Shown: in pieces, positions 1 through 64,000 of the stretch | Numbering within the stretch: position 1 is the stretch's first letter | How the letters are laid out: each line of letters starts with the position of its first letter | Origin: Candidatus Moraniibacteriota bacterium | GTDB lineage: Bacteria; Patescibacteriota; Minisyncoccia; Moranbacterales; GWC2-37-73 | DNA length: 64,000 nucleotides | Direction of reading: 5' to 3' | Assembly: GCA_013336225.1 (NCBI GenBank) | Contig: JAAXUC010000001.1 | Location: 35,949 to 99,948 of the forward strand | Position numbers and translations under genes: made by a program | The notes under the pieces: generated by a model | What the model was told of the DNA's origin: nothing | Databases searched by the model: none | Seen by the model: the letters and a program-made list of their open reading frames with translations, nothing else

Positions 1-432
1 GTGGCCATGCTTATTAAGACTGCCACTGACAACCGAAACAGGACTGGTAGCGAGGTGCGCAGCATTTTGACGAAAGCTGGCGGCAAGCCTGCGGCTGAAG
101 GCGGGGTTAAATTCATGTTTAAATTGGTGGGCAATATTGCCGTGGCTGTTGGCGAGCATGATCCGGCCGAAGTGGAAATGTCCATCATCGAAGCAGGCGC
201 TGAGGATATGCTTTTTGAAGGTGATACAGTCATTGTTTACACTAAAATTGAAGACTTGCAAAAAGTGAAGGAAAATCTGGATAAAGCAGGACTCACCGTG
301 GACGGCGCTGAATTGGTGTATGCAGCGGTGCGAAAAACCGAGCTGGATGGCGATTCAAGGCTTGATTATGAGAAACTTTTGGAAAAATTGGATGAGAATG
401 ACGACGTGCAGGAAATATACGACAATCTGTAA
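1..432 (+). CDS. YebC/PmpR family probable transcriptional regulator. C-terminal part only; the 5' end is cut by the window edge.
   Basis: The translation (MLIKTATDNRNRTGSEVRSILTKAGG...DDVQEIYDNL) matches the conserved C-terminal half of YebC/DUF28 proteins. Synteny with the downstream ruvC is the classic yebC-ruvC arrangement. Confidence 0.75.
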   Translation: MAMLIKTATDNRNRTGSEVRSILTKAGGKPAAEGGVKFMFKLVGNIAVAVGEHDPAEVEMSIIEAGAEDMLFEGDTVIVYTKIEDLQKVKENLDKAGLTVDGAELVYAAVRKTELDGDSRLDYEKLLEKLDENDDVQEIYDNL

Positions 433-439
433 TCTTGGG

Positions 440-587
440 GATTACGAATTGTAATTTCGAAGTATGAATTTTGAATTTCGAATGAAATCTTAATGATTTA
501 ATGTTTCAAACATTGGAAATTCAAAATTAAAAATTTATTCAAAATTCAAAATTCAAAATTAAAAATTCCCCTGAAACTCTGCGAGTC
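440..587. repeat. Palindromic intergenic heptamer-arm element, copy R1. Left arm is GAATTTY repeats, then a central AATGTTTCAAACATT hairpin, then a right arm of AAAATTC repeats.
   Basis: Seen directly in the sequence. The element is an imperfect long palindrome and is homologous to the copies at 1077-1229, 11764-11883 and 48124-48281. Confidence 0.6.
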
Positions 588-1073
588 ATGGGCATCGATC
601 CTGGGACGGCCATTGTTGGCTGGGCTATTTTGGATGAAACGAAAGGCTGCGTGACTGCAGTGGCCTATGGGCACATCACCACTTCTCCAAAAAAAACGAC
701 TGCCGAGCGACTTTTTGAGGTGGTGAAAGATTTGGAGCAGATAATTGAAAAATATAAGCCAAATGAGGCTGCCGTGGAGGATTTGTTCTTTTTCAAGAAT
801 GTGAAAACCGTGATGAAAGTGAGCCAAGCTCGGGGGTCAATACTCTTGACATTGGAGAGATTTTGTGTTAGCATATTTGAATACACACCACTGCAAGTCA
901 AACAAGCATTGACTGGCTATGGCAGAGCTGAAAAGAAGCAGATTCAATTGATGGTAAAGAATATTTTGAAACTAAAGGAAATTCCTAAGCCTGATGACAC
1001 CGCAGATGCAATCGCAATTGCACTGTGCCATATTAATTCAAGAAAGATGACTGCAGTGAAGAAAAGTTGCTGA
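588..1073 (+). CDS. ruvC: Crossover junction endodeoxyribonuclease RuvC
   Basis: The N-terminus MGIDPGTAIVGWAIL is the RuvC signature. Length (161 aa) fits, and it is syntenic with yebC upstream. Confidence 0.85.
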   Translation: MGIDPGTAIVGWAILDETKGCVTAVAYGHITTSPKKTTAERLFEVVKDLEQIIEKYKPNEAAVEDLFFFKNVKTVMKVSQARGSILLTLERFCVSIFEYTPLQVKQALTGYGRAEKKQIQLMVKNILKLKEIPKPDDTADAIAIALCHINSRKMTAVKKSC

Positions 1074-1076
1074 TAA

Positions 1077-1229
1077 AAAGTACAAATAGTGAGTTTTATT
1101 TTAATATTAATTTCGAATTTTTAATTCTGAATTTCGATTGAATTTTTAATGTTTCAAAATTGAATGTTTAAAGCATTTTGATTTGATTCAAAATTCAAAA
1201 TTGGAAATTCAAAATTTTTTATTAATGCT
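1077..1229. repeat. Palindromic intergenic heptamer-arm element, copy R2
   Basis: Same architecture as R1: AATTTCGAATTT arms, a central AATGTTT..AAACATT-like hairpin, and AAATTCAAAATT arms. Confidence 0.55.
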
Positions 1230-1886
1230 ATGGAAAATATCAGTCCTATTATCGGATATTTTATTCATCAAGGAGTACCACTGGAAACCGTTGTGCTTTT
1301 GTTTATGTTGCCTATCGTGGTGACATTAATTGCTTTTTTCCGTCAGGTGATTGGAATCAAGGCTTTTGGGATTTACACTCCGGCGATTGTGACCTTTGCT
1401 TTTTTGGCAGTGCCACAACTTCGCTATGGAGTGCTCATTTTCATTGTGGTTATTTTGGTTGGAATGTTGCTGCGCTTTGCGCTGAAAGGTTTGCGCATCT
1501 TGTATTTGCCACGCGTAGCTATTACACTCAGCATTATTGCATTTTCAATCTTGATTTTGCTCAGTGCAGGTGGAGCGATGCATCGCACGGGACTGGCTGC
1601 AGTTTCAATTTTTCCAATTTTGATCATGATTACGATTGTGGAGAAATTTGTGGCAGCTCAAATTGAAAAAGGCAATAAAGCAGCAGTCATCTTGGCGGTG
1701 GAGACTTTGATAATTTCCCTTTTTGGATATTATTTAGCAAGTTGGCCACTTTTAATCAAAGGAATCGTGGCTGTGCCATGGCTGATTTTGATCACCATTC
1801 CGATAAATATCTTTTTGGGGAAATGGGATGGTTTGCGCTTAAATGAGTACATTCGTTTCAGGGAGGTTTTGAAAAATCTTAAATAA
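1230..1886 (+). CDS. Polytopic (about 7 TM) membrane protein, possibly a 7TM partner of the adjacent RimK-like ligase (UUP1/7TM_transglut-like, without the transglutaminase part).
   Basis: The 218-aa translation is almost entirely hydrophobic helices. The call rests on membrane topology plus gene neighbourhood, not on recognised motifs. Confidence 0.4.
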   Translation: MENISPIIGYFIHQGVPLETVVLLFMLPIVVTLIAFFRQVIGIKAFGIYTPAIVTFAFLAVPQLRYGVLIFIVVILVGMLLRFALKGLRILYLPRVAITLSIIAFSILILLSAGGAMHRTGLAAVSIFPILIMITIVEKFVAAQIEKGNKAAVILAVETLIISLFGYYLASWPLLIKGIVAVPWLILITIPINIFLGKWDGLRLNEYIRFREVLKNLK

Positions 1887-2013
1887 TAACAGTGTCATCC
1901 TGAACTTGTTTCAGAGCCTGTCCTGAATTTAGTTCAGGAATCTCTCGAAAGGAAACACTTTGTGTGTTGAGGCTCGGGATTCCGGATCAAGTCCGGAATG
2001 ACAAATTTTTTCT

Positions 2014-3447
2014 ATGTTGGAAATTTTTAAGAATGGTAGCAAATTGCTAGGCATGAATGCTCGCAATTTGGATTACATTCGTCCATACAATCGAAAAAAG
2101 GCAAAAAAATTGGCAGATGACAAGATTTTAAGCAAACGCATGCTTAAAAAAGGTGGAATCCCTGTGCCAAAATTGCTTGCGAAAATACGAACCGCTGAGG
2201 AATTGGAAAATTTCGATTGGTCTTCTTTGCCGAGCACATTTGCGCTTAAACCAAATCGTGGCTATGGCGGTGGCGGAATCATGGTTGTTTATGGTCGCAA
2301 AAAACTTTCACGCAAAGAAATTGCCAACACTGAGGACGGCGAAACACCTTTACCAGTCTGGGTGAAATCAGATGGCGGCAAAGTTACAGTGGAAGATTTG
2401 AAAAGTCATATTCTAAACATTCTCGATGGTGCTTTTTCACTTGCAAACATGCCTGACATTGCTTTTTTTGAAGAACGCCTGACATTGCTGAAACTTTTCA
2501 AGCCGTATGCCTACAAGGGGATTCCTGATATTCGTGTGATTGTGTTCAATCGCATTCCGGTGATGGCCATGCTTCGTTTGCCAACCAAGGAATCTGGCGG
2601 CAAAGCAAATTTGCAACAAGGTGGAATTGGAGTCGGAATTGATTTGGCAACAGGTGTGACCACCACGGCTGTTTTGGGTAAGGGGAAGATTATTGATTAT
2701 GTGCCTGGCACTCGCATGCTTCTTTCTGGAATCAGAATTCCATATTGGAAAGAAATGTTGCTGCTTGCCGTGAAAGCACAAGAAATCTCAGGAATGGGCT
2801 TTTTGGGTGCTGATGTGGCAATTGATCGTGTGCGCGGCCCGGTCTTTTTGGAAATTAATGCGCGTCCAGGACTTTCAATTCAAGTTGCAAACCTTAGTGG
2901 ACTTAAAGAAAGACTTGAGCGCATCAAAGGTCTTAAGATTAAAACAGCTGTGCGCGGCGTACGTGTGGGCAGAGATCTTTTCGGGGGTGAAATTGAGGAA
3001 GAATTGGAGGAAATTTCTGGACGAAAAGTGATTGGCACAATTGAAAAGATAAGACTTATTGGAAAAAATGGAAAATCTGTTGAACTTGAAGCAAAAATTG
3101 ATACCGGGGCTGGATTCACTTCTATCGACACTGATCTTGCTGAAAAACTTGGTTTTGAAGATACAGTGAGGGAATATCAAAAAATTGAAACCACCTATAA
3201 AGATATTAAGCATTTAAGTAAAACAGAGCGCTGGAACATTTATAAGCATATTCCAAATCTGGAAAGCACTGTGGTTGTCAATTCTGCAAGTGGAAGCACT
3301 TACCGTCCTACCATTAAAATTACTGTCATTATGGATAACGTTATCATTCCAACAAAGGTAACATTGATCAATCGTGCACACTTGAAATACCCAATAATTA
3401 TTGGGAAAAGAAATCTGAAGAAATTTTTAATTGATGTTTCAAAATAA
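2014..3447 (+). CDS. Alpha-L-glutamate ligase-like ATP-grasp (RimK-related) fused to a C-terminal retropepsin-like aspartic protease domain (DUF785, the so-called putative ATP-dependent zinc protease)
   Basis: The N-terminus (KLLGMNARNLDYIRPYNRKKAKKLADDKILSKRML...GIPVP) resembles the alpha-L-glutamate-ligase-like family, and the ATP-grasp core is visible (FLEINARPGLS). The C-terminal part carries a D-T-G-A aspartic protease motif (KIDTGAGFTSID). Confidence 0.7.
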   Translation: MLEIFKNGSKLLGMNARNLDYIRPYNRKKAKKLADDKILSKRMLKKGGIPVPKLLAKIRTAEELENFDWSSLPSTFALKPNRGYGGGGIMVVYGRKKLSRKEIANTEDGETPLPVWVKSDGGKVTVEDLKSHILNILDGAFSLANMPDIAFFEERLTLLKLFKPYAYKGIPDIRVIVFNRIPVMAMLRLPTKESGGKANLQQGGIGVGIDLATGVTTTAVLGKGKIIDYVPGTRMLLSGIRIPYWKEMLLLAVKAQEISGMGFLGADVAIDRVRGPVFLEINARPGLSIQVANLSGLKERLERIKGLKIKTAVRGVRVGRDLFGGEIEEELEEISGRKVIGTIEKIRLIGKNGKSVELEAKIDTGAGFTSIDTDLAEKLGFEDTVREYQKIETTYKDIKHLSKTERWNIYKHIPNLESTVVVNSASGSTYRPTIKITVIMDNVIIPTKVTLINRAHLKYPIIIGKRNLKKFLIDVSK

Positions 3448-4399
3448 TATGAAAAATATTGTCATCATGTATGCTGGTGATGATTGGAAAAAAGAAATTC
3501 CAATCACGAATGATGGTACTAGGATTGCCATCCAGGACTGGATGATTCGAGCTGGGAAAATTAGGGTAAATCTCTACCGCGCAAGTATGAAATGGTATGA
3601 TTTAGAAAAAAATGTTTTCACAAAGGCTTGGTTTTTTAAGGATGGAATTTGGCAAAGATGCGAAAATGAGATTGAGCCAGATATGATTTATGATAAGGTT
3701 TTAAGTAAATATGATTATTCCTTACTGGATTTTAAATTAAAAATAGCTCAAAAAACACTGCTTTTCAATTCACCGCTTTTTCGTGCAACATTCAATAACA
3801 AATTATCTCAATATGTGATGTTTGGAGAATTTATGCCTTTTTCTCAAATTGCAAATAATAAAAAAGAATTCGAAAATTCAATAGCAAAAAGTGGGTCTGA
3901 AAAAATCGTAGTGAAGCCACTATATGGTTCTGGAGGTTTTGGTATTTTTATTGGTGGAAAGAAAGAAGCCTTAATGGAAGATTACAATTTTCCTGTCTTG
4001 GTGCAAGAATTTATTCTAAGCGAAAAAGGTATTCCTGGAGTTTCTAAAAATAATGAAGTTGCAGATCTCAGGTTGGTTTTTCAGGGAGGAAAGTTGGCTT
4101 ATGCACTTTCCAGAATTGCTGCTGACGGATCATTGTTTACCAATCTGCATCAAGGCGCAACAGGAAAAATGATTGCTGGTGAAGATATTCCAGAAAGCAT
4201 AACTGAAATGGCAAAAAAGATTAATAGCAAGATTTCAGTTTTTCAAAATGCTCAATATTCCTTGGATTTTATTTTTGATAATAGTGGGAGGCCATATTTT
4301 ATTGAAATGAATACGACACCAGGCATTGATTTGGTCACGCTCTTGGCTGATGAAAAAACAAAACAAGAAAATTTTGAATCCATAAGCGAACTGTTGTAA
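3431..4399 (+). CDS. ATP-grasp superfamily ligase (second ATP-grasp gene of the cluster). The start overlaps the upstream gene and may instead be the ATG at 3449.
   Basis: ATP-grasp motifs are present: KIVVKPLYGSGGFGIFIG and PYFIEMNTTPGIDL. There is no clear RBS, and the sequence is AT-rich. Confidence 0.6.
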   Translation: MMFQNNMKNIVIMYAGDDWKKEIPITNDGTRIAIQDWMIRAGKIRVNLYRASMKWYDLEKNVFTKAWFFKDGIWQRCENEIEPDMIYDKVLSKYDYSLLDFKLKIAQKTLLFNSPLFRATFNNKLSQYVMFGEFMPFSQIANNKKEFENSIAKSGSEKIVVKPLYGSGGFGIFIGGKKEALMEDYNFPVLVQEFILSEKGIPGVSKNNEVADLRLVFQGGKLAYALSRIAADGSLFTNLHQGATGKMIAGEDIPESITEMAKKINSKISVFQNAQYSLDFIFDNSGRPYFIEMNTTPGIDLVTLLADEKTKQENFESISELL

Positions 4400-5433
4400 T
4401 GAAAAATGAAAATTTACGTATCGCTATTGTGGCACCACCTTTTGGCGACACTGGAGGTCCTGAGGTTGTCACGCAAAATTTGACAGATGCTTTCTTAAAT
4501 ATGGGCGTGGACGTGACATTGTTTGCGCCAGCTGATTGGAATACAAGAGCAAAACATATTCCTACATTAGGAAAAAGCATTCAGAATATGACAAAAGCTG
4601 AAAAAAGCGATATCTCAAAACTTCGAATTGAGAGTCAAATGAAAGTGGTGGAATTTGCTGAAAATTTTGATATCATTCATTTTCATAGTCAACGTGAAGC
4701 TGCTAGTGTTGCAAATAAAATAAAAAATCCTTGCGTTGTTTCATTTCACAATAGAATTTCGCAGGACGTTTTTGATGGAGCCTTGGCAGCTGGCTTGTAT
4801 ACTGTGGCACTTAGCCAAAATCAAAGAGGGAATCTTAAGACATCTGCAATTATCTACAATGGGGTTCCTATGCGGAATATAAAATATTCATTCGAAAAAG
4901 GAGAGTATCTAATGTTTGTAGGCAGATTGAATGATCAAAAAGGCATAGATACAGCAATTGAAATTGCGATAAAGGCCCATAAAAAATTGTTCATTTTTGG
5001 TAGGATTGGCAATACGTCTGAAAGAAAAAAGTTTTTTGCTGAAAAAATAGAACCATTCTTAAATGATAACATTATATATAAAGGAGAAGTTGATCATAGT
5101 GAGATATATGAGTTTTTGAGAGGTGCTGAAGCATTGCTTTTCCCAATAAGGAGACCGGAGGTTTGTCCTATGGTTGTGGCAGAAGCTTTGGCGTGCGGCA
5201 CGCCAATAATTGGAACTACTATTGGGCCATTGCCAGAACTTTTGCGCAGTAAAAAAATTGCATTTCTTTCTGATCATATAGATGAGTTGGTCGAGGCTGT
5301 TCAACACACTGATCGTTTTGATAGGACAGAATGCAGGAAATATGCTCAAGATAATTTTGATAGCATTGTTATGGCTAAAAAATATTTGGATCTTTATGAT
5401 AAAATTATAAAAAATACTAATCATACCACATAG
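4399..5433 (+). CDS. Glycosyltransferase family 4 (GT-B fold)
   Basis: GT4 signatures are FVGRLNDQKGID and EVCPMVVAEALACGTPIIG. The start overlaps the upstream stop (TAATG), indicating an operon. Confidence 0.75.
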   Translation: MKNENLRIAIVAPPFGDTGGPEVVTQNLTDAFLNMGVDVTLFAPADWNTRAKHIPTLGKSIQNMTKAEKSDISKLRIESQMKVVEFAENFDIIHFHSQREAASVANKIKNPCVVSFHNRISQDVFDGALAAGLYTVALSQNQRGNLKTSAIIYNGVPMRNIKYSFEKGEYLMFVGRLNDQKGIDTAIEIAIKAHKKLFIFGRIGNTSERKKFFAEKIEPFLNDNIIYKGEVDHSEIYEFLRGAEALLFPIRRPEVCPMVVAEALACGTPIIGTTIGPLPELLRSKKIAFLSDHIDELVEAVQHTDRFDRTECRKYAQDNFDSIVMAKKYLDLYDKIIKNTNHTT

Positions 5434-5435
5434 AT

Positions 5436-6347
5436 ATGAATAATATCGATATTTTGAGAGAAGTCGAAACTAATTACAAAGATAATTTTGAAAGGCTTGA
5501 GGATAAAAAATTTCACTTCGCAGCTAGGCTGTTTCTTTGGTTTGGCGATGAGTTTGCAAAAAATAAATTAGCAGAACTTCAAGCTGAATATATTGGGAAA
5601 AATGAGCAAGAGTACAGTGAAAAAATCACAGAAATATTGAAAGAGGATAGTAGCAATGAAGGTCTCTTATTTAAAAATGAACGTGCAAAATTCTTTAACA
5701 AATATCCGCTTTTAAAAAGATATAATAAAATCTTATTTAGAAATCTGTTTTGTCAGATAATTTATGGAATAAATTTAAAACCAGTAATAAGTAAACAGAT
5801 AAATAAAGAGGATCTAATTGATTTGAAAAATGCATTATTGCATGATAGTGAGGCTATCGCAACACTTTCAACGCATGCAATAAATTACTTTTATACTTTG
5901 GATTATTATTTAAATGAAGAGGAATCATTTCTTGATCCAGCACTGTTTTTGGATATTGTTAAAAACAAGAAAAATTCAATTTTGAAAGTATATCTCTTAA
6001 CACATTGCATAATAGGAGAGTCCGCTTTTTATTCCAGGGCTATAAAAAGAAATTTGGCAGTATATGATAAAATGTTTATTGAATTGGAAACTATCATAGC
6101 TAATGATTATGCAGAGATATCCCTTGACAATAAGGTTGAATTTTTAGTTTGTGCTAAGTTGTGTCAAAAAAAGAGCATCTTGAAAGAAAAAATATTATTG
6201 GATACTGTCTTGTCTTTTGACTCAAATAACAAGTGTTTCATTGAAAATAGCGGGAAAAAATTGAAAGACACTTTCAGAAAAGGTGAGCATAGAAATGTGC
6301 TTGCGCTCATGGCTTTTTATTCTGAAAAAACAAGTCAGGAAGCTTGA
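5436..6347 (+). CDS. Hypothetical protein (303 aa)
   Basis: A long ORF tightly coupled to the upstream glycosyltransferase. It is AT-rich with no recognisable motifs. Confidence 0.5.
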   Translation: MNNIDILREVETNYKDNFERLEDKKFHFAARLFLWFGDEFAKNKLAELQAEYIGKNEQEYSEKITEILKEDSSNEGLLFKNERAKFFNKYPLLKRYNKILFRNLFCQIIYGINLKPVISKQINKEDLIDLKNALLHDSEAIATLSTHAINYFYTLDYYLNEEESFLDPALFLDIVKNKKNSILKVYLLTHCIIGESAFYSRAIKRNLAVYDKMFIELETIIANDYAEISLDNKVEFLVCAKLCQKKSILKEKILLDTVLSFDSNNKCFIENSGKKLKDTFRKGEHRNVLALMAFYSEKTSQEA

Positions 6348-6463
6348 TAAAAAATTTATTTCCTGTATACTTGAGCAGCTTTGAAAAAAGCTGTTTTAAG
6401 CATATAATGTAGTTACAAATCAGTGTTGTCGTTATAAATGTTTGTTAACTAAAATTTTTCAAT

Positions 6464-8836
6464 ATGAACTCAAATTTCATTTCACAAAGATTTAAAAGTA
6501 ACTCAGGAAAAAACAAATGGAAACTTGCTTGGAAAGCACTGGCAATTCTTTTTGGAGCTGGAATTGTGACTGTCATAGGCATATTTTTGTATTTTGCTAA
6601 AGATTTGCCAAGCGCAAATTCGGTGGATGCAAAATTGGTGGTGCAATCCACAAAAATTTATGATCGCACCGGCGAGCATCTTTTGTATGATGTGCATGGA
6701 GAAGAAAAGAGAACAGTGATTCCTTTCGATCAAATCCCGGACAATGTGAAATATGCAACCATTGCACTGGAAGATCAAACTTTTTATACGCATCATGGTG
6801 TGGATCCGAAATCAATCTTGCGTAGTGCGCTTAAAGATGTGATTAAGGGAGGAGCCGCGCAAGGTGGCAGCACCATAACTCAACAATTCATCAAGCAAAC
6901 TTTGCTCAGCAATGAAAAAACCATCACCAGAAAAATTAAGGAAGTCATTTTGGCAATTGAACTTGAACAGAAATATACCAAAGACGAGATTTTAAACATG
7001 TATTTGAATCAGATTCCGTATGGTTCAAGCGCCTATGGAGTGGAAGCTGCTGCACAGACATTTTTTGGGAAAGCAGCTAGAGATTTGACGTTAGCGGAAG
7101 CAGCTTTGTTGGCATCACTTCCAAATGCCCCAACCTATTATTCTCCTTTTGGCTCTCATACCGATGCCTTGGTAGGCAGAAAAAGTTCAGCTTTGCAGAA
7201 AATGGCTGATCAAGGCTATATCACGCAAGAGCAAGCAGATGAGGCAAAGAAGGTGGACATTTTGGCGGAAATAAATCCAAAACTAGACAACATATCAGCT
7301 CCACATTTTGTGATGTATGTGAAAGATTATTTGGAGCAAAAATATGGCGAGCAATCAGTGGAACAAGGAGGATTGAAGGTGTATACAACACTTGATTGGG
7401 ACAAGCAACAAGCAGCCGAAAAAGCAGTGAGTGAGGGTGCAGAAAAAAACGTTGCCAATAAAGCTTCCAATGCAGCACTGGTGGCTTCTGACCCAAGAAC
7501 AGGACAAATTCTGGCAATGGTTGGCTCCAAAAACTATTTTGACAAATCCATTGATGGACAGGTCAATGTTGCAATCCGTGATCGCCAGCCTGGTTCATCT
7601 TTCAAGCCATATGCATATCTGACAGCTTTCACAAAAGGATACACTCCGGAAACATTGATTTATGACGTGCCGACAAATTTTTCCACGGATGGTGAAAAAG
7701 ATTACACTCCACAAAACTATGACGGGAAGTTTCATGGGCCGCTGCAAATGAAAAATACGCTACCAATGTCACTCAACATTCCCGCTGTGAAAACTTTGTA
7801 TCTGGCTGGACTCAATGATGCCACAGCGCTAGCCAAAGGTTTGGGAATAACTGGGCTCAATGATCCATCGCGCTATGGCCTGTCTTTGGTTTTGGGTGGT
7901 GGCGAAGTTAAATTGATTGATCATGTGAATGCCTATGGTGCGTTGGCCGCTGGAGGAGTTCATCGGGATATCGCAATTATCATGAAGATCGAGGATAAGG
8001 ATGGAGCTGTGATTGAAAAATATAAAGACAATCCTGGCAATCGCGTGGTGGAAGAAAAGTATGTGGCTATGCTTGACTATATTATGTCTACCAATGAATT
8101 TAGAGCTCCGGTTTTCGGTGAAAACAGCCCGTTCAAATTTGTGGATCGTCCGGTGGCTGCAAAAACTGGAACAACCAATGAATTTCGTGATGGTTGGGCT
8201 ATGGGATATACGCCTTCAATCGCAGTTGGTGTTTGGGCTGGAAACAATGACAACACTTCCATGAAAGTCGGTGCCGATGGAATCGTGGTGGCAGCTCCAA
8301 TTTGGAGAAGTTTCATGAATTTCGCTTTGGGCAACAGCGCAATTGAACAATTTCCAAAATATGAAAAAGAAGATGCTGGAAAAGATGTGTTGAATGGAAA
8401 ATCTGATTCACAGAAAAATTTGAAAGTTTGTAAAATAGAAGTTAAGAAATACAAAGATAAGATTGGAAAATATTGTTTGGCCAATGACAGTTGTCCATCT
8501 GGCAGTGATGATAAAAAAGATTTTGCAACTGCTCACACCATTTTGTATTATGTGAACAAAGATGACCCACGAGGAGAAGCTCCAGCAAATCCGGAAAAAG
8601 ATCCTCAATTCAAGAACTGGGAAAGCGGCGTGCAAGAATGGTTCAAGGGCGAAAACAAAGATGATAATGGTGCCGCCCCAACAGAGGAGTGTAAGGAGGA
8701 ATATTTTCCTAAGCCTAAGGAGAAAGATTCCTCTGAAGAAAAACAAGCAGCTCCAACTTGCTCTGACGGTAGTCAAAATGGAGATGAAACAGGGGTGGAT
8801 TGTGGTGGGTCATGCAGTGCTTGTCTTATAATTTAA
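6464..8836 (+). CDS. Class A penicillin-binding protein (bifunctional transglycosylase/transpeptidase) with an unusual Cys-rich C-terminal extension
   Basis: It has an N-terminal TM helix, GT51 motifs (ALEDQTFYTHHGVD and STITQQ), a transpeptidase domain with SSFKP and KTGTT, and a C-terminal tail ending CSDGSQNGDETGVDCGGSCSACLII. Confidence 0.85.
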   Translation: MNSNFISQRFKSNSGKNKWKLAWKALAILFGAGIVTVIGIFLYFAKDLPSANSVDAKLVVQSTKIYDRTGEHLLYDVHGEEKRTVIPFDQIPDNVKYATIALEDQTFYTHHGVDPKSILRSALKDVIKGGAAQGGSTITQQFIKQTLLSNEKTITRKIKEVILAIELEQKYTKDEILNMYLNQIPYGSSAYGVEAAAQTFFGKAARDLTLAEAALLASLPNAPTYYSPFGSHTDALVGRKSSALQKMADQGYITQEQADEAKKVDILAEINPKLDNISAPHFVMYVKDYLEQKYGEQSVEQGGLKVYTTLDWDKQQAAEKAVSEGAEKNVANKASNAALVASDPRTGQILAMVGSKNYFDKSIDGQVNVAIRDRQPGSSFKPYAYLTAFTKGYTPETLIYDVPTNFSTDGEKDYTPQNYDGKFHGPLQMKNTLPMSLNIPAVKTLYLAGLNDATALAKGLGITGLNDPSRYGLSLVLGGGEVKLIDHVNAYGALAAGGVHRDIAIIMKIEDKDGAVIEKYKDNPGNRVVEEKYVAMLDYIMSTNEFRAPVFGENSPFKFVDRPVAAKTGTTNEFRDGWAMGYTPSIAVGVWAGNNDNTSMKVGADGIVVAAPIWRSFMNFALGNSAIEQFPKYEKEDAGKDVLNGKSDSQKNLKVCKIEVKKYKDKIGKYCLANDSCPSGSDDKKDFATAHTILYYVNKDDPRGEAPANPEKDPQFKNWESGVQEWFKGENKDDNGAAPTEECKEEYFPKPKEKDSSEEKQAAPTCSDGSQNGDETGVDCGGSCSACLII

Positions 8837-8851
8837 AATTACTTACAAAAA

Positions 8852-9424
8852 ATGATTGCAAAATTAAATGGCACAATTGATTTTATTCGGGATAACTATG
8901 TTGTAATCAGTGTGGGAGGAGTCGGCTATAAAGTTTTCGTGACTGTGCACACCTTTGGGATGATTGCAGGCAAAAAAGAAATCGACCTTTATACGCACAC
9001 CTATGTGCGCGAAGATATCTTGGCGCTATATGGTTTTTTGGAAATGGCAGAATTGGACATGTTTGAACTTTTGATTTCAATTTCCGGCATTGGTCCCAAA
9101 GCGGCCATGGGCATTTTGGCTATTGCTGATCCGAAAACAATTTCCATGGCAGTACTCAATGAAGATCCTTCAATTTTGACCAGGGTTTCTGGTGTGGGTA
9201 AAAAAATTGCACAAAGAGTTATTTTGGAACTCAAAAATAAAATCACTGACATGCCAGTGGCTGAAAAAGCGCAACTGGAAAGTGATTCCGATGCATTTGA
9301 AGCTTTGGTGGCAATGGGATATTCAGTGTCAGAAGCGCGCGAAGCGCTCAAGCTTGTTCCAGTCAAGATCGAAGATGTGGGAGAGCGTGTGAAGATGGCG
9401 CTAAAAAGTCTTGGACGAAAATAA
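8852..9424 (+). CDS. ruvA: Holliday junction DNA helicase subunit RuvA
   Basis: The N-terminus MIAKLNGTIDFIRDNYVVISVGGVGYKVFV and the HhH region ISGIGPKAA are both typical of RuvA. Confidence 0.85.
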   Translation: MIAKLNGTIDFIRDNYVVISVGGVGYKVFVTVHTFGMIAGKKEIDLYTHTYVREDILALYGFLEMAELDMFELLISISGIGPKAAMGILAIADPKTISMAVLNEDPSILTRVSGVGKKIAQRVILELKNKITDMPVAEKAQLESDSDAFEALVAMGYSVSEAREALKLVPVKIEDVGERVKMALKSLGRK

Positions 9425-9557
9425 AACAAAATTATATTTTCTAAATGGCATGCATTTCAAACTCTGTGGTATAATGTTAATACTTGAACAAAATAAAAAT
9501 TAAAAAATAAACTAAAAAATTGTTTCGCGGATAATTTTAAAGGTTTATTATTCAGTC

Positions 9558-10607
9558 GTGAAAACTAAACACAAAGGTTCCATTTTGGCATATTCTTTGA
9601 TCATTCTTTCCATGATGCTGGCAATTGCAGCGTCTCTTTCGGTGACCACTATTATTGACAAGAAAAGTGCGAGTGCAACGCAAGCTTCCGTGCAAGCTCT
9701 GCAAACTGGAGATAGTGGGATCCAGTTGGCGCTTAAAAAAATCAATGCAAATCTGACATTGGCAATTAATGACGCTGCAAATTTTGGCACTATCGGTTGC
9801 ACTGATAGCGGCACTGCCACAATAACCAGTCAGGCTTTGCAAGGAGGAAGCGAATATGTGTTAAGTTTTTATGATGTGAGTGGCGATCCAGTGTTGTGTA
9901 ATGCCTTGGCAAATAAGATTGGGATTGTTAAATCGGTTGGAACATACAAAGGTACAGCCAGAGTTGTGAGTGTAGGGATAGGTACATCATGTCCTGCAAC
10001 AATTAGTGATAATGATTCTCCAGCAAATGTTTATGCAACAGTTAGAATTGGGACGCAATGCTGGATGGCTGAGAATTTAAGAACGACCAAGAAGCCAGAT
10101 GGAGTAACAGCTTTAATAGAGGGCAATGGAATGTATTCATCAAATCCTGCAGGCACGGGTTCTCCCTGGGGTAGGTTGTATGACTGGACGACAGCGATGA
10201 ATAGTCCTACTGCAGCAGCTGCAACTGGCGAAAAAATACAAGGTCTTTGTCCGACTGGCTGGCACATTCCCTCCAATTTCAATTCATCTTCCTTGGATAA
10301 TTGGCAAATGTTGTCAGACTTTTTGGGTGGAAATAATGTCGCTGGTGGAAAAATGAAAAGCACTGACTTAAGCCATTGGAACATTCTCAATGCTGACAAT
10401 TCCAGTGGATTTGCTGGGGTGGGTGCCGGCTACTGGGAAGCAGGCACATATAAAAATGGTGGTGATTTGGCATATTTTGTTTCTTCAGATGAGCAAAATG
10501 GCAGTGATGTAAAGGCTAAGGTTTTGTCAGCTGCAGACGCCAAATTTGACACTTCTAATAGTATAGCTAAGACCGTTGGAATGTCTGTGCGCTGCATCAA
10601 GGATTAG
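9558..10607 (+). CDS. Fibrobacter succinogenes major paralogous (FISUMP) domain protein with an N-terminal membrane anchor. GTG start.
   Basis: The C-terminal half matches the FISUMP pattern (IGTQCWMAENL...YDW...CPTGWHIPS...SGFAG.GAGYW...SVRCIKD), and the N-terminus is a hydrophobic anchor. An extended -10 (TGGTATAAT) lies upstream at 9467-9475. Confidence 0.7.
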   Translation: MKTKHKGSILAYSLIILSMMLAIAASLSVTTIIDKKSASATQASVQALQTGDSGIQLALKKINANLTLAINDAANFGTIGCTDSGTATITSQALQGGSEYVLSFYDVSGDPVLCNALANKIGIVKSVGTYKGTARVVSVGIGTSCPATISDNDSPANVYATVRIGTQCWMAENLRTTKKPDGVTALIEGNGMYSSNPAGTGSPWGRLYDWTTAMNSPTAAAATGEKIQGLCPTGWHIPSNFNSSSLDNWQMLSDFLGGNNVAGGKMKSTDLSHWNILNADNSSGFAGVGAGYWEAGTYKNGGDLAYFVSSDEQNGSDVKAKVLSAADAKFDTSNSIAKTVGMSVRCIKD

Positions 10608-10692
10608 TTTGTAAAGCAAAAAAGTTTAGACATAATTCAAAGAGTCTTTTTCAATAAGACTCTTTTTGTTTTCCTGGTTTTCCTGATATACT

Positions 10693-11763
10693 TTGGGTAT
10701 GGAAAAAAATAAGCAAAATATGGATTTCTTGCAGTCAGAGGCTTGGCGAAAATTTCAAGAAGCTGCTGGACGAAAAACCTCACATTTGGAAGGTGATGGT
10801 TTTTCAGTGAGCATCATTGAACATCAATTGCCGATTGTGGGGAAATATTTGTATGTACCAAAGGGACCAGTAGCCTCGCTTGAAGGCGAGGAATTTCCAA
10901 TTTCCAATAACCAATTTCCAATAAAATCTCAATTTCCAATTTCCAATGACCAAATAAAATGCGGAATGCGGAAATTGATTGATTTGGCTAAAAAGGAAAA
11001 TGCTGGTTGGATTCGGATTGAACCTGCTGACAAAAAAACATTGGAATCGATCAAGGAAAATATTTCAGAAAAAGTCATCAAAGCGCCACATGACATGCAG
11101 CCGCGGGAACTTTTTGTGTTGGACATCGCAAGGTCACCGGAGCAATTGCTGACTGAAATGAAAACCAAGACGCGCTACAACATTGGCATTGCGATGAAAA
11201 AAGGTGTTACGATCGATCATTCACAAACGGAAGCTGGTAAAAAGAATAAAGAATTGTATCTGCATGCATTTTTGCGACTGACCAAAGAGATGGCGGAGCG
11301 GCATGGAATTGCTGCGCACAGCGAGGAGTATTATCAAAAAATGGTTGAAAGTTTGCCCGACGAAATGCTGCGAATCTATGTGGCAAAATTTGAGGACAAA
11401 ATCATTGCAGCTAATCTGGTTCTATTTTATGGCGATACTGCGGTGTATCTGCATGGAGCTTCTGGCAGTCTGCACCGAAACTTGATGGCGCCATTTTCTT
11501 TGCAATGGCAAGCCATTTTGGACGCCAAAGAACTGGGCTACGCAAAATATGATTTTGGGGGCGTGCGTATACAAGATACAAAATACAAGATACAAAATAC
11601 AAACAAGTGGGAAGGGATTACCACCTTTAAAACGGGATTTTCGCCGAGAACAAAGCCGGTTGTGTTTCCTGGAAGTTATGATATTATCATAAATCCTCGC
11701 AAATATTGGGCATATCGTGGATTGCAGGCAGCGAAGTCGTTTGCGGTTAAATTTAGAAAATAA
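10693..11763 (+). CDS. FemAB-family peptidoglycan interpeptide-bridge aminoacyltransferase, carrying two in-frame heptamer-repeat insertions
   Basis: Conserved FemX/FemAB blocks are present (QSEAWRKFQ, KTRYNIGIAMKKG, FYGDTAVYLHGASGS, FKTGFSP). The tandem repeats at 10891-10955 (CCAATTT units) and 11568-11607 (ATACAAG/A units) are translated in frame. Confidence 0.75.
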   Translation: MGMEKNKQNMDFLQSEAWRKFQEAAGRKTSHLEGDGFSVSIIEHQLPIVGKYLYVPKGPVASLEGEEFPISNNQFPIKSQFPISNDQIKCGMRKLIDLAKKENAGWIRIEPADKKTLESIKENISEKVIKAPHDMQPRELFVLDIARSPEQLLTEMKTKTRYNIGIAMKKGVTIDHSQTEAGKKNKELYLHAFLRLTKEMAERHGIAAHSEEYYQKMVESLPDEMLRIYVAKFEDKIIAANLVLFYGDTAVYLHGASGSLHRNLMAPFSLQWQAILDAKELGYAKYDFGGVRIQDTKYKIQNTNKWEGITTFKTGFSPRTKPVVFPGSYDIIINPRKYWAYRGLQAAKSFAVKFRK

Positions 11764-11883
11764 TGTAATAAAAAATTTCGAATTTCCAATTTTGAATTTT
11801 GAATCAAATCTGAATGAATTAATGTTTAAAAATTTGAAACATTAGAAATTCATTCAAAATTCAAAATTCAAAATTTAAAATTA
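11764..11883. repeat. Palindromic intergenic heptamer-arm element, copy R3
   Basis: Arms of AATTTCGAATTTCCAATTTTGAATTTTGAA, a central AATGTTTAAAAATTTGAAACATT hairpin, and arms of AAATTCATTCAAAATTCAAAATTCAAAATT. Confidence 0.6.
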
Positions 11884-13230
11884 ATGCATAGAATCAAAAA
11901 AATTGTGCCCCAATCCATCAAGAACCTTTACCATTTGGCACAAGCTCTTACTGCTAATGTGATTTATGGTTTTCCATCTCGAAAAATAAAAGTGATTGGC
12001 ATCACTGGCACTGATGGCAAGACGACCACGGCGCAAATGATTGCGGGAATTTTGCAGGAAGCTGGAAAAAAAGTTGCCTTGGCTTCGACCATTAATTTTG
12101 TGATCAATGGAGTGGAAGAAAAGAATCTTTCACATTATACGACGGAATCAGCTTTCAAATTGCAAAAATTCATCAGACAAGCAGTTGGGGCAGGCTGCGA
12201 ATATTTGGTACTAGAAACTTCTTCGCACGCATTGGACCAACATCGCGTTTGGGGAGTGGAATATAAAGCTGCAGTTGTCACCAATGTGACCAGGGAACAT
12301 TTGGATTATCATGAAACCATGGAAAAATATCGAGCAGCTAAAAAAAGGCTTTTTGAAGTGGTAGAGAAAAATAAGGGAACAGTCATTGTTAACCTTGATA
12401 TGGAAAAACCGAAAGAGTTTTTGAATTTCAAAGTTAATAAAAAGTTTGCCTATACGACAAATAGTGAAAACCTGGATTCCCTGCCCACCGGCAGGCAGGC
12501 TGATTTTCGCGGGAATGACAAGGAAAGGGTCGGAATGATAAAAAGCGATGTGGAAATGATTCAGGCTGAGAATATCAGGCTTGGAATTGCTGGTTCTTCA
12601 TACGAAATACGAAATACGAAATACGAAATACATTTGCCAGGTGGATATAACATTGAGAATGCCCTTGCAGCATCGTGTGTGGCTCTTGGTGAGGGTGTTG
12701 GCATGGAAACGATTAAAGAGGCGCTGGCAAAAATCCGAGGCGTGGCGGGGCGAATGGAGGCCATAGAGAACGATCTGGGATTGCACATTTTCATTGATTT
12801 CGCACTGACCCCAAATGCCTTGGAAAAGCTTTATGCGGGGCTTTCTAGAGCCAAAAAATCGGGAGCAAGAATCATCGCAGTTTTCGGATCATGTGGCGAT
12901 CGCGATAAAGGCAAGCGTCCAATTATGGGCGAAGTTGTTTCGCGCTACACTGACATAATTGTTCTCACTAATGATGAACCATATCATGAAGATCCCCAAC
13001 AAATAATCGAAGAAATTGCAGTTGGAATTAAAAACAAAACCGAAAATCAGAATCTTTTCAGAATTGCTGATCGACGCTTGGCAATCGCCAAAGCTCTCGA
13101 GCTTGCCAAAGCTGATGACATAATCTGTATTACTGGCATGGGCAATTTTGAAACCATGGTGGTGGGGGATGAAAAAATTCCCTGGAATGATCGAAAAGTT
13201 GTCGAAGAAGAGTTGGCAAAAATTGCCTAA
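11884..13230 (+). CDS. murE: Mur ligase, MurE-like (UDP-N-acetylmuramoyl-L-alanyl-D-glutamate--diamino acid ligase), with a 7-aa in-frame repeat insertion
   Basis: GITGTDGKTTT is the P-loop, and the Mur ligase middle and C-terminal domains follow. A tandem ATACGAA x4 at 12599-12632 encodes YEIRNTKYEI just before the conserved HLPGG.N..NALAA block. Confidence 0.8.
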   Translation: MHRIKKIVPQSIKNLYHLAQALTANVIYGFPSRKIKVIGITGTDGKTTTAQMIAGILQEAGKKVALASTINFVINGVEEKNLSHYTTESAFKLQKFIRQAVGAGCEYLVLETSSHALDQHRVWGVEYKAAVVTNVTREHLDYHETMEKYRAAKKRLFEVVEKNKGTVIVNLDMEKPKEFLNFKVNKKFAYTTNSENLDSLPTGRQADFRGNDKERVGMIKSDVEMIQAENIRLGIAGSSYEIRNTKYEIHLPGGYNIENALAASCVALGEGVGMETIKEALAKIRGVAGRMEAIENDLGLHIFIDFALTPNALEKLYAGLSRAKKSGARIIAVFGSCGDRDKGKRPIMGEVVSRYTDIIVLTNDEPYHEDPQQIIEEIAVGIKNKTENQNLFRIADRRLAIAKALELAKADDIICITGMGNFETMVVGDEKIPWNDRKVVEEELAKIA

Positions 13231-13232
13231 CA

Positions 13233-13265
13233 AAAAATCCCCACCAATTGAGTGGGGATTTTTTA
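13233..13265. terminator. Bidirectional rho-independent terminator
   Basis: The sequence AAAAAATCCCCACCAATTGAGTGGGGATTTTTT forms a GC stem flanked by A and T runs, between convergent genes. Confidence 0.7.
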
Positions 13266-13276
13266 TGAAGAACTTT

Positions 13277-13717
13277 TTATCTTAAAAGACTGATGAATAT
13301 TGTAGTGAAAGTTAGACCCAAAATTGCCCCCACAATCACTTCGCTCACTTTGTGGCCCATGCGTTCTTTGAGGCGTGGATATTGATCTTCATTAATGTTG
13401 AGCTGTCCGATCAGCATGTTTAGATATTTTCCTTGATCTCCCAAGGTCATGCGCAGACGAGTGGCGTCATCAATGATGAGGAAAGCCAGTGCCACTGCAA
13501 TTGCAAAGGTGCCGGTGTGAATGCCTTCATAAAAACCGATAGATGTCACCAGCGAAAAAGCAAAAGCGGTGTGGGCGCTTGGCATGTGACCATGGGTGAA
13601 CGCATAGCGGATGTTCCAGCCATGTTTCAAGCTATACAGCACAAACTTGATGGTTTGCACGATGACTCCAACCACAATTGGAATTAAAAACACTGCATAA
13701 GGCGTAATAAACTTCAT
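13277..13717 (-). CDS. DUF212/YuiD-like membrane protein (divergent PAP2-type acid phosphatase/haloperoxidase-related)
   Basis: HGHMPSAHTAFAFSL and IIDDATRLRMTLGDQG resemble the YuiD blocks GGMPSSHSA and FDATGVRRHAGEQA. Hydrophobic helices are present. Confidence 0.6.
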   Translation of the reverse strand: MKFITPYAVFLIPIVVGVIVQTIKFVLYSLKHGWNIRYAFTHGHMPSAHTAFAFSLVTSIGFYEGIHTGTFAIAVALAFLIIDDATRLRMTLGDQGKYLNMLIGQLNINEDQYPRLKERMGHKVSEVIVGAILGLTFTTIFISLLR

Positions 13718-13912
13718 AGGAATTTTATAGAAGAAATTAACTTCCTATATTATAGCATATATTTTATTTAGCGGGAAAAGTGCGTTTCTATAAATGACTG
13801 AGATAGTGTATAATTATATTTGTAATGTTTGGTATGAATAAGCTTTAGTTTTAAATTTAAAGAATCGCAATTGAGGTAAATTTTTACAGCAATCAAGCGG
13901 TTACATTTTTTT

Positions 13913-14464
13913 ATGAGTATTGGATTAATCGTTCTCGCAGTTGCAGTGCTCGCGGTTGTTTTCGGAGTTGGCATTTATAACAGCTTGGTGACGCTGAAAA
14001 ATAGAGTTGACGAAGCTTGGAGCGACATTGATGTGCAATTGAAGCGTCGCTATGATTTGATCCCAAATCTGATCAACACCGTTAAAGGTTATGCGACTCA
14101 TGAAAAAGAACTTTTTGAAAAAGTGACCGCAGCGAGAACTTCTGCCATGAACGCTGGATCTCCAAAAGAAAAACAAGAGGCTGAAAACATGCTTTCCGGA
14201 ACACTTAAAACTTTGTTTGCCGTTTCTGAAAATTATCCTGACCTGAAAGCCAATCAAAACTTTTTGGAATTGCAAAGAGAATTGACTGACACTGAAGACA
14301 AAATTCAAGCTTCTCGCCGATTTTACAATGGTAATGTGAGAGATTTCAACATCAAAATCGAAACTTTTCCAAGCAATATCATCGCTGGCATGCTAAATTT
14401 TGCCAAAAGAGAATTTTTTGCAGCTGAGGAAGCGGAAAAGGAAAATGTTAATGTTCAATTCTAA
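13913..14464 (+). CDS. lemA: LemA family protein
   Basis: An N-terminal TM helix is followed by the conserved LemA region (NSLVTLKNRVDEAWSDIDVQLKRRYDLIPNL...YATHEKELF). Confidence 0.8.
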   Translation: MSIGLIVLAVAVLAVVFGVGIYNSLVTLKNRVDEAWSDIDVQLKRRYDLIPNLINTVKGYATHEKELFEKVTAARTSAMNAGSPKEKQEAENMLSGTLKTLFAVSENYPDLKANQNFLELQRELTDTEDKIQASRRFYNGNVRDFNIKIETFPSNIIAGMLNFAKREFFAAEEAEKENVNVQF

Positions 14465-14474
14465 TTGAAGTTCA

Positions 14475-15146
14475 ATGCTGAAAGTTTTTGAAACATGTTA
14501 TCACAAAGATGGACTGGGAGAATCCAGTCAGCTTTCAATACTGGCCATGGCTAGTCTGGTTTTTGTGTTGGTTGTTGGGATAAGTTACGCCATGTATTTA
14601 TTGGTTGATGCGATGGGCATTTCAAATGCCTCAGGCATTCATGTCACCAAAAATATGATGCTTGCCGTGGAGGGCGCCAAAGGAAACCTATATTCCAATA
14701 CTGAAAAAAACATCAAGGATTGGATTGTCTATAAAAACGAATTCGATGGTTATGAGATAAAATACCCAAATGATTTGGAAAGCAATAAAAATGCCAGTGG
14801 TGCTTTTGAATTAAAAAAAACAATTCCAGGCGGCGACCCTAAACAGTCATCATTGCTCTATACGTTCATGTTTAGCAGGATAGATGAGGATGTCAGTGTG
14901 AATGTTGAAACTTTCATGCAAAAAAGATATCCGGAATGGACTGGAACTGCAAAACGAGATGTTTTTGGTGGTAAAGAAGGTTTGCGCACTGGCGTATTTA
15001 AATCTGTCAGTGGCATTTACAAGGATGTTGTTTGCTGGAAAAATGAAAGCAAGGTTCTTTGCCTGGAGAGCAAATATTATCTGGAAAACAATGCTGATTA
15101 TGTGAGCATCTTCGATAAAGTTATTGCAGAGGTTGATATTAGATAA
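14475..15146 (+). CDS. Hypothetical exported or membrane-anchored protein
   Basis: An ORF with an N-terminal hydrophobic segment, located between lemA and htpX. No recognisable motifs. Confidence 0.45.
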   Translation: MLKVFETCYHKDGLGESSQLSILAMASLVFVLVVGISYAMYLLVDAMGISNASGIHVTKNMMLAVEGAKGNLYSNTEKNIKDWIVYKNEFDGYEIKYPNDLESNKNASGAFELKKTIPGGDPKQSSLLYTFMFSRIDEDVSVNVETFMQKRYPEWTGTAKRDVFGGKEGLRTGVFKSVSGIYKDVVCWKNESKVLCLESKYYLENNADYVSIFDKVIAEVDIR

Positions 15147-15154
15147 AATTTTTT

Positions 15155-16048
15155 ATGGCGACATTATATACAGAGGCTGACAAAAATACACGTTTAACCT
15201 GGGTTTATATCACGGGCTTTTTAATATTTGTGATTGGAGTGGGCTATGTTTTTGCGGGAGCGATGGGAAATTCTGCCATTTTGTATGGTGCGGTGATCTT
15301 TTCAATCTTGATGAGTTTCGGCTCATATTGGTGGAGCGACAAAATTGTTTTAGCCATGAGCAGCGCAAAAGAGGTGACACATGAGGGAAATATGGAGTTA
15401 TACCACCTTGTGGAAAACCTGTGTATAACTGCTGGACTCCCAACTCCCAAGATTTATATTATTGAAGATTCTGCTCCCAATGCTTTTGCCACTGGTCGCG
15501 ATCCTGAGCATGGCGTGATTTGTGTGACCACTGGACTGTTGGATAAATTGGAGAAAATTGAGTTGGAAGGTGTGATTGCACATGAACTTTCGCACATTGG
15601 CAATCGCGACATTTTGCTTTCCACGGTGGTGGTGGTTTTGGTGGGCTTTGTGGCTTTGATGGCAGATTGGTTTCGTCACTGGGCATTTTTTGGTGGCAAA
15701 AGTGATGATCGCGACAAGGGGCAATTCGGCCTGATTTTAATGGTGGTGGCAATTGTGCTTTCAATTTTAGCTCCAATTGCCGCGATGCTTATGCAATTGG
15801 CAATTTCACGTAAACGAGAATTTTTGGCTGATGCTAGCGCAGCACTGCTCACTCGCTATCCTGAAGGGCTGGCCAGGGCTTTGGAAAAGATTTCAGGCGA
15901 CCAAGAGCCACTCGAAGCTGCAAACCGCGCCACAGCTCATCTGTATATCTCAAATCCTTTCAAAGGTAAAAACATTTCCAAACTTTTTTCCACGCATCCA
16001 CCCATGGAAGAGCGCATTGCAGCATTGCGAGGTGTAGAGGTGAAATAA
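15155..16048 (+). CDS. htpX: Zinc metalloprotease HtpX (M48 family)
   Basis: HEXXH is present as HELSHIGNRD. There are four TM segments, and the C-terminal motif STHPPMEERIAAL is characteristic. Confidence 0.85.
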   Translation: MATLYTEADKNTRLTWVYITGFLIFVIGVGYVFAGAMGNSAILYGAVIFSILMSFGSYWWSDKIVLAMSSAKEVTHEGNMELYHLVENLCITAGLPTPKIYIIEDSAPNAFATGRDPEHGVICVTTGLLDKLEKIELEGVIAHELSHIGNRDILLSTVVVVLVGFVALMADWFRHWAFFGGKSDDRDKGQFGLILMVVAIVLSILAPIAAMLMQLAISRKREFLADASAALLTRYPEGLARALEKISGDQEPLEAANRATAHLYISNPFKGKNISKLFSTHPPMEERIAALRGVEVK

Positions 16049-16057
16049 AAAGTATGA

Positions 16058-16106
16058 CCTCACCTGTCATGAGTACATGACATCCTCTCCTAAAAAAGGA
16101 GAGGAA
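16058..16106 (+). repeat. Twin-hairpin element, copy 1: a TGTCATG-AGTA-CATGACA hairpin followed by a CCTCTCC-TAAAAAA-GGAGAGG hairpin
   Basis: It lies immediately after the htpX stop. A near-identical copy at 49445-49494 shows compensatory changes in the second stem. Confidence 0.6.
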
Positions 16107-16126
16107 ACTATTGAAGAAAACTTTGT

Positions 16127-16624
16127 ATGCAATGGAAAAAACCTAAGGATACGGATAAATATCGCTGGACGACGCATGTCACGGAGAAGATGCATTTTTA
16201 TGGACTCTCGGAACAAAAAGTTTTGGGCGTGATTCGAAAACCGCAGCGCATCGAGAGCAGCATCGTGGAAAATACAGTGGCGGTGATGTTGCCAGTGGGA
16301 AACATCACTATAGGAAGTGCCAAGCCAAAATGGGGCAGGCCTGTTTTTGGAAATAAAAAGCAAGAAGAAAGTTCTGAAGAAAAAAAGAAACAAGAAAGTT
16401 GGAATCAAGAAATCTGGGTGCTGTATCAAACAAAGTCGCAAGAAAAAAAATTCAAAGACAAAACTCTGGGCGAAAAAAAGGATGAAAATATTGCTAAGTT
16501 GCAAAGAAAAATCAATCCCAGTAAGCAAATCACAATTATCTCAGCTTGGCGCTATCCGGGGGTGAGTCCTAAGAATAATCCTATTCCGGAGGAAATTATG
16601 CGAGAAATTGAATGGATAACATAA
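16127..16624 (+). CDS. Hypothetical protein with an N-terminal DUF4258-like region and a lysine/glutamate-rich tail
   Basis: The N-terminus (RWTTHVTEKMHFYGLSEQKVLGVI) fits the H-x3-M-x2-R/Y-G-I/L-S-x3-V pattern of DUF4258-like small proteins. The rest is a low-complexity K/E-rich stretch. Confidence 0.4.
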   Translation: MQWKKPKDTDKYRWTTHVTEKMHFYGLSEQKVLGVIRKPQRIESSIVENTVAVMLPVGNITIGSAKPKWGRPVFGNKKQEESSEEKKKQESWNQEIWVLYQTKSQEKKFKDKTLGEKKDENIAKLQRKINPSKQITIISAWRYPGVSPKNNPIPEEIMREIEWIT

Positions 16625-16633
16625 AATGAATAT

Positions 16634-16668
16634 GAAAAAAGGGATGACCGTTGTCATCCCTTTGTTTT
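16634..16668. terminator. Bidirectional rho-independent terminator
   Basis: AAAAAAGGGATGACCGTTGTCATCCCTTTGTTTTT forms a hairpin between convergent genes. Confidence 0.65.
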
Positions 16669-16670
16669 TG

Positions 16671-17363
16671 CTATACGTATTTTATAACAATGAAACCCCC
16701 CTTCATCTTTTTGTCGAGCTCGAGCAATTCCGCATTCTTGGTTCGGATGCAACCCCCACTGCATCTGGTGCCAAGCTTTGGTTCGTCTTTTTTGAGCGTG
16801 CCATGAATGCGATAGATGTCGCGTTCAAGTTCCGCTGAAGCTTGTTTTTCAAGGAATTTAATCCGCATTTTCAGGGGTCCCATGTAGTTCAGGGGATTGC
16901 CGGCTGGAATGATGACTTTGCCTTGGGCATTGCGAAACTTTTCCAGATCAGTGCCGCGCTTTTTGAATTGTTCAATGGTTCCATCAGTAGGTGCCCAAAT
17001 TGGATCTTTTTCAACAGAAGTGATGATGCCAAAACCTTTGGGATATTTTGCCGACTTGGGTGTGCCAACTCGATGAGTGCTGATTTCCTCAAGTGAAAAT
17101 GTTTCCTCATCAGTGTCTTCCACCAAGCGGTAAACTCTCATGTTGGATTGAACAACGTCTATTTCCATGAAAAAAAGTGTCTTTTCTTCCTGCTTTGATT
17201 CCTCACGAATGGCAATTAAGTGCTCAATGACTGCTAAATCTTCAGCTTGCTGTTTGATGAGCGCATTCTCGGAAAGTGCTGCTACTGTTTCAGTGGGGGT
17301 GCTAATTGCCATAAACAAAGAAAACATCATAGTTGTTGCCAGATAGCGAAGAATTGTTTTCAT
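16671..17363 (-). CDS. L,D-transpeptidase (YkuD-like) family protein, secreted
   Basis: A signal peptide is followed by the catalytic-domain motifs IHGT and CSGGCIRT (consensus H-G-T and S/T-x-G-C-I/V-R). Confidence 0.6.
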   Translation of the reverse strand: MKTILRYLATTMMFSLFMAISTPTETVAALSENALIKQQAEDLAVIEHLIAIREESKQEEKTLFFMEIDVVQSNMRVYRLVEDTDEETFSLEEISTHRVGTPKSAKYPKGFGIITSVEKDPIWAPTDGTIEQFKKRGTDLEKFRNAQGKVIIPAGNPLNYMGPLKMRIKFLEKQASAELERDIYRIHGTLKKDEPKLGTRCSGGCIRTKNAELLELDKKMKGGFIVIKYV

Positions 17364-17518
17364 TTGTTGCCTCCTTGGTCTTGGGTTGATATTAGGTACA
17401 ACGACTTCATATCATACATCAATATTGATAGAATGTAAATAGTTGAAATCAAAAGATATTTTGGTTAAAAGTGTAGTATTAGTTAAGAAGTAATCAACTT
17501 TAAAATATAGAATTTCTC

Positions 17519-18046
17519 ATGAGCAATGCTTATCTGAATTTCTATTTACTTAGTATGGAAGAAAACAAGACACAAAATGATGTCAAAGGCTTGGTTGCTC
17601 AACTCGAAGCAACATTGGATGAATATATGGTCAAAAAGGCTCCATTTGCAATTCCGCAAGGAGGCAAAGAGTTTATTGCAAGCGTATCTCCATTTTTGAT
17701 CATCATCTTCGCTGTGATGACGCTCCCGGTCATTTTTCTGGCCTTGGGTCTCTCAGCTGTCATGGCTCCTTTTGCCATGATGGGTGGTGCATATGGCACT
17801 GGATATGCTTGGGGAATTGGCTCAATGATTTCGCTGGCTGTGGCTGTGACGGTGCTGGTGCTGGAAGTTATGGCTGTGTCGGGATTGTTTAAGCGCACTA
17901 GAGGTGCTTGGAGACTGCTTTTCTATGCAAGTATTGTCAGTTTGATTGGTAGCATTCTCTCTATTCACGGCATCGTGGGGGGCATTGTTGGTGCGATTAT
18001 TGGTTGGTATATTTTATTTCAAATGAAGGATATGTATAAAAATTAA
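17519..18046 (+). CDS. Hypothetical integral membrane protein
   Basis: A 175-aa ORF with several hydrophobic helices and Gly-rich TM segments. The start may be the downstream Met at 17558. Confidence 0.45.
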   Translation: MSNAYLNFYLLSMEENKTQNDVKGLVAQLEATLDEYMVKKAPFAIPQGGKEFIASVSPFLIIIFAVMTLPVIFLALGLSAVMAPFAMMGGAYGTGYAWGIGSMISLAVAVTVLVLEVMAVSGLFKRTRGAWRLLFYASIVSLIGSILSIHGIVGGIVGAIIGWYILFQMKDMYKN

Positions 18047-18156
18047 GTTCCATCTTTGTATCTAGATTTGCAAGCAAGCAGTCCTTCATGGGTTGCTTGT
18101 TTTGTTTTAATGTGGCAATATTAATAGGAAATTAATAAGCATTTAAGGTATTTTGT

Positions 18157-19584
18157 ATGAATAAAAAAACAAAAATAGTAGCAACTTTGGGCTTGGTTTC
18201 AGACAGTAAAGAAGTTTTGAAACAAATGATTGAAAATGGCATGAATGTGGCGCGCCTGAATTTTTCTCACGGCTCCCATGAATGGCATGGCAACATCATC
18301 AAAACTGTCAGGGAGTTGTCCAGTGAAATGGGAATTTCTGTGGGAATATTGGGCGATCTGCAAGGACCGCGCATCAGAACCTTGGTGGATGAGCCAGTGG
18401 AAATGAAAAATGGCGAAACAATTTTGTTTAGTGATGTGACTTACAAAGAAAATGTAATTTCTTCAGAATTAAAGTCCATCATTCTGGATGTTCCAAGTAT
18501 TGTCGATGACATTGAGATTGGCAATGAGATTTTAATCGAAGATGGTTTGATGAAAGTCGTGGTGAAAGAAAAAGAAAATGGAGTTTTGACCACTGAGGTT
18601 ATGGATGGGGGAATTGTCAAAAATCATAAAGGGGTGAATATTCCTGATGCAAAATTGAAAATCAGCCCAATCACTGAAAAAGATGAAAAAGATTTGAAAT
18701 TTCTTTTAGGCATGGATGTTGATTTCATCGCAATGTCTTTTGTGAGCAGTGGAAAAAATATTGAAGATTTGCGCGACATGATGAAAAAAATTCTTGGGCG
18801 CGAGGACAATCTTCCTCAGATTATTGCCAAGATAGAACGCAAGGAAGCTATCAAAAATTTGGATGACATTCTGCAGCACACTGACGCCGTGATGGTGGCG
18901 CGCGGAGACTTGGGAATCGAAATTGAAGGCACAAAAGTTGCGGTGCTGCAAAAAGAAATTGTGAAAAAAAGTTTGCAAGCCATGAAGCCGGTGATCGTGG
19001 CCACGCAAATGCTTGAATCCATGATTGTGAATCCACGCCCAACTCGCGCGGAAGTTTCTGATGTGACTAATGCAGTGGTTGATCATGCTGATGCCGTGAT
19101 GCTTTCCGGTGAAAGCGCTTCTGGAAAATATCCAGTGGAAAGTGTGCGCACCATGAAAGAGATCATTGAGAACACTGAGGCCTCACCATTTGATGATGTG
19201 AAGCATATACTTACGCTTAATGGAGAAGAAGATTTCAAAATGGTCATCAAGAGTGCTTATGAACTGGCTAAAAACAGCAATGCAAAAGCAGTGGTGCTTG
19301 GATCAGCCAGTGGTTTCACAGCGCGTTTGTTTTCTCATTTTCGTCCAGAGCAACCAATGTTGGTGGTGACGCATAATAAAAAAACATATCAGCAACTTGC
19401 CTTGGTTTGGGGCATTGAAGCTAAGTTATATGAAAGAGGTGAAGTTTTCCGTGAAGATATTGATTGGCTTATTGAAGATGCCAAGAAACAAAACATCATT
19501 GCAAAAGGTGATAAGGTTATTCTGATTTTGGGCAGAACTCCAGACGGAGAGCATATCAGGTTGATTGGAATCAAAGAAGTGTAA
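18157..19584 (+). CDS. pyk: Pyruvate kinase
   Basis: KIVATLG, ARLNFSHGSHEWH and the MVARGDLGIEI motif are all diagnostic. Length is 475 aa. Confidence 0.9.
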   Translation: MNKKTKIVATLGLVSDSKEVLKQMIENGMNVARLNFSHGSHEWHGNIIKTVRELSSEMGISVGILGDLQGPRIRTLVDEPVEMKNGETILFSDVTYKENVISSELKSIILDVPSIVDDIEIGNEILIEDGLMKVVVKEKENGVLTTEVMDGGIVKNHKGVNIPDAKLKISPITEKDEKDLKFLLGMDVDFIAMSFVSSGKNIEDLRDMMKKILGREDNLPQIIAKIERKEAIKNLDDILQHTDAVMVARGDLGIEIEGTKVAVLQKEIVKKSLQAMKPVIVATQMLESMIVNPRPTRAEVSDVTNAVVDHADAVMLSGESASGKYPVESVRTMKEIIENTEASPFDDVKHILTLNGEEDFKMVIKSAYELAKNSNAKAVVLGSASGFTARLFSHFRPEQPMLVVTHNKKTYQQLALVWGIEAKLYERGEVFREDIDWLIEDAKKQNIIAKGDKVILILGRTPDGEHIRLIGIKEV

Positions 19585-19661
19585 GGCAGCTTTTTAGGCT
19601 TTAGCTTATCAACTTCTTAGGAAATACAAAATATAAAATTAACATGACTATGTCATGTTCT

Positions 19662-19730
19662 GGAGGGGTCGCAGTGTGGGCCGAATGCGAAGAACATGAG
19701 CATTCGGCGGGTTTCAAAAGAAACCCTGGC
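19662..19730 (+). other. tRNA-Ser-like 5' fragment (acceptor 5' strand GGAGGGG plus D-arm-like region), followed by a GAGCATTC-containing hairpin
   Basis: GGAGGGGTCGCAGTGTGGGCCGA parallels the 5' end of the intact tRNA-Ser (GGAGAGGTCGCATAGTGGTCGAG). It is preceded by the palindrome AACATGACTATGTCATGTT at 19641-19659. Confidence 0.4.
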
Positions 19731-19823
19731 AAAAATTCAAAACATTTTTTTGCTTGAGGCTTTGCCGAGTTTTAAATGATTTGAATTTTTGAGTGCACCT
19801 TCATTGTTAATTAGTTTCAAAGC

Positions 19824-19910
19824 GGAGAGGTCGCATAGTGGTCGAGTGCACCACCTTGGAAAGGTGGCATACTGTCAAAGGTATCGGAGGTTCGAATCCT
19901 CTCCTCTCCG
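19824..19910 (+). tRNA. tRNA-Ser (anticodon GGA), long variable arm, no encoded CCA
   Basis: Manual fold: acceptor GGAGAGG/CCTCTCC, D-arm GCAT..GTGC, anticodon stem CCACC/GGTGG with loop TTGGAAA, variable arm CATACTGTCAAAGGTATC, and T-loop TTCGAAT. Confidence 0.85.
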
Positions 19911-19923
19911 CTTTGAAACTAAA

Positions 19924-20103
19924 AAGGTGGCATACTTTAAACGGTATCGGAGGCTGTAAATTATAAAGAGCAAATGATTTTGCTAATTATAATTTACAGC
20001 GCCAGAGCAATTTTTCGTCAGCAGACAAAAATGCGAGGCGGTGGCCAGACAAATTTTTGTGGCGACAAAAATTTAGTCGAGACCGAATCCTCTCCCCTCC
20101 GCC
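19924..20103 (+). pseudogene. tRNA-Ser 3' fragment spanning anticodon-loop 3' side, variable arm, T-arm and acceptor. It is interrupted in the T-loop by an insert of about 130 nt, and its acceptor strand CCCCTCC is complementary to the 5' fragment at 19662.
   Basis: AAAGGTGGCATACTTTAAACGGTATCGGAGG matches the intact tRNA at 28 of 31 positions. After the insert, the sequence resumes with GACCGAATCCTCTCCCCTCCGCC. Confidence 0.5.
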
Positions 20104-20120
20104 TTTAAAATTAAAAAATT

Positions 20121-20516
20121 ATGGATACATATAATTGGTATTCTCAATTGATAAAACCAACTTGGGCTCCACCTGCTTTTCTTTTTGGACCAGTTTGGAC
20201 AGTGCTATATATCTTAATTGCGATTTCATTTGGCAAAGTTTTTTGGATGACTTGGCAAAAGAAAATTGCATTTTCAGTGGCGCTTCCATTTTTGCTAAAC
20301 TTGTTTTTCAATTTTGCATTCACGCCAATTCAATTTGGACTCCAGAACAATCTGCTCGCTTCAATTGATATTCTCTTGGTGCTGGCAACTTTGATTTGGG
20401 CAATGATCGCAATTCATGTTCATTCCCGCTGGGTTGCCTATTTGCAAATCCCGTATTTAATTTGGGTTTCATTTGCAACAATTCTGCAACTAACCATCAC
20501 TTTTTTGAATAGATAA
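20121..20516 (+). CDS. tspO: TspO/MBR family tryptophan-rich sensory protein
   Basis: LIKPTWAPPAFLFGPVWTVLY is the TspO signature, followed by further TM helices. At 131 aa it is slightly short. Confidence 0.75.
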   Translation: MDTYNWYSQLIKPTWAPPAFLFGPVWTVLYILIAISFGKVFWMTWQKKIAFSVALPFLLNLFFNFAFTPIQFGLQNNLLASIDILLVLATLIWAMIAIHVHSRWVAYLQIPYLIWVSFATILQLTITFLNR

Positions 20517-20520
20517 AAAT

Positions 20521-20859
20521 ATGAGAGTTTGGGATATTGATCCAAAGAAATTGTGTCAGAAGCATTTAGTTGCTGAGCATCGAGAGTTGCATGGACTTTG
20601 GAATATTTTAACTAAGCATGGTGGCAAGGGTGGATATTCAAAACATCCAGAGACTTTGCGTTGGGTTGGAAAAAATCGAGCACTTTTTGAAAGGCATGAG
20701 ACATTGATAAGAGAATTTGTGATAAGAGGATATAAGCATCACACTCCATTAGACAAGAAACTCGCTACTGGTAAAAAAGTACAAGATTTTTTCATCAATA
20801 CCCAGGAGGAGCAGGAAATGCTGCTTAAAAACAAGGATTGCAAATGCCTGCTCGATTAA
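20521..20859 (+). CDS. Pyrimidine dimer DNA glycosylase (T4 endonuclease V/DenV-like), short form
   Basis: MRVWDIDPKKLCQKHLVAEHRELHGLW aligns with the T4 DenV N-terminus ([28 protein letters not shown]). Confidence 0.6.
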   Translation: MRVWDIDPKKLCQKHLVAEHRELHGLWNILTKHGGKGGYSKHPETLRWVGKNRALFERHETLIREFVIRGYKHHTPLDKKLATGKKVQDFFINTQEEQEMLLKNKDCKCLLD

Positions 20860-20897
20860 TTTGCCTTTTTAGCTAAAGTTCTTTAGTCTACATATAG

Positions 20898-22685
20898 ATG
20901 AATAATAATGTTGAGGAAATAAAAGGCCGACTCAATATCGTGGATATTGTCGGCGAATATGTGCGGCTCACGAAGGCTGGTTCTCATTGGAAGGGAATTT
21001 GCCCTTTTCATCATGAAAAGAGTCCCTCTTTCATGGTTAATGAAGAAAAGCAAATTTTTCATTGCTTTGGTTGTGCCAAAGGTGGCGACGTTTTTTCTTT
21101 TGTGCAGGAAATTGAAAGCATGGAATTTCGCGAAGTCCTGAAGATCTTGGCTGAAAAAGCAGGAGTGCAACTCGAAGAATATAAAGGAGGACAAGTTACT
21201 GACAACAAAAAAAGAATTATGGCAGCTTTGGAGTTGGCCACAAAATTCTATGAAACGCAGCTTTGGAAAGGTGATGGCAAGGAGAAAATCATGGCATACT
21301 TGCGCGAAAGAGGATTGAACGACGAAAGCATCCAGAATTTTCGTTTGGGCTATGCACCCAATGGTTGGGACAATATCAGTAAATTTTTACTGGGACGAGG
21401 TTTTACTTTGGATGAAATTGAAAAAACTGGATTGTTGGTCAAGAAGGAAAATAGCAGCAGCGTCTATGATCGTTTTCGCGATCGAATCATGTTTCCAATT
21501 ATGGATGTGATGGGAGGCGTGATTGGATATTCTGCGCGCGTGGCGCCAGGCGGCGATGAATCGCAAGCCAAATATGTGAACACTCCTGAAACGCTGGTCT
21601 ATCATAAAGGCAAAGCACTCTATGGGCTTTCACATGCCAAGACTGAAATAAAAAAGAAAAATTATGTTTTGTTGGTGGAGGGAAACATGGATGTGATTGC
21701 TTCAGTGCAAGCAGGCATTGCAAACACGGTGGCAGTTTCCGGCACGGCACTGACTGGCGATCAAATCACGATGCTAAAAAGATATACGGAAAACATTGCA
21801 ATGCTTTTTGACATGGACAGTGCTGGTCAAGCGGCGGCGCAGAAAAGTGCCGATCTTTGCTTGCAAAAAGGCGTGAATGTGAAAATTGTCACTCTGACTG
21901 ATGGGAAAGATGCGGCCGACGTGGTTGCTAAAGATCCAAATTTGCTTTTGGACGCTGTGAAGAAATCAGTGTTGGCGATGGAATATTTTTTCAGTGAAGC
22001 GCTGAAAAAATATGACAAAAAAACTGCCGAAGGAAAACAACACATTGCCAAAGAAGTTTTGGCACATGTGGCCAACATTGAAAGTCAAATTGAGAAAGCG
22101 CATTGGGTGAAAAAAATCGCACACGAAGTCGATGTGGAAGAAAAAGTCATCGGTGATGTATTAAAAACCATTGCACCTGGATCAGATAGGCAGGAGCAAA
22201 AAACTCCCTTGGTCATTGAGGAATCAAGTTCGTTTCAAAAACGCAGTGAAGTCATCAGAAATTCATTGGTGGGATTGATTTTAAGCAATGCAAAAATTTG
22301 GAAAGAAATTTTTGAAAATCAGGAAACAGGTGAATGGTCAAAAAATGATTCCTTGCTGCAATTTGTTTTGAACAATGGAGCGACAGCTGATTTTTCTTTT
22401 GATAAATTATTGGCAAATATCGACGATCAGCGTGCTATAGAACACCTCAGAAAGATCTATTTCAATGCTAAATATCTGTTTACACAGGAAGGCATCGTGG
22501 AATATTCAGAAGATGAATTGCGGGACTTGGTAGCTAGTTATGTGGCTCAATATGTGAAAGAATTGCAAAAAGAAAAATTGCATGCTATCATCAAGCAAAT
22601 CGAGAATGCTGAACAAAAAGGGGATAAAGAGACCCTCGCCAAACTCATGAGCGAGTTCACAAAGCTTTCTCAAGAAATGCAGTAA
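20898..22685 (+). CDS. dnaG: DNA primase DnaG
   Basis: A CHC2 zinc finger (CPFHHEKSPSF...HCFGCAKGGDVFSFV) and a Toprim domain (LLVEGNMDVIA) are present. dnaG-rpoD synteny supports the call. Confidence 0.9.
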   Translation: MNNNVEEIKGRLNIVDIVGEYVRLTKAGSHWKGICPFHHEKSPSFMVNEEKQIFHCFGCAKGGDVFSFVQEIESMEFREVLKILAEKAGVQLEEYKGGQVTDNKKRIMAALELATKFYETQLWKGDGKEKIMAYLRERGLNDESIQNFRLGYAPNGWDNISKFLLGRGFTLDEIEKTGLLVKKENSSSVYDRFRDRIMFPIMDVMGGVIGYSARVAPGGDESQAKYVNTPETLVYHKGKALYGLSHAKTEIKKKNYVLLVEGNMDVIASVQAGIANTVAVSGTALTGDQITMLKRYTENIAMLFDMDSAGQAAAQKSADLCLQKGVNVKIVTLTDGKDAADVVAKDPNLLLDAVKKSVLAMEYFFSEALKKYDKKTAEGKQHIAKEVLAHVANIESQIEKAHWVKKIAHEVDVEEKVIGDVLKTIAPGSDRQEQKTPLVIEESSSFQKRSEVIRNSLVGLILSNAKIWKEIFENQETGEWSKNDSLLQFVLNNGATADFSFDKLLANIDDQRAIEHLRKIYFNAKYLFTQEGIVEYSEDELRDLVASYVAQYVKELQKEKLHAIIKQIENAEQKGDKETLAKLMSEFTKLSQEMQ

Positions 22686-22827
22686 GAAAACAATGACTGG
22701 GAAGACCCGGTTTTTGGTGTTTACGTGTGAATATTGGTTATGAGGCTAAAACAAAAAAATAATTTTTTTTACTTCAATATAACAAATTCGCAGTGGCCAC
22801 TGGCCATTTGAATTTCTACTACAGGGT

Positions 22828-24381
22828 ATGAAGAAAATGCAAAAGGGCGTTTCTCAATCGAAAGTGAAAGCTCGGAAGCTGAAAGCTCCCGCTGGCAAGG
22901 TTGTTTCAAAGACAATTGCCAAAAAAACTTCAAGCAAAAAAGTTGTCGCAAAGCCCGTCAAAAAGGGTAAGATTATTGCAGCTAAAACAAAGAAGGCCGC
23001 TGTAAAGTTGAAAAAAGTCGTTAAAGTTATTAAATCAAAAAAAATCGTGCAGAAAAAAAATCAGAAAATTCAGAAGAAAGCTGTTGCAAAGAAAGTTGTT
23101 GCAATCAAAAAGTCGCCAGTAAAAAAGGTGGCTGCTGCGAAAGCATTGCCAATCGTCAAAAAAGCAGCACCTAAAAAGGTGGTTGCAAAAGTGGCAGTTG
23201 CAGCGCCGAAGAAAAAGATTGCAAAAGTTGTCGTTGCTCCAAAGAAAAAAGTGACCGTGATTGAAAATGAAGACGGAGTCAAAAGCAAGAGTCAGATTAT
23301 TGCTGAGCTTATTGCGCGTGGAAAACAACGTGGTTTCGTGACAGAAGATGAAATCATTCATCTTATTCCAGAAGTTGAAGATGAATTGGATGAGCTTGAA
23401 AACTTGTATGAACAATTGGAAACAGCCGGAGTCAAAGTTGTTGTTTCTGATGATATGCTCAAGATTGATTCTGACAAAGAAGCTGAAATTTTTGAAAAAA
23501 GCAAAAAAGATAAGAATGCTGATTCCAATTTGATGGATGGAATTGAAGACAGCTCTTCTGATTTGGTGCAGATGTATTTGCGAGAAATTGGACGTGTGCC
23601 ACTGCTCAAATCCGAAGAAGAAATCAAACTTGCCAAAGCCAATGAAAAAGGGGATTTGGCAGCAAAACAGAAATTGACTGAAGCAAATCTTCGTTTGGTG
23701 GTAAGTATCGCCAAGAAATATGTGGGACGTTCACACAATCTTTCCTTGCTCGACTTGATTCAGGAAGGAAACATTGGACTTTTTCGCGCCGTGGAAAAAT
23801 TTGATTATCGCAAAGGTTTCAAATTTTCAACCTATGCAACTTGGTGGATTCGTCAAGCAATCACTCGCGCATTGGCCGATCAATCCCGCACAATTCGCAT
23901 TCCAGTGCACATGGTGGAAACAATCAATAAATATACGCAGATCACTCGAAGATTGGTGCAGGAATTGGGACGTGAACCTTTGCCTGAAGAAATTGCAGCT
24001 GAAATGAATTTGGAAGTCGACAAAATTCGTCACATCCAAAAGATTTCTCAAGAAACAGTTTCATTGGAAACTTCAGTGGGAGATTCTGATGATGACAGCG
24101 TGTTGGGAGATTTCATTGAAGACACTGAAACAGTGATGCCTCACCAAGTAGCTTCACGCAAACTGCTTAAAAATCATGTGGGCGAGGTTCTGAGAGAGTT
24201 GACACCACGTGAACAAAAGATTCTTAAAATTCGTTTTGGTCTTGAAGATGGAGTGACTCACACTTTGGAGGAGGTTGGAAAAGAATTTGGGGTGACGCGC
24301 GAACGTATTCGTCAGATTGAAGCCAAGGCTTTGGATAAGATTCGTCAGCATAAATCAATTGGAAAACTTAAGGATTACTAG
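22828..24381 (+). CDS. rpoD: RNA polymerase sigma-70 factor RpoD with a lysine/alanine/valine-rich histone-H1-like N-terminal tail of about 150 aa
   Basis: Sigma regions are recognisable: region 2 ([12 protein letters not shown]) and region 4 ([24 protein letters not shown]). The N-terminus is a low-complexity KKVVAK/AKK stretch. Confidence 0.9.
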
Positions 24382-24404
24382 GGAAATATACTTTATTCTG
24401 CAAT

Positions 24405-24430
24405 TAAGCCTCCGAAAGGAGGCTTTTTGC
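24405..24430 (+). terminator. Rho-independent terminator after rpoD
   Basis: AAGCCTCCGAAAGGAGGCTTTTTGC forms a GC stem followed by a T-run. Confidence 0.7.
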
Positions 24431-24435
24431 TACTC

Positions 24436-24464
24436 TTGCCAGATTTTTTTTTATTTGCTATACT
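24436..24464 (+). promoter_or_regulatory. Sigma-70-type promoter for tRNA-Asn (TTGCCA, 17 nt, TATACT)
   Basis: The hexamers and 17-nt spacer were read directly. It lies about 40 nt upstream of the tRNA. Confidence 0.45.
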
Positions 24465-24505
24465 AATTTTGTTGCTTGAAAGAGCAATTTTTGACAACTA
24501 AATAT

Positions 24506-24577
24506 TCCGCGATAGCTCAATGGTAGAGCAATTGACTGTTAATCAATGGGTTCTAGGTTCGAATCCTAGTCGCGGAG
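24506..24577 (+). tRNA. tRNA-Asn (anticodon GTT)
   Basis: Acceptor TCCGCGA/TCGCGGA, anticodon loop CTGTTAA, T-loop TTCGAAT. Confidence 0.85.
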
Positions 24578-24621
24578 CACCTTTCTAAATGGCTTTTATA
24601 AGCCATTTTTTGGTGTTTGCT

Positions 24622-24650
24622 CTTGACACGATTTAATTTTATTGCTAGAA
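24622..24650 (+). promoter_or_regulatory. Near-consensus sigma-70 promoter (TTGACA, 17 nt, TAGAAT)
   Basis: A perfect -35 and a good -10 with 17-nt spacing, about 55 nt upstream of the ORF at 24706. That ORF has a strong RBS (GAGGAGGAAGT). Confidence 0.5.
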
Positions 24651-24705
24651 TACGAAGTCCTGAATTTAGGCAAGAAGTTCATATCACACACGAGGAGGAA
24701 GTATC

Positions 24706-25011
24706 ATGGCAACGTATAAAAACATCTTTTGGCGTCCTGACATGCAACCCAACGAGAAAGGTGAATTATTTGCCAACGTTCATTTACTGATTGGATACAA
24801 TCAGGGGAGCGTAAACGATTTTCGCAAAATGGCAGACATGATCAGGGAAACTTTTCCACAAGCAACTGATGATGAAATCTGCGGCGGTAAGGTGATCAAG
24901 TCTACATATTGCCAAGGATTTACAATTGTCACGTGGAATGCACACATTCCCAAAGGAGAATACCCTGGTTGGAGACAAATCGACAATGGTCGAATGGACT
25001 ACAACTGGTAA
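24706..25011 (+). CDS. Hypothetical small protein (101 aa)
   Basis: A strong RBS, a near-consensus promoter and a downstream terminator-like hairpin frame this ORF. No recognisable motifs. Confidence 0.55.
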   Translation: MATYKNIFWRPDMQPNEKGELFANVHLLIGYNQGSVNDFRKMADMIRETFPQATDDEICGGKVIKSTYCQGFTIVTWNAHIPKGEYPGWRQIDNGRMDYNW

Positions 25012-25364
25012 TAACCCATCAATCGAAACAGAGACTCTCTGCTTCGGTGGTGGGTTTTCTGTTTTTATGCCAAATTAAGTTCAAATTCTTTAAATATCTT
25101 TTGAAATTTATCCCAGTCAAAAGTTCTAAGTTTGTTCAGTAGAGGGAGCACAAAGCAAAAAACATCCAATAGGGTGTTTTTTTGCTTTTTAATTTCCGAG
25201 TGACCAGGTCAAGGAGTTCATGCTCAGGCGCTAATTGAATGGGCAAAGATCATGTGATAATGCAAAATGGTACTGAGAGTTTTGCCAACCAAAATTAATT
25301 CAAGAAGTTGTGTTATAATGTTAATATAAATTTGATTCTAAGAAAAAAATAAAAAACTTTTTGT

Positions 25365-26111
25365 ATGTTCAAAAAAATAGATAAACAAGATTGGCTCCAT
25401 TGCTCTTTGATATTGGTTGTTGCTGTCATGGGAACTGCTTATGCCGTGTATTTGGGTTTTTCTGCTCATGAGAATAGCAAAGAAAACTTGCTTACCAGAG
25501 CCAACACGATTGCGCAGTTTGTGACCGCAAAGGATATTGCCTTGCTGCATGGATCAGAGGATGACTTGAATAATCCGGCTTACCTCAGACTCAAGAATAG
25601 ATTGATGTCACTTCAAGCCGTGAATCCAGACATGCGATTCATCTATCTCAATGGAATGAAAGATGGAAGCATGTTTTTCTATGCTGATTCTGAAAGTGCT
25701 GATTCATCTGAGTATTCCAATCCAGGGCAGCAATATAGTGAAGCTTCTGATTTAATGAAGCACTTGTTTCAAGAAAAAACAAGTGGATTTGAGATTGCAG
25801 GTGATCGCTGGGGAATGTGGGCTTCAGCCATGATTCCAATTATTGATAAGGAGAGTGGAAATATTGTGGCGCTGCTAGGTGTGGATGTCGCAGCCAAGAA
25901 ATATCTGACTGACATTTTGATATATTGTTTGTCGGCGCTGCTGTTCACTGCCTTGGTCATATTGTTGCTGATTTGGCAGAAGCGGGCGGCAAGATATGTG
26001 TATTTGACAGAAGGAAGTCTGAAAGCAAATAATTTGGAGGTCATGAATTTGATGAAAATCATCAAAGAAAAAGAGCAAAAAATAGAAGAGATCAGAAAGG
26101 GTGTATCCTGA
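25365..26111 (+). CDS. Membrane protein with an extracytoplasmic sensor-like (Cache/PDC-like) domain between two TM helices and no output domain
   Basis: Topology is TM, then about 170 aa extracytoplasmic, then TM, then a short coiled C-terminus. The domain assignment is tentative. Confidence 0.4.
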   Translation: MFKKIDKQDWLHCSLILVVAVMGTAYAVYLGFSAHENSKENLLTRANTIAQFVTAKDIALLHGSEDDLNNPAYLRLKNRLMSLQAVNPDMRFIYLNGMKDGSMFFYADSESADSSEYSNPGQQYSEASDLMKHLFQEKTSGFEIAGDRWGMWASAMIPIIDKESGNIVALLGVDVAAKKYLTDILIYCLSALLFTALVILLLIWQKRAARYVYLTEGSLKANNLEVMNLMKIIKEKEQKIEEIRKGVS

Positions 26112-26168
26112 ATGAATGTTTGCTGACAAGCAAATTCATCCGTATCATGGGACAATAAAATTGAATTG

Positions 26169-26212
26169 ACTCATCACGCAAGACAGAAACTTTCTGGGTG
26201 ATGAGTTTTTTT
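26169..26212 (+). terminator. Rho-independent terminator
   Basis: ACTCATCAC...GTGATGAGT forms a stem followed by TTTTTTTC. Confidence 0.55.
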
Positions 26213-26309
26213 CTTGAACATTAAATTTGAAATTTGAGAAGTCTAAATTCTAAATGAGGCTGCAGAAAATATAAATTATGGTATACTGAAGAAGAATTCA
26301 AATACAAAA

Positions 26310-26984
26310 ATGATCAATAAAAAAGTGGAATCAGAAATAGCGATCGGTTTAATTGTAATCATAGCCTTGATTATGGGAAGTTTAATTTGGATGAAAAATA
26401 CGAATCGATATGCTTCATCAGCTGATGTGCGGGACAAAGCTGAAGTTGGCGCAACTGATAGTGTGGTTTTTATTGGTGACAGCATCACTGCGATTGAAAA
26501 CTGGAATGCTCTGCTTGGAACGTCTTATGTGGCAAATGCTGGGATTTCAGGCAACACTACCGATGATGTTATTGCCAGGCTGGACAGGGCCATAGTTTAT
26601 AAGCCAAAGAAAATATTTTTAATGATAGGAGTCAATGATTTTCTGCGTGGCAGAGATGTTGCTCACGTTTTGGCTAACTATGAAATAATTCTGAATAGTA
26701 TCAGGAAGCAATCTCCGGACACTGTGATATATATTGAAAGTGTACTGCCAATCAATAATGATCTTTCAAAAATAGGAACCATTGATAGCCAAAAAATCAT
26801 CACCTTGAACCGGCAATTGAAAAAATTCATTGATGGAAAGAAAATATTATTCATAGACCTGTATCCATCTTTTTGTGGCGATGACAGTAAGTTATACAGA
26901 AAGTATACCGTTGATGGGGTGCATTTAAGCGCCGCTGGATATGGTGTTTGGAAAAATGCCATCTATCAATATGTGAAATTCTAG
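26310..26984 (+). CDS. SGNH/GDSL hydrolase family protein
   Basis: An N-terminal anchor is followed by the GDS motif (VVFIGDSITA), the GVND block, and D-x-x-H (DGVHLS). Confidence 0.75.
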   Translation: MINKKVESEIAIGLIVIIALIMGSLIWMKNTNRYASSADVRDKAEVGATDSVVFIGDSITAIENWNALLGTSYVANAGISGNTTDDVIARLDRAIVYKPKKIFLMIGVNDFLRGRDVAHVLANYEIILNSIRKQSPDTVIYIESVLPINNDLSKIGTIDSQKIITLNRQLKKFIDGKKILFIDLYPSFCGDDSKLYRKYTVDGVHLSAAGYGVWKNAIYQYVKF

Positions 26985-27083
26985 CGCCATGGCTTGCATA
27001 ACCGATGTTTGTTACGGTACAATGCATGCTGGCGTAAGTTTCCTTAAAGCAAGGCAGCATTTTTATGATTAAATTTAGATAAT

Positions 27084-35741: not shown

Positions 35742-35813
35742 TACCCTCAGCAGGAATCGGACCTACATAACAAGCTTAGAAGGCTTGTGTTCTATCCATT
35801 GAACTATGAGGGC
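35742..35813 (-). tRNA. tRNA-Arg (anticodon TCT)
   Basis: Reverse complement GCCCTCATAGTTCAATGGATAGAACACAAGCCTTCTAAGCTTGTTATGTAGGTCCGATTCCTGCTGAGGGTA. D-stem GTTC/GAAC, anticodon loop CTTCTAA. Confidence 0.8.
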
Positions 35814-35829
35814 AAGTCCTCCCTAAAAA

Positions 35830-35989
35830 AGGATGTGGGTTATGCAGGATTTCTGCTCGCTCCGACTCGCAGCCTGGGTGCTACGCACAGAATGCTCGTA
35901 TTCCTCGCATCCTACTCGCACCCTTCGAATCTTTGCATATTTTAAATATTTTTTAAAAACTCTAAAAATAAAGAATTTTTAAAAAAATG
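35830..35989 (-). repeat. tRNA-Lys-associated mini-element. A GC-rich core of about 90 nt with a GAGCATTC box is bounded on one side by the intact tRNA-Lys 3' end and on the other by a 19-nt direct repeat of it (ATGTGGGTTATGCAGGATT on the + strand).
   Basis: The 19-nt identity between 35833-35851 and 35988-36006 was read directly. The arrangement is the attL/attR-like signature of insertion at a tRNA 3' end. Confidence 0.55.
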
Positions 35990-36062
35990 TGGGTTATGCA
36001 GGATTCGAACCTGCGACCGTCGGCTTAAGAGGCCGCTGCTCTACCAACTGAGCTAATAACCC
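35990..36062 (-). tRNA. tRNA-Lys (anticodon CTT)
   Basis: Reverse complement GGGTTATTAGCTCAGTTGGTAGAGCAGCGGCCTCTTAAGCCGACGGTCGCAGGTTCGAATCCTGCATAACCCA. It closely parallels canonical bacterial tRNA-Lys. Confidence 0.85.
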
Positions 36063-36125
36063 AAATTTTTAATAACTAGCCAAGTATAGCAGGTTTCTTG
36101 TGGTTAGTCAATCGGATAAAAAGGC

Positions 36126-37457
36126 TTACCTCTTTGTATTTGCAGCTGCTTTGGCCATATCCCTGAGCATTTTTTTATAATCCTTCCATTCATTTTCGGA
36201 CCAATTGGCTGGTTTTGCACTCAAAGTTGGTCCTCCTGGATGAGGATATCTGTATGGCGAGCCATAGGAACTGTTGAAAACATCATTGATCAACTCTGTG
36301 CCATTTTTGTCCAGCACGGTTTGAGTGAAATGTGCCTTGAGTGAGCCATCTGGTTGCCTATCTGTGGTATATGGTCCATCCACGGTGGTTTTTCTGCCAT
36401 CATCAGTTCCATAAAATGAGAACGTTAAAACTGTGCCTTCTATTTTTGCTTGAATGAGAATGTGATTCGGGGTGTTGTTCAAAAAGCGCAAATCTGGATT
36501 TGGAATATATATTGTTGAATCCATCCCTTGGGGATTGTAATAGGAAACGGGGTAGGCATGATTTCTGCGAGCGGTTATTTTTAAGCCGGAATAAATGGCG
36601 GCCCTGAAAGCTGTGCTGGAAACTTGGCAGACTCCACCACCAAATTCTGGTTCAGTGACATTATTTTTGATCACCAATTCAGGCAGATAGCCATGTTCAG
36701 CGTCAACTTCTCCAAGATTTTTCACAAAAGAAAATTCTTCTCCTGGTTTTATCAGCAGGCCATTGAAACGCGCCGTGGCAACTTTGATGTTGAAAACTCG
36801 ATTTTTTGGTGAGCCTTTGAAATTGGATGTGCCTTCGCCAATAAGGGCTGAAACCCCAAGGTTATTGATGTCGCCATAACTACCTTCTTTTTTGATGGAT
36901 TCAAATGGTAGAGAGATTTTTTCAGCAGTTGCTAAATCTTTTTTATTGAGGATATCGGTGATGGCCACTAAACTTTTTTCTATATCAAGTGCGACTCCTG
37001 GTTGGGGCTCTGAAAAAGTGACAACTTTTCCGTCTTCAACTTTAAATTTTGCATCAATGGAATCATGATTAACTTTGCGAGCCAAATCTTCCAAATATGT
37101 TTTGATGGCTTGAGTGTTTATGTTTGACTCCGAAGACAGTAATAGGTGACTGCGCTGGATTCTGGTCAAAGTGAGAGCACAAAAAAACTCATCCACTGGG
37201 CAGATTGTGGAATTTTCGATTTCGCTTTTAAGGTTTGGGGAAAGCGAAAAAGAAGTTGAGTGAGAAACCCAGCTATTCAGCAGGTCTTGAGAAATTGGTT
37301 CTGAATATTGATCGACAGCGATGGTTAGACTTGTTGCATTCATTGTTTCAGTTGCTGATTGCACATCTGAAGCTTGCGCAACCTGAGAGGTTACGAGCAG
37401 AAGTAGTATTAAAAAAGCTGTGTAAGAGTATTTTTGCATAGATTCAGCATACTGCAA
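36126..37457 (-). CDS. VanW-like domain secreted protein
   Basis: A signal peptide is present. The C-terminal region (GGGVCQVSSTAFRAAIYSGLKITARRNHAYPVSYY...G.DSTIY) fits the VanW-family pattern. Confidence 0.55.
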   Translation of the reverse strand: MQYAESMQKYSYTAFLILLLLVTSQVAQASDVQSATETMNATSLTIAVDQYSEPISQDLLNSWVSHSTSFSLSPNLKSEIENSTICPVDEFFCALTLTRIQRSHLLLSSESNINTQAIKTYLEDLARKVNHDSIDAKFKVEDGKVVTFSEPQPGVALDIEKSLVAITDILNKKDLATAEKISLPFESIKKEGSYGDINNLGVSALIGEGTSNFKGSPKNRVFNIKVATARFNGLLIKPGEEFSFVKNLGEVDAEHGYLPELVIKNNVTEPEFGGGVCQVSSTAFRAAIYSGLKITARRNHAYPVSYYNPQGMDSTIYIPNPDLRFLNNTPNHILIQAKIEGTVLTFSFYGTDDGRKTTVDGPYTTDRQPDGSLKAHFTQTVLDKNGTELINDVFNSSYGSPYRYPHPGGPTLSAKPANWSENEWKDYKKMLRDMAKAAANTKR

Positions 37458-37591
37458 TTTTTGGATTATATCAAGAGTGTTGCAGGTTTTAGTTTTTAGA
37501 ATTTTAATTTTTTCTAATCAAAAAAGAAGACACAGTGTCTCCTTTTCTGCAACTCTAAAGCCTAAAAGCTAAGAACTAAAAGCTGATTTAT

Positions 37592-38113
37592 TTAGAATCC
37601 TCGCACTTGAATGCGTTTAATTTTGGTGGTGTCTGCTTTCGGAAGACGAATTGTCAAGATTCCATTTTTAAGGGAGGCTTCTGCTTTGTCTGAGATGATG
37701 TCGACAGGAAGCACAACTGAGCGTGAAAAATGTCCCCAATAACATTCTTGGTAATAATAATTTTCCACACTGACAGCTTCTTCATTTTTGCGTTCACCTT
37801 TGATGGTCACCATGTCGTTGTTGATGGAAACATCAAGATCCTCGGGTTTCACTCCTGCGATTGTTGATTTGATCACAATTTCCATGTCAGTTTGATAGAC
37901 ATCGATGGTGAGTTGTCCTTCTGCATCGCTGGAAAAATTTTCTTCTTCAGCGTACATGTGTTGCTGATGCTGTTGTGGCTCAGCGCGCATGATCATTTCT
38001 GTTTCCTCTTCTTCTGCATATATTGGCATATTTGATTGTTCCTGACGTCCATCTGAATCAATCGAAGTTGATCCAGTTACACGCTCGAAAAATGATTTTT
38101 TTGTTTTTAGCAT
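37592..38113 (-). CDS. Hsp20/alpha-crystallin family small heat-shock protein with an N-terminal extension
   Basis: The C-terminal ACD ends with GILTIRLPK (compare IbpA GVLTVTLPK). The upstream block is ...DVYQTDMEIVIKSTIAGVKPEDLDV. Confidence 0.75.
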   Translation of the reverse strand: MLKTKKSFFERVTGSTSIDSDGRQEQSNMPIYAEEEETEMIMRAEPQQHQQHMYAEEENFSSDAEGQLTIDVYQTDMEIVIKSTIAGVKPEDLDVSINNDMVTIKGERKNEEAVSVENYYYQECYWGHFSRSVVLPVDIISDKAEASLKNGILTIRLPKADTTKIKRIQVRGF

Positions 38114-38201
38114 AAAATTATATTTGAACCACCGACCAAGAAGATCGCTGATTTCCCCCTATTAAAAAATTAAGCCCCATATGAATATTATATGATGATT
38201 T

Positions 38202-38780
38202 TCAGTTCTGGGCAAGCTTGCTATTGATTCTAAAAATGTTGATAAAGTTATAAAGAATTAGCATTGCAAGTAAACCTAAGATTGCATAATTCATAACAAA
38301 TGTTCTGTTTAGGATTAAGAGATTGTAGGATCCATGAAAAAAAGTTGCCACCAAGATGGTTTGCAGTATCGTACTTATTTTTTTGGGATTTTTGATTGCC
38401 ACGAAATATCCGATGATGCCAGCTGTGCCAATATGAATGATGGCAATTTCGCTCAAAATTTGAATTTCAGGCAGGGCGCCGCTGATTGAGATTAGTGCCA
38501 GTTCGGTTGCAAAAAATCCAGCTCCCATTAAAAAAGAATTCATGATGTATGATCTTTTCAGGGATAGGAGGTCGATTTTTTTGGAGATGATAATATATTT
38601 GAAAATTTCTTCAGTGCAAGCCCCAGCAATTATTAGTTGGGGAATTGAAAAAAGTTGCGAAAAAGAAATGTCAGAAACTGAGCTTGTTGACATGGAAAAA
38701 ATCACGAAAACAACCAGCTCAATGATGAGTGCGCCAAGGGCTGCAATTATTCCCCAAAAAAATGATTCTAACTGTCGCAT
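38202..38780 (-). CDS. CPBP (CAAX protease/Abi) family intramembrane metalloprotease
   Basis: A multi-TM protein with an EE-containing motif (TEEIFKY) and H-x3-N (FFHGSYN). Moderate support. Confidence 0.55.
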   Translation of the reverse strand: MRQLESFFWGIIAALGALIIELVVFVIFSMSTSSVSDISFSQLFSIPQLIIAGACTEEIFKYIIISKKIDLLSLKRSYIMNSFLMGAGFFATELALISISGALPEIQILSEIAIIHIGTAGIIGYFVAIKNPKKISTILQTILVATFFHGSYNLLILNRTFVMNYAILGLLAMLILYNFINIFRINSKLAQN

Positions 38781-38786
38781 GATTTT

Positions 38787-41420
38787 TTATGATAATGTGG
38801 CCAGATGTTTTTTGAGCTCAATAAGCTCTGCTTGTTTTTTTGCTAGTGTTTCTTTTTGCTGACTGATGACTTGCGCGGGAGCCTTGGAAACAAAAGTTTC
38901 ATTTGAAAGTCTCTCTGTCAAACCTGAAACAAATTTTTCAATGTTCTCAATTTCCTTGGTGATCTTTTCTTTCTCTTTGTCTGTGTCGATGGCATTGGCC
39001 AAATGAATGTGAAGATCAATTTCTCCCAAAGTCCTTTTAACTGAACTTTCTAATTCTGCTCCAGCTTCATTGTATTTAATTGTTTCAATACCAGTCTTGA
39101 GTCGCTTGATGAGGTCTTCTTGAAAAGCTGATTTGAGCGCATCAAGCAGGCTTACATTTTCGCAGTTCAGGCAGATGGTGATTTTTTTCCCAAGCTCGAT
39201 TTTGTTTTCGGTGCGGACATTTCTGACCGTGGTAATGATATTTTGAATCATTTCAAAATTATTTTTTCCAATTTCTAATGTTGAAAGATTGGAAATTTTT
39301 GGCCAGGCAGAAATGATGAGCATTTTTTCAATCTGGGCCAATTCCCAAATATGTTCAGTGATAAAAGGCATAAATGGGTGCCAGAGGCGCAGGATTTTAT
39401 CTAAGACATAACCAAGCACTGCTTGATTTTTTTCAAGCTTGTTTGTTTCTACATACCAATCGGCAAAATCATTCCAAGTGAATGTCTTGAGCACATCAGC
39501 TGCCATGGCAATTTGCTTGCCGGCAAAGAGCTTGTTGATTTCAGTGATGGTTGCATCCAATTTAGAAATAATCCAAGCATCAGCTGGAGTTTTCACGTCT
39601 TCGTTTTCGATATTTTCGACCAATTTGAAATTTTCTTGGCTCAGGCAAAAACGTGAAATGTTCCAAAGCTTGTTGGCAAAATTTCGAAAGGTTTCAATTT
39701 TTTCTTCATACAATCGAGAATCTTGCCCAGGAGCAGAGTCCATAATGAGGCTCATGCGCAAGGCGTCAGCTCCAAACTTATCAATCATTAAAAGCGGATC
39801 GATTCCATTTCCTCGCGATTTGGAAAATTTATGACCTTCCTTATCCAAACCAAGTCCAGTGAAGAATAAATTTTTGAAAGGAGCTTCTCCAGTCTTATAG
39901 ATCCCTAACATTATCATGCGCGCTGCCCAGAAAAAAAGCAGATCACGACCCATGATCATCATGTCAGTGGGATAAAAGTCTTCATAATCATTTCCATGCG
40001 CCTTGAGTGTCGTATATGGCCATTGATTCGAAGTGAACCAGGTGTCAAAAGTGTTTTCATCCTGCGTTAATTTTGTGCCATTGCAATGAGGACACGCTTT
40101 GGGTTTTTCCAGTGAGACAATATATTTTTCTACTCCACAAGTTTCGCAATACCAAACAGGGAATTGTGGACCCCACCAAATTTGACGGCTGATGCACCAG
40201 TCGCGCATATTGTCGAACCAATCGATGAGAACTTTTTGAAAATTATTAGGAAAAATTTCAATCTGTGCATTTTCAACAACTTTCCTTGCTTCATTTTTCA
40301 ATGAATATGTTTTGGCATCAACATTGATGAACCATTGGCTGGAAGTCAAAGGTTCGAGGATGGTTTTGCAACGCTCACAAATGGAAACGGCATGCGAAAG
40401 TTCTTCAATTTTTTCCAAGAGATGCAATTTTTCCAAATCTTTCAAAACTGCTTCGCGTGCTTCATGCACGGTAAGTCCTGCATATTTACCGCCAAATTCA
40501 GTGATCAATGCTTTTTCATCGATGATTTGAATTTCTGTCAAATTATGGTCTTTGCCAATTTCCCAATCGAGTGGATCATGCGCCGGAGTGATTTTCACTG
40601 CGCCAGTTCCAAAAGACAAATCAATGCGTTGGTCGGCAATGACGGGGATGATGGTGTTTTGCAAAGGCAAGATGATGTTCTTGCCAACCAATTTTGCATA
40701 GCGCTTGTCTTTAGGATTGACTGCCACGGCTGTGTCTCCCAGCATTGTTTCAGGCCTCGTGGTGGCAACAGTGATGAATTCTTCAGAATTTTCCAGCGGA
40801 TATTTGATGAAATATAATTTTCCAGGAGTGTCTTTGTGATGCACTTCCACATCTGAAAGGGCGGTGGCGCAGCGCGGACACCAATTAATGATTCTTTTGC
40901 CTTTATAAATCAAGCCGTCTTCATGCATTTTTACAAAGGTTTCAAGTGCAGTTTTCAGCACATCGGGGTCAAGCGTGAATTTTTCGCGTGACCAATCAGC
41001 AGAAATTCCAATCTTTTTTTCTTGACTGCGCATGTAGTTGGCGCGGTCAAGGCAGAAGGCGTAAGTTTTTTTGTAGAATTCTCCACGTCCAACTTCTTGG
41101 CGAGAGAGTCCCTCTTCGGCTTGCAATTTTTTTTCAAAAACCACCTGGGTTTGAATGCCGGCATGATCTTTGCCAGGCAAAAGCAAGGTCTTTTTGCCAT
41201 TCATGCGGGCGTAACGTCCAAAAATGTCCATAATGGTATATCCGCTGGCATGACCGATGTGCAGTTCTCCATTGGCGTTTGGCGGTGGAAGTACATTGCA
41301 ATGTGTGCCAACTGTATTTTGCAAATTGTCAGGATTAAAACACCCGCTTTTTTCCCAACGTGCATAAATCTCATCCTCAACTTTTTGCGGTTCATATATT
41401 TTTGGAAGTTCTTTGTTCAT
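38787..41420 (-). CDS. valS: Valine--tRNA ligase
   Basis: The HIGH motif (PPPNANGELHIGHA), KMSKS (KFSKSRGN), the editing domain, a C-terminal coiled coil and a length of 877 aa all fit. Confidence 0.95.
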   Translation of the reverse strand: MNKELPKIYEPQKVEDEIYARWEKSGCFNPDNLQNTVGTHCNVLPPPNANGELHIGHASGYTIMDIFGRYARMNGKKTLLLPGKDHAGIQTQVVFEKKLQAEEGLSRQEVGRGEFYKKTYAFCLDRANYMRSQEKKIGISADWSREKFTLDPDVLKTALETFVKMHEDGLIYKGKRIINWCPRCATALSDVEVHHKDTPGKLYFIKYPLENSEEFITVATTRPETMLGDTAVAVNPKDKRYAKLVGKNIILPLQNTIIPVIADQRIDLSFGTGAVKITPAHDPLDWEIGKDHNLTEIQIIDEKALITEFGGKYAGLTVHEAREAVLKDLEKLHLLEKIEELSHAVSICERCKTILEPLTSSQWFINVDAKTYSLKNEARKVVENAQIEIFPNNFQKVLIDWFDNMRDWCISRQIWWGPQFPVWYCETCGVEKYIVSLEKPKACPHCNGTKLTQDENTFDTWFTSNQWPYTTLKAHGNDYEDFYPTDMMIMGRDLLFFWAARMIMLGIYKTGEAPFKNLFFTGLGLDKEGHKFSKSRGNGIDPLLMIDKFGADALRMSLIMDSAPGQDSRLYEEKIETFRNFANKLWNISRFCLSQENFKLVENIENEDVKTPADAWIISKLDATITEINKLFAGKQIAMAADVLKTFTWNDFADWYVETNKLEKNQAVLGYVLDKILRLWHPFMPFITEHIWELAQIEKMLIISAWPKISNLSTLEIGKNNFEMIQNIITTVRNVRTENKIELGKKITICLNCENVSLLDALKSAFQEDLIKRLKTGIETIKYNEAGAELESSVKRTLGEIDLHIHLANAIDTDKEKEKITKEIENIEKFVSGLTERLSNETFVSKAPAQVISQQKETLAKKQAELIELKKHLATLS

Positions 41421-41534
41421 GTGTGATGCTAATCTGCGAATAAACGCTAATCAACGAATTGCGAATAATGCTTCAATATTTGTAATTATAGTCTTATCGT
41501 AGCAAATAAAAGGATATTTTTCAAGGAAAGGCAA

Positions 41535-41566
41535 GAAAAAAAGGAGTTGCGGCGCAACTCCTTTTT
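41535..41566 (-). terminator. Rho-independent terminator for the minus-strand gene at 41575-41934
   Basis: GGAGTTGCGGCGCAACTCC forms a stem with an A-run on the plus strand, which is a U-run on the minus transcript. Confidence 0.6.
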
Positions 41567-41574
41567 AATGGTTG

Positions 41575-41934
41575 TCATTTCAATTCCTCGAGCATTGCAT
41601 ATTGAACATCGGGCCAAAGAACATCAGATGATGCTTTTGTGAGCAATGTCTTGAATTTGGTGAGTTCATCGCCAGAGAGTGTTTCTTTGATAAATTGGAC
41701 AAACAACATTCTTGGTTGCATGCTGTCATTTTCATTGAAAACGGTTTCCAATCCACTCAAAAACTTATCAATCCTTTCTTCCGCGATATTTTTTTTCAGA
41801 TCCTCTTCGCATTTTGCCAGGCGCAACTTTAATTCAGGATCAACATTTGTCTTGGTGGCAATCTGCGTGTGATAAAGATCATCAGCAAGTTGTTTAACGT
41901 CGATATCCAATTCAACAAAATCAGTTTCTTTCAT
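41575..41934 (-). CDS. Hypothetical protein (119 aa)
   Basis: An ORF with a downstream terminator. No recognisable motifs. Confidence 0.5.
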   Translation of the reverse strand: MKETDFVELDIDVKQLADDLYHTQIATKTNVDPELKLRLAKCEEDLKKNIAEERIDKFLSGLETVFNENDSMQPRMLFVQFIKETLSGDELTKFKTLLTKASSDVLWPDVQYAMLEELK

Positions 41935-41995
41935 GGTAACCTCCTTTATTTTTTAAGCTGCTAGGATATTTGGCTGATTGTATTGTTGCACAGAG

Positions 41996-43228
41996 TTACT
42001 TCATTTTCAAATTTGCATGCGGTTGCATGGTTTTCCAAGCAGAAATTGATTTTTTTCTTTGCGCGTCTGACATTTTGTTCCAGCGAAAAGCAGCGGCAGC
42101 TGCAATCATGGCAGCATTGTCACCAGTCAAGGATAAGGCTGGGATAATATATGAAACTTCGGACAGATTTTTTTTAATAGCTTCGCCAAGTTGCGCGCGC
42201 AATTCTTTATTGGCACTGACGCCACCAGCCAGCAAAATTGTTTTTGGTTGGTGGGCTTCAGCTGCTTTGATGGTTTTTGCGACAAGCACATCCACAGTTG
42301 CTTGTTGAAATTCATGGCAGATTTCTGTAAGATATTTCTTATCTTTTAAAAGTTCTGGATGTTTTTTGGTTTCATATAGTACCGCAGTCTTGAGTCCGGA
42401 AAAAGAAAAATCATAATTTTTTTTGTTGAGCATTGGGCGTGGAAATTGTATTCCATATTTCGTATCTTGCATCCTATATGAGCCGTTTTGATTTCTGGTT
42501 TTTTCTTTTTGACATTTGTCATTTGGATCTTGAAATTTCTCAGCCATAGCTGAGACGACAGGTCCGCCCGGATAGCCAATTCCTAAAATGCGAGCGACTT
42601 TGTCAAAAGCCTCGCCAACTGCATCGTCCAAGGTTTGTCCGATGATTTCATATTGCAGATGATCTTTCATGAGAACGAGTTGGGTGTGACCACCAGACAC
42701 CACCAAGCATAAAATTGGGAATTTTATGCTTGGTGAATTTTGAATTTTGAATTTTGAATTTTGAACGATGGAAGATTCTTTTTTATTTGTAATTTCTGTA
42801 TTTCGAATTTGTTTGGAATTTAGAATTTGAGATTTAGGATTTACGCTAATGAAATTGGCGTAAATGTGCCCCTCAATATGATGAATTCCCAAAAGTGGCT
42901 TTTCCCAGAGATAGGAGAGGGTTTTGGCATAGCTAACCCCCACTAGCAGCGCTGGGATGAGCCCTGGGCCTTGAGTCACTGCAATGACATCAATGTGCTC
43001 TGGCGAAACTCCGGCCTCTCTCAGGGCAAAATCAAGCAAATGGTCGATATTTTTCACGTGCTCACGAGCGGCCAAGTTTGGCACAACTCCACCCCATTTG
43101 GCATGCAGTTTTATTTGCGAAGAAACCTCGCTGGCTAAAATTGCAAGTCCTTGAGCCGATGATTTCAAAATTGAAATTGCGGTGTCGTCGCAAGAAGTTT
43201 CAATGGAAAGTATTAGATTATTTGACAT
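41996..43228 (-). CDS. tsaD: tRNA N6-adenosine threonylcarbamoyltransferase TsaD (Kae1/Gcp family), carrying heptamer-repeat-derived in-frame insertions
   Basis: Conserved TsaD blocks are present (SIETSCDDTAISIL, GIHHIEGHI, VVSGGHTQL, GEAFDKVARILGIGYPGGP). An insertion of about 40 aa encoded by TTCAAAA/GAATTTT tandem repeats lies at 42733-42840, and a second QDTKYGIQ repeat-derived segment lies near 42405-42480. Confidence 0.85.
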   Translation of the reverse strand: MSNNLILSIETSCDDTAISILKSSAQGLAILASEVSSQIKLHAKWGGVVPNLAAREHVKNIDHLLDFALREAGVSPEHIDVIAVTQGPGLIPALLVGVSYAKTLSYLWEKPLLGIHHIEGHIYANFISVNPKSQILNSKQIRNTEITNKKESSIVQNSKFKIQNSPSIKFPILCLVVSGGHTQLVLMKDHLQYEIIGQTLDDAVGEAFDKVARILGIGYPGGPVVSAMAEKFQDPNDKCQKEKTRNQNGSYRMQDTKYGIQFPRPMLNKKNYDFSFSGLKTAVLYETKKHPELLKDKKYLTEICHEFQQATVDVLVAKTIKAAEAHQPKTILLAGGVSANKELRAQLGEAIKKNLSEVSYIIPALSLTGDNAAMIAAAAAFRWNKMSDAQRKKSISAWKTMQPHANLKMK

Positions 43229-43326
43229 ATTTATGCTATTATTGTAATATACGACTTCAATAAGGATGTTTCAGCGTAATAGTTTTCTGATGTTTTGGGC
43301 ATGTAATCGTTAAACGATTCTACCAT

Positions 43327-44094
43327 ATGCAAGCGAAAATGAAAAGCCTGACAATCAAACCATCTTCTCGCAAAATTTTGCGAACTTCTGGTGTTAAACC
43401 TGGTCTCTTTAGGCGAAAAACTGATTTGCCATTCAGCATGTCGCAGCAGCTCATTTTGTCCCGAGAATTTTTTCTTGGAAATCATAACGATTCCTTGTAT
43501 CGCAGGAGCAGCGATTTGGATCGTGTTAAAAGTTTGAGCGACAATGAGCTCATTGTGGTTATCTGCACACAAAACAGGGAGGCATATAAAGAATTATTTT
43601 TGCGCTATCAGAAAAAACTTTTCACCTATATCTATCACCTGGTTGGAAACAGGGAAGAAACTGAGGACATCTTGCAAAATGTTTTTTCCAAGACATATAA
43701 AAGCATTAAGCACTTTGACACCTCACGAAAATTTTCTTCTTGGATCTATCGCATCGCGCACAATGAATCCGTGAATTATCTGAAACGTAAAAGCAAGCGC
43801 TACACTGTTTCCTGGGACGACATCACCACTAGTAAAGACAAATTAGACAGCGCTTCAAATGAGGAACTGCCAGAAGACCGAATGGGACATCAAGAAATTG
43901 TGAAACAAATGGATTTGGCCATGCTAAAAATTCCGCCAAAATATCAAGAAGTTTTGCGCTTGCGCTATTTCAATGAATATTCCTACGAAGAAATGGGAAA
44001 AATCTTGGGAAAACCCCTTAACACCGTGGGAACACTTATTAATAGAGCCAAAAAGAAATTGCTTGAAGTGGTGGAAAAAGACGAAAAAAAATAA
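43327..44094 (+). CDS. ECF-type RNA polymerase sigma factor (sigma-70 regions 2 and 4) with an N-terminal extension of about 80 aa
   Basis: Region 2 is ELFLRYQKKLFTYIYHLVGNREETEDILQNVF...WIYRIAHNESVNYLKRK, and region 4 is YQEVLRLRYFNEYSYEEMGKILGKPLNTVGTLINRAKKKL. Confidence 0.75.
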   Translation: MQAKMKSLTIKPSSRKILRTSGVKPGLFRRKTDLPFSMSQQLILSREFFLGNHNDSLYRRSSDLDRVKSLSDNELIVVICTQNREAYKELFLRYQKKLFTYIYHLVGNREETEDILQNVFSKTYKSIKHFDTSRKFSSWIYRIAHNESVNYLKRKSKRYTVSWDDITTSKDKLDSASNEELPEDRMGHQEIVKQMDLAMLKIPPKYQEVLRLRYFNEYSYEEMGKILGKPLNTVGTLINRAKKKLLEVVEKDEKK

Positions 44095-44431
44095 AAAATC
44101 CATATGATGCGGATGTTGCAATCTTTGTGGTGATGATGGGATTGCCAAAACATTGTCCAGAAATTGTTGATCAATTAAAGACTGGAGCATTTAAGACTGG
44201 GGCTGAAATTGATGATGTTCTGTTTGCTGGAAGCATATATCTGAGAAACCTTATTTTTGAAGAATTAGGTTTTAGTCTTAATGATTTGGATAAGAAAAAA
44301 ATGGAAACCAAGAAATGATACTTGTTTACAGAAAGAATAAGAAAAGAGCCTTTGGTGATTTCTCCAAAGGCTCTGATTTTATAATGATTGAGATGTCTTT
44401 TTAGACGGTTCTTGTTTCATCTCCTGTGTTT

Positions 44432-44698
44432 TCATCTGAATATGTAGTGAGTGAAAAAATCCTGCATGAAAGTCTGCTTGTTTACGAAATACCATGTTAC
44501 CCACATTATTGCACTTGCAGTGATGAAGCAAGCAACAAACAGCATGGCAATCAAATGTTCTATCTCTCTTGCGTTTGCCATCATTAATGTGCCAGCGATA
44601 ATGAAAATGACTGTCAGCATGACCAAAATCGTCGTTTGAAGGAAATATCCGAATACAAATCCGAGTACTATGAGAACTGGCCAGATAATTACTTCCAT
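44432..44698 (-). CDS. Hypothetical small membrane protein (88 aa, 3 TM)
   Basis: A hydrophobic ORF downstream of, and convergent with, the ECF sigma gene. Confidence 0.4.
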   Translation of the reverse strand: MEVIIWPVLIVLGFVFGYFLQTTILVMLTVIFIIAGTLMMANAREIEHLIAMLFVACFITASAIMWVTWYFVNKQTFMQDFFTHYIFR

Positions 44699-44728
44699 AC
44701 TCTTATCCTTTCTTGGGTGTGATGTTTT

Positions 44729-45076
44729 TTACAATGAAGCCATGCAGATTGCAGAGAAAAACTCTTTGAGAAATTCCTTTTTGATATACACCCAGATCAT
44801 TCCCATGCGGTTCGTGAGTTGAATACTGATGTAGCCGTTTTTCGTGAACAGGGTGCTACGAAGTTGATCATGAATGATAATGCCAATATCGGTCGAAAAT
44901 TTCTCCAGCATTTCATTTACTCTTCCGTACGAAACCCTCTGAAGCACAAACGGAACGGACACATCATTTACAACCAACTCTCCTGATTTCATGGTACTTG
45001 TCAGTTTATTGCCATCTTTGAGATTTTTGATACAAAAACTGTCTCCCCGTGGTTGACTTTGAATTTGCAGTTTCAT
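44729..45076 (-). CDS. Hypothetical protein (115 aa)
   Basis: An ORF with no recognisable motifs. Confidence 0.4.
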   Translation of the reverse strand: MKLQIQSQPRGDSFCIKNLKDGNKLTSTMKSGELVVNDVSVPFVLQRVSYGRVNEMLEKFSTDIGIIIHDQLRSTLFTKNGYISIQLTNRMGMIWVYIKKEFLKEFFSAICMASL

Positions 45077-45185
45077 TTGCGTGCTCCTTTTTAGCTTAAA
45101 ATAGCTGCTGATTTGAATTGTTAAACAACGTGAAATATTAGCATACTTTGCCTAATTAGTCAATGTTTTTATAGAGTGTGGCGCC

Positions 45186-45371
45186 AAGGAGAATTTGCGC
45201 GTCGTTTTCTGCTAAAAACTCCTTGTCCGCGGCAGCGCTAAATGCTCGCTCGCTCTCATTTATCGGCGTTCGATTATTCGCCTTCGCTCATATCTCACTG
45301 CTGCCGAGTCCGATTCTCATGGCGCTAGACAAATTTAAAAGCCATCATTACTGATGACTTTTAAAAATTTG
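45186..45371 (+). repeat. tRNA-associated GC-rich element B, MITE-like. Its terminal inverted repeats are copies of the tRNA-Glu T-arm/acceptor 3' end, the core carries AAATGCTC and CGGCGTTCG boxes, and a short hairpin follows. It abuts tRNA-Glu.
   Basis: The left end TGGCGCCAAGGAGAAT and the right end GAGTCCGATTCTCATGGCGCTA (reverse complement TAGCGCCATGAGAATCGGACTC) both mimic the tRNA-Glu 3' end (GGAGTCCGATTCTCCTTGGCGCTA). The core 45230-45330 aligns with element A 35390-35500 and with 52085-52142. Confidence 0.55.
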
Positions 45372-45443
45372 TAGCGCCAAGGAGAATCGGACTCCTGTTA
45401 CCAGGATGAAAACCTGGTGTCCTAACCACTAGACGATGGCGCC
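45372..45443 (-). tRNA. tRNA-Glu (anticodon TTC)
   Basis: Reverse complement GGCGCCATCGTCTAGTGGTTAGGACACCAGGTTTTCATCCTGGTAACAGGAGTCCGATTCTCCTTGGCGCTA. It parallels canonical tRNA-Glu. Confidence 0.85.
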
Positions 45444-45566
45444 ATTAGAAATAGCTTCTAGGCTTTAGCTTCTTAGCTTTTTAGAAAAAACGCTAGGAAA
45501 TGCTATAAAACGGTAACAAGAGATAGTTTAGCATAAATAAAAAATAAATCAAGGGGGTGCGCTTCC

Positions 45567-46193
45567 TTGAATAATTTGCCTCTTAGGCATACAATTGGGT
45601 ATATGGAACAAACAGGGCAACATATTTTTGAATTCTTGAGGCACTATGGCTATTGGGCGATGCTACCCTTAATGATTATTGAGGGTCCAATTGCAACCAT
45701 TATTGCGGCGATGTTAGCATCGCTGGGTGCTTTTGCTTGGCCGATGGTGCTATTTTTTTCAATCCTGGGAGATATTTTGGGAGACGTTCTTTTGTATGGT
45801 GCAGGATATAGATGGGGGATGGGATTTGTGCATGGTGTTGGAAAATACATGGGAATCACGGAAGCCCTGGTTTTGAAAATGGAAAAATATTTTGAAAAAC
45901 ACGGCGGCAAGACCATTTTTGCGGTGAAATCAACCACTGGACTTTGTTGGACAACTTTTGCAGCGGCCGGAATTGTGAAAATGGATTTCAAGAAATTTTT
46001 GAAATATTCACTTTTGGGCGGAGTTGTTTGGAGTGGATTTTTGGTGGCGATGGGATATTTCTATGGATTTCTTTGGAAAGAAATGAAGCAATATATCAGC
46101 TGGGTTGGCTGGATCATCTTTGTGGTTGCTGCAATTTCTTTTGTGATAATCACCCTGTATAAAAAGAAACAATCTGAGAAATTTGTTGAATAA
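45567..46193 (+). CDS. DedA/TVP38 family membrane protein
   Basis: LGDILGDVLLYGAGYRWG matches the DedA block LGD.LGY.LGRR.G. Multiple TM helices are present. Confidence 0.7.
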   Translation: MNNLPLRHTIGYMEQTGQHIFEFLRHYGYWAMLPLMIIEGPIATIIAAMLASLGAFAWPMVLFFSILGDILGDVLLYGAGYRWGMGFVHGVGKYMGITEALVLKMEKYFEKHGGKTIFAVKSTTGLCWTTFAAAGIVKMDFKKFLKYSLLGGVVWSGFLVAMGYFYGFLWKEMKQYISWVGWIIFVVAAISFVIITLYKKKQSEKFVE

Positions 46194-46260
46194 AAATATT
46201 TTGCCAAAGAAAAAAGCCGTCCAGAATCTGGGCGGCTTTTGTTTTGTTAAACATTTGAAC

Positions 46261-47127
46261 TCATTTAATGAGATTGAAAATGAAGTTATCAATTTCTTTG
46301 GCAGTCAAATCACTGCCAAACATGGTCGTGTTGTGCCATAAGTGTGGCAATGGCACATAAATAAGGCCATCACAATCAAGTGTGCGCGTGAATAGAGAAT
46401 CTTTTTCCCCATACATGCAGCGCACTTGCTTTTCTTTTAAAATTTTCCGGAGTGTTTTTAGGCTGTGATCATTGCAAAGAATGTTGCATTCTCTTATGCG
46501 CTGACGAATTCGGTCAAATGTAAATGGAGATTTTTCTTTGGGTAGGAATTTTTTAAGCTCTTTCCACTTGGGATTCCCACTGAATTTCCTGGCATGACCA
46601 ATTCCATTTGCAAGAAATTTAAGTCCAAGCTCCAAAAAGTTTCTCTTTTGAAATCCAACTGGATCAAGCAATGTCAGGCTAGCCACAATATTTGGATTTA
46701 TTAAAGTCAATTCTGTGATTATGGAAGCGCCCATCGAATGACCAACCCAATGAATATTTTTGCCGGGAAATATCTTTTTGGCCCAATCATTGAGATAAAT
46801 GGCATCTTCCAAAAAATCAGACCATGTAAACATTGGCGGATTGTCAGAATTTCCATATCCTAGCATTGAAACCATAGTCATTTGATAACCAAGAGTTGCC
46901 AACTCATAGCCGAGAAGAGAACTGCCGGTCCAACCAGATCCAAATCCACAGACCAACACAATTACGTCAATAAAAGAAATTGGATCTTTATTATCAATGG
47001 TGCAGTAATTTATATAGCAAGTTTTTGAATTGATACTTATATCGGCATATTCACTTTTTTGTAACTGCGGCCCGATAACTTTGTGGATAAAATTGTAATC
47101 TTCTCTGGAAATCAGCTCGTGTGCCAT
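46261..47127 (-). CDS. Alpha/beta hydrolase fold protein
   Basis: The nucleophile elbow is GHSMGA (G-x-S-x-G), with an oxyanion HGF-type region upstream. Confidence 0.7.
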   Translation of the reverse strand: MAHELISREDYNFIHKVIGPQLQKSEYADISINSKTCYINYCTIDNKDPISFIDVIVLVCGFGSGWTGSSLLGYELATLGYQMTMVSMLGYGNSDNPPMFTWSDFLEDAIYLNDWAKKIFPGKNIHWVGHSMGASIITELTLINPNIVASLTLLDPVGFQKRNFLELGLKFLANGIGHARKFSGNPKWKELKKFLPKEKSPFTFDRIRQRIRECNILCNDHSLKTLRKILKEKQVRCMYGEKDSLFTRTLDCDGLIYVPLPHLWHNTTMFGSDLTAKEIDNFIFNLIK

Positions 47128-47277
47128 GTGTAGCCTCCTTTGTTTGCGTGCAGGATTTGGAAAATAAGAAAATATTGAATTGTTAAGGAATATGAAATTA
47201 TACGGTAATAATGTGAAATGTCAAGGTTTTGGGTTGCAAAAAAGGCTAAATCGGAGTACTCTTAGACATAGAAATAT

Positions 47278-48123
47278 ATGGTACAAAGACTTGTAAAATT
47301 TGTTGGAAAAGCCGCAGGAAAGGCAAAAAGTGTTCTTTTTGCTGATCCTAGGATGCTTTATGAAGAAGAACGGCAATTTCTCAATCAGCCGTTTTTTTTC
47401 GCTGGGCAAAATGGCAAAGGAGTGCTTCTCGTGCATGGCTGGACATCGACTCCATATGAGCTGAGACGTTTGGGGAAATATTTGAATGAAAATGGTTACA
47501 CTGTCCTGGGGATTCAATTGACTGGACATGGCACGGTGCCAAAGGACATTGAAGATGTGAAGTGGTCTGTTTGGATGAATGATATTAAAAATGGCTACGC
47601 GCAGCTCAAAAAGACTTGCGACAAGGTGTATATTGGCGGCACTTCCATTGGGGCAGTTTTAACCATGATGATGGCAAAAGAAAATCCTGAAATTGCTGGC
47701 ATCATTTTGATGGCCACTCCATATAAAATAAGACAAGAAAAGCTTGTGACAACAGCAGCCAAAATCGCAATTTTATTTGGGCAAAAATATCGCAAGAAAT
47801 TCTATCCTCCAACCTTTGGTATTTCTTCAACCATCACGCGCTTGATTTCATATCAAACCTATCCAATCAAGAGCGCCTTGGAAACTTTTGACTTAATCAA
47901 GGAGACCAGGAAAAATCTGGATAAAATCATGCAACCGTGTTTGCTGATGCAATCAACACATGATCATGTGGTGGAAAAAAACAGCATGGAAAATATCTAT
48001 AATGAAATTGGTTCTGAAATCAAAAAGAAAATATATATTGAAAAAGCCTATCACACCTTCATCTCCGATATTAAAAATGAGCACATTTTCATGGATATCC
48101 TGGAATTTCTGGATGGAAATTGA
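47278..48123 (+). CDS. Alpha/beta hydrolase (carboxylesterase/lysophospholipase-like)
   Basis: LLVHGWTSTPYEL and GGTSIGA (G-x-S-x-G) are present, with a C-terminal His region. Confidence 0.7.
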   Translation: MVQRLVKFVGKAAGKAKSVLFADPRMLYEEERQFLNQPFFFAGQNGKGVLLVHGWTSTPYELRRLGKYLNENGYTVLGIQLTGHGTVPKDIEDVKWSVWMNDIKNGYAQLKKTCDKVYIGGTSIGAVLTMMMAKENPEIAGIILMATPYKIRQEKLVTTAAKIAILFGQKYRKKFYPPTFGISSTITRLISYQTYPIKSALETFDLIKETRKNLDKIMQPCLLMQSTHDHVVEKNSMENIYNEIGSEIKKKIYIEKAYHTFISDIKNEHIFMDILEFLDGN

Positions 48124-48281
48124 GTTTTTTTATTTGAGATTATTTCGTGCTTTTATTTGTATCTACAAATTTTTAATTTTTAATTTATAATTTTTAATCA
48201 AATCTAAATTTCTGAATTTTTAAATTAAGACATTGAAAATTCATTTCAAATTTCGAATTTCAAATTAAAAATTTTGGAAAT
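48124..48281. repeat. Palindromic intergenic heptamer-arm element, copy R4 (more degenerate)
   Basis: Tandem AATTTTTAATTT arms, a central hairpin, and a right arm of AATTTCGAATTTCAAATT, directly upstream of the GT4 start. Confidence 0.5.
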
Positions 48282-49460
48282 ATGCGCGTAGCGATATTTA
48301 CAAATAATTACCTGCCTAATCCTTATGGCGTTGCGGGATCAATCGAAAGTTTTCGCAAGGAATTTGAAAAGCTTGGACACAATGTCTATATTTTTGCGCC
48401 GGAGACAAAGGGCTATGTAAATGAAAATCCGCATGTCTTTTTTTATTCTGCACTTAATTTGAGATTTAAAAATATCAAGTTTCCAATTGCAATTCCATAT
48501 TCCTACCGCGTTGATAGGATTTTGGAAAAATTGGAAATTGATGTGGTGCATTGTCAGCATCCAAATTTACTTGGAAGTGCTGGGAAAAAATGGGCGCAGA
48601 AAAAAAACGTACCCTTGGTTTTCACTTGGCACACTTTGTATGACAAATATGCTCATTTTGTGCCACTTATTCCCAGCTCTTGGGCTGCTAAATGGGCGAT
48701 TGGAAATGCAGTTGGCTTTGCCAATGATTGCGATCAAATTGTGGTTCCCACGCAGGGCGTGAAAAACATTATTGAAGCTTGGGGAGTTATAAATGAAAAT
48801 ATTGTTGCAATTCCAACTGGCGTGCAAGAAAGTTTGGTTGCAACTGATGGCAGAGAAAAAGCTCGCCACGAATATGAAATTACTGATGATGAAATTGTGA
48901 TCACGTTGGTTTGTCGCATCACACCTGAAAAAAACGTGCTTTTCCTGGCTAATGCGATGAAAAATATTTTGCAGAAAAATGAAAAAGCAATTTTTGTGTT
49001 GGCTGGTGACGGCAGCGATTTGGCAGAGGTGAAAAAAATGTTAACCAATGACAAGATTGGTCAGCGGTTCAGGTTTTTTGGCATCGTGAACAGCGAAGAA
49101 AAAAGCAGGATTTATGCGATGTCGGACATTTTCGTGTATGCCTCAAAATCAGAAACCCAAGGCATGGTACTGACAGAGGCGATGAGTGCTGGCTTGCCGA
49201 TTGTGGCAGTGGAAGCCACTGGCGCAAAAGACTTGGTGGAAAATGGCCAAACAGGATTTTTGGTCGAAGAAAATGAAACTGCTTTTGTTAATGCAGTGCA
49301 AAAATTGATTGATGGGGAAAATTTGCGAAAAAGTTTTGGTGAAAATGCCAGAAAAATTGCCATGGAAAAATATACCAGTCAAGCTTGCGCCGCAAAAATG
49401 CTGGCTGTTTATGAGGAGGTTGTTAAAAGAAGAAAGCAGCTAAACCCTCATCTGTCATGA
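48282..49460 (+). CDS. Glycosyltransferase family 4
   Basis: The GT-B C-terminal block is YASKSETQGMVLTEAMSAGLPIVAVEATGAKDLV. Confidence 0.8.
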   Translation: MRVAIFTNNYLPNPYGVAGSIESFRKEFEKLGHNVYIFAPETKGYVNENPHVFFYSALNLRFKNIKFPIAIPYSYRVDRILEKLEIDVVHCQHPNLLGSAGKKWAQKKNVPLVFTWHTLYDKYAHFVPLIPSSWAAKWAIGNAVGFANDCDQIVVPTQGVKNIIEAWGVINENIVAIPTGVQESLVATDGREKARHEYEITDDEIVITLVCRITPEKNVLFLANAMKNILQKNEKAIFVLAGDGSDLAEVKKMLTNDKIGQRFRFFGIVNSEEKSRIYAMSDIFVYASKSETQGMVLTEAMSAGLPIVAVEATGAKDLVENGQTGFLVEENETAFVNAVQKLIDGENLRKSFGENARKIAMEKYTSQACAAKMLAVYEEVVKRRKQLNPHLS

Positions 49461-49494
49461 GTACATGACATCTTCTCCCTGAGATGGAGAAGAA
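49445..49494 (+). repeat. Twin-hairpin element, copy 2. The GT4 stop codon TGA lies inside the first hairpin.
   Basis: CCTCATCTGTCATGAGTACATGACATCTTCTCC matches copy 1 at 31 of 33 positions. The second hairpin CTTCTCC-CTGAGAT-GGAGAAG shows a compensatory base change relative to CCTCTCC...GGAGAGG. Confidence 0.6.
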
Positions 49495-49633
49495 AACAAT
49501 GAAAGAGCTATTATAAGGAAAGAAAATAAAATAAGAAGGGTAGTAATTGATATTGATTATATAAAAAACAAAGTTGTTGAGTTTGGAATTTTCTTTATGA
49601 ACTTTTCACTTTATAAACTTTATAAACCAAATT

Positions 49634-50221
49634 ATGTACGAAGCAAAAAAATTTGATCACTTGCTGGGACTGGAAGGTTTTTCTGACAAATTGCTCACCA
49701 ATCATTTCACTTTGTATGAAGGATATGTGGCCAACACGAACAAAGCAGTAGATGCCATTGCTGGTCTTTTGGCAGAGGATAAATCGGGCACGCCTGAATT
49801 TGCTGAAATCACACGCAGATTTGGTTGGGAATTCAATGGAATGCGACTGCATGAACTGTATTTTGAAAACATGATGAAAGGCGGATCAGTCTTGGATGCA
49901 AATTCTCCACTTGGCCAGAAGATTGTCGAGCAATTTGGATCGATTGAGAATTGGGAAAAACATTTTCGAGCGGTGGCTGCCATGCGCGGAATTGGCTGGG
50001 TTGTGCTATATCTGGACAATGAAAGTGGCAAAATGTATAACATGTGGATAAATGAGCATGACGGTGGACATCTTTCCGGAGCGACACCACTGCTGGTGAT
50101 GGATGTGTTTGAACATGCCTACATCACTGACTATGAAATCAAAAGAGCTGCATATATTGATGCTTTTATGAAAAATATTTGTTTTCATGTGGCCAATGCG
50201 CGTTTCAGCTTGGTAAATTAG
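49634..50221 (+). CDS. Fe/Mn superoxide dismutase family protein (divergent N-terminus)
   Basis: The C-terminal signature DVFEHAYITDY corresponds to the SOD block D-x-W-E-H-A-Y-Y. Candidate His ligands are present (NHF, LHELYF). Confidence 0.7.
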   Translation: MYEAKKFDHLLGLEGFSDKLLTNHFTLYEGYVANTNKAVDAIAGLLAEDKSGTPEFAEITRRFGWEFNGMRLHELYFENMMKGGSVLDANSPLGQKIVEQFGSIENWEKHFRAVAAMRGIGWVVLYLDNESGKMYNMWINEHDGGHLSGATPLLVMDVFEHAYITDYEIKRAAYIDAFMKNICFHVANARFSLVN

Positions 50222-50238
50222 TAAATTTAGACATATTA

Positions 50239-50276
50239 AAAGAGCCGCTGAATAATATCAGACGGCTCTTTTTTGA
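50239..50276. terminator. Bidirectional rho-independent terminator
   Basis: AGAGCCGCTGAATAATATCAGACGGCTCTTTTTTG. Confidence 0.65.
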
Positions 50277-50291
50277 TTCTCTTAATTTTTC

Positions 50292-50927
50292 CTATGCAAG
50301 TGCAAGTGGAATACAAAATGGAACTTCAATGCAGCAATCATGACGATCTAGATAGATGTTTGTCCAATTGGTTTTGGCTGAAGTTGGACTTTTGACAACA
50401 AGACAGCCGGTAATCAGTTCGTCTTTTTCAACTAATTGCAGTGGCAGCAATGAATTTTCATTGCCATATAGAGCGATAGGGAGACGTGGAGCAAGTTCAA
50501 CCCAATTGGAGTTAGTGAGTTGAATGAGCACTGAATCATTGTATCCTCTGCGAATTTTTTCAACAACTTCAGTTGTTGTCAGTCTGTCTCCAATCTTGAG
50601 AGCCATTGGTTGAGCAAATTTAGCAGTGCGCAGCAGGTTTGATCCAGTTCCTTTTTCTTTCTCAAGCCATTGTTTGAGTCCGTAAATGGATGCTTGTCTT
50701 TGGTTGTAATCTTTTTCTGTCAGTGGCCAACCTGGAGGATTAATAGCGGTCAAATCCTTTGCCATGATCGTTCCTGTTTTATTGCAATCAGTATCATCAA
50801 AGATTACATGTGCCACTGAATCAAGATTAGTGTTTGCAAAGAAATATTTAATAACATTGCAAATCCTGCCAGCATGCTTTCCTTGATTTACCAAATAGCA
50901 AATACTTGAATCGTTAACAATAGACAT
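50292..50927 (-). CDS. Hypothetical protein (211 aa)
   Basis: A long ORF divergent from the gene at 51131. No recognisable motifs. Confidence 0.5.
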   Translation of the reverse strand: MSIVNDSSICYLVNQGKHAGRICNVIKYFFANTNLDSVAHVIFDDTDCNKTGTIMAKDLTAINPPGWPLTEKDYNQRQASIYGLKQWLEKEKGTGSNLLRTAKFAQPMALKIGDRLTTTEVVEKIRRGYNDSVLIQLTNSNWVELAPRLPIALYGNENSLLPLQLVEKDELITGCLVVKSPTSAKTNWTNIYLDRHDCCIEVPFCIPLALA

Positions 50928-51130
50928 GATCTGCCTCCTTTTTGTGTGAGTTTAATATTTGAATGTTAAGTTGCTTTCAGTTGATATTGAATATTACGGA
51001 TAAATTGAGAATAAGTCAACTAAAAACAGGGCAGACTTGACACCTGGGTCTTTTTGCCGTATCATCAACAATTGGTTCTTTGGCAGTTTAATATTTTGCA
51101 GCACCACTAAAAACAAGGAGGAAGTGCGAA

Positions 51131-51828
51131 TGAAGAAGAGGATTTTGGTTTCAGTTGATCACATGTATGCCATGGGGGTAACAGCTGTAGCACTGATTGA
51201 AAAGTTGGAAAAGAGACTTAAAAGCAAGCGTTATTTGGTGTTTTCACATTCTTGTCCAGATGTTCCACGAGCCATTTTGCAAGCCCCAATGTTTCTTGCG
51301 CAGCATCCTTATGTGGGAAATTCTTTCTGGTTTGATTTTGGGACGGAACTTTTGACTAAGGCTAAGGTGTGCGAAGAAATCATGTCACAATGGAAAATCT
51401 CCCTGGATGCCAATGAGGGAATGGTCATTTTTTGTAAAAACATGAATGGCACCATTGTTCATGGCTTGCTTAGAAATCCAAATTGGCATGAGGATGGCAT
51501 GGATGGAATTGAAGATCGCATGCGTTGTGGAATTTCATTGGGAGAGCAGGTTTCTCCCGATCTCAACATTCTGTTGGATGCAACTTCGGAAAGTGTTTTA
51601 CCTGTGTATCAAAAAAGTATTAATGATTGTTTGGAGCAATTTGATGATCCTGTAAAAAAGGAAAACATGAGAGTCTTTTTCGAAGAAATTGATTTTCTTT
51701 CTCATCGTCAATTGTATTTGGATGAGTTTGCTCGCATGGGAAACAAAGCTTTGACACTCAACACCGAGATTGGCATGGATGAAATGGTGGAAGAAGCTGC
51801 AAAAAGAATCGAAGAATTGCTCAGCTAG
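51131..51828 (+). CDS. Hypothetical protein (233 aa). The start is chosen at the ATG with the RBS AAGGAGGAAGTGCGAATG rather than the longer ORF from 51037.
   Basis: A strong RBS at 51116-51127. No recognisable motifs. Confidence 0.5.
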
Positions 51829-51959
51829 TAAAGCTTGCGGGCAAAATTCACAACAAAAGGGCTATTTCAATTGAAATAGCCCTTTTTTCTATGACGGTAT
51901 TAAAACACTGGACAAAATATATATTTCGTTTATAATTGGAAGAGTTAGAAATTGAGAAA

Positions 51960-52031
51960 GCGGGTGTCGTATAGTGGCTATTATATCAGCCTTCCAAGCT
52001 GAGGAGGGGAGTTCGATTCTCCCTACCCGCT
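51960..52031 (+). tRNA. tRNA-Gly (anticodon TCC)
   Basis: GCGGGTG...TCAGC-CTTCCAA-GCTGA-GGAG-GGGAG-TTCGATT-CTCCC-TACCCGC-T; it parallels canonical tRNA-Gly. Confidence 0.85.
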
Positions 52032-52043
52032 CAAAATGATGAA

Positions 52044-52070
52044 ATCTCAAGTCTTAGGACTTGGGATTTT
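52044..52070. terminator. Terminator hairpin shared by tRNA-Gly and the convergent repeat element
   Basis: ATCTCAAGTCTTAGGACTTGGGATTTTTT. Confidence 0.55.
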
Positions 52071-52084
52071 TTCGTTTTTAACAT

Positions 52085-52142
52085 GGGTAGGGAGAATCGA
52101 ACTCGGCAGCAGTTAGATATGCGTGAAGGCGAATAATCGAGC
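52085..52142 (-). repeat. Partial copy (3' portion, about 58 nt) of the tRNA-associated element, ending in an inverted mimic of the tRNA-Gly T-arm/acceptor
   Basis: The reverse complement GCTCGATTATTCGCCTTCACGCATATCTAACTGCTGCCGAGTTCGATTCTCCCTACCC aligns almost base-for-base with element B, CGATTATTCGCCTTCGCTCATATCTCACTGCTGCCGAGTCCGATTCTC... Confidence 0.55.
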
Positions 52143-52160
52143 TATTGAAAGATGCATGAC

Positions 52161-52189
52161 TTGACCTCACTCTTTTCTCATGCGATAAT
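52161..52189 (+). promoter_or_regulatory. Sigma-70-type promoter (TTGACC, 17 nt, GATAAT) for the gene at 52270
   Basis: Hexamers and spacing were read directly. The implied 5' UTR is about 75 nt. Confidence 0.45.
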
Positions 52190-52269
52190 CTTAAATCATT
52201 CTTTAACAATTTTTAGTGTTTTTTGCATGCCACTTTGTGTTGGCAATCTCATTTAACAGGGAGGCTGAA

Positions 52270-52653
52270 ATGAAAGAGAAAAAGCCTGGAAACATGGGAA
52301 AATTTAAGGGTGGAAGGCTTAGAAAAGGCGATGATGCGGTGCGTCTCATTGAAGATGGCGGTGAAATCGAAGAAAGCAAATGCAAAGTTGTCAAAATTGG
52401 CAGGCATAAGATTGTTTGCGCAATCAAAACTGCAAAGGCTGGCTTAAAGAAGAATGTATTAACGGATATAGCTTTTGATAGAAAAACAGGCATACATTCG
52501 GATGGAAAGAAAAATGGTTGGCTTAAGAATCCACCAAAGCCTGCAGTCAAGAAAAAAAATGATGATAATGAAGAAAATGCTGTTTGTATTCAATCAATAA
52601 AAAATTCAAGAGGAGTTCAAGATGAAGTGTCATTATGGGACTACTGTAGTTGA
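52270..52653 (+). CDS. Hypothetical lysine-rich protein (127 aa). The start is chosen at the ATG with the RBS GGGAGGCTGAAATG.
   Basis: Its 3' end overlaps the PHP gene start by about 30 nt. No recognisable motifs. Confidence 0.45.
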   Translation: MKEKKPGNMGKFKGGRLRKGDDAVRLIEDGGEIEESKCKVVKIGRHKIVCAIKTAKAGLKKNVLTDIAFDRKTGIHSDGKKNGWLKNPPKPAVKKKNDDNEENAVCIQSIKNSRGVQDEVSLWDYCS

Positions 52654-53515
52654 TTTGCACATCCATTCCAATTATTCGGATGGAACACGCAGCCCCAAGA
52701 AGATTGTGGCTTTGGCTCAAAAGGCTGGTCTGAAAGCAATTGCGCTCACTGATCATGACACGGTTGCTGGCGTTGATGAATTTTTGAAATATGCAGCAAA
52801 GACTAAGCTGACAGTTTCTCCTGCGATAGAAGTTACATCTTTTCAGATGGGCGTGGAAGTGCACATTCTTGGTTATGGAATTAATCACGCACATCGCAAT
52901 ATTGGTAATCTTTTTCTTAAAAATATTGAAGCGCGCAGAGAGAGGCTTAATAGGACTCTCGAGCTTCTCGACAAGCATGGGATTATTCAAGCGACTGAAG
53001 CTGAAATTGCTGATTGGTTTAATTATGATGGGCCGGTTATTTCCATTTATCATTTGATTGAATATGTTTCCAGGATGCTTAGAAGGAATTTTCTTGAAGT
53101 GAAAAAACTTTTCAAGCGTGGTGGTGTTGCTTGGGTGTCATATGACTATTCCAAGTTACTTTCCGCCGATGAAGCAGTCAGGATCATCACTAGAGAACTC
53201 GGAGGAGTTGCGGTGTTGGCTCATCCAGGAAAAATTTTAAAGGCTGCTTCCTATGGCGAAGAATATTTTCATCAAAATTCTTGGCACATCCTGCATGTTT
53301 TGCTGAGCGACTTGAAAAGAGAGGGACTTGGTGGAATTGAATCTTTTCATCCAGCACATGATCAAGCTCAACAAGAAAATCTTGTCGCAATTTCGAAAAA
53401 ATTAGGTCTACACAACACTGCAGGTTCTGATTTCCATGGCGGTAAATTCAAGAAAAATAAAAAACTTGGAATGCCAGGAATTGGCACAGCTGATTTTTTA
53501 AGCTTAATCAGCTAG
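52622..53515 (+). CDS. PHP-domain metal-dependent phosphoesterase (TrpH/YciV-like)
   Basis: VDLHIHSNYSDGT is the PHP N-terminal motif, and His/Asp clusters follow downstream. A strong RBS AGAGGAG is present. Confidence 0.75.
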   Translation: MKCHYGTTVVDLHIHSNYSDGTRSPKKIVALAQKAGLKAIALTDHDTVAGVDEFLKYAAKTKLTVSPAIEVTSFQMGVEVHILGYGINHAHRNIGNLFLKNIEARRERLNRTLELLDKHGIIQATEAEIADWFNYDGPVISIYHLIEYVSRMLRRNFLEVKKLFKRGGVAWVSYDYSKLLSADEAVRIITRELGGVAVLAHPGKILKAASYGEEYFHQNSWHILHVLLSDLKREGLGGIESFHPAHDQAQQENLVAISKKLGLHNTAGSDFHGGKFKKNKKLGMPGIGTADFLSLIS

Positions 53516-53546
53516 CAGTAAAAGGCTCTGATGAAATGAGGAAATT

Positions 53547-53577
53547 TGGACTATCGAAAAATCGATAGTCCTTTTTT
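53547..53577 (+). terminator. Rho-independent terminator
   Basis: GGACTATCGAAAAATCGATAGTCCTTTTTT. Confidence 0.65.
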
Positions 53578-53667
53578 GTTGACTTCTGTGTGATTTTTCC
53601 TTATGATTGATAACTAATGAAACAGTAATTTTACATTTAAATATCCGATAATAATAGGAGGCGCTAA

Positions 53668-54633
53668 ATGAATTTTCAAATTGATGAGCTTGAAATTGAG
53701 TTGCTGCTTGATGTTGTGGGTAAAAGTGAAGATGGGCCAAGTGATGAGGAACTTGAAAGCATCGAGGGTGAGAATGAATTCTTGACTGAAGTTATCCTTA
53801 CGGAAGAAAGTGGGAGTGATATTGCCAGAAAATATCTTAATGAAATTGGAGCATGGCCAATCCTGACTAGAGAAGAAGAAATTGATTTGGCTCAGAAAAT
53901 TGAAAATGGTGACAGAGATGCATTTGAAAAATTTGTGAATTCAAATCTGAAATTGGTTGTGAAATGGGCCAAGCGTTACTGCGAAAATTATCATCTTAAA
54001 TTTCTAGACTGTGTTCAAGAAGGTAATTTCGGATTGATGAAAGGTGTTGAAAAATTTGATTGGAGGAGGGGGTTTAAATTTTCAACTTATGGCAGTTGGT
54101 GGATAAAGCAAGCAATTCAGCGAGCCATTAAGGATAATGACAGAACTATCCGTCTGCCTGTTCATATTAGTGAAATGTTATCAAAAATTTGGAAAGCAAG
54201 AAGGGAACTAGTGCTTTCCTTGGGATGTAATCCATCAACTTTGCAAATTGCAGAGCATATGGGTGTTCCAGAACAACTGGTCGTTAAGCTTTTTAGGAAA
54301 ATGTGTGACACAAAATCGCTGCAAGACCAACTTTCGAGTGATGATGATGGCACTGAGCTTGGCGATCTTTTGGAAGATAAAAATGGCTGTTGTCCTGAGG
54401 AGACTGCGCAAATAGTGCAGTTGGGTGATAAGCTCAGGCAATCTATTGATAGCTTACCAGAGGAACAGAGACAAGTTGTCATTTTCAAATGTATTGAAAA
54501 TTTACCAAACACTATAATTGCTGAAAGACTTGGCGTGAAACCTGGAAAAGTTAATGAGGTCTGGATACGAGCGAGAAAGAAGTTGATTGTATCAAAGGAT
54601 CTCAGAAAACTGTTGTCAGAATTTTGCAAATGA
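53668..54633 (+). CDS. Sigma-70 family RNA polymerase sigma factor (RpoD/SigA-like paralog with an acidic N-terminus)
   Basis: Region 1.2/2.1 (YLNEIGAWPILTREEEIDLAQKIENGD), region 2.4 (FSTYGSWWIKQAIQRAI), and region 4.2 (IIAERLGVKPGKVNEVWIRARKKL). Confidence 0.8.
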   Translation: MNFQIDELEIELLLDVVGKSEDGPSDEELESIEGENEFLTEVILTEESGSDIARKYLNEIGAWPILTREEEIDLAQKIENGDRDAFEKFVNSNLKLVVKWAKRYCENYHLKFLDCVQEGNFGLMKGVEKFDWRRGFKFSTYGSWWIKQAIQRAIKDNDRTIRLPVHISEMLSKIWKARRELVLSLGCNPSTLQIAEHMGVPEQLVVKLFRKMCDTKSLQDQLSSDDDGTELGDLLEDKNGCCPEETAQIVQLGDKLRQSIDSLPEEQRQVVIFKCIENLPNTIIAERLGVKPGKVNEVWIRARKKLIVSKDLRKLLSEFCK

Positions 54634-54640
54634 ATTTGTT

Positions 54641-54677
54641 CCACCTAAACCATATTTGGTTTAGGTGGATTTTTTTA
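54641..54677 (+). terminator. Rho-independent terminator
   Basis: CCACCTAAACCATATTTGGTTTAGGTGGATTTTTTT. Confidence 0.65.
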
Positions 54678-54779
54678 TAAACAATAATCCGAGTTGCTTT
54701 TATCTAGATTAAGTGCTTAAATGATAAACTAGCTTTTTGAAAAAATATAAACCAACTTGCAGTTGAGAAAGGGGGATAT

Positions 54780-55307
54780 ATGCAAGAAGATATCGATAAT
54801 AAGGAGTATGATTTTGAAGCCACACTTGTTTTTGTGTTCAAGGGCAAAAAAGTGCTTTTGGCGCCAAAAAAGGCCAAGATTGGCAAAGATCGTTGGAACG
54901 GCTATGGCGGTGAAGTTGAGCCGTGCGACCCTTCCATCGAATTTCGAGCAACACTGGAAATGTGGCAGGAATGTGAAATGATCTGCGCTGAAGAAGATCT
55001 TAAACAGGTCGCTATCGGATATTTTTCCAACATCAAGGATAGTGGCGAAATATTTGTCTGCAAAGTGCACGTCTTTCTGGCTGAAGAAAAAAAATGTGCT
55101 GGAGTGCCAACGGCAACAAATGAAATGGGAATGTCGGAGTGGTTTGAGATAGGTGAACTGCCTTTTGAGAAAATGATGGCAGCTGACCGCCATTGGATTC
55201 CTGAGATTTTCAAGGGCAGAAAAATCATTGTCAGGGCAACACTGAGAAATGGACAAGCAGAATTGGTTGGCAAAGTTGAGATTCAAGATGTGGAATCTTT
55301 TGAATAA
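54780..55307 (+). CDS. NUDIX hydrolase family protein (degenerate Nudix box)
   Basis: GYGGEVEPCDPSIEFRATLEMWQEC resembles G-x5-E-x7-R-E-U-x-E-E-x-G-U with substitutions. Confidence 0.5.
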   Translation: MQEDIDNKEYDFEATLVFVFKGKKVLLAPKKAKIGKDRWNGYGGEVEPCDPSIEFRATLEMWQECEMICAEEDLKQVAIGYFSNIKDSGEIFVCKVHVFLAEEKKCAGVPTATNEMGMSEWFEIGELPFEKMMAADRHWIPEIFKGRKIIVRATLRNGQAELVGKVEIQDVESFE

Positions 55308-55345
55308 AGGCCTGACTTAAATATTAAGTCAGGCCTTTTAATTTA
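55307..55345 (+). terminator. Rho-independent terminator
   Basis: AAAGGCCTGACTTAAATATTAAGTCAGGCCTTTTAATTT. Confidence 0.6.
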
Positions 55346-55507
55346 AGAAAAAGAAATGGTGGACAAAATCAAAAAAATGTGCTAGAATTGAATAGTTGTA
55401 AAAGACGGGTGATTCTCACCCGTCTTTTTTATTATTATTAATTAAATTTTTTAAGATAATCTCAATCAAGTGATCGCTTTGGCGGAATTTGACGAGACAA
55501 AAACAAA

Positions 55508-56608
55508 ATGATTCAAGCAAGCATTTTTCCTGGGCGCTACATTCAGGGAGCAGGAGCGCTTTCACGTTTGGGAAAGGAAGCTGCCAGATTTGGCAAAAAA
55601 GTTTTCGCAGTGTGTGATCCATTTGTAATCGAATCAATCATTCCAACTTATCAAGCAGATATCAAAAAAGAAATTGAAATTGTTTTTGAAAAATTCAATG
55701 GGGAATGCTCTGATAAGGAGATCAATAGAATTATTGATTTGGTTAAAAAAGCCGGCAGTCAGGTTGTGGTTGCGGTTGGTGGAGGAAAAACCATTGATAC
55801 TGCCAAGGCGGTGGCGCATGCGCTTTCACTTCCTGTGATTGTCACCCCGACAATTGCCTCAACTGATGCTCCTTGCAGCGCACTTTCAGTCATCTACACT
55901 GACGAAGGCGTGGTTGATAGATACTTATTTCTGCCAACAAACCCAAATTGCGTTTTGGTTGACACGACCATTATTGCTAATGCGCCGGTGAGATTCTTGG
56001 TTTCAGGCATGGGAGATGCGCTTTCAACTTGGCTTGAAGCAAAATCATGTCAAACCAAATATGCCAACAATTTCGCAGGAGAAAAAGGTTCAATGACAGC
56101 TTATGCGCTGGCCAAACTTTGCTACGACACTTTGTTGGAATTTGGAGTGGCTGCAAAAATTTCCAATGAAGCAAACGTGGTGACTCCAGCTTTGGAAAGC
56201 GTGATTGAAGCCAACACTTTGCTCAGTGGTCTTGGATTTGAAAGCGGTGGAATTGCATCCTGTCACGCTGTGCATAATGGCTTGACTGTGCTTGAGCCAA
56301 CACACAAATATTTTCATGGAGAAAAAGTTTCCATTGGAGTTGTGACTTCAGTCTTTTTGACCAATAAACCAGCTGACATGATTGACGAAGTGTATGATTT
56401 TTGCGAATCAGTCGGGCTTCCAACAACGTTGGCTCAAGTGGGACTCATCAATCCTACAGATGAAGATTTGATGAAAGTCGCCACTCGCGCTTGCGCCGAA
56501 GGAGAAACAATTTACAATGAGCTTGTGCCAATAACTCCTGAATCAGTGTTTGCTGCCATCAAAGCAGCTGACGCTTATGGAAGATCAAGATTGGAAGGTC
56601 TTTGCTAA
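55508..56608 (+). CDS. gldA: Glycerol dehydrogenase (iron-containing alcohol dehydrogenase family)
   Basis: The GGGKTIDTAKAVA glycine-rich NAD motif and the conserved His cluster (SCHAVHNG) are present. Length is 366 aa. Confidence 0.8.
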   Translation: MIQASIFPGRYIQGAGALSRLGKEAARFGKKVFAVCDPFVIESIIPTYQADIKKEIEIVFEKFNGECSDKEINRIIDLVKKAGSQVVVAVGGGKTIDTAKAVAHALSLPVIVTPTIASTDAPCSALSVIYTDEGVVDRYLFLPTNPNCVLVDTTIIANAPVRFLVSGMGDALSTWLEAKSCQTKYANNFAGEKGSMTAYALAKLCYDTLLEFGVAAKISNEANVVTPALESVIEANTLLSGLGFESGGIASCHAVHNGLTVLEPTHKYFHGEKVSIGVVTSVFLTNKPADMIDEVYDFCESVGLPTTLAQVGLINPTDEDLMKVATRACAEGETIYNELVPITPESVFAAIKAADAYGRSRLEGLC

Positions 56609-56639
56609 ATTGAAGCAATAAAAAAATAAGCGACAACTT

Positions 56640-56677
56640 ATCCACAGCATCAGCAATGATGCTGTGGATTTTTTTAT
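56640..56677 (+). terminator. Rho-independent terminator
   Basis: ATCCACAGCATCAGCAATGATGCTGTGGATTTTTTTAT. Confidence 0.6.
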
Positions 56678-56760
56678 AAATTGGCCGTGCTAAAGCATAT
56701 TTTTTGGAGAGTGGTGGCCGTTGTCTGTTTTTTCTTCTTGTGGTACAATCTGTTAACGAT

Positions 56761-56776
56761 ACACTACATGTAGTGT
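56761..56776. promoter_or_regulatory. Candidate NrdR box (perfect 16-bp palindrome ACACTACATGTAGTGT) upstream of nrdA, just downstream of an extended -10 (TGGTACAAT at 56741-56749)
   Basis: The palindrome was read directly. It resembles the NrdR-box consensus acaCwAtATaTwGtgt, and its position relative to the promoter fits a repressor site. Confidence 0.45.
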
Positions 56777-56854
56777 ATAAGTGTCATAAATCAATAAAAA
56801 CCCTGGTTAAATAGTATTTTGATTACAAAATAATTTAACGGGGTAAACACAAAA

Positions 56855-59470
56855 ATGAACATCACTCAAGTGAAACTTAGAAGTGGAGAATTGGCCGATT
56901 TTGATCGGGCAAAAATTGAAAGAGCAATTGAGTTGGCTTGCGATGCAACTGGCGAATTGAACAAGGAATTCATCGTCAAGATGGCGGATGAGATTGTTGC
57001 TGAACTCGTTGTTAGCTGCACCGAAAATGCCGAGATGCACATTCCCAGTGTGGAGAAAATTCAGGACATTACTGAAAAACATTTGATGAAAGATGGTCGC
57101 TATGAAACTGCCAAGGCTTTCATTTTGTATCGCGGAAAACAGAGTGAAAAGCGCGATGAAAAAAAAGAGAAATTGTTGGCACAATTTGAAAAGAATTCCA
57201 TGCAGGTTGTGAAAACAGATGGCAAGAAAGAACTTTTTGATTTGAAAAAGATCAAAGCTGTCTTTGTGCGTGCAGTGGCTGGATATGAGGAATTCTGCAG
57301 CTTTGAAGATTTGGTGGAAGCTTTTAAGAAAAATATTGTTGATGAAATCAAAACTTCTGACATCAACAAATTACTGGTCAAAACCTGCATCGACTTGGTG
57401 AGTGTGGAAAACATTCACTGGCAGGAAGTGGCAGGACGTTTGGCACTTTTCAATTTGTACAAAGAAGCGATTCGAAATCGAAGCCTGAAACATGAAGAGG
57501 TGTATTCTCCGCAGGCGGTGCTGGCTCTTTTTCACGAATATATTGAAAAAGGATTATACGCCAAGGAACTGCGCGAAGCATATACAGATGAGGAAATTTT
57601 GTTGGCTGCCAAAAGCATTGATGGCAAATTGGATTTGTCTTATGGCTACACAACAGTGCTTTCTTTGCATAAGCGCTATCTTTTGAATCCTAATAAGATT
57701 ATCAAAGAATTGCCGCAAGAAATGTATTTTTTTGTGGGCTTGTTTATGGCAATGCCTGAACCGAAAGAAACGAGAGTTGAGATGGCAGTGCAAATGTATT
57801 TGGCTTGCGCTGAGCAAAAGATTTCTTTGGCCACGCCATCGCTGATGAATGCGCGCACAACTTTTCATCAACTTTCCAGCTGTTTCAAATTGAATGTGGA
57901 TGATGATTTGAGAGCAATCTATCATTCCATTGAAAACATCGCGCAGATTTCCAAATTTGGCGGCGGAGTCGGAGTGTATTTGGGAAACATTCGCGCGCGC
58001 GGTTCTTCAATCCGCGGGGTAATGGGCATGAGCGGCGGCGTGAATCCCTGGGTAAAAGTGATCAACGACACAGCCATTGCAGTCAATCAGTTGGGTTCGC
58101 GCTTGGGTGCGATTTCTGTGACGCTGGATGTTTGGCATCATGACATCTATGACTTTTTGGATTTGCAAACTGAAACAGGTGACATTCGCTCCAAAGCTTT
58201 TGACATTTTTCCTGCCATCTCCATCCCAGATCTTTTCATGCAAAGACTGCAAAACAACGAAGACATTTCCTTGTTCGATCCGCATGAAGTCAGCAAGCTC
58301 CATGGGAAATGTTTGCAAGACACTTTCGGTGCAGAGTTTGAAAAGTTCTATGTCATCTTGGAAAAAGATGAAAGAATTCAGATGAAAAAAATTGTGCCAG
58401 CCAAAGAACTTTTCAAAAGATTCTTGAAGGTGGTGGTGGAAACTGGGATGCCATATGTATTTTTCCGCGACACGGTCAATCGTCTGAATCCGAACAAACA
58501 CGCAGGAAACATCTATTCTTCGCAGCTTTGCACGGAAATTTGTCAGAACACTTCTGCTTCAAAATTTGTCGAGGAGACTTTGGAAGACGGAAAAATCTTG
58601 ATCAAATATGAACCAGGAGACACAGTGGTTTGCAATTTGGCTTCAATCAATGTGGCAAAGGTGAACACTAAAAAAGAAATTGACCGCATTTTGCCAATTG
58701 CCATGCGCATGCTCGACAACGTAATCACGCTTAATTATTATCCGATTCAAGAAGCCAAAAGAACAGCAATGCGCTATCGCTCAGTTGGTTTGGGATATCT
58801 TGGCTTGGCGGAATATTTGGCAGTGCAAAAAATTGCTTATGATTCTCAGCAAGCAAGGGAAGTGACGGATGAATTGTTTTCCAAATATGCTTTGGCCACT
58901 TATCGCGCTTCTGTTGATTTGGCCAAGGAGCGCGGAGCATATCCGCTGTACGAAGGAAGTGAATATTCCAAAGGAAAGATTCTTGGCAAAGACGCGCAGT
59001 GGTTTGTGGAAAACACTAAAGACGGGGAGGCTTGGAAAAAACTTTTTGTTGACATGAAAATTTCGGGAGTGCGCTTTGCCTACAACACGGCGCCAGCGCC
59101 AAACACTTCCACGGCGGGCGTGGTGGGAACAACTGCTGCCTTGCTGCCGATTTATAAGAAGTTTTTCGTGGAAACGAATTTATCAGCGCCAACAGTGCGC
59201 GTGGCTCCAAAACTTAGCAAGGAAAACTTTTGGTATTACAAAGAATATATCAACATGGATATGAATGAAGTTATTGATATGATGGCTGTTTTGTATAAAT
59301 GGATTGACCAATCAATTTCTTTTGAATGGATGATTGATCCATCGAAAGTCAGCCCGGCGCAGTTGTATGAATATTATGTTAAATCCTGGTCAAAAGGTAT
59401 TAAAACTGTGTATTATGTGCGAAGTCTTTCTGGGGAAGTGAAGGAGGATTGTGTGAGCTGCTCGGGATGA
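56855..59470 (+). CDS. nrdA: Ribonucleoside-diphosphate reductase class I alpha subunit with an N-terminal ATP-cone
   Basis: The ATP-cone is VKLRSGELADFDRAKIERAIELA. The catalytic region is SQLCTEICQ, and the C-terminal redox pair is CVSCSG. Length is 871 aa. Confidence 0.9.
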   Translation: MNITQVKLRSGELADFDRAKIERAIELACDATGELNKEFIVKMADEIVAELVVSCTENAEMHIPSVEKIQDITEKHLMKDGRYETAKAFILYRGKQSEKRDEKKEKLLAQFEKNSMQVVKTDGKKELFDLKKIKAVFVRAVAGYEEFCSFEDLVEAFKKNIVDEIKTSDINKLLVKTCIDLVSVENIHWQEVAGRLALFNLYKEAIRNRSLKHEEVYSPQAVLALFHEYIEKGLYAKELREAYTDEEILLAAKSIDGKLDLSYGYTTVLSLHKRYLLNPNKIIKELPQEMYFFVGLFMAMPEPKETRVEMAVQMYLACAEQKISLATPSLMNARTTFHQLSSCFKLNVDDDLRAIYHSIENIAQISKFGGGVGVYLGNIRARGSSIRGVMGMSGGVNPWVKVINDTAIAVNQLGSRLGAISVTLDVWHHDIYDFLDLQTETGDIRSKAFDIFPAISIPDLFMQRLQNNEDISLFDPHEVSKLHGKCLQDTFGAEFEKFYVILEKDERIQMKKIVPAKELFKRFLKVVVETGMPYVFFRDTVNRLNPNKHAGNIYSSQLCTEICQNTSASKFVEETLEDGKILIKYEPGDTVVCNLASINVAKVNTKKEIDRILPIAMRMLDNVITLNYYPIQEAKRTAMRYRSVGLGYLGLAEYLAVQKIAYDSQQAREVTDELFSKYALATYRASVDLAKERGAYPLYEGSEYSKGKILGKDAQWFVENTKDGEAWKKLFVDMKISGVRFAYNTAPAPNTSTAGVVGTTAALLPIYKKFFVETNLSAPTVRVAPKLSKENFWYYKEYINMDMNEVIDMMAVLYKWIDQSISFEWMIDPSKVSPAQLYEYYVKSWSKGIKTVYYVRSLSGEVKEDCVSCSG

Positions 59471-59495
59471 TTTTTTATTGCGTTTTAAAATGTAG

Positions 59496-59677
59496 GCGCT
59501 TAACTATTTTCCTTTTTGGCACGCTTTTGGATGAAATGCTCAATATCCAAAAGCTCCGATTCAGGAAAGGGGTCGGGAAAACCTGGGTTTTCCCGTGGCG
59601 GAATTATTCAAACCGAGGGGTTTGAAGGAGTGCGAAGCACGACGCATTGGGCCAAAAAGAAAAATAGTTTCGCTTAA
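59496..59677. repeat. MITE-like GC-rich element (family G) with terminal inverted repeats of about 26 nt, in the nrdA-nrdB spacer
   Basis: The left end GCGCTTAACTATTTTCCTTTTTGGCACGC is matched by the reverse complement of the right end, AGCGAAACTATTTTTCTTTTTGGCCC. The interior has GAAATGCTCAATATCC and GCTCCGATTC boxes shared with the tRNA-associated elements. Confidence 0.6.
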
Positions 59678-59770
59678 ATTGTTTAAAGTTAATGTTTGAA
59701 TCTAAGAATATATAAATTAAAAAACTTAATAATATAAATTTTTTTAAGAAATTATTGTTTGAGAACCCGT

Positions 59771-59839
59771 GTTTTATCTGAAATTTTTTGTCCCTTGCGC
59801 GTTGTCGCGTGTGACCACAAAAAATTTCAGCTATAAAAC
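59771..59839. promoter_or_regulatory. Long inverted repeat (23-bp arms) in the nrdA-nrdB spacer enclosing GC-rich CCCTTGCGCGTTGTCGCGTGTGACC. Possibly an attenuator or operator.
   Basis: GTTTTATCTGAAATTTTTTGT is matched by ACAAAAAATTTCAGCTATAAAAC at 22 of 23 positions. Confidence 0.5.
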
Positions 59840-59895
59840 AGGGGATTTGAGTTTAATTTCGCAGAAAAAATTTCATATTATTAAGTTTCACGCAT

Positions 59896-60939
59896 ATGAC
59901 AGAAAAAATGAAAATGAATTTGATGTTCAATCCTGAGGGGAATGATGATGTGGCGGCAAGGAAAATCATCAAAGGACAGACCACGGGCTTGTTCAATCTC
60001 AATGCGGTGAAATATCCTTGGGCCAAATCTCTGTATCAAGTGATGATTGGAAATTTTTGGGTGCCAGAAAAAGTTTCAGGACTCAAAGACGATGCGCGCA
60101 TGTTCCACCAGGATCTTTCACCCGAAGAACAGCGAGCATACAAGGGGATTTTGTCGTTTTTGATTTTTTTGGATTCCATTCAAACTGTGAATTTGCCGCA
60201 TCTTTCGGATTATGTCACTTCGCCTGAAGTCAATTTGATTTTGGCGATTCAAGCATATCAAGAAGCGATTCATTCGCAATCCTATGCGACCATTTTGGAA
60301 TCAGTGGTGGAAAGTAAGGAGCGCGACGAGATTTATTATTTCTGGCGCACTGATGAAATCTTGCTCAAACGCAATAAATATATTGGAAATATTTATGAAA
60401 ATTTCATCAAAGATCAAACTGATGAAAATTTCTTTCGCGCCATTGTGGCCAACTTTTTGTTGGAATCAATCTATTTTTACAATGGGTTTGCATTTTTCGA
60501 CACCTTGGTCGACAAGATGAAAATGCTGGCCACCGGCAGAGTGATTGCCTATATTCGTCGCGACGAGCTGACACACATCACTTTGTTTGCCAACATCATT
60601 CGTGAGATTCAGCATGAATATCCCGAAATTTATAATGCGGAAATTATCAAAGAGATGATGAGCGTGGCCGTGGAGCAGGAAATTGAATGGAGCAAGCACA
60701 TTCTGGGAGATCGAATTCCTGGCATGAATGGCGAAACGACCAAGGATTACACTGAATGGTTGGCCAATAATCGTTTGGCAATGCTCAACATGGGACCGCT
60801 ATATCCTGACGCTGTGACCAATCCGTATAAACATTTGGATCGCCTGCAGGACACTAATGGCGACAAGAGCAACTTTTTTGAAAGCACGGTGGTGAATTAC
60901 ACTCAATCCAGCTCAATGAATGGCAGCTGGGATTTCTAG
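59896..60939 (+). CDS. nrdB: Ribonucleoside-diphosphate reductase class I beta subunit
   Basis: Diiron/tyrosyl radical R2 motifs are present (ESVVESKE...FLLESIYFYNGFAFF, E..H pairs). Length is 347 aa. Confidence 0.9.
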   Translation: MTEKMKMNLMFNPEGNDDVAARKIIKGQTTGLFNLNAVKYPWAKSLYQVMIGNFWVPEKVSGLKDDARMFHQDLSPEEQRAYKGILSFLIFLDSIQTVNLPHLSDYVTSPEVNLILAIQAYQEAIHSQSYATILESVVESKERDEIYYFWRTDEILLKRNKYIGNIYENFIKDQTDENFFRAIVANFLLESIYFYNGFAFFDTLVDKMKMLATGRVIAYIRRDELTHITLFANIIREIQHEYPEIYNAEIIKEMMSVAVEQEIEWSKHILGDRIPGMNGETTKDYTEWLANNRLAMLNMGPLYPDAVTNPYKHLDRLQDTNGDKSNFFESTVVNYTQSSSMNGSWDF

Positions 60940-61010
60940 CAAGTGCATTGCTGCGTTTTGAGGCTTATGCTACAATAAGAAATGTAATTTTTTAAAAAAT
61001 ATAAAAGTGT

Positions 61011-61538
61011 ATGAATAAAATTTTGCTAGTCCTTTGTGTCGCAGCCGCTGCGGTAGCAGGATATGTGCTTTTGGGGGGAAGTCCAGCAAATGCGCCGGTA
61101 GTGAAAGATGTGGTCACAGAAAAAGCAAAGGAAGTTAGAAAGACAGCTCAATCAGCAGCTGAAAAACCAGCTGCAGCGCAATCAACAACTAATTCAACTA
61201 ACGATAAAAAACCTATGGGATTGGAAATTAAAACAACACAAGAAGGAACAGGGGATCGCGTGATTAAGTCCGGAGATCACATCTCAGTGCATTACACGGG
61301 AAAATTGACCAATGGAACAGTTTTTGATTCCAGCGTGACTCGAGGAGTGCCATTTGATTTCACGATTGGACAAGGGATGGTAATCGCTGGTTGGGAACAA
61401 GGATTTATTGGAGCTAAGGTGGGAGAAAAACGCACCCTAACAATTCCAGCAGAAATGGGATATGGATCTCGCGACATGGGAACAATTCCAGCCAACTCAA
61501 CTCTCATCTTTGATGTTGAAGTAATGGGAATTAAGTAG
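61011..61538 (+). CDS. FKBP-type peptidyl-prolyl cis-trans isomerase, exported/anchored
   Basis: An N-terminal hydrophobic segment is followed by the FKBP domain (FDSSVTRGVPFDFTIGQGMVIAGWEQGFIGAKVGEKRTLTIPAEMGYG). Confidence 0.8.
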   Translation: MNKILLVLCVAAAAVAGYVLLGGSPANAPVVKDVVTEKAKEVRKTAQSAAEKPAAAQSTTNSTNDKKPMGLEIKTTQEGTGDRVIKSGDHISVHYTGKLTNGTVFDSSVTRGVPFDFTIGQGMVIAGWEQGFIGAKVGEKRTLTIPAEMGYGSRDMGTIPANSTLIFDVEVMGIK

Positions 61539-61558
61539 AGAATTATTTCAGTATTTTA

Positions 61559-61590
61559 AAACAGCCTCTTGCGAGGCTGTTTTTTTTTGG
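61559..61590 (+). terminator. Rho-independent terminator
   Basis: AAAACAGCCTCTTGCGAGGCTGTTTTTTTTTGG. Confidence 0.7.
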
Positions 61591-61633
61591 TATGCGAAAT
61601 ACAGTGTTTTGAAAAAAGTGAGTAAAATTTTTT

Positions 61634-61810
61634 GATTTGCCTGTTTCCTTTTTCGGCACGCTCGCAATTGAGGAACTATTGTTTAGCGGAGTGAGCGAAA
61701 TGAAATAGTAATTTCATTTCCGAACGAGCGACAACAACAAGCTTGCTTATAATTGCTTCGCTAAGACCTCGCTGTCGCTCGCTATTGCCTCAAAAGAAAA
61801 CAGCCAAATC
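61634..61810. repeat. MITE-like GC-rich element (family G), the longest copy. It shares both ends with 34010-34115 and has an internal insertion of about 70 nt carrying a CGCTCGTTCGGAAATGAAA hairpin motif.
   Basis: TTTCCTTTTTCGGCACGCTCGCA ... GCTTCGCTAAGACCTCGCTGTCGCTCGCTATTGCCTCAAAAGAAAACAGCC, with imperfect terminal inverted repeats GATTTGCCTGTTTCC / GAAAACAGCCAAATC. Confidence 0.6.
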
Positions 61811-61859
61811 AAAAAGAAATTTTCAAAGCATGTATTTCGTGTGATCAATTTCTGTTTTT

Positions 61860-63065
61860 TTACAAAACTACTTTAATGACATCTTCAATGGTGATGTCGC
61901 CGTTCTTGATTTTCTTGATGGCATCTTCCATGAGAGTTTCGAACCCTGTTTTTCTGGCAACGGCGATGATATCTTCATTGGAGCGTCTTTCGATGATAGC
62001 GGAGCGGATGGAGTCATTGAATTCCAAAATTTCAAAAATACCCATTCTGCCTTTGAAGCCAGTGCCATTACATTCTGTGCAACCAGCACCTTTTTTATAG
62101 GCTATGTTTTCATTTTCAAGTCCCAGGATTTGGATGAAGTCTTGTGGTGGAGTGTGGTCTTGTGAGCAGGCAGGACAGATTTTTTTGACGAGTCTTTGGG
62201 CGATAGCTCCATTTAGAGCATAAGAAAAGAGTCCACGTTCGATCTTCAGATCGATAAGTCTTGAAATTGTTCCAATGGCTGAATTGGCATGGATGGTAGA
62301 AAAAACACTTCGGCCTGAAAGAGCGGCTTCAAGGGCATAGGCTGCGGTTTCTCCATCGCGAATTTCACCGATCATCACGATGTCTGGGTCTTGGCGCAGG
62401 ATTGCCTTCATGCCTTCTGCAAAAGTAAATCCAACAGCTGTTTTGATTTGACTTTGACGAATCAAGTCAAAATTATATTCCACTGGATCTTCCAAGGTGA
62501 TGATATTTTTTTTGTCCTCACTTTTGCTGAGTTCAGAGATGATGGAATACATGGTGGTGGTTTTTCCAGAGCCCACTGGTCCGTTAATGAGAATCATGCC
62601 ATAACTTTTCATGGACAATTTTTTGAGCTTCATGAGACTGTCGGCATCCATGCCCAACTCAGCCATGGAAAGCAGAATCTCTGATTGATTGAGGATTCGG
62701 AGCACAATGGCATCGCCATGAATGGTTGGAAAGATTGAAAGCCTAATGTCCACTTCTTCAAAGGTGCCGTGCGCGTTGCGGTAGTTGGCTGAAAAATGGC
62801 CATCCTCTGGTAGTTCTGAGGTTTGATAGGAAAGATTGGCCATTACTTTCAGGGAATTGGCCACGAGCGGCAATTGATCAAGGGGTAAATCTATTTCAGA
62901 ATCAATGATGTCTCCATTTATGCGAAAACGTATCCTGCCTTTGTCTTTCAAGGCTTCAATATGGATATCTGAAACTCCAGCCAAAAAAGCTTCCTGAATG
63001 ACATAGTTGACGAAATCAGTGGGCGTTGATTCATTTTGAATTTCTTCTTTGTTGAAAATAGACAT
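61860..63065 (-). CDS. Type II/IV secretion system ATPase (PilB/GspE family)
   Basis: Walker A is GPVGSGKTTT, Asp/His boxes are present, and a C-terminal tetracysteine motif reads CPACS...CTECNGTG. Confidence 0.8.
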   Translation of the reverse strand: MSIFNKEEIQNESTPTDFVNYVIQEAFLAGVSDIHIEALKDKGRIRFRINGDIIDSEIDLPLDQLPLVANSLKVMANLSYQTSELPEDGHFSANYRNAHGTFEEVDIRLSIFPTIHGDAIVLRILNQSEILLSMAELGMDADSLMKLKKLSMKSYGMILINGPVGSGKTTTMYSIISELSKSEDKKNIITLEDPVEYNFDLIRQSQIKTAVGFTFAEGMKAILRQDPDIVMIGEIRDGETAAYALEAALSGRSVFSTIHANSAIGTISRLIDLKIERGLFSYALNGAIAQRLVKKICPACSQDHTPPQDFIQILGLENENIAYKKGAGCTECNGTGFKGRMGIFEILEFNDSIRSAIIERRSNEDIIAVARKTGFETLMEDAIKKIKNGDITIEDVIKVVL

Positions 63066-63267
63066 AATAAATGAAGATGAATTATTTATGCCGAAATAAT
63101 AGCATATTTTGTCTAATCTGAAAAGGATAAGGTCGTTGTTTGCATGTCTTGATGAATATGATGAGGGGGACTTTTTTCTTTTTTAAAATCGTGTATAATA
63201 TTTGAGGTGACATATCATGCAAACAAAGAAGCATGTAAAAATTTAAAAAAATAATGCTGAAAAAAAT

Positions 63268-63615
63268 ATGCAAATAATAGATGAAGAAGTTAAGAAGGTG
63301 ATGGAGATTTTTACTATTTTGGAGCTTAAACCTGTTCAGATCAAGGAACACGTGGAAAAATTGAAAAATGCGATATTGATGGACATGGTGGCTGAAGCAT
63401 TTGCAGAAAAAGGACAAATGCTCGAAGACATCAATTTTACTCAAGATGATGTGGAAGATTTCCTGACTGACAATTATGATGAAAGTGAAATTGTGGAAAT
63501 TTTGGAGCGGGTTTCGCGAGATGTGGTGGTGGAATATTTTTCCAAAATTTTGAAAAGTGCCCCAGAAGATAAGATCGCTAAGGTGAATGAAGTTTTGACT
63601 GCAAAATTCGAATAG
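63268..63615 (+). CDS. Hypothetical acidic protein (115 aa)
   Basis: An ORF divergent from pilB with an extended -10 (TGTATAAT at 63194-63201) upstream. No recognisable motifs. Confidence 0.45.
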   Translation: MQIIDEEVKKVMEIFTILELKPVQIKEHVEKLKNAILMDMVAEAFAEKGQMLEDINFTQDDVEDFLTDNYDESEIVEILERVSRDVVVEYFSKILKSAPEDKIAKVNEVLTAKFE

Positions 63616-63895
63616 GTTATAATTATGCGAAGTAACACATTAAATAAAAATATATGATTCTATATAATAAGAGACAAGTGGCTTTTGCTGAGCCAGAAGA
63701 AGATGAGGATGATGAGGATTGTGGAGACTTCGGTTGCTAATCTTGTCTGAAAATTGGTTCGAAATTCAAAAAAGTTGTTCGCTGAAATTGCGAGCAACTT
63801 TTTTGAATTGCAGGGCAAAGTTCCTGAAAAGTTGTGTTTTGAAGAAAATAGGAGGTATGATGTAGTAAAGGGTATATAGCTTAGGAGTTAAAAAT

Positions 63896-64000
63896 ATGAA
63901 AAAAACAGTCAAAAAACAACGAACAGGGTTCTGGTTTTTTTTCAAGCAAATCACGCTGGGCGTTCTTGATGCTGCAATCGTGGTTTTTATTGGTCTAACG
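63896..64000 (+). CDS. Start of a hypothetical membrane protein (partial, 3' end beyond the window)
   Basis: An AGGAG RBS 8 nt upstream of an ATG. The N-terminus MKKTVKKQRTGFWFFFKQITLGVLDAAIVVFIG is hydrophobic. Confidence 0.3.
   Translation, partial: MKKTVKKQRTGFWFFFKQITLGVLDAAIVVFIGLT

Follow-up and report, generated by a model that had tools for sequence, protein, structure and literature searches.

Long heptanucleotide repeats, the STRR sequences, were reportedly described in cyanobacteria by Mazel and colleagues in 1990. Bacterial genomes also host MITE-like intergenic imperfect palindromes, among them ERIC/IRU in enterobacteria and the Correia elements of Neisseria, and Rickettsia palindromic elements (RPE) are said, on the authority of Ogata and colleagues in 2000, to occupy both spacers and, in frame, essential protein genes. 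According to two later papers (PMC4679880, PMC4692102), heptanucleotides, known from cyanobacteria since 1990, were shown in 2007 to outnumber all other long simple-sequence repeats in many bacteria, and polymerase slippage was proposed as the cause (Mrazek et al. 2007, as cited there), with neither origin nor function established. The TAACTGA repeats of Beggiatoaceae, Cyanobacteria, and Bacteroidetes form spacer arrays just upstream of start codons, are patchily distributed, can be missing from the same junction in close relatives, and vary by 7-nt-step indels through a mechanism that is not known; the repeats are direct, a single indirect one having been noted in 169 sets, and a post-transcriptional regulator has been proposed for them (MacGregor 2015, PMC4679880). 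The GGGAATC/GGGGAYT repeats of Xanthomonas and Nostoc are likewise intergenic heptamer arrays and differ widely in length and sequence among close relatives; they are G-rich and quadruplex-forming, and some occur as inverted pairs giving stem-loops or cruciforms (Rehm et al. 2015, PMC4692102). ERIC/IRU, Correia elements, and REPINs (PMC3116915) are dispersed imperfect palindromes of about 100-150 nt, found in transcribed spacers and polymorphic for presence or absence. Finally, one template-switch mutation suffices to create or lengthen a perfect inverted repeat (PMC8794818, PMC13100816, PMC8604942).

The repeats analyzed here lie in a 64-kb stretch (hereafter, the window) of a Candidatus Moranbacteria (Patescibacteria) genome and share traits with each of these systems without matching any. 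As in STRR-type repeats, they consist of tandem 7-nt units in excess over neighboring periods, are enriched in intergenic DNA, and vary in length by unit steps (14 nt between one copy and its orthologue). Unlike STRR-type repeats, the arrays are mirror-image arms around a shared nonrepeat core, which makes them a dispersed homologous element. They resemble the TAACTGA repeats in location, patchiness, and stepwise indels, but are palindromic composites; compared with the GGGAATC/GGGGAYT repeats they are AT-rich, devoid of G-runs, and inverted pairing is the rule. Size, placement, and polymorphism recall ERIC/IRU, Correia elements, and REPINs, from which they differ in their microsatellite arms, in the lack of any target-site duplication, cognate transposase, or RAYT among the sequences inspected, and apparently in having no GTAG/CGTC-headed REP unit. 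The likeness to RPE, namely palindromic repeats both in spacers and in frame (in tsaD and femAB, with a whole element in femAB of the related locus L134), is functional only; the organism is unrelated, the sequence apparently so, and RPEs are not known to be built from tandem heptamers. Template-switch mutations offer parallels in one-step perfect stems and same-length coding overwrites (L134 femAB and an array in murE). The published cases are isolated hairpins; here such events are apparently coupled to 7-nt reiteration and a dispersed family, a combination for which we found no earlier description in the literature searched. We know of no description of a mirror-armed heptamer element with a shared core in candidate-phyla-radiation bacteria.

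Four spacers hold copies of one heptamer-armed palindrome

A preliminary description of this DNA had claimed four copies of a composite palindrome, with coordinates that correspond to entire intergenic spacers. All four regions are indeed present in these spacers, as copies of one imperfect palindrome of ~110 nt each, built from a T-rich NAATTTY heptamer array, a nonrepetitive core that includes a small hairpin, and an A-rich mirror image of the first array (Table 1). The motif GAATTTYGAATTT, allowing at most one mismatch, occurs 21 times in the window against 2.46 expected, a count that none of 100 shuffles reached. Lag-7 self-identity was 0.51-0.58 in the four spacers versus 0.18-0.44 (mostly below 0.4) in the other 49, and the window holds 13 period-7 arrays as opposed to none with periods 6, 8, or 9. 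Tandem-repeat detection (TRF) returned period-7 rows in all four copies, and fold z-scores ranged from -2.3 to -8.1. A model built exclusively from relatives' sequences recovered every copy (E = 1.8e-20 to 1.1e-8), and a core-only model with the arms removed did so at E = 3.5e-9, 3.1e-5, 0.003, and 0.029. Since they have this core in common, the four regions constitute one dispersed family. The microsatellite drift of AT-rich DNA that the preliminary description had named as its refuting scenario accounts for part of the picture, in that heptamer slippage contributes, but the copies do have a palindromic build and a core in common.

Table 1. Position and make-up of the palindromes, boundary hairpins, and in-gene heptamer arrays in the window.
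Feature	Coordinates	Strand	Location	Make-up	nhmmer-refined limits	Complementary arm segments	Profile match
Copy 1	453..568 (whole copy about 447-570)	.	yebC-ruvC spacer	left T-rich heptamer arm 453-483; core 484-516; right A-rich heptamer arm 517-568; core hairpin AATGTTTCAAACATT at 500-514	450-569	453-494 / 526-567, 42 nt, 81%	E = 1.8e-20, model without window sequences
Copy 2	1103..1222	.	ruvC-7TM spacer	arms 1109-1158 and 1167-1216	1106-1217	1109-1158 / 1167-1216, 50 nt, 74%	
Copy 3	11767..11885	.	femAB-murE spacer	arms 11774-11827 and 11829-11882; core hairpin AATGTTTAAAAATTTGAAACATT; right arm adjoins murE ATG at 11884	11773-11882	11774-11827 / 11829-11882, 54 nt, 74%	E = 2e-15
Copy 4	48162..48276	.	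alpha/beta-hydrolase to GT4 spacer	arms 48167-48219 and 48222-48274	48164-48274	48167-48219 / 48222-48274, 53 nt, 75%	E = 1.1e-8
Fifth heptamer-armed palindrome	37482-37587	.	between - strand genes HSP20 and VanW	other unit, TTTTAGN ... CTAAAAG			
Copy 1 left-boundary hairpin	422..452	.	yebC end	ACAATCTGTAATC (422-434), loop TTGGG, GATTACGAATTGT (440-452)			
Copy 1 right-boundary hairpin	568..592	+	ruvC start	CCCCTGAAACTC, loop TGC, GAGTCATGGG; 3' half of GAGTCATGGG is the ruvC start			
femAB insertion	10889..10978	+	femAB, in frame	heptamers, CAATTTCC units, protein EEFPISNNQFPIKSQFPISNDQ			
Second femAB array	11569..11603	+	femAB	(ATACAAR) x 5, protein RIQDTKYKIQNT			
murE array	12600..12631	+	murE	perfect (ATACGAA) x 4.6, protein YEIRNTKYEI			
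tsaD insertion	42701..42865	-	tsaD, in frame	related to the family			E = 0.001

Copy 2 is inverted relative to copies 1 and 3 (47.4 bits on the minus strand versus 32.9 bits on the plus strand). Copy 4 is a degenerate member with a TAATTTT/AAATTTT left arm, without the AATGTTT..AAACATT hairpin and with the weakest fold (z = -2.3), so that the arm and hairpin composition initially assigned to all copies does not fit this one. The fifth palindrome, with its unrelated unit, has a terminator-like hairpin (GAGACAC..GTGTCTC) flanked by A and T runs at its center; a period-7 array was called in it at 37557-37584 (lag-7 identity 0.44, fold z = -4.2 for the element).

All four copies lie between same-direction genes, at 0-18 nt from the next start codon. 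Their position immediately upstream of plus-strand gene starts, stressed in the preliminary description, is thus correct, but uninformative, because in a compact genome any same-direction spacer lies just upstream of a start. One of the readings offered there was a shared operator/promoter architecture; on this reading, a repeat-recognizing protein would bind the heptamers and co-regulate ruvC, the 7TM gene, murE, and the GT4 gene. Iterated short inverted units do resemble multi-site operators, the position near starts fits, and copy 3 contains weak TTCAAA-17-TAAAAT matches. Nevertheless, promoter-like sites are not enriched in the window (40 versus 37.6 in shuffled sequence), matches within the elements are only weak (9/12), only 3 nt separate the -10-like match of copy 3 from the ATG, a distance too short for it to serve murE, and orientation varies among copies. 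A Shine-Dalgarno sequence precedes only 11 of 58 genes, and the downstream genes are therefore not unusual in lacking one.

Several other known classes were considered and discarded. CRISPR and TIGR guide arrays have a repeat-spacer period of about 30-70 nt (36 nt for TIGR) and an adjacent Cas or Tas gene; the present period is 7 nt, there are no spacers within the arrays, and the neighbors are yebC, ruvC, murE, and the GT4 gene. Integron attC-like sites, also imperfect palindromes between same-direction genes, were rejected as the flanking genes are syntenic housekeeping genes. An Rfam scan of the 64-kb window, with the gathering score as threshold, returned 8 tRNAs only.

Orthologous junctions are filled, empty, or occupied by other repeats

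We compared the yebC-ruvC, ruvC-7TM, and femAB-murE junctions with those of close relatives (8-18% ruvC nucleotide distance), where they are either empty or filled with palindromes of different units. Genes abut or overlap at the empty junctions of L124/L125 and L141, and L147 retains a small flank hairpin only. At yebC-ruvC alone, relatives display five repeat types (A to E) in addition to empty sites, and the closest neighbors by ruvC distance (8-9%) hold different repeat families. Filled, empty, and family states do not track ruvC relatedness in this comparison, which covered the relatives other than L126, L127, L128, and L131. This argues against a conserved operator or promoter; the elements rather appear to be dispensable, fast-turnover DNA. 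Unit sequences also change from one relative to the next at a given site, which speaks against a specific conserved binder; binding-site arrays for a repeat-binding protein, the second function envisaged in the preliminary description, become less likely on this account, although sequence alone would permit them. With the same genes lacking the element or carrying other-unit arrays in close relatives, and with identical units inside ORFs and in unrelated phyla, the operator/promoter reading seems largely refuted by the comparative data, and we regard it as very improbable.

Family A does persist at some sites. Copy 1 has orthologues in L139, L142, L136, L146, and L129, with 80% mean column identity and a highly conserved right arm, and the family is kept at yebC-ruvC in at least six lineages. 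Orthologues of copy 2 were found in L139 and L131, the latter set apart by an indel of 14 nt, or two units, within its left arm. The site of copy 3 is empty in L124 (a 6-nt spacer, GAATTT), L127, and L131, and femAB-murE is occupied in L136 and L182 by a copy-4-like element. In fact, the closest relative of copy 4 is this L136 element (81%), at a nonorthologous site. Paralogous copies are 77-83% identical and no closer to each other than to orthologues from other genomes, so there is no apparent sign of recent bursts.

Between strains with 99.8-100% identity over 11-20 kb, heptamer arrays did not differ in length and no de novo event was seen, which indicates that the array-building process is slow or episodic. 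Separately, indels of 28 and 33 nt between near-identical strains affect ordinary coding DNA; assembly artifacts or deletions may account for them.

Some element boundaries contain reverse-complement copies of host flank

The boundaries of copy 1 are formed by hairpins that include host gene ends (Table 1). On the left, ACAATCTGTAATC is the last 13 nt of yebC, stop codon included, and GATTACGAATTGT is its near-perfect reverse complement. A yebC-end hairpin also occurs in most of the filled relatives checked, with lineage-specific sequences, and is absent at the empty sites of L124, L141, and L147. On the right, the ruvC-start hairpin has a 12-bp stem free of mismatches in L136 and one of 12 pairs interrupted by 1 mismatch in L146; its predicted pairs include compensatory changes (columns 179/185: UA in 3, CG in 2, and GC in 1) at synonymous positions. 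Inverted copies of host flank separated by loops of 3-8 nt were thus seen at the yebC 3' end and the ruvC 5' codons, and also at both ends of the tsaD insertion and in femAB of L134 and L136. The unit of the L144 array, ATCAAGA, is identical to the final 7 nt of the adjoining inverted copy, an instance of an array arising from a local seed. Not every copy bears the inverted-flank signature: inspection by eye showed no clear one in copies 2, 3, and 4.

Association of such hairpins with heptamer arrays extends beyond this locus. With a home-made detector and small counts, tight hairpins adjoin 36 of the 95 arrays in the clade sample against about 11 expected, 4 of 28 coding-interior arrays against 0.43 (P about 0.001), 15 against 4.4 in cyanobacterial loci, and 24 against 4.9 in other phyla. 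The yebC-end and ruvC-start hairpins could instead be kept by selection, e.g., for termination or translational control. Amplification (MDA) or assembly chimeras were rejected as a source of the inverted copies, given that assemblies made independently by different projects show the same structures again, in frame. The presence of inverted host flank at several boundaries points to an origin in replication or repair over cut-and-paste transposition, as judged from the sequence comparisons.

These boundaries bear on the third function put forward for the elements, that of a selfish MITE-like repeat, which came closest to our findings. According to this reading, the inverted heptamer arms would be multi-site binding platforms for a transposase encoded elsewhere, and the repeat families would be different MITEs entering a few permissive spacers. 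Dispersed copies with a common core, presence/absence polymorphism at orthologous sites, and the copy-4-like subfamily at a nonorthologous site in L136/L182 are all in line with it, and so are AAAATTC-armed palindromes with unrelated centers in Bacteroidales, Saccharibacteria, Verrucomicrobia, and Acidobacteria, four other groups in which ends would be conserved and middles variable. Terminal inverted repeats are also present (42-54 nt, 74-81% complementary), but as microsatellite arrays, not unique termini. By contrast, filled/empty comparisons at three junctions revealed by eye no direct target-site duplication, several boundaries carrying inverted flank copies instead. Transposase, integrase, and reverse transcriptase genes are absent among the about 60 ORFs of the window, as are transposases from the Pfam gene lists of the relatives' loci; a REP/REPIN system, whose 20-40-nt REP units form doublets and flank a RAYT (Y1 transposase) gene, does not match either, as the AT-rich heptamer arrays hold no REP-like unit and the window no Y1_Tnp-type protein. 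Ragged boundaries with reverse-complement host copies are foreign to known transposition chemistries, and the identity levels among paralogues and the growth of arrays from local seeds also count against this reading. We consider transposition, the main rival of the interpretation favored below, an unlikely origin.

Heptamer arrays occur within genes and across phyla

In agreement with the preliminary description, the heptamer unit was also found in coding regions, as in-frame insertions in tsaD and femAB. The tsaD insertion runs from native CACCAAGCATAAAATT through GGG and its reverse-complement copy AATTTTATGCTTGGTG, a perfect 16-bp hairpin, into (AATTTTG) x 4.6 and degenerate heptamers, and closes with ATTTACGCTAAT, GAA, and ATTGGCGTAAAT (12 pairs, 1 mismatch). 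It adds about 35 residues with respect to TsaD of E. coli (4ydu), to which query residues 133-167 do not align, and splits the Pfam TsaD match in two. The array of the femAB insertion reads as the reverse complement of native GGAATGCGGAAATTGA next to it (10929-10944 versus 10963-10978, 81%). FemAB proteins of L124, L131, L127, and L128 are devoid of this insertion, and L134 carries a full palindromic element, in frame, at the same site. Sequence can also be overwritten at constant length: ISSLT replaces an RKLID-type sequence in L134 FemAB, and the murE array equals in length the nonrepetitive or degenerate sequence of its relatives.

Across 545 kb of the clade, 95 period-7 arrays (53 intergenic, 35 coding, and 7 at gene edges) compare with 17, 6, and 7 arrays of periods 6, 8, and 9, respectively. 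The AAAATTC array is identical in Nostocales, Bacteroidota, Acidobacteriota, and Patescibacteria, and an inverted partner accompanies no more than about 10% of AAAATTC arrays across phyla. Phages were dismissed as the vector: five viral-contig matches to the family pattern proved to be chance occurrences in coding DNA, and nhmmer found no element in the viral loci; the 53 viral contigs with an AAAATTC array were covered by a scan with the family model.

Folding of the elements and possible RNA-level roles

If transcribed, each copy would fold into an AU-rich stem of roughly 36-44 pairs, with 13-19% G+C. The elements could accordingly be long intercistronic hairpins under pairing selection, acting as RNase III sites, mRNA stabilizers, read-through attenuators, or start-codon occluders. 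Their placement in same-direction spacers close to start codons, significant folding, the retention of family A at yebC-ruvC with its conserved right arm, and the compensatory changes of the ruvC-start hairpin are consistent with such roles, and MacGregor proposed translational roles for the TAACTGA heptamers upstream of start codons (PMC4679880). Several observations are hard to reconcile with it. Close relatives manage without the elements, plus and minus strands fold about equally, and G-U pairs are not biased toward the transcribed strand. Covariation in the arms of six orthologues is almost nil (+0.11 kcal/mol), although this test is uninformative, most arm pairs being invariant A-U. Arms have drifted out of register in the older copies (L136, L129, and copy 4; z = -2.3 to -3.1), and related sequences are found within genes, where functions of this kind would be meaningless. 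Terminator features are missing as well: no intrinsic terminator was called inside 440-587, 1077-1229, or 11764-11883, the fifth palindrome being the only one with such a center. All in all, RNA-level function looks quite improbable as an explanation of the family, and the comparative data do not favor a post-transcriptional regulator such as that proposed for the TAACTGA repeats.

Template switching and 7-nt slippage as a candidate origin

We favor, with a probability of about 0.5, the interpretation that these are labile, near-neutral palindromic repeats generated by template switching and 7-nt slippage and spread by microhomology copying. Fold-back ('snap-back') template switching during replication or repair would reverse-complement neighboring sequence and yield stems, possibly with host gene ends included. 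Slipped-strand reiteration with a 7-nt step would then build and resize the arms. Microhomology between heptamer arrays would allow the polymerase to switch to arrays elsewhere and copy their cores, thereby dispersing the family without transposase or target-site duplication; this dispersal is inferred from the shared core and the missing transposition hallmarks, the transposase check covering 64 kb. Palindromes being fragile, the same spacers would be hit repeatedly, leaving different families in close relatives. The products would persist where tolerated, i.e., in spacers and in-frame surface loops of proteins, and mRNA processing or translation would be affected, if at all, only as a side effect.

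More tentatively, a distinct mutational process that reverse-complements flank, reiterates 7-nt units, and lets arrays bridge cores between loci may operate in these reduced genomes, and perhaps across many phyla, a generalization we hold to be possible but doubtful. If true, it would provide a mechanistic origin for the heptanucleotide-repeat excess of bacteria (STRR, TAACTGA, and GGGAATC repeats) and explain both the repeat-hairpin association and the in-frame 'heptamer peptides' of essential proteins; candidate-phyla-radiation genomes of roughly 1 Mb would then offer a small gene set in which to seek the responsible polymerase or missing repair function.

Irrespective of mechanism, the heptanucleotide phenomenon now extends to candidate-phyla-radiation bacteria, whose compact synteny eases filled/empty comparison. 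Whole spacers of housekeeping genes emerge as recurrent hot spots that hold different heptamer palindromes in close relatives, and the reverse-complement host sequence at some insertion boundaries would be a testable footprint of template switching. Low-complexity peptides are inserted in essential enzymes (TsaD, FemAB), and gene callers can be misled, RuvC homologues being annotated with N-terminal extensions derived from the repeat arm (e.g., MKIPNTKYQIPDT in P0001). Should the elements be neutral junk, an attractive but wrong 'shared operator' reading would still be removed.

The small dispersed repeats (SDR) of Nostoc, reportedly described by Elhai and colleagues in 2008, have a possible parallel in a GC-rich mini-hairpin of 21 nt and in the small hairpins that adjoin heptamer arrays in cyanobacterial loci. 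This mini-hairpin is a separate small element, distinct from the ~110-nt palindrome; it is present or absent between strains 99.8% identical, and was found both within a heptamer arm and as an in-frame insertion in murE.

Four homologous palindromes with heptamer arms

Four spacers (433-587, 1074-1229, 11764-11883 and 48124-48281; see Table) stood apart from the other 49 spacers of at least 40 nt, with a G+C content of 0.15-0.25 and a lag-7 self-identity of 0.51-0.58. All four share a three-part layout: a NAATTTY left arm, a non-periodic core that in the better copies reads GAATSAAATCTNAATGAWTTAATGTTT..AAACATTRGAAATTCA with a small hairpin within, and a RAAATTN right arm mirroring the left one. 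The heptamer-pair pattern is far above chance in the window (21 matches observed, 2.46 expected), and fold z-scores of the elements range from -2.3 to -8.1. A profile made only from relatives' sequences recovered all four copies (E = 1.8e-20 to 1.1e-8), as did a core-only profile (E = 3.5e-9, 3.1e-5, 0.003 and 0.029). The four regions therefore constitute one dispersed, homologous palindromic family and not four independent microsatellites. These data bear out the four intergenic composite palindromes of the preliminary description, whereas the refuting alternative it named, plain AT-rich microsatellite drift, is countered by the shared homologous core. Copy 2 matches the family better when reversed, and copy 4 is degenerate.

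Table. Heptamer-armed palindromes in the window, repeat types at yebC-ruvC in fetched loci (L-numbers), and inverted copies of the yebC end
Feature	Position or locus	Sequence or setting
Copy 1	433-587	yebC-ruvC spacer
Copy 2	1074-1229	ruvC-7TM spacer
Copy 3	11764-11883	femAB-murE spacer
Copy 4	48124-48281	alpha/beta-hydrolase-GT4 spacer
Fifth palindrome, other unit	37482-37587	TTTTAGN/CTAAAAG; between two - strand genes; terminator-like centre
Weaker family relative	42701-42865	in frame in tsaD
Weaker family relative	10889-10978	in frame in femAB
Family A (window's type)	L139/L140, L142, L136/L188, L146, L129	
Family B	L182, L134, L133, L144, L145, L150, L127	CAAAATC...GGATTTT, A-rich arm first
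Family C	L132, L138	TTTCAAT/GAAAATT arms; core hairpin resembling family A's
Family D	L121/L135/L137, L143, L148/L149, L128, L131	GTATTTN...NAAATAC
Type E	L126	AAAATGC...GCATTTT
Element absent	L124/L125, L141, L147	genes abutting or overlapping
yebC-end inverted copy	window, 422-452	ACAATCTGTAATC / GATTACGAATTGT
yebC-end inverted copy	L136	AATCTATGATAATC-TTT-GATTATCATAGATT
yebC-end inverted copy	L132, L182	ACAATTTGTAAGC...GCTTACAAATTGT
yebC-end inverted copy	L149	GAAATTTTTGATAAC...GTTATCAAAAATTTC
yebC-end inverted copy	L143, L138, L145, L126, L129	same arrangement

Turnover at orthologous junctions

Syntenic loci were obtained via RuvC homologues and from one metagenome scan. The three junctions traceable across these loci (yebC-ruvC, ruvC-7TM and femAB-murE) were all highly variable. 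We designated the yebC-ruvC repeat types by letters, A to E; copies of family A align over their full length with 80% mean column identity. Genomes closest to each other in ruvC nucleotide distance mostly differ in family, as in L132 and L182 (C and B; 8.9%), L135 and L136 (D and A; 8.0%) or L134 and L135 (B and D; 8.2%), whereas family A ranges over genomes up to 28% apart in ruvC. Variability is the same at ruvC-7TM: copy 2 has orthologues in L131, with a left arm shorter by two heptamers (14 nt), and in L139, where a GC-rich mini-hairpin is additionally embedded within the right arm, while other relatives hold different palindromes or spacers of ~15-45 nt. L124, L127 and L131 have a femAB-murE spacer of 6-12 nt; that of L136 and L182 holds an element nearest to the window's copy 4, itself at another site. 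These comparisons show that the elements are dispensable, are repeatedly replaced at fixed junctions, and turn over on a time-scale of ~10% ruvC divergence.

Sites that are empty or filled by other elements at three orthologous junctions exclude any conserved operator or promoter role, and such variability among relatives contradicts the shared operator/promoter architecture initially envisaged. Promoter-like and terminator-like sites occur at shuffled expectation, with none of weight inside the elements; an operator or promoter array is highly improbable. The earlier suggestion of a selfish MITE-like repeat holds as far as dispersed homologous palindromes go. However, filled/empty comparisons revealed no direct target-site duplication by eye, and no transposase, integrase or reverse transcriptase was found among the ~60 window ORFs or the Pfam lists of relatives' loci. 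Moreover, paralogous copies, 77-83% identical, are no closer than orthologues from other genomes, arguing against a recent burst. We thus consider a MITE moved by a transposase encoded elsewhere unlikely. No phage connection of the family was found. Collectively, these tests evidenced neither transposition hallmarks nor regulatory signals.

The 200 nt upstream of murE, including the femAB-murE element (L136:19733-19846; L182:19933-20046), are identical between L136 and L182, although the two loci differ in repeat family at each of the ruvC junctions, which suggests mosaic recombination between the two populations.

Inverted host sequence at element boundaries

At most filled yebC-ruvC sites checked, the final 10-15 nt of yebC, with its stop codon, recur in reverse complement after a loop of 3-8 nt. 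This inverted copy varies by lineage in step with the yebC sequence, and the hairpin is missing at empty sites, where yebC and ruvC abut. At the ruvC end, an upstream reverse-complement copy pairs with the first conserved codons of the gene, in a perfect 12-bp stem in L136, with 12 pairs and 1 mismatch in L146, and also in family D (L149, L143). Within this small hairpin over the ruvC start (window 568-592; columns 170-194 of A3, the alignment of orthologous family A copies), a Thr codon and an Arg codon co-vary at their third positions as T-A, G-C or C-G across lineages. Such compensatory changes at synonymous positions favor a selected RNA hairpin function, and selection could instead maintain the yebC and ruvC hairpins. 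Nonetheless, both strands of the elements fold equally and G-U pairs show no bias to the transcribed strand, so that an RNA function appears quite unlikely. Since the arms consist of almost invariant A-U pairs, their covariation is uninformative, and Rfam returned only tRNAs. A clear flank footprint was not seen in copies 2 to 4.

The RuvC N-terminus (window 588; L136:10001; homologue proteins P0001, P0002, P0006 and P0012) is itself unstable, with a 15-19-residue extension (MHKQKDILKN...) in some relatives; in P0001 the annotated extension is partly read out of the repeat arm (KIPNTKYQIPDT). The window protein has Met at the position of the conserved Leu of LRVLGIDPG; L136 ruvC lacks any ATG, GTG or TTG from the upstream stop to the conserved region, ATT being the sole option.

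Similar boundaries occur inside genes. The ~35-residue tsaD insert, not in E. coli TsaD, has at one border a perfect 16-bp hairpin, with one arm formed by native FPILCLV codons and the other within the insert, and at the far border a 12-pair hairpin with 1 mismatch. In L134, femAB carries a complete palindromic element in frame, then ATTTCTTCGCTAA-CTGAT-TTAGCGAAGAAAT, whose second arm corresponds to native LAKK codons; in L136 femAB, CTCGCAATAAAACAT-AAT-GTTTTAGTGCGAG adjoins a (CAATTTC)n array. Hence, some element boundaries do hold reverse-complement copies of host sequence. Their location within genes excludes a terminator role for these hairpins. In L144 the inverted copy that abuts the array ends in the 7-nt array unit itself, ATCAAGA, and the window femAB array is the reverse complement of adjoining native GGAATGCGGAAATTGA, both suggesting local seeding. 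The perfect (ATACGAA) x 4.6 array of window murE (12600-12631) matches in length non-repetitive sequence in L131 (compare 18647-18760) and a degenerate array in L124 (compare 19331-19444); with no net indel, it looks like an overwrite rather than an insertion. A second insertion relative to E. coli TsaD (KFQDPNDKCQKEKTRNQNGSYRMQDTKY; window 42455-42538, residues ~231-258) bears a heptamer-type QDTKY motif.

Period-7 arrays and adjoining hairpins

In 545 kb of non-redundant Moranbacteria sequence we scored 95 period-7 arrays (53 intergenic, 35 inside ORFs and 7 at gene edges), and 17, 6 and 7 arrays of periods 6, 8 and 9, respectively, revealing an excess specific to period 7 in the lineage. 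Neighbouring arrays were inverted with matching units in 10 of 20 pairs and direct in 4. The exact array ATTCAAAATTCAAAATTNNAAATT occurs at >120 loci among GTDB species representatives, including many Nostocales, Bacteroidota, Acidobacteriota, Verrucomicrobiota and several Patescibacteria; within other Patescibacteria it frequently lies in frame inside genes. Only ~10% of these arrays have an inverted partner.

With a home-made detector, tight hairpins were found to adjoin 36 of the 95 Moranbacteria arrays (~11 expected from hairpin density) and 4 of 28 coding-interior ones (0.43 expected; Poisson P ~0.001). The association reaches beyond Patescibacteria, with 15 such arrays in cyanobacterial loci (4.4 expected) and 24 in other phyla (4.9 expected). 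A ACAGACGCGATTAATCGCGTCTCT hairpin lies directly against a heptamer array in three Nostocales loci (L007:7361-7384, L068:2656-2679, L080:4068-4093), and a CCCTCCCCTAAGTTAGGGGAGGG hairpin does so twice in one Bacteroidales contig (Tidjanibacter L008:3640-3666 and 7184-7206).

A 21-nt GC-rich mini-hairpin (CAGGCTTGCCTGCCGAAGAGG, CAGG on each flank) is present in frame at a gene start in L121 (20245-20265) and absent from the 99.8% identical L122. Related CCTGCC..GGCAGG hairpins lie in window MurE (12480-12499), within a 14-residue insert (LPTGRQA), in L139 (within the ruvC-7TM heptamer arm and at 1059-1074), and at L148:702-721, L149:1538-1557 and L167:2883-2902. We read it as a putative tiny element, mobile or templated, that resembles the SDRs of Nostoc.

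A proposed composite origin

We favor, with a probability of about 0.5, a composite explanation. Template switching or fold-back synthesis would build the elements; template switching makes and extends perfect inverted repeats in one event (PMC8794818, PMC13100816, PMC8604942). Slippage in 7-nt steps would next build the arms, array microhomology would let cores be copied from locus to locus, and fragile palindromes may account for recurrent hits on the same spacers. This explanation does not account for the 7-nt step, and no de novo event was found between near-identical strains.

Heptanucleotide repeats and intergenic palindromic repeats are known kinds. Our finding joins a heptanucleotide excess in bacteria that is known and unexplained (Mrazek 2007, as summarised in PMC4679880 and PMC4692102), with cases such as TAACTGA (PMC4679880) and GGGAATC, some as inverted pairs (PMC4692102). 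In the literature we found no description of heptamer arms that mirror each other on either side of a shared core in a candidate-phyla-radiation lineage, of hot-spot turnover of heptamer palindromes at fixed junctions, or of the inverted-flank footprint.

Genome setting

The window (G+C ~40%, GC skew positive throughout) holds closely packed genes, the majority on the + strand. Pfam identified YebC, RuvC, a 7TM_transglut protein, ATP-grasp enzymes, PBP1, RuvA, FemAB, MurE, TsaD, ValRS, DnaG, RpoD, pyruvate kinase and ribonucleotide reductase, a housekeeping set usual for candidate-phyla-radiation bacteria. Homologues of RuvC at 74-94% identity carry the name Candidatus Moranbacteria or Moraniibacteriota in their source records. 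A Shine-Dalgarno-like motif lies within 25 nt upstream of only 11 of the 58 gene starts, so the four genes downstream of elements are not special in lacking it. TATAAT-like boxes 4-8 nt before several starts (e.g., upstream of 36126-37457 and 37592-38113, both - strand), along with the few Shine-Dalgarno motifs, suggest frequent leaderless or very-short-leader mRNAs.

This 64-kb stretch of a reduced genome contains three sigma-70 family genes (22828-24381, 43327-44094, 53668-54633); the RpoD-like member has a long N-terminal region, ~150 residues, ahead of region 1.1. Five long spacers without Rfam matches at gathering score have strongly negative predicted folding energies and could hold structured RNAs or other repeat families: 19585-19823, 19912-20120, 61539-61859, 33551-34201 (651 nt without an ORF) and 59471-59895, the 425 nt between two ribonucleotide reductase genes, predicted at -142.7 kcal/mol.

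Follow-up and report, generated by a model that had tools for sequence, protein, structure and literature searches.

A candidate Rlo-type amidoligase/retropepsin system with a conserved core pair and a variable tailoring cassette in Candidatus Moranbacteria

Results

Overall architecture

The gene cluster following ruvC in the window (the whole stretch of 64,000 nucleotides that was analysed) is a stripped-down, fused version of the Pseudomonas Rlo system. It is arranged in two layers, a core pair at 1230–3447 and a variable cassette at 3449–6347, and the core pair is as conserved as housekeeping genes in this group of tiny-genome bacteria. On balance, we favor the reading of the region, mechanism included, as a CPR (Candidatus Moranbacteria) variant of the Rlo-type amidoligase/retropepsin systems, in which a lineage-core pair is joined by a lineage-variable tailoring cassette. 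Its most likely function is that of a membrane-docked system building and trimming a non-ribosomal acidic (poly-alpha-glutamate-type) peptide for the envelope.

The five plus-strand ORFs that a preliminary description of this DNA had placed between ruvC and the class A PBP gene are all present, flanked by ruvC (588–1073) upstream and by the class A PBP gene (6464–8836) and then ruvA (8852–9424) downstream. Profile searches upheld its family calls: 7TM_transglut, an alpha-L-glutamate-ligase-like ATP-grasp carrying a fused DUF785/RimB-like retropepsin, another ATP-grasp, one GT4 and a gene of unknown function. The features are as follows.

447–567 and 1103–1216: AT-rich palindromic copies flanking ruvC
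1230–1886, plus strand: RloB-like 7TM membrane protein, 218 aa (PF14402, E 1.7e-26)
2014–3447, plus strand: fusion protein, 477 aa, with an RloC-type ATP-grasp ligase, an acidic linker and an RloA/RimB-type retropepsin
2041–2934, plus strand: its ligase domain, aa 10–307 (PF14397, E 1.2e-63, 215 bits)
2977–3021, plus strand: its conserved acidic linker LFGGEIEEELEEISG, aa 322–336, nearly invariant in alignment A1
3028–3438, plus strand: its retropepsin domain, aa 339–475, catalytic D363-T-G-A (PF05618, E 2.9e-10)
3449–4399, plus strand: AG2, RimK-like ATP-grasp ligase of slot subfamily A, 316 aa (RimK/YheCD/GSH-S ATP-grasp matches, ~1e-13)
4399–5433, plus strand: GT4 glycosyltransferase, 344 aa (PF00534, E 1.5e-22; PF13439, E 7.9e-9)
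5436–6347, plus strand: DUF3541 protein, 303 aa (PF12060, 30.1 bits against a gathering score of 28.2)
6359–6408, plus strand: boundary element, the conserved PBP1A upstream region with a promoter-like TTGAAA-16-TATAAT
28328–29275, plus strand: RimK-like ATP-grasp ligase of slot subfamily D, 315 aa (PF08443, E 8.4e-10)

The tight coupling described for the five genes holds for the last four but not for the 7TM gene, which lies 127 nt from the fusion gene across a structured spacer. The AG2 ORF is open from TTG 3431; ATG 3449, 1 nt past the fusion stop, is the more likely start, since the relatives align from residue 7 and the L001 gene call concurs. The AG2 stop and the GT4 start have 1 nt in common. 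The promoter-like site spans 6381–6408, and the 50-nt stretch upstream of PBP1A is kept in L009, L012, L016, L019, and L027 regardless of the preceding gene. PBP1A has a conserved promoter region to itself and stands as a separate unit, and the element at 6359–6408 lies outside the system. The palindromes, previously taken as the left boundary of the cluster, flank ruvC instead; with further copies at 11774–11885 and 42734–42765 and in relatives, they are dispersed intergenic repeats.

Conservation of the core pair

The 7TM and fusion genes follow ruvC in 80 of the 80 fetched Moranbacteria-type genomes and are found at the ruvC locus in other CPR lineages too, the gene order being strongly conserved in relatives. 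The mean identities of the 7TM protein (73%) and the fusion protein (71%) compare with 74% for ruvC and 67% for PBP1A, and the GC of both genes is ordinary for the window. Such ruvC-level conservation together with normal GC indicates that the pair is lineage core and not a horizontally acquired island, contrary to the earlier view of it as part of an accessory insertion between ruvC and ruvA. The module also persists in unrelated contexts, in L088 and in L082, where neither ruvC nor a PBP gene lies close by in the latter.

It is very improbable that the whole entered the ruvC–ruvA interval recently as an accessory island of the defence, conflict or RiPP/graspetide kind. The low GC of 3449–6347, the repeats near the left end and a weak sub-threshold GT4-conflict match (E 0.004) would agree with such an origin, but it is largely refuted for the core pair, whose locus is fixed throughout Moranbacteria and in other CPR lineages; the repeats are dispersed in intergenic DNA, and turnover is confined to the tailoring cassette. 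In addition, PADLOC gave no matches, none of the cluster proteins matched the graspetide ligase models in the profile search, and the search for a precursor-like small ORF found none, leaving a RiPP/graspetide-type reading unsupported.

Structure of the 7TM protein

The 7TM protein matches residues 306–508 of NF052267 (RloB) in the profile search and lacks the extracytoplasmic transglutaminase-like domain; it is homologous to the membrane half of RloB and comprises the 7TM module only. In Moranbacteria it is uniformly 218 aa long, with identities of 73–92% and eight invariant residues (R38, Q39, K44, R119, E138, K139, E146, and E158). The predicted topology is N-out/C-in. A natural 7TM::ATPgrasp_ST fusion known from elsewhere (P0269) requires a cytoplasmic C-terminus, and the positive C-terminal tail, which contains six K/R, agrees with this placement. 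Since the structure model is poor (pLDDT 63), a transport role lacks structural support.

The ligase–retropepsin fusion protein

Relatives of the fusion protein, with identities of 66–91%, fall into more than 120 clusters, and 430 species-level genomes have one. No signal peptide was found in the fusion protein, which places it in the cytoplasm. The ligase domain matches TIGR02291 with an E of 1.2e-79 and 267.6 bits, below the trusted cut-off of 314.2 bits, and this shortfall counts against the Rlo-type explanation. Its K79, E280, and N282 are kept in homologues down to 38% identity, and the linker motif LFGGE(I/V)ExExExI(S/T)G is maintained in homologues of 38–54% identity; the acidic linker may serve as a pseudo-substrate or docking element.

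The retropepsin domain matches NF052264 (RloA3; E 5.6e-12) and PDB 9G58 (RloA family; E 1.4e-4), where K361/D363/R431/R454 align to K26/D28/R94/R117 of the chain. These four residues and the catalytic DTG are invariant among the aligned fusion relatives. If the chain numbering offset is 20, the aligned basic residues are K46, R114, and R137, through which RloA coordinates poly-Glu and on which its activity depends (PMC12239564). Natural fusions also include ligase::retropepsin::MATCAP, ligase::retropepsin::second ATP-grasp, and ligase::transglutaminase core, and the retropepsin motifs degenerate precisely in the MATCAP-fused forms (peptidase swapping). Together, the 7TM::ligase, ligase::retropepsin::MATCAP, ATP-grasp::DUF3541 and other fusions tie the parts of the system together.

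A cytoplasmic protease resembles RimB, which is cytoplasmic, more than RloA, which is secreted (PMC12239564), and other CPR lineages combine true Rimk_N and RimK with both a RimB-like protease and DUF3541, 7TM genes being absent. One could thus picture the C-terminus of S6 or another soluble protein being poly-glutamylated in the manner of RimK/RimB and trimmed by the fused protease, the 7TM protein merely regulating or localising the reaction. We consider this unlikely. The fusion ligase scores 267.6 bits on TIGR02291 versus 48.2 on the RimK family model and leaves the S6-ligase equivalog unmatched, AG2 reaches 22.8 bits where the cut-off stands at 331, the 7TM gene accompanies the ligase without exception and is fused to it in certain lineages, and no ORF of the window, in which rpsF was not located, carries an acidic tail or acidic run. 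More generally, no cluster protein reached the cut-offs for RimK (S6 ligase), D-Ala-D-Ala ligase or glutathione synthase.

The variable tailoring cassette

The genes of AG2 (GC 0.338), GT4 (0.360), and the unknown/DUF3541 protein (0.294) have the three lowest values among the 49 ORFs of at least 150 aa in the window (mean 0.406, sd 0.027). The suggestion of horizontal acquisition from the AT-richer 3431–6347 accords with this low GC and with turnover between genomes, but does not extend to the core pair. In relatives, the slot holds one to four RimK-like ligases at every locus; RimK-like ATP-grasps make up 111 of the 115 slot proteins, and 40/115 slot ligases match the TTL Pfam model. Their companions are GT4, DUF3541, MATCAP-like carboxypeptidase, YdjC, GNAT or Mur-ligase-like genes.

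All AG2 matches lie far below any equivalog cut-off (22.8 versus 331 bits for the S6-ligase equivalog), and its catalytic K162, E292, and N294 are conserved. Subfamily A is found in 37 of 64 loci. The GT4 reached no equivalog cut-off in the profile search; in relatives it occurs in about 12 of 80 loci, only immediately 3' of a subfamily-A ligase.

The AF2 model of the DUF3541 protein is all-helical with a mean pLDDT of 94.3, and comparison with the PDB gave no match by fold or by profile; the literature search found DUF3541 mentioned in no papers. In six genomes (L054, L059, L061, L062, L066, and L074), DUF3541 forms the C-terminal part of a fusion with an ATP-grasp, and in other CPR lineages it adjoins RimK/RimB pairs. 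It is a partner of ATP-grasp ligases, and its modelled all-helical structure may be enzyme-like.

The third ATP-grasp noted earlier at 28328 is indeed present. It shares 46–68% full-length identity with ligases directly 3' of the fusion gene in L015, L025, L029, L039, L041, L058, and L080, with further relatives in L047, L054, and L066, and is probably a displaced member of the system, orthologous by sequence to a slot ligase subfamily. Its gene adjoins GDSL and Acyl_transf_3 genes in an arrangement resembling a split OatA.

Discussion

Proposed function

Homology and gene associations supply the parts of the following scheme, and its chemistry is what we infer. The ligase would dock at the cytoplasmic face of the 7TM protein and use ATP to build an alpha-linked acidic (poly-glutamate-type) chain on an acceptor. 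The fused retropepsin would pair with a second copy to form the active site and cut over-long acidic chains, giving a built-in one-to-one length control; cytoplasmic RimB does this job for RimK, and secreted RloA does it in Pseudomonas. Extra RimK-like ligases, here AG2 and the displaced ligase at 28328, would add or cap more residues, with DUF3541 as their catalytic or adaptor partner; the GT4 would supply or decorate a sugar moiety; and the 7TM protein would pass or present the product to the cell envelope. The roles given to GT4 and DUF3541 are guesses, and poly-Glu chemistry is suggested by the protease family and by analogy with RimK. In P. aeruginosa, the effects of losing the proteases are suppressed when rloB or rloC is lost as well (PMC12239564), from which the ligase and 7TM protein would make something that the protease must trim. 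Two features that define Rlo, the transglutaminase-like domain of RloB and the signal peptide of RloA, are absent here, which speaks against the Rlo-type reading; trimming would accordingly be cytoplasmic, a compartment logic unlike that of Pseudomonas.

In enterococci, an ATP-grasp D-aspartate ligase amino-acylates a peptidoglycan precursor. By a comparable cell-wall or glycopolymer tailoring, the ligases here could amino-acylate a peptidoglycan precursor (stem peptide/cross-bridge) or a GT4-made amino-sugar polymer, the 7TM protein handling a lipid-linked intermediate. Class A PBP and FemAB genes adjoin the cluster in Moranbacteria; the slot recruits Mur-ligase-like, YdjC sugar deacetylase, GNAT, and GT4 genes, resembling the logic of an amino-sugar conjugate pathway; PF14397 is named 'sugar-transfer associated' by Pfam; the split-OatA look around the 28328 ligase fits as well; and Pseudomonas rlo mutants have cell-shape and beta-lactam phenotypes (PMC12239564). 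This possibility, the less probable one in our view, is opposed by the persistence of the module without PBP1A linkage in L082, L086, and L088, by the separate PBP1A promoter, by the rarity of GT4, and by a poly-Glu-type endopeptidase and MATCAP carboxypeptidases that better suit chain trimming than single-residue stem-peptide addition. The envelope link of the Rlo-type reading itself rests partly on the PBP1A/FemAB adjacency, a lineage synteny lost in the same three loci.

Comparison with known systems

The statement that such systems are known from comparative genomics only is outdated, because the homologous rloABC operon of P. aeruginosa was characterised genetically and structurally in 2025 by Lormand et al. 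in mBio (PMC12239564). The Pseudomonas Rlo is an envelope-stress system composed of a membrane protein, a peptide ligase and a poly-glutamate-cutting protease (PMC12239564). As in rloABC, one locus here links a 7TM_transglut protein, a TIGR02291/PF14397 ATP-grasp, and a PF05618 retropepsin with the DTG and the aligned K/R/R. However, the protease is fused to the ligase C-terminus and is cytoplasmic, without the signal peptide, unlike the secreted RloA; the inactive transglutaminase domain that RloB has in the periplasm is missing from the membrane protein; and between one and four additional RimK-like ligases invariably come next, in some cases together with DUF3541, GT4 or MATCAP. RloB is reported to be 96% proteobacterial (PMC12239564), in contrast to the CPR host here.

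In the RimK/RimB poly-glutamylation of S6 in Pseudomonas (cited in PMC12239564), a cytoplasmic ATP-grasp alpha-L-glutamate ligase works with a cytoplasmic, poly-Glu-trimming retropepsin-like protease, an add-and-trim logic shared with the system here. In contrast, the ligase here is of the RloC/ATPgrasp_ST type and falls short of the RimK family and S6-ligase models, the 7TM partner is obligatory, and RimA is absent.

In the code of the tubulin C-terminal tail, amino acids are attached to an acidic tail by TTL/TTLL ATP-grasp ligases and taken off again by the MATCAP detyrosinase, a dedicated carboxypeptidase. The likeness is an analogy only: MATCAP-like genes and fusions recur in the module, but the setting is bacterial, no tubulin-like acceptor was identified here, and the window contains no MATCAP gene.

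Iyer, Abhiman, Burroughs and Aravind 2009 (Mol Biosyst 5:1636; cited in PMC12096838) reportedly described neighbourhoods of ATP-grasp ligases with 7TM/transglutaminase proteins and peptidases, with a predicted role in peptide tagging or polysaccharide modification; the association of ATP-grasp ligases with 7TM proteins and peptidases recurs here. Beyond that work lie the specific CPR architecture, the core-gene status, the combinatorial ligase slot and the DUF3541 partnership, previously undescribed as far as our literature search went. The slot mosaic of ligases, peptidases, and sugar enzymes implies a product whose structure varies between lineages.

Organization of the locus

We found five plus-strand ORFs between ruvC and the PBP/ruvA pair, as the preliminary description had stated, and profile searches upheld the domains assigned there: a 7TM membrane protein, a RimK-like/retropepsin fusion, a second ATP-grasp ligase (AG2), a GT4 glycosyltransferase, and an unknown gene, which we now refer to as the DUF3541 protein. 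The features of the locus are as follows (window positions).

588-1073, ruvC (ORF listing)
1230-1886, + strand, 7TM membrane protein (PF14402, E 1.7e-26)
2014-3447, + strand, ligase-retropepsin fusion gene (PF14397, E 1.2e-63; TIGR02291, E 1.2e-79; PF05618, E 2.9e-10)
3431/3449-4399, + strand, AG2, a RimK/YheCD/GshB-like ATP-grasp ligase
4399-5433, + strand, GT4 glycosyltransferase (PF13439, PF00534)
5436-6347, + strand, DUF3541 protein (PF12060 just reached)
6464-8836, + strand, class A PBP (PBP1A), followed by ruvA at 8852-9424

The most likely start of AG2 is the ATG at 3449, and the DUF3541 protein is identical to HGA36_00190 from a Candidatus Moranbacteria metagenome-assembled genome. The tight coupling described for the first five genes holds only in part, as a 127-nt structured spacer (1887-2013) parts the 7TM gene from the fusion gene. 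The spacer folds into a three-way junction (-44.9 kcal/mol, z = -4.5) and is built from dispersed hairpin repeats, such as GGGATTCCGGATCAAGTCCGGAATGACA, which lie at scattered, unrelated positions in relatives; hence, the spacer probably represents a mobile hairpin repeat rather than a regulator. A regulatory RNA was ruled out because the spacer has no match in Rfam, is missing from most relatives, and consists of such scattered hairpins.

The two palindromes thought to bound the cluster on the left are located at 447-567 and 1103-1216 and flank ruvC. Further copies of this AT-rich intergenic element (AATTTCGAAT...ATTCAAAATT type) are situated at 11774-11885 and 42734-42765, and the same palindrome occupies the yebC-ruvC and ruvC-7TM spacers of relatives, e.g., at loci L002 and L013. 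This recurrence in the window and in equivalent spacers indicates a dispersed REP-like repeat family of Moranbacteria, and since the copies occur dispersed between genes, they were ruled out as insertion boundaries.

Several other features accompany the locus. The C-terminus of PBP1A (8680-8836) carries a K/E/D-rich extension of ~150 aa with a Cys-rich end motif, TCSDGSQNGDETGVDCGGSCSACLII, covered by neither the transglycosylase nor the transpeptidase model. A 349-aa protein (9558-10607), encoded between ruvA and a FemAB-family gene (10693-11763), combines a PilX_N-like N-terminal segment with a Fib_succ_major domain and thus looks like a pseudopilin; it is variable in relatives and sometimes duplicated (as at locus L013). 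Four of the eight tRNA genes in the window are clustered on the minus strand at 35546-36062.

The 7TM and fusion genes form an old module

We compared the gene order in the best 80 loci by tblastn and found that yebC-ruvC-7TM-fusion is kept essentially everywhere, with PBP1A usually 1-5 kb further on. The mean identity over 43 loci is 73.0% for the 7TM protein and 71.4% for the fusion, close to housekeeping level (ruvC 74.1%, PBP1A 67.4%, and yebC 60.5%), and the GC content of both genes is ordinary for the window. More than 120 clusters match the fusion protein at 66-91% identity, every one with a Moranbacteria or Parcubacteria annotation, and a relative is encoded in 430 species-level genomes. 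The two genes adjoin in every locus that extends far enough, unrelated genomic contexts included: at loci L082 and L088 the module has neither ruvC nor a PBP nearby. In other lineages of the small-genome CPR bacteria, locus L084 contains a PKD-PKD-7TM protein with a ligase-retropepsin-MATCAP fusion, and locus L086 contains a ligase-retropepsin-second-ligase fusion followed directly by ruvA-ruvB. Conserved order, housekeeping-level identity, ordinary GC, and presence in other CPR lineages and contexts together establish the two genes, hereafter the core pair, as an old, strongly constrained module instead of the accessory insertion between ruvC and ruvA that was first proposed.

The same synteny refutes, for the core pair, an acquired island, a defence system, or a RiPP cluster. 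The AT-richer composition of 3431-6347, from which horizontal acquisition was suggested, belongs to a variable cassette downstream of the core pair: of all large ORFs in the window, AG2, GT4, and the DUF3541 gene have the lowest GC content, the last ~4 sd below the mean. None of the five proteins matched PADLOC at E up to 0.01, which speaks against a defence system, and graspetide/microviridin ligase models were likewise unmatched at E up to 0.01. The idea of a small precursor-like ORF also failed, as no small ORF is conserved at the locus and the candidates between genes fall within repeat spacers that are not conserved.

Because the linkage to PBP1A is lost in other lineages, the adjacency of the core pair to PBP1A is lineage synteny. 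PBP1A has a promoter-like conserved region of its own at 6359-6408, and its co-transcription or functional coupling with the module was downgraded on both grounds. Moranbacteria are uncultured, and retention at housekeeping level in genomes stripped of most biosynthesis makes it probable that the core pair is important for these cells.

Further loci show other surroundings. On the archaeal-looking contig of locus L083 (PTH2, TruD, and an intein-containing DUF87), a 7TM::ATPgrasp_ST fusion and then a Transglut_core protein (8001-10801) are preceded by a 914-aa prenyltransferase/squalene-hopene-cyclase-like protein. It appears that the module here exists outside Bacteria, in a version whose peptidase is of the transglutaminase type. 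At loci L088/L089 (6248-10924), which represent another lineage, the 7TM and fusion-like ligase genes are followed by a 593-aa protein without a Pfam match and a heliorhodopsin gene.

Structure of the core pair and comparison with the Rlo and RimK/RimB systems

The 7TM protein comprises 218 aa in all relatives, and PF14402 covers its residues 23-213. It matches the RloB model NF052267 at positions 306-508, i.e., the C-terminal half, with 83 bits against a cut-off of 900, and therefore corresponds only to the 7TM half of RloB; by the coverage of both models, the inactive transglutaminase domain of RloB is absent. The predicted model was poor (pLDDT 63). The natural 7TM::ligase fusion requires the C-terminus of the 7TM protein to be cytoplasmic, which agrees with its K/R-rich C-tail and the periplasmic N-terminal domain of RloB.

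The N-terminal part of the fusion is an ATP-grasp ligase that scores 215.4 bits on PF14397, the 'sugar-transfer associated' ATP-grasp family (gathering score 31.4), and 267.6 bits on the hypothetical-equivalog model TIGR02291 of the alpha-L-glutamate-ligase-like type (cut-off 314.2). It is a family member of TIGR02291/PF14397 and not an equivalog at the NCBI threshold. Homologues down to 38% identity retain the ATP-grasp Lys and the metal-binding E-x-N motif. The retropepsin is an internal C-terminal domain (aa 339-475) with 40.6 bits on PF05618 (gathering score 27) and matches to the RloA1-3 models of NCBIfam; lacking a signal peptide and situated behind the ATP-grasp N-terminus, the protease is cytoplasmic, like RimB. 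K361, D363, R431, and R454 align with K26, D28, R94, and R117 of the chain in 9G58, a crystal structure of the RloA family, and D363-T-G-A, K361, R431, and R454 are invariant in 13 diverse homologues. Assuming a 20-residue offset, these four would be K46, D48, R114, and R137 of RloA, the catalytic Asp and the residues coordinating poly-Glu.

A search of 1.84 billion representatives returned 2025 relatives, 417 of them at E below 1e-30; a cluster-member look-up yielded almost no taxonomic names for the distant homologues. The architectures of the relatives include the stand-alone ligase (~300 aa), ligase-retropepsin (~470 aa), ligase-(retropepsin)-MATCAP (~790 aa), ligase-retropepsin-second ATP-grasp, ligase-retropepsin-YdjC, ligase-transglutaminase core, and 7TM::ligase. 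Where MATCAP is fused, the retropepsin has degenerate DTG and Arg residues, a pattern indicating that what is conserved is the need for a ligase together with some peptidase that trims.

In P. aeruginosa, secreted RloA retropepsins cut runs of at least eight glutamates, and loss of RloA causes hypo-osmotic lethality, cell-shape and biofilm defects, and beta-lactam sensitivity; deletion of rloB (inactive transglutaminase-7TM) or rloC (cytoplasmic ATP-grasp) suppresses these defects (Lormand et al. 2025, PMC12239564). The window resembles this system in that the 7TM, ligase, and retropepsin functions are all present in one conserved locus, and in that the catalytic DTG and the residues aligned to the poly-Glu-coordinating ones are kept. 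However, its membrane protein is a bare 7TM module whereas Pseudomonas RloB adds the transglutaminase domain, and its protease follows the ligase C-terminally within one cytoplasmic polypeptide whereas Pseudomonas RloA is secreted. The motif LFGGE(I/V)ExExExI(S/T)G of the acidic linker is kept in all homologues compared, down to 38% identity. Autoprocessing at the EIEEELEE segment of the linker is unlikely, because RloA requires eight or more Glu in a row and interruptions block it (PMC12239564); speculatively, the linker may be a pseudo-substrate or docking element.

The cytoplasmic RimB-like retropepsin also recalls the RimK/RimB system, and a RimK-style modification of a soluble protein would accord both with the location of the protease and with the existence of loci that combine RimK/RimB with DUF3541. 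The ligase, however, is of a different type from RimK: the fusion reaches 48.2 bits on TIGR00768 (cut-off 143.4) with no match to NF007764, AG2 reaches 22.8 bits on NF007764 (cut-off 331), and Rimk_N was not detected by profile search in the window proteins. The obligatory 7TM partner also speaks against such a modification, and none of the window ORFs of at least 40 aa has an acidic tail, though rpsF itself was not located. Nor do the ATP-grasp proteins turn into ordinary housekeeping ligases such as RimK acting on S6 or D-Ala-D-Ala ligase, since all scores fall below the equivalog cut-offs, with Ddl at 24.1 bits at best (cut-off 243) and GshB at 51.2 (cut-off 272).

A variable slot of ligases and DUF3541 as a probable partner

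In all 64 loci surveyed, the stretch that separates the fusion gene from PBP1A (the slot) holds one to four ORFs of ~300 aa, and 111 of 115 slot ORFs match the RimK ATP-grasp model. These ligases form at least a dozen subfamilies combined as a mosaic, the commonest being subfamily A, to which AG2 belongs (37 of 64 loci). Recurrent other slot genes encode GT4, a MATCAP-like metallocarboxypeptidase, YdjC, GNAT, a Mur-ligase-like protein, and two unknown families. GT4 occurs in the slot only after a subfamily A ligase; the GT4 protein of the window has GT-B fold domains (36.2 bits on PF13439 and 80.4 on PF00534, both over the gathering scores) and reaches no specific GT4 equivalog among the NCBIfam models. 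At locus L017 (2748-3719), two ORFs, 187 and 133 aa long, make up the broken subfamily A ligase, which reflects either a frameshift/pseudogene, which if real fits turnover of the cassette, or an assembly error.

The third ATP-grasp ligase noted near 28328 is present at 28328-29275. Along its full length it shares 46-68% identity with subfamily D, which occupies the slot of ten relatives and lies immediately downstream of the fusion gene in most of them; the ligase at 28328-29275 is thus probably a displaced member of the system. Directly upstream are genes for a GDSL/SGNH hydrolase (26310-26984) and an Acyl_transf_3 membrane acyltransferase (27084-28238), which together resemble a split OatA-type glycan O-acetyltransferase, and a 413-aa ORF without a Pfam match follows the ligase at 29485-30726.

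The assignment of the DUF3541 protein (303 aa) to PF12060 is marginal in itself, with 30.1 bits vs. a gathering score of 28.2. Eight scanned slot proteins match the model, with up to 70.7 bits (E 1.2e-19) among relatives. The AF2 model is all-helical and confident (pLDDT 94.3); Foldseek gave no PDB fold match (best E 0.3, TM below 0.3), a profile search of PDB sequences found nothing, and our literature search found no paper that mentions DUF3541. About 22 residues are invariant, mostly polar, including H27, R31, D137, T189-H190, E218, D231, E235, and E284-H285-R286, a pattern which suggests that DUF3541 is an enzyme or contains a specific binding site. In six genomes, DUF3541 is the C-terminal half of a ~600-aa protein with an ATP-grasp N-terminal half. 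At locus L090 (Candidatus Microsaccharimonas), it has a RimB-like/RimK pair on one side and a further RimK-like ligase on the other, and the metagenome contigs L094/L095 have the same arrangement; none of these loci has a 7TM gene. At locus L086, DUF3541 lies beside RimK-like ligases inside the module. A dedicated partnership with RimK-like ligases is the best reading of DUF3541. An S6-like acceptor role was ruled out, as the DUF3541 C-termini are variable and non-acidic.

Proposed function and significance

As the most likely mechanism, we propose that a membrane-docked ligase would build an acidic alpha-linked peptide on some acceptor and that the fused, dimerising retropepsin would limit the chain length. 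Extra ligases, DUF3541, and GT4 could tailor the product lineage by lineage, and the 7TM protein might hand it to the envelope. Fusion of the ligase to the protease argues for a product and a compartment shared by both, fusion of the ligase to the 7TM protein in other lineages argues for physical docking, and replacement of the protease by other peptidases in some lineages argues that trimming is a conserved need. Alternatively, the ligases could amino-acylate peptidoglycan precursors or a glycopolymer, for which the associations with PBP, FemAB, Mur-like, YdjC, and GT4 genes and the Pseudomonas phenotypes speak, although the PBP linkage is lost elsewhere.

Beyond the proposed peptide-building and trimming, we entertain a broader scheme that we consider rather improbable as a whole: a near-universal CPR system of membrane-docked, combinatorial amino-acid ligases, in which a core RloC-like ligase and a lineage-specific set of up to five or so RimK-like ligases, DUF3541 in the role of either a novel enzyme or a specificity factor, and swappable peptidases (retropepsin, MATCAP, and transglutaminase-like) would jointly write a non-ribosomal peptide that differs between lineages, and edit it, on an acceptor in the envelope or on a protein.

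The component families are already known. The fused cytoplasmic ligase-protease with a bare 7TM protein, the standing of this pair among the core genes of CPR, the slot with its combinations of ligases, and the partnership of DUF3541 appear undescribed, and we found no paper linking Moranbacteria or Patescibacteria to the Rlo system. RloB was reported to be 96% proteobacterial (PMC12239564), and the known range of RloB-type proteins now reaches well beyond Proteobacteria. For DUF3541, partnership with RimK-like ligases is the first functional context. In Pseudomonas, osmotic tolerance, cell shape, biofilm formation, and resistance to beta-lactams are all affected by the Rlo system, and the CPR version constrains its mechanism by natural experiments. 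If true, the combinatorial ligase system would give the tubulin tail code a counterpart in bacteria, possibly one essential for these minimal cells.

Follow-up and report, generated by a model that had tools for sequence, protein, structure and literature searches.

How can tandem repeats of 7 nt persist inside conserved housekeeping genes when, since 7 is not a multiple of three, the gain or loss of a single unit would shift the reading frame? The question is raised by a 64,000-nt stretch of a Candidatus Moranbacteria genome (the window), in which heptamer tracts lie within femX, murE, and tsaD. The original prediction left a choice between contingency or phase variation and neutral repeat invasion, and the second of these fits best. 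The reading favored here, at a probability of roughly 0.62, is that STRR-like heptanucleotide SSRs are abundant in the Moranbacteria clade, arise and are homogenized at the DNA level, and are kept in genes only where the encoded peptide, with its period of seven residues, is harmless.

Period-7 tracts in the window

The femX ORF (10693–11763, + strand) encodes a FemAB-family aminoacyltransferase (Pfam FemAB, 9e-37, and Acetyltransf_6), with alternative starts at 10699 in the Logan call and 10720 in the NCBI call. Its product matches the NCBI Ca. Moranbacteria protein P0001 at 100%, and protein P0241 is identical to it from residue 3. The murE ORF (11884–13230, + strand) encodes a UDP-MurNAc-tripeptide synthetase of the Mur ligase family (Pfam Mur_ligase_M and Mur_ligase_C; PDB MurE matches at 1e-58), identical at 100% to NCBI P0121. 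The gene assignments first proposed thus hold at the family level. On the opposite strand, tsaD (41996–43228, − strand) encodes the tRNA t6A threonylcarbamoyltransferase (PDB TsaD 4YDU at 1e-73).

Analysis with TRF delineated period-7 arrays at 10892–10953 (AATTTCC type) and 11569–11603 (ATACAAG/ATACAAA, 5.0 units) in femX and at 12600–12631 in murE (ATACGAA, 4.6 units, 100% matches), and the sequences, coordinates, and translations given earlier for these repeats were borne out. Across the window, five exact runs were observed at period 7 against 0.05 expected, with nothing at periods 4–6 and 8–13; at lag 14, the single exact run is the alternating ATACAAG/ATACAAA array. Similarly, seven strong period-7 tracts were found against none in shuffled sequence, and none at periods 5, 6, and 8–10. 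Seven is the sole enriched period in the window. With at least three tandem 7-nt units above chance (arrays of 4.6–5.0 units), the tracts qualify as heptanucleotide SSRs. They do not come in multiples of three units, as had been claimed; that literal rule was dropped in view of the 4.6- and 5.0-unit arrays and of arrays of 24–27 nt, which are also common in ORFs. The reading frame is preserved because of total gene length rather than three-unit multiples.

An independent Logan assembly equals the window over 7309–11802, both femX tracts included; its contig ends inside an intergenic palindrome. MAG assemblies can mishandle repeats, and a contig end of this kind would suit an assembly artefact. 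Against this stand the identical tracts in the independent assembly, orthologous tracts in many independently assembled genomes, and reading frames that are intact. A companion idea, selection for a 7-residue peptide repeat, fares no better: the periodicity is 7 nt and not just 21 nt, and it covers silent positions and rare codons. Both are effectively refuted by the independent assembly, the orthologous tracts, and the rare codons.

Intergenic palindromes and the first femX tract

Four related palindromic elements of ~110 nt, with alignable arms and core, are dispersed over the 64 kb, all on the + strand. Copy 1 (441–568, core at 481–494) lies between the co-directional ORFs 1–432 and 588–1073, copy 2 (1099–1216) between ORFs 588–1073 and 1230–1886, and copy 4 (48167–48274, core at 48196–48209) between ORFs 47278–48123 and 48282–49460. 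The remaining copy (11774–11882) is an inverted repeat with 54-nt arms of the form (AATTTYG)n ... (CRAAATT)n; it fills the femX–murE spacer, ends 1 nt before the murE ATG, and folds as RNA at −28.7 kcal/mol (z = −5.2). The palindromes share one orientation and abut start codons, and similar heptamer-armed spacers occur in the related loci L083 and L084. An Rfam search returned tRNAs only and no family for the heptamer-armed palindrome. These elements may be functional, which leaves room for a function of the tracts.

The first femX tract (site 1, 10891–10955, + strand) is an imperfect AATTTCC heptamer tract that encodes EFPISNNQFPIKSQFPISNDQ and gives TRF periods of 7, 14, and 32; it consists of two copies of a ~32-nt unit. 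In alignment, it is in register with the left arms of the intergenic palindromes, and the 14-nt core AATAAAATCTCAAT is found exactly at 10920–10933. The core AATnAAATCTnAAT has four exact matches, three in palindromes and one at this site. Site 1 is an in-frame partial (half) copy of the palindrome, comprising left arm and core. The view that the coding repeats belong to the same heptamer family as the palindromes therefore stands for site 1 but not for the murE ATACGAA and femX ATACAAR units, which differ from the arm units by 1–2 substitutions.

The region of site 1 shows hypervariable indels among homologs, with the tract absent in some orthologs and present in others. In the FemX model, residues 63–82, which connect a strand to the helix 85–101, are coil at pLDDT <50; the tract lies in a truly variable loop that is predicted to be disordered. 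As in RPEs, this places the insert on the protein surface and away from the core fold, a result that concerns site 1 only. Just downstream, a short AATGCGG x2.3 repeat found by TRF (10958–10973, + strand) falls in the conserved "K.GM..L" part of femX; the residues beneath it are conserved among homologs, and it is likely a minor or chance array.

Site 1 speaks for a mobile element of RPE or MITE type, according to which all coding tracts would be in-frame pieces of the palindrome, retained where the peptide lies on the surface. In addition, "NFQFPIS"-type peptides recur at differing positions in relatives' MurE, FemX, and pyruvate kinase; and RPEs provide a precedent (PMC10969869). A second, non-heptamer insert in murE (12484–12543, + strand; residues 201–220, LPTGRQADFRGNDKERVG), with pLDDT <50 and in an indel region of the alignment, contains a GC-rich 16-mer, CGCGGGAATGACAAGG, at 12508–12523. 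This element also occurs in the murE of L093 and in the femX–murE spacer of L081/L082, i.e., it is coding in some loci and intergenic in others. However, no coding copy has both arms, site 1 itself showing a duplicated left arm and core alone. The units at the second femX site, in murE, and in many relatives' tracts differ from the palindrome arms, the second femX tract and the murE tract contain no sequence specific to the element, and the murE tract, described below, is not an insertion. Of the marks of a MITE, inverted arms are present in the palindromes; a non-systematic inspection of the 64-kb window showed neither a target-site duplication nor a transposase link. As a general account, a mobile element is therefore unlikely.

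Tracts in a second femX loop and in tsaD

The second femX tract (site 2, 11569–11603, + strand) is an (ATACAAG ATACAAA)x2.5 array encoding IQDTKYKIQNT (TRF period 7, 5.0 copies; period 14, 100%). It occupies a variable loop, flanked by YDFGG and WEGITxFK, that measures 21 aa in the window and 11 aa in the shortest relatives, a difference of ~10 residues. Relatives fill this loop with other heptamer units, and in the Weissella FemX structure 1NE9 the corresponding loop is short. In the FemX model, the site falls in a low-confidence region (291–326).

In tsaD, the alignment with 4YDU breaks at query residues 133–167 and 231–258, corresponding to two heptamer-containing insertions at about 42728–42832 and 42455–42538 (− strand). 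The first contains a perfect (AAATTCA)x4.6 tract at 42734–42765 (− strand; TRF TGAATTT, 4.6 copies, 100%), which encodes QNSKFKIQNS. On the basis of this alignment, the TsaD tracts fall inside true insertions. The proposal that such repeats are tolerated as peptide insertions in surface loops suits the variable, predicted-disordered loops of FemX but fails for murE, where the tract overlies an ancestral ordered hairpin of unchanged length.

A length-conserved tract on the murE hairpin

The murE tract (12600–12631, + strand) is a perfect (ATACGAA)x4.6 array by TRF (100%) and encodes YEIRNTKYEI; the window has no other array of this unit. It had been read as an insertion into a conserved SSYEIHLPGG block. 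That short form exists in no homolog: the spacing of the hairpin equals that of the window in 87 of 102 anchored homologs and is shorter in none of the 102. In the AlphaFold model, the tract corresponds to strands 238–242 and 245–249 of an ordered beta-hairpin (pLDDT ~88–91), and the native succession of strand, turn, and strand is reproduced by the 7-aa repeat Y-E-I-R-N-T-K. Alignment and model together indicate that the tract overlies the two strands and the turn of an ancestral beta-hairpin with no change in length.

Relatives carry perfect arrays of equal length at this site with the units ATACGAA, ATTCGAA, and ATACAAA, as well as decayed units (AGTTACN, TTCATGN, CTAWAAG, and ATACTTT/ATACATA); in distant homologs, the hairpin length is kept and the periodicity is absent. 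Where lineages differ in the murE-site unit, the change recurs at the corresponding position of each copy. Such lineage-to-lineage differences run through all copies and fall in each of the three codon phases, so that the repeat evolves at the DNA level, beyond selection on the peptide. The tract also uses minor codons (TAC 0.17, ATA 0.11, CGA 0.12, and ACG 0.14); therefore, the DNA repeat rather than codon choice dictates the sequence. The murE tract thus appears, from these comparisons, to have been homogenized at the DNA level at fixed length.

A length-preserving rewriter is known in the form of DGR mutagenic homing, and a bAvd and reverse-transcriptase cassette adjoins murE in L087/L088. 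This candidate was dropped, as DGR variable regions are longer, show adenine-specific variation, and have no heptamer periodicity.

Stability of repeat number

Under the contingency or phase-variation hypothesis put forward originally, gain or loss of 7 nt would toggle femX, murE, or tsaD and create cell-wall heterogeneity in the population. A unit that shifts the frame at each step favors the idea, and heptanucleotide SSRs, which are reported to drive phase variation in Haemophilus hmw promoters (PMC8262952), offer a precedent. Nevertheless, no repeat indel was found in five near-identical strain pairs spanning 21.3, 21.3, 7.6, 10.9, and 7.7 kb, and no repeat-number change between the window and the independent assembly. 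The pairs include L081/L082, L084/L085, L089/L090, L091/L092, and L087/L088, the last on the murE side only, and the window is identical to L086. Repeat number thus does not vary among close strains in the assemblies compared. The arrays are short (under five units) and have the same length in lineages ~70% identical.

Length differences within 90% protein clusters did not lie at the repeats either. P0241, in the same 90% cluster as the window FemX, exceeds the NCBI call by 7 aa because of an alternative start, not repeat number. In the P0132, P0179, and P0045 clusters, the 7-aa differences trace to alternative starts, to an exchanged C-terminus (FGCIVSS), and to inserts that have nothing to do with the repeats. 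A concerted unit difference in femX between L087 and L088 (ACAAGAA versus ACAAGAT) was considered as a fast in situ change and rejected: the middle of the gene around the array is 6–12% diverged and murE is 99.9% identical, which points to an imported femX allele.

A switch would further require that loss of the gene be reversible and tolerable, and the genes concerned, murE, the FemAB transferase, and tsaD, are single-copy housekeeping enzymes. MurE and TsaD are essential in other bacteria, and an OFF state is expected to be lethal. Phase variation is accordingly very improbable.

Distribution in relatives and array length

The heptamers, initially described as genome-wide, proved to be clade-wide as well; they reach into coding sequence and share sequence with the intergenic palindromes. 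In relatives, tracts lie mostly inside genes, femX, murE, and pyruvate kinase among others, and have many different units. Relatives were collected by a contig scan in which, among the matches listed, identity was at most 56%, and closer relatives were added individually. A metagenome scan for (ATACGAA)x3 recovered no murE and no close relative of the window, but the unit is widespread, in contigs of 32 to 70% GC, which hints at something beyond local slippage.

Arrays of 31–34 nt, i.e., a seed of 10–13 nt plus three units, made up 17 of 55 in long ORFs against 3 of 39 in non-ORF DNA (~5-fold, p = 0.009), and in Moranbacteria-like loci 10 of the 11 arrays of this size were in genes. The suggestion that three units keep the frame therefore gains statistical support as a selection filter, even though the literal rule fails. 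Exact arrays in Moranbacteria-like loci show a second length mode at 31–34 nt, with none longer than 34 nt. The single long array in intergenic DNA likewise measures ~31 nt, as do the palindrome arms, which are near-perfect; a pure frame filter does not account for this.

Two further readings take the length mode as their starting point. In one, about four heptamers would form a functional cis-element that binds a heptamer-reading protein (e.g., a cold-shock or S1-type OB-fold protein, on DNA or mRNA) or supplies structural RNA arms, so that the periodicity itself is selected, even where it coincides with coding sequence. The sharp upper limit of 34 nt, the conservation of periodicity at the murE site while the unit turns over, and the stable, co-oriented palindromes ending at start codons are in keeping with it; moreover, other heptamer families favor four units and sit just upstream of start codons, and CspB binds heptamer repeats (PMC4692102; PMC4679880). 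On the other hand, the highly diverse units argue against sequence-specific recognition, murE-site tracts have decayed in many lineages, coding tracts occupy places that tolerate insertions, as junk would, and lengths reach 103 nt in a broad metagenome sample. On balance, a cis-element is improbable. In the other reading, the tracts are more than passive junk: an active, length-limited process would overwrite existing sequence with ~4.5 heptamers (~32 nt), or maintain them there, while keeping its length. Candidates are templated patch-homogenization and selection by a protein that reads four tandem heptamers in DNA or mRNA. This would place one system both in intergenic hairpins beside start codons and inside essential genes, and, if true, would explain the 31–34 nt mode, the periodicity of the murE hairpin despite unit turnover, and why heptamer families of other phyla, though unrelated, likewise favor four units. 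This, too, is a long shot.

In the favored reading, that of SSRs kept where their peptides are harmless, tracts would arise from short microhomologies spaced by 7 nt when replication slips or strands pair out of register. They may be kept homogeneous, with length unchanged, by the repair of slipped-strand (misaligned) intermediates, and selection would remove frameshifting length variants (plus or minus one or two units), which would leave a seed plus three units (31–34 nt) over-represented in genes. The tracts would have no switching function. Against this explanation, its mechanism, including the route to a perfect 4.6-unit murE array at constant gene length, is inferred, and slippage by one unit at a time would have to go through frameshifts lethal in these genes.

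Relation to known repeat systems

Both heptamer SSRs and palindromic elements in frame within genes (RPEs) have been described before. Heptanucleotide repeats are the commonest long SSR class in most prokaryotic genomes, and polymerase slippage has been proposed as their origin (Mrazek et al., 2007, as summarized in PMC4679880 and PMC4692102). Published families include GGGNATC in Xanthomonas and Nostoc (PMC4692102) and TAACTGA in Beggiatoaceae and cyanobacteria (PMC4679880). The tracts described here share with these SSRs short, genome-scattered arrays of few tandem 7-nt units, a per-base enrichment in the spacers that separate co-directional genes and adjacent to start codons, as well as occasional 7-aa-periodic peptides when read through; the published preference of the GGGNATC family for ~4 units resembles the mode of 4.4–4.9 in the window's clade. 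Unlike the published families, the Moranbacteria units are rich in A/T and, instead of following a single motif, highly diverse, and therefore G-quadruplex formation cannot explain the size preference. Whereas the families in the literature are under-represented in coding DNA or lie in hypothetical proteins, many of the longest Moranbacteria arrays are inside the conserved enzymes MurE, FemX, TsaD, and pyruvate kinase; one overlies an ordered ancestral element whose length is conserved and in which the units turn over in concert, and the host is a CPR/Patescibacteria lineage. With units such as AATTTCC, ATACAAR, ATACGAA, and ATTCAAA and a Ca. Moranbacteria host, the tracts do not belong to the cyanobacterial STRRs, whose unit sequences were reportedly given by Mazel and colleagues in 1990; the likeness is in kind only.

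RPEs are complete elements of ~100–150 bp that encode a conserved peptide (Ogata et al., 2000, in the account given by the review PMC10969869). Like them, the elements in the window form a dispersed palindromic family found in frame within unrelated housekeeping genes at positions compatible with fold and function, as exemplified by femX site 1 and the GC-rich element in murE. Unlike RPEs, femX holds only a half-element, the arms are themselves heptamer SSRs, and the murE heptamer tract is no insertion. With SSR contingency loci of Haemophilus, Neisseria, and others, the tracts share a non-triplet unit in or next to genes and, on paper, the potential to frameshift; they differ in their short arrays, in the lack of observed repeat-number polymorphism, and in residing in housekeeping rather than surface or restriction genes. 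The palindromes resemble REP/BIME/MITE-type sequences as multicopy ~110-nt hairpins of consistent orientation in short co-directional spacers, but their arms are tandem heptamers and match no Rfam family.

Significance

If the favored reading is correct, CPR/Patescibacteria tolerate non-triplet microsatellites in conserved core enzymes despite their small, streamlined genomes. The murE tract would have taken the place of the sequence that encodes an ordered beta-hairpin, with its length kept, and would be a clean case from nature of how repeats evolve in concert at the DNA level while protein length is strictly constrained. In practice, recurrent low-complexity peptides such as NTKYEIR, NFQFPIS, and KSKVESR can lead homology searches, alignments, and gene calling astray, and heptamer tracts break short-read assemblies. 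The narrow size distribution touches the old question of why long SSRs in bacteria consist predominantly of 7-nt units. Finally, heptamer tracts may be a source of the many lineage-specific inserts in CPR proteins.

Heptamer repeats in the window

The window derives from a 165,923-bp contig of a Candidatus Moranbacteria (CPR/Patescibacteria) metagenome-assembled genome, and the NCBI entries P0001 and P0121 match its FemX and MurE proteins at 100% identity. Heptamer repeats in both genes are real: analysis of the sequence, ORFs and repeats of the window reproduced exactly the positions and translations of the three tracts in the original prediction. Two lie on the plus strand in femX, encoding a FemAB-family aminoacyltransferase (ORF 10693-11763), namely the imperfect AATTTCC tract of site 1 (10891-10955) and the (ATACAAG/ATACAAA) x5.0 array of site 2 (11569-11603). 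The third, a perfect (ATACGAA) x4.6, lies on the same strand (12600-12631) in murE, encoding a MurE-type Mur ligase (ORF 11884-13230).

The period-7 signal exceeds chance and is period-specific. Exact self-matching at lag 7 gave five long runs where shuffles predict 0.05; lags 4-6 and 8-13 gave none, and the alternating femX array accounts for the single one at lag 14. A mismatch-tolerant scan of the window found 12 arrays of period 7, two of period 5 and none of period 6 or 8-12. A stricter windowed scan returned seven period-7 tracts, compared with none in shuffles and none at periods 5, 6 and 8-10; three are genic (femX, murE and a tsaD homolog), and the other four form palindrome arms between genes. 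An independent Logan assembly, which breaks within an intergenic palindrome, equals the window base for base over 7309-11802, covering both femX tracts; these are therefore not one assembler's artefact. A further AATGCGG x2.3 (10958-10973, plus strand) occupies a conserved part of femX (K-C-G-M-R-K), and this heptamer underlies the RNAECGM and IPHSAFR peptides common in environmental hypothetical proteins.

Palindromic elements and their coding pieces

Four heptamer-armed palindromes of ~110 nt (441-568, 1099-1216, 11774-11882 and 48167-48274) share one orientation, with arms of (AATTTYG)n and (CRAAATT)n. Folding is stable (-28.7 kcal/mol, z = -5.2), and Rfam has no matching family. All four occupy short spacers between co-directional genes and end ~1-20 nt upstream of the next start codon, before which no Shine-Dalgarno sequence is obvious; they may have an intercistronic role in termination, stability or translation.

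The proposed link between coding heptamers and these palindromes was confirmed for femX site 1. Its DNA matches the left arm of all four palindromes in register, as four heptamers followed by AATnAAATCTnAAT, and this exact 14-mer occurs four times in the 64 kb, in three palindromes and at site 1. Site 1 is thus an in-frame half-copy of the element, in which arm and core are duplicated as a ~32-nt unit. Similar heptamer-armed spacers precede murE in two relatives' contigs (L083 and L084), while L081 carries in that place a GC-rich palindrome with the 16-mer CGCGGGAATGACAAGG. The exact 16-mer is found in the femX-murE intergenic palindrome of L081/L082 (L081 9969-9984) and within murE of the window and of L093 (4547-4562); in both genes it belongs to a disordered insert (…LPTGRQADFRGNDKERVG…), placed in the window at 12484-12543 (plus strand, residues 201-220). 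Two different intergenic repeat families have thus given rise to coding sequence. Many FemX and MurE homologs also contain 'LPTGRQA/PAGRQ' and 'RGNDK' peptides related to the GC-rich family.

An ancestral hairpin of constant length in murE

The original prediction placed the insertions in loops, which holds for both femX sites but not for murE. Alignment of 32 MurE homologs revealed no extra residues at the tract in the window. In 102 homologs the distance between an upstream anchor and the 'PG' of the LPGxFNxENA motif was measurable, and in 87 of these it equals that of the window; it is longer in 14, which carry other inserts at the hairpin tip, and the sole seemingly shorter case is a mis-anchor. 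The supposed 'SSYEIHLPGG' ancestor does not exist. In the AlphaFold2 model (mean pLDDT 84.7), the tract maps onto an ordered two-stranded beta-hairpin (strands 238-242 and 245-249, local pLDDT ~88-91).

At the orthologous 32-34 nt, L081/L082 carry a perfect (ATTCGAA)n array and L083 a perfect (ATACAAA)n array; the stretch consists of decayed arrays of AGTTACN, TTCATGN, CTAWAAG and ATACTTT/ATACATA in L093, L087, L091 and L005/L006, and is only weakly periodic in L089; in more distant Parcubacteria the site is non-periodic and its length unchanged. What distinguishes the perfect arrays is a single base change repeated in every unit, and such changes affect all three codon phases (K to E, Q to R, silent). 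The tract in the window is written in minor codons of this genome (TAC 0.17, ATA 0.11, CGA 0.12, ACG 0.14). It is a coding microsatellite in concerted, DNA-level evolution at constant total length, for which a homogenisation of units without length change would be the mechanism. The peptide repeat of 7 aa that it encodes (Y/F-x-I/L-x-N-T/S-x) imitates the strand-turn-strand pattern native to this site, which is presumably why it is tolerated.

Variable femX loops and strain variation

Site 1 falls in the hypervariable indel region of the FemX family, where residues 63-82 are predicted coil (pLDDT <50). The loop holds perfect (TCCAATT) x4.9 in L084 and (AAAGTCG) x4.7 in L081, and is empty in other relatives. 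The site 2 loop is 21 residues long in the window, against 12 in Weissella FemX and as few as 11 among relatives, and relatives carry other heptamer units or an unrelated insert.

Repeat-number change as a contingency or phase-variation mechanism had been suggested. Five near-identical contig pairs from different samples (21.3, 21.3, 7.6, 10.9 and 7.7 kb), each containing arrays and 1-11 mismatches, showed no indels, and the 7-residue differences within 90%-identity protein clusters reflect alternative starts or a swapped C-terminus rather than repeats; on these comparisons the contingency reading is rejected. Close strains do differ in other short inserts, which may be present, absent or replaced. 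Among MurE proteins 93-99% identical (clusters P0132/P0244/P0247; alignment A3, columns 61-71), some have and others lack a 10-residue insert (GNLVKSGDHGAR) following the P-loop helix, and P0122, P0123 and P0205 contain comparable inserts. The mosaic C-termini of the same clusters (±FGCIVSS) point to recombination. Between L087 (4217-5401) and L088 (1889-3118), murE is 99.9% identical, mid-femX ~88-94%, and the insert sequences are wholly different, a pattern that indicates allele replacement by recombination with breakpoints within femX. In this one Moranbacteria lineage, a DGR-like cassette (bAvd accessory protein and RVT_1 reverse transcriptase) lies directly downstream of murE (L087 7952-9821, L088 5669-7538); it is absent from the corresponding position in the window.

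Distribution and array length

Heptamer tracts are not confined to cell-wall genes. Compared with E. coli TsaD, the window's homolog of this t6A synthase (41996-43228, minus strand) contains two true insertions (~42728-42832 and 42455-42538), both holding heptamer-encoded peptides (QNSKFKIQNS; YRMQDTKYGIQ) and one containing a perfect (AAATTCA) x4.6. Elsewhere in the window, four of its eight tRNA genes cluster within ~520 nt (35546-36062, minus strand). Perfect arrays of many different A-rich units occupy femX, murE, pyruvate kinase and other ORFs of relatives. The repeats are clade-wide: the period-7 excess is concentrated in Moranbacteria-like loci and weakens in loci of other CPR and in those outside CPR. 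Seven loci with CPR-like MurE and conserved synteny (L007, L011, L014, L015, L017, L022 and L028) have records titled Bathyarchaeia, Bdellovibrionales or Gammaproteobacteria, and are probably mis-binned or mislabelled.

Across 313 kb of Moranbacteria-like loci, the number of exact arrays falls from 14 to 19 nt, then rises at 24-27 nt and once more at 31-34 nt (the latter n = 11, 10/11 genic), with none longer than 34 nt. When metagenomes were scanned for (ATACGAA)x3, at least 120 matches appeared (loci L094-L213); among the matches listed, contigs span 32-70% GC, many arrays lie in long ORFs, and the 24-27 and 31-34 nt classes stand out here too, with a maximum length of 103 nt. Arrays in long ORFs encode NTKYEIRNTK in one direction or FRISYFVFRISY when read from the opposite strand. 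Arrays of 31-34 nt, each a 10-13 nt seed with three further units, are ~5-fold enriched in ORFs of at least 600 nt over non-ORF DNA (17/55 vs 3/39, p = 0.009), as expected if selection passes frame-preserving expansions only; of the earlier three-unit idea, this part alone survives.

Tolerated repeat invasion, raised earlier as the neutral alternative, is the best-supported reading, with a confidence of about 0.6. A functional or active-process role for the tracts is improbable; it is kept alive because the 31-34 nt mode and the ceiling are unexplained and periodicity is conserved at one site. The recurrence of ATACGAA, among the matches listed, in contigs of 32-70% GC hints at more than local slippage.

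Relation to known repeat systems

According to Mrazek et al. (2007), as relayed in PMC4679880, heptanucleotide repeats outnumber all other long SSR classes in most prokaryotic genomes; polymerase slippage has been proposed as their origin, and coding DNA is said to disfavour non-triplet units. The GGGNATC repeats found in Xanthomonas and Nostoc favour arrays of four units and are under-represented in ORFs (PMC4692102), TAACTGA repeats sit directly upstream of start codons and now and then encode LSVISYQ repeats in hypothetical proteins (PMC4679880), and Rickettsia palindromic elements insert in frame into housekeeping genes (PMC10969869). The palindromic element copied in part at femX site 1 resembles the latter, and the Moranbacteria case combines features of these systems. 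A full-text search of the open-access literature on heptanucleotide repeats in Patescibacteria returned no description of it. New here are the CPR host, the occupation of conserved enzymes, an ordered ancestral hairpin among the sites, and a demonstrable concerted turnover without change in length.

Follow-up and report, generated by a model that had tools for sequence, protein, structure and literature searches.

Two short elements with the same pair of hairpins, one after htpX and the other at the end of a GT4 glycosyltransferase gene, raise the question of whether a conserved RNA structure is tied here to the 3′ ends of genes, or whether a piece of DNA has been inserted at both places. In the window, as we call the whole 64-kb stretch of DNA analysed, both copies were found on the plus strand, copy 1 at 16058-16105 and copy 2 at 49445-49493, and a recount gave the 31 identical positions out of 33 that the earlier note had reported for them (CCTCACC-TGTCATGAGTACATGACA-TCCTCTCC at 16058-16090 versus CCTCATC-TGTCATGAGTACATGACA-TCTTCTCC at 49446-49478). 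The copies and their surroundings comprise the following features.

15155..16048, plus strand: htpX, upstream of copy 1, with PF01435 homologues
16058..16064, plus strand: C-box of copy 1, CCTCACC; its minus-strand G-box GGTGAGG is a candidate third (reverse-Hoogsteen) strand
16065..16082, plus strand: hairpin 1 of copy 1, TGTCATG-AGTA-CATGACA, in place of the 3-nt linker of the BoxC/TM motifs discussed below
16083..16105, plus strand: hairpin 2 of copy 1, with pyrimidine arm TCCTCTCC(T), loop and purine arm (A)GGAGAGGA
16106..16126, plus strand: A-rich tail of copy 1, AACTATTGAAGAAAACTTTGT, which reaches up to the ATG (16127) of the ORF downstream
16127..16624, plus strand: conserved ORF of 165 aa that follows copy 1 and, in relatives, stands in synteny behind htpX
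48282..49460, plus strand: GT4 glycosyltransferase gene, whose last five codons and stop are supplied by copy 2
49429..49517, plus strand: filled/empty stretch of 89 nt, present in the window and missing from Logan contig L029, a single gap in the global alignment
49445..49452, plus strand: C-box of copy 2, CCCTCATC (minus strand GATGAGGG); its C-to-T difference from copy 1 matches the G-to-A difference in the purine arm
49453..49470, plus strand: hairpin 1 of copy 2, the same as in copy 1, including the GT4 stop TGA at 49458-49460
49471..49493, plus strand: hairpin 2 of copy 2, TCTTCTCC-CTGAGAT-GGAGAAGA, from sequence and fold
49518..49543, plus strand: relic of the displaced GT4 3′ end, GAAAGAAAATAAAATAAGAAGGGTAG, in alignment with the final codons and TAG stop of the gene in L029

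Each copy is predicted to fold into two adjacent hairpins (fold z = -4.5 for copy 1 and -3.0 for copy 2), and the 21-mer core occurs exactly twice in the window and in none of 100 shuffles. Hairpin 2 has a stem of 9 bp and a loop of 5 nt in copy 1, and a stem of 8 bp and a loop of 7 nt in copy 2. Its arms, TCCTCTCC/GGAGAGGA and TCTTCTCC/GGAGAAGA, differ by the compensated change from C-G to T-A that the earlier note had pointed out, and the loops are indeed unrelated. A third position, overlooked there, changes along with this pair, as the C of the C-box becomes T (CCTCACC to CCTCATC). Only two pyrimidine/purine hairpins exist in the whole 64 kb, hairpin 2 of copy 1 among them. The elements were also rightly set apart from ordinary intrinsic terminators, as a T-run is absent 3′ of either copy and a terminator scan gave no match at either of them. 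In an Rfam search of the window the gathering score was reached by tRNAs only, and relaxed thresholds gave nothing credible at the elements.

Several other repeats and structures are present in the window. The palindrome AACATGAC-TAT-GTCATGTT, suggested before as a relative of the elements, does exist at 19641-19659 but was rejected as a family member: it has a fold z of -1.3, lacks flanking boxes, gives no match to the covariance model described below, and belongs to a set of about 45 distinct hairpins in the window that have a perfect 8-bp stem. Between this unrelated palindrome and tRNA-Ser, a GC-rich structured stretch extends over 19660-19740 (GCCGAATGC...GCATTCGGC, then GGGTTTC..GAAACCC), which has no Rfam match up to E = 1. 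The 3′ end of tRNA-Ser (19824-19911), at 19893-19925, is repeated 191 nt downstream at 20084-20116 with 85% identity, and this repeat could be what is left of a second tRNA or a duplicated attachment site. Another intergenic repeat family, at 33995-34120 and 61619-61815 (80-88% identity), has terminal inverted repeats of about 19 nt (TTTTTGCTTTAGCTATTT...AAAATAGCTAAAGCAAAAA) and looks like a MITE; the copy at 61619-61815 contains an extra internal segment of about 71 nt with a palindrome. AT-rich intergenic repeats built of AATTTCGAATTT / TTCAAAATT units lie at 453-567, 1109-1216, 11774-11882, 42736-42801 and 48168-48273, and similar runs also occur in the spacers of relatives, e.g. after htpX in L033.

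The repeat family and its third block

An exact scan of 185,579 species genomes with the hairpin-1 18-mer revealed 28 loci. Moraniibacteriota/Patescibacteria MAGs account for 26 of these, the largest number in a single MAG being 11, from Lac Pavin. The contig CAYVME010000012.1 (L006), labelled 'uncultured Bdellovibrionales', was counted among the 26, since it carries the same Moranbacteria-type module and CPR-like neighbours; it is probably mis-binned. All copies belong to one common frame, CCCTC(A/T)(C/T)C, hairpin 1, YCYTCTCC(C), loop and (G)GGAGARGR, and the sequence 5′ of the C-box varies between genomes. A covariance model built from ten copies located about 60 non-overlapping modules in the 18-mer loci and, in the window, only the two known copies. 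Covariation across the family supports both hairpins. Among 53 distinct sequences, 95.2% of cells are paired in an alignment that was fitted to the model and is in this respect biased towards the structure; double changes affect 12 of 16 pairs, 0 of 500 shuffles reach this level, and in slid registers the pairing collapses. Many copies are related by descent, and the counts do not represent independent events. In other modules, hairpin 1 is swapped for hairpins that keep the pairing (TGTCACGAGTACGTGACA, TGTCCTCCGGACA, CGGCTTTCAGCCA, TGCCCTTCGGGCA), and linker lengths in related modules are most commonly 3 nt (45/102), and 17-19 nt where hairpin 1 is present.

In regard to neighbouring genes, the elements are found in either orientation and are antisense in the Lac Pavin MAG, and the genes next to them have no function in common. 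Solo copies outside Lac Pavin lie mostly on the same strand as the neighbouring genes and 19-22 nt before a start codon, and from this position they may exert some side effect on RNA or on translation. In the Lac Pavin MAG, modules also act as building blocks of a composite repeat of about 250 nt, consisting of a module on the minus strand, a 56-nt AT-rich spacer and one or two modules on the plus strand. This composite is seen at positions 2040-2300 of locus L004 and at ten similar loci of the MAG JAPLXG01, with small hairpins (CCTGCCTACCGGCAGGCAGG) inserted at variable places. The A-rich tail at 16106..16126 is probably part of the copy 1 unit, with an approximate 3′ limit, and a similar tail (..AWTGAAGAAA..TTT) follows modules in L003, L006, L009, L020, L027 and L015. 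Two extensions of the unit were rejected: pairing of the 5′ flank with the 3′ tail into a closing helix (GCCCTC/GAGGGC, L002), which other copies do not keep, and a 90-nt extent of the repeat family D4, whose distal part is partly an A-rich chance similarity, given that the ATG region of copy 1 is orthologous gene sequence. A literature search on Moranbacteria/CPR repeats gave nothing relevant.

The C-box in front of hairpin 1 mirrors the arm of hairpin 2, and on the minus strand the order in both copies is pyrimidine arm, loop, purine arm, hairpin 1 and G-box. As the G-box is the reverse of the purine arm, it could occupy the major groove in antiparallel orientation and form the triplets G*G-C, A*A-T and T*A-T. 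Copy 1 (TCCTCTCCT-ttttt-AGGAGAGGA-[hairpin 1]-AGGTGAGGT) has 9 of 9 allowed purine-motif triplets, with the flanking A and T included, and copy 2 (TCTTCTCC-atctcag-GGAGAAGA-[hairpin 1]-AGATGAGG) has 8 of 8. Since both copies satisfy the triplet rule, the G/A difference between them would be a compensated base triple (G*G-C to A*A-T). A motif of the triplex type was absent from 200 shuffled windows; when only the flank was shuffled, a perfect third strand appeared in 11 of 20000 trials for copy 1 (8-nt) and in 196 of 20000 for copy 2.

The same relation is found in the fetched loci. For 166 pyrimidine/purine hairpins with non-symmetric arms, taken from all of these loci (67 distinct arm sequences, not all independent), the flank matched the mirror image better than the direct sequence in 123 and the other way in 6, so the C-box was taken as a mirror repeat, and its reading as a target duplication or direct repeat of the arm of hairpin 2 was rejected. 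With the register between box and pairs set from the C positions alone, the box carries C opposite G-C pairs in 590 of 616 cases, while opposite A-T pairs it carries T in 144 and A in 101 (245 of 273 together) and C or G in only 28. Such a rule is, judged by sequence, that of an antiparallel purine-motif intrastrand triplex, and the elements fit a three-stranded fold. Covariation of the third strand with the hairpin shows that the relation of the three strands is itself constrained and not a by-product of base composition. Opposite A-T pairs A is as frequent as T, which disfavours a pyrimidine-motif triplex on the plus strand, the type compatible with RNA. Purine-motif triplexes are not formed by RNA (Holder et al. 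2015, PMC4666352), and a third block that obeys its rule argues that the constraint acts on DNA. The selection on RNA structure put forward before can therefore be kept as far as a conserved, constrained structure is concerned, but its assignment to RNA does not agree with this rule, with the occurrence in either orientation, or with the absence from orthologous loci described next.

Insertion into and between genes

At the GT4 locus, copy 2 is an insertion polymorphism. Logan contig L029 contains a GT4 gene that is 88% identical, followed by the same SOD gene, and the element is absent. GAAAG stands at both junctions of the 89-nt stretch at 49429-49517, and it is the only possible target duplication in the family, at one site. 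As the single clean filled/empty pair comes from genomes that differ by about 12% in protein, the exact ends are uncertain, and so is the GAAAG duplication. Copy 2 landed in the last GT4 codons and provided a new five-residue C-terminal tail and stop: the protein ends in ..RRKKTEQGR* in L029 and in ..RRKQLNPHLS* in the window, and the NPHLS ending is absent from the other 59 GT4 homologues with printed C-terminal ends. The earlier note had correctly placed the GT4 TGA inside hairpin 1, and this position follows from the insertion into the 3′ end of the gene and is not a design feature. In the Logan assembly of run SRR11449212 all 3179 bases match the window, and 49400-49640, including copy 2, is unchanged.

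In three relatives with HtpX 86-90% identical, the synteny of htpX and the downstream ORF is kept, and the spacers between them (122-191 nt) contain hairpins, two of which are followed by a T-run as in ordinary terminators. The covariance model gave zero matches in 44 kb from the htpX relatives. In the window this spacer is just 78 nt long, nearly all of it element, and the ATG of the downstream ORF (16127) is orthologous in relatives without the element. Copy 1 appears to have been inserted into the htpX-ORF spacer, where relatives carry the terminator-like hairpins, and would have replaced the spacer with its terminator and promoter; due to this replacement, the downstream ORF is probably co-transcribed with htpX. 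Sequestration of a Shine-Dalgarno sequence by hairpin 2 was considered and rejected, as GGAGAGG lies 22 nt from the real ATG. Short ORFs that begin after hairpin 2 (MKKTLYAMEKT*, MKELL*) conserve neither frame nor length across copies.

Furthermore, modules are inserted in frame within two genes, both visible as gaps against PDB homologues: an insert of about 32 aa in the peptidyl-tRNA hydrolase gene pth (L021) and an 18-aa insert, ALSCHEYMTSSPEGRGAV, in rlmN (L007). Among the roles suggested earlier, a DNA-level recombination site comes closest to these observations, and an RNA element tied to gene 3′ ends does not fit them.

DUF559 genes beside the modules

In three of the 18-mer loci, L006, L009 and L010, a DUF559 gene of 115-126 aa (PF04480, E 1e-38 to 1e-41) is directly bracketed by modules; the closest solved structure to the DUF559 proteins is 3HRL of N. 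gonorrhoeae. The association was tested independently on 80 metagenome loci that were fetched by the DUF559 protein alone. There, 63 of 70 non-overlapping model matches lie within 150 nt of a DUF559 gene, a zone that makes up 11% of the sequence. Upstream of the gene modules are mostly inverted (24:8), and downstream mostly direct (26:5), with the C-box proximal to the gene in 56 cases versus 17. Pyrimidine/purine hairpins are about 66-fold denser beside the gene, and at least one is present in 59 of 68 loci. The Lac Pavin composite aligns at both ends with the DUF559 element of L072 and has about 50 nt instead of the gene; it would be either a gene-less derivative or an empty site of the DUF559 element. 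At L072 1462-1785, the DUF559 gene is without the conserved KFRRQH segment, which marks it as a decaying copy, and the terminal modules are intact. A DUF559 gene is absent from the 64-kb window.

Similar motifs accompany DUF559 genes in other bacteria. Deinococcus proteolyticus has perfect motifs 18 nt before and 3 nt after the gene, Sphingomonas has several motifs on both sides, Azospirillum has a perfect motif just upstream, and in N. gonorrhoeae the nearest one is found about 180 nt downstream. The orientation of motif and gene differs, with the G-box distal in Deinococcus and proximal in Moranbacteria. In E. coli K-12 a TM_ECO motif is located 167 nt past the stop of ycjD. In the same genome (NC_000913.3; L116 7205-7470, minus strand), a second copy of the final ~50 nt of ycjD lies behind the gene, and ycjD ends inside a degenerate pyrimidine/purine hairpin (..RRSPSP*), followed by the canonical TM_ECO/BoxC motif at L116 7241-7205. 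This remodelling of the ycjD 3′ end is of the same kind as that of GT4 in the window. What is new is that modules flank genes of DUF559, a Vsr-like nuclease, as inverted repeats, from Patescibacteria to Deinococcus and E. coli; a search of the literature for a link between DUF559 and these repeats found none. To our knowledge, DUF559 is not a known transposase.

Affinity of the elements and the way they may spread

The BoxC/PIT/TM repeats have been known from E. coli since the 1990s, but we know of no function or spreading mechanism that has been found for them. The names BoxC, PIT (potential intrastrand triplex) and TM_ECO refer to the same repeats (Hoyne et al. 2000, cited in Holder et al. 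2015 NAR, PMC4666352), with the pattern CCCTCNCCC-N3-6-GGGNGAGGG-N3-GGGNGAGGG of the class II purine motif. According to the latter study, the TM_ECO triplex is stable in isolated single strands and was undetected in duplex DNA or by in vivo footprinting, TM loci are patchy between strains and tied to local instability, and mobility-related genes were not found near TM_ECO (PMC4666352). The elements described here are built alike, with a C-rich arm, a short loop, a complementary G/A arm, a linker and a mirroring G-rich block on one strand. In both window copies the pyrimidine arm forms a short-loop hairpin with a complementary purine arm, and the block 3′ of the purine arm is its reverse. Likewise, the Moranbacteria family is multi-copy, dispersed, mostly intergenic and present in both orientations, with frequent inverted pairs, a patchy distribution among close relatives and an association with small rearrangements. 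On the other hand, the literal TM_ECO pattern with its second loop of about 3 nt is not found in the window copies, which have hairpin 1 as a linker of 17-18 nt and TCCTCTCC(T) arms: the arms are shorter (8-9 nt, CCTCTCC-type) and the 3-nt linker of TM_ECO is replaced by the conserved 18-nt hairpin. The hosts are also different, CPR for the window elements, and Proteobacteria for TM_ECO, with other triplex motifs reported also in cyanobacteria. Finally, Moranbacteria copies are inserted in coding sequences and linked to DUF559, whereas TM_ECO lacks nearby mobility genes according to Holder et al. The linker, the arm type and the CPR host are thus the differences, and related modules do have 3-nt linkers, so the window elements can be regarded as a variant of BoxC/PIT/TM.

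Other systems share only some of these traits. The REP/REPIN-RAYT system (REPtron) also consists of short structured intergenic repeats, with many gene-less singlets and inverted doublets and a single-copy partner gene between inverted repeat copies, as is the case at the DUF559 loci. REP elements are imperfect palindromes with a conserved 5′ GTAG and are partnered by a Y1/HUH transposase, while the window family is without the conserved GTAG, its partner is DUF559 (PF04480) instead of an HUH/Y1 transposase, and the Moranbacteria repeat has a third block of the triplex type. Rickettsia palindromic elements (RPE) were reportedly described by Ogata et al. in 2000 as in-frame palindromic inserts tolerated in housekeeping genes, and the extra peptides in pth and rlmN resemble them in this. 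However, RPEs belong to another lineage, and the Moranbacteria unit is much shorter (about 50-90 nt); we know of no triplex-type block reported for RPEs. Similarity to MITEs is seen in the Lac Pavin composite (~250 nt), which has inverted terminal modules and equals the L072 DUF559 element minus the gene, but a recognised transposase is absent and terminal inverted repeats are lacking in the solo modules of the window. MITEs also derive from an autonomous element by internal deletion and carry a target-site duplication, for which GAAAG is the one candidate here.

Taken with the covariation of both hairpins and of the third strand, the insertions and the DUF559 association, the elements are probably solo copies of a dispersed, insertion-prone Moranbacteria DNA repeat of the intrastrand-triplex (BoxC/PIT/TM) class, with the inverted repeats around DUF559 genes as source modules. 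According to such a model, modules would be the inverted terminal repeats of elements with a DUF559 gene, and gene-less pairs and solos would be their non-autonomous relatives. The fold of hairpin and third strand may arise in transiently single-stranded DNA, during replication, repair or cruciform extrusion. The DUF559 nuclease would then recognise this fold, and its nick or break could lead to copying of the module, or of the gene into pairs of modules, by a homing or transposition-like route. A wider proposal, which we hold possible rather than probable, is that intrastrand-triplex repeats throughout bacteria, among them E. coli BoxC with ycjD, have DUF559 nucleases as dedicated partners that drive their copying.

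Alternatively, the elements could be cis-acting mRNA elements, such as an intercistronic stabiliser, a processing site, a terminator without a U-tract or a translational modulator, under selection for RNA hairpins. REP elements are known to stabilise upstream mRNA, both hairpins covary, and the window copies and most solos outside Lac Pavin are on the sense strand between co-directional genes, at the short distance from the next ATG given above. We nevertheless consider such a role unlikely, as the elements are missing from the orthologous GT4 and htpX loci of close relatives, are antisense to their neighbours in the Lac Pavin MAG and occur in frame inside coding sequences, the third block, in which A or T stands opposite A-T, agrees with a purine-motif triplex of DNA but not with pairing in RNA, and PIT elements have no promoter or terminator activity in E. 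coli (PMC4666352). A rather improbable alternative is that the modules are not themselves mobile but serve a free-standing DUF559 homing endonuclease gene as sites for homing or landing, and that solos were generated by other routes, such as replication slippage or illegitimate recombination at a sequence prone to form structure. DUF559 is placed in the Vsr clade (PD-(D/E)xK), which includes EDxHD homing endonucleases, some of them free-standing; gene-less inverted pairs such as the Lac Pavin composite resemble empty sites of the L072 element, and in E. coli small rearrangements are concentrated at TM loci (PMC4666352). Against this stand the solos, which were inserted in unrelated sequence (the GT4 3′ end, pth, rlmN) without a prior module pair.

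Two further explanations have very little in their favour. Hairpin 1, whose perfect 7-4-7 palindrome is the same in the two copies and recurs unchanged at 26 related loci, would suit the operator of a dimeric DNA-binding regulator controlling the downstream genes. Still, this is highly improbable, because hairpin 1 is replaced elsewhere by unrelated pairing hairpins (TGTCCTCCGGACA, CGGCTTTCAGCCA) or by the 3-nt linker, occurs inside coding sequences as well, and neighbours genes that share no function. Least probable, to the point of being negligible, is a chance similarity, or a recent local duplication without wider meaning, the latter having been named in advance in the refuting case: the window does hold just two copies, but the match was reproduced in 0 of 100 shuffles and dozens of copies are present in other genomes.

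If the elements are solo copies of a triplex-class DNA repeat, as we consider probable, the BoxC/PIT/TM class extends to CPR, where it is elaborated by an extra hairpin. In these genomes, the class reshapes genes through a new C-terminus, in-frame peptide insertions and terminator loss. For annotation, this means that the repeats create spurious or altered ORF ends in MAGs, e.g. ..NPHLS*, ..LTPALSREERE* and ALSCHEYMTSSPEGRG. The flanking of DUF559 genes offers a concrete candidate protein for what spreads the repeats. Should the wider partnership hold as well, a PD-(D/E)xK nuclease and a triple helix of DNA would together make up a REPtron-like or homing system, and this would answer a question raised in the 1990s, namely where such repeats come from.
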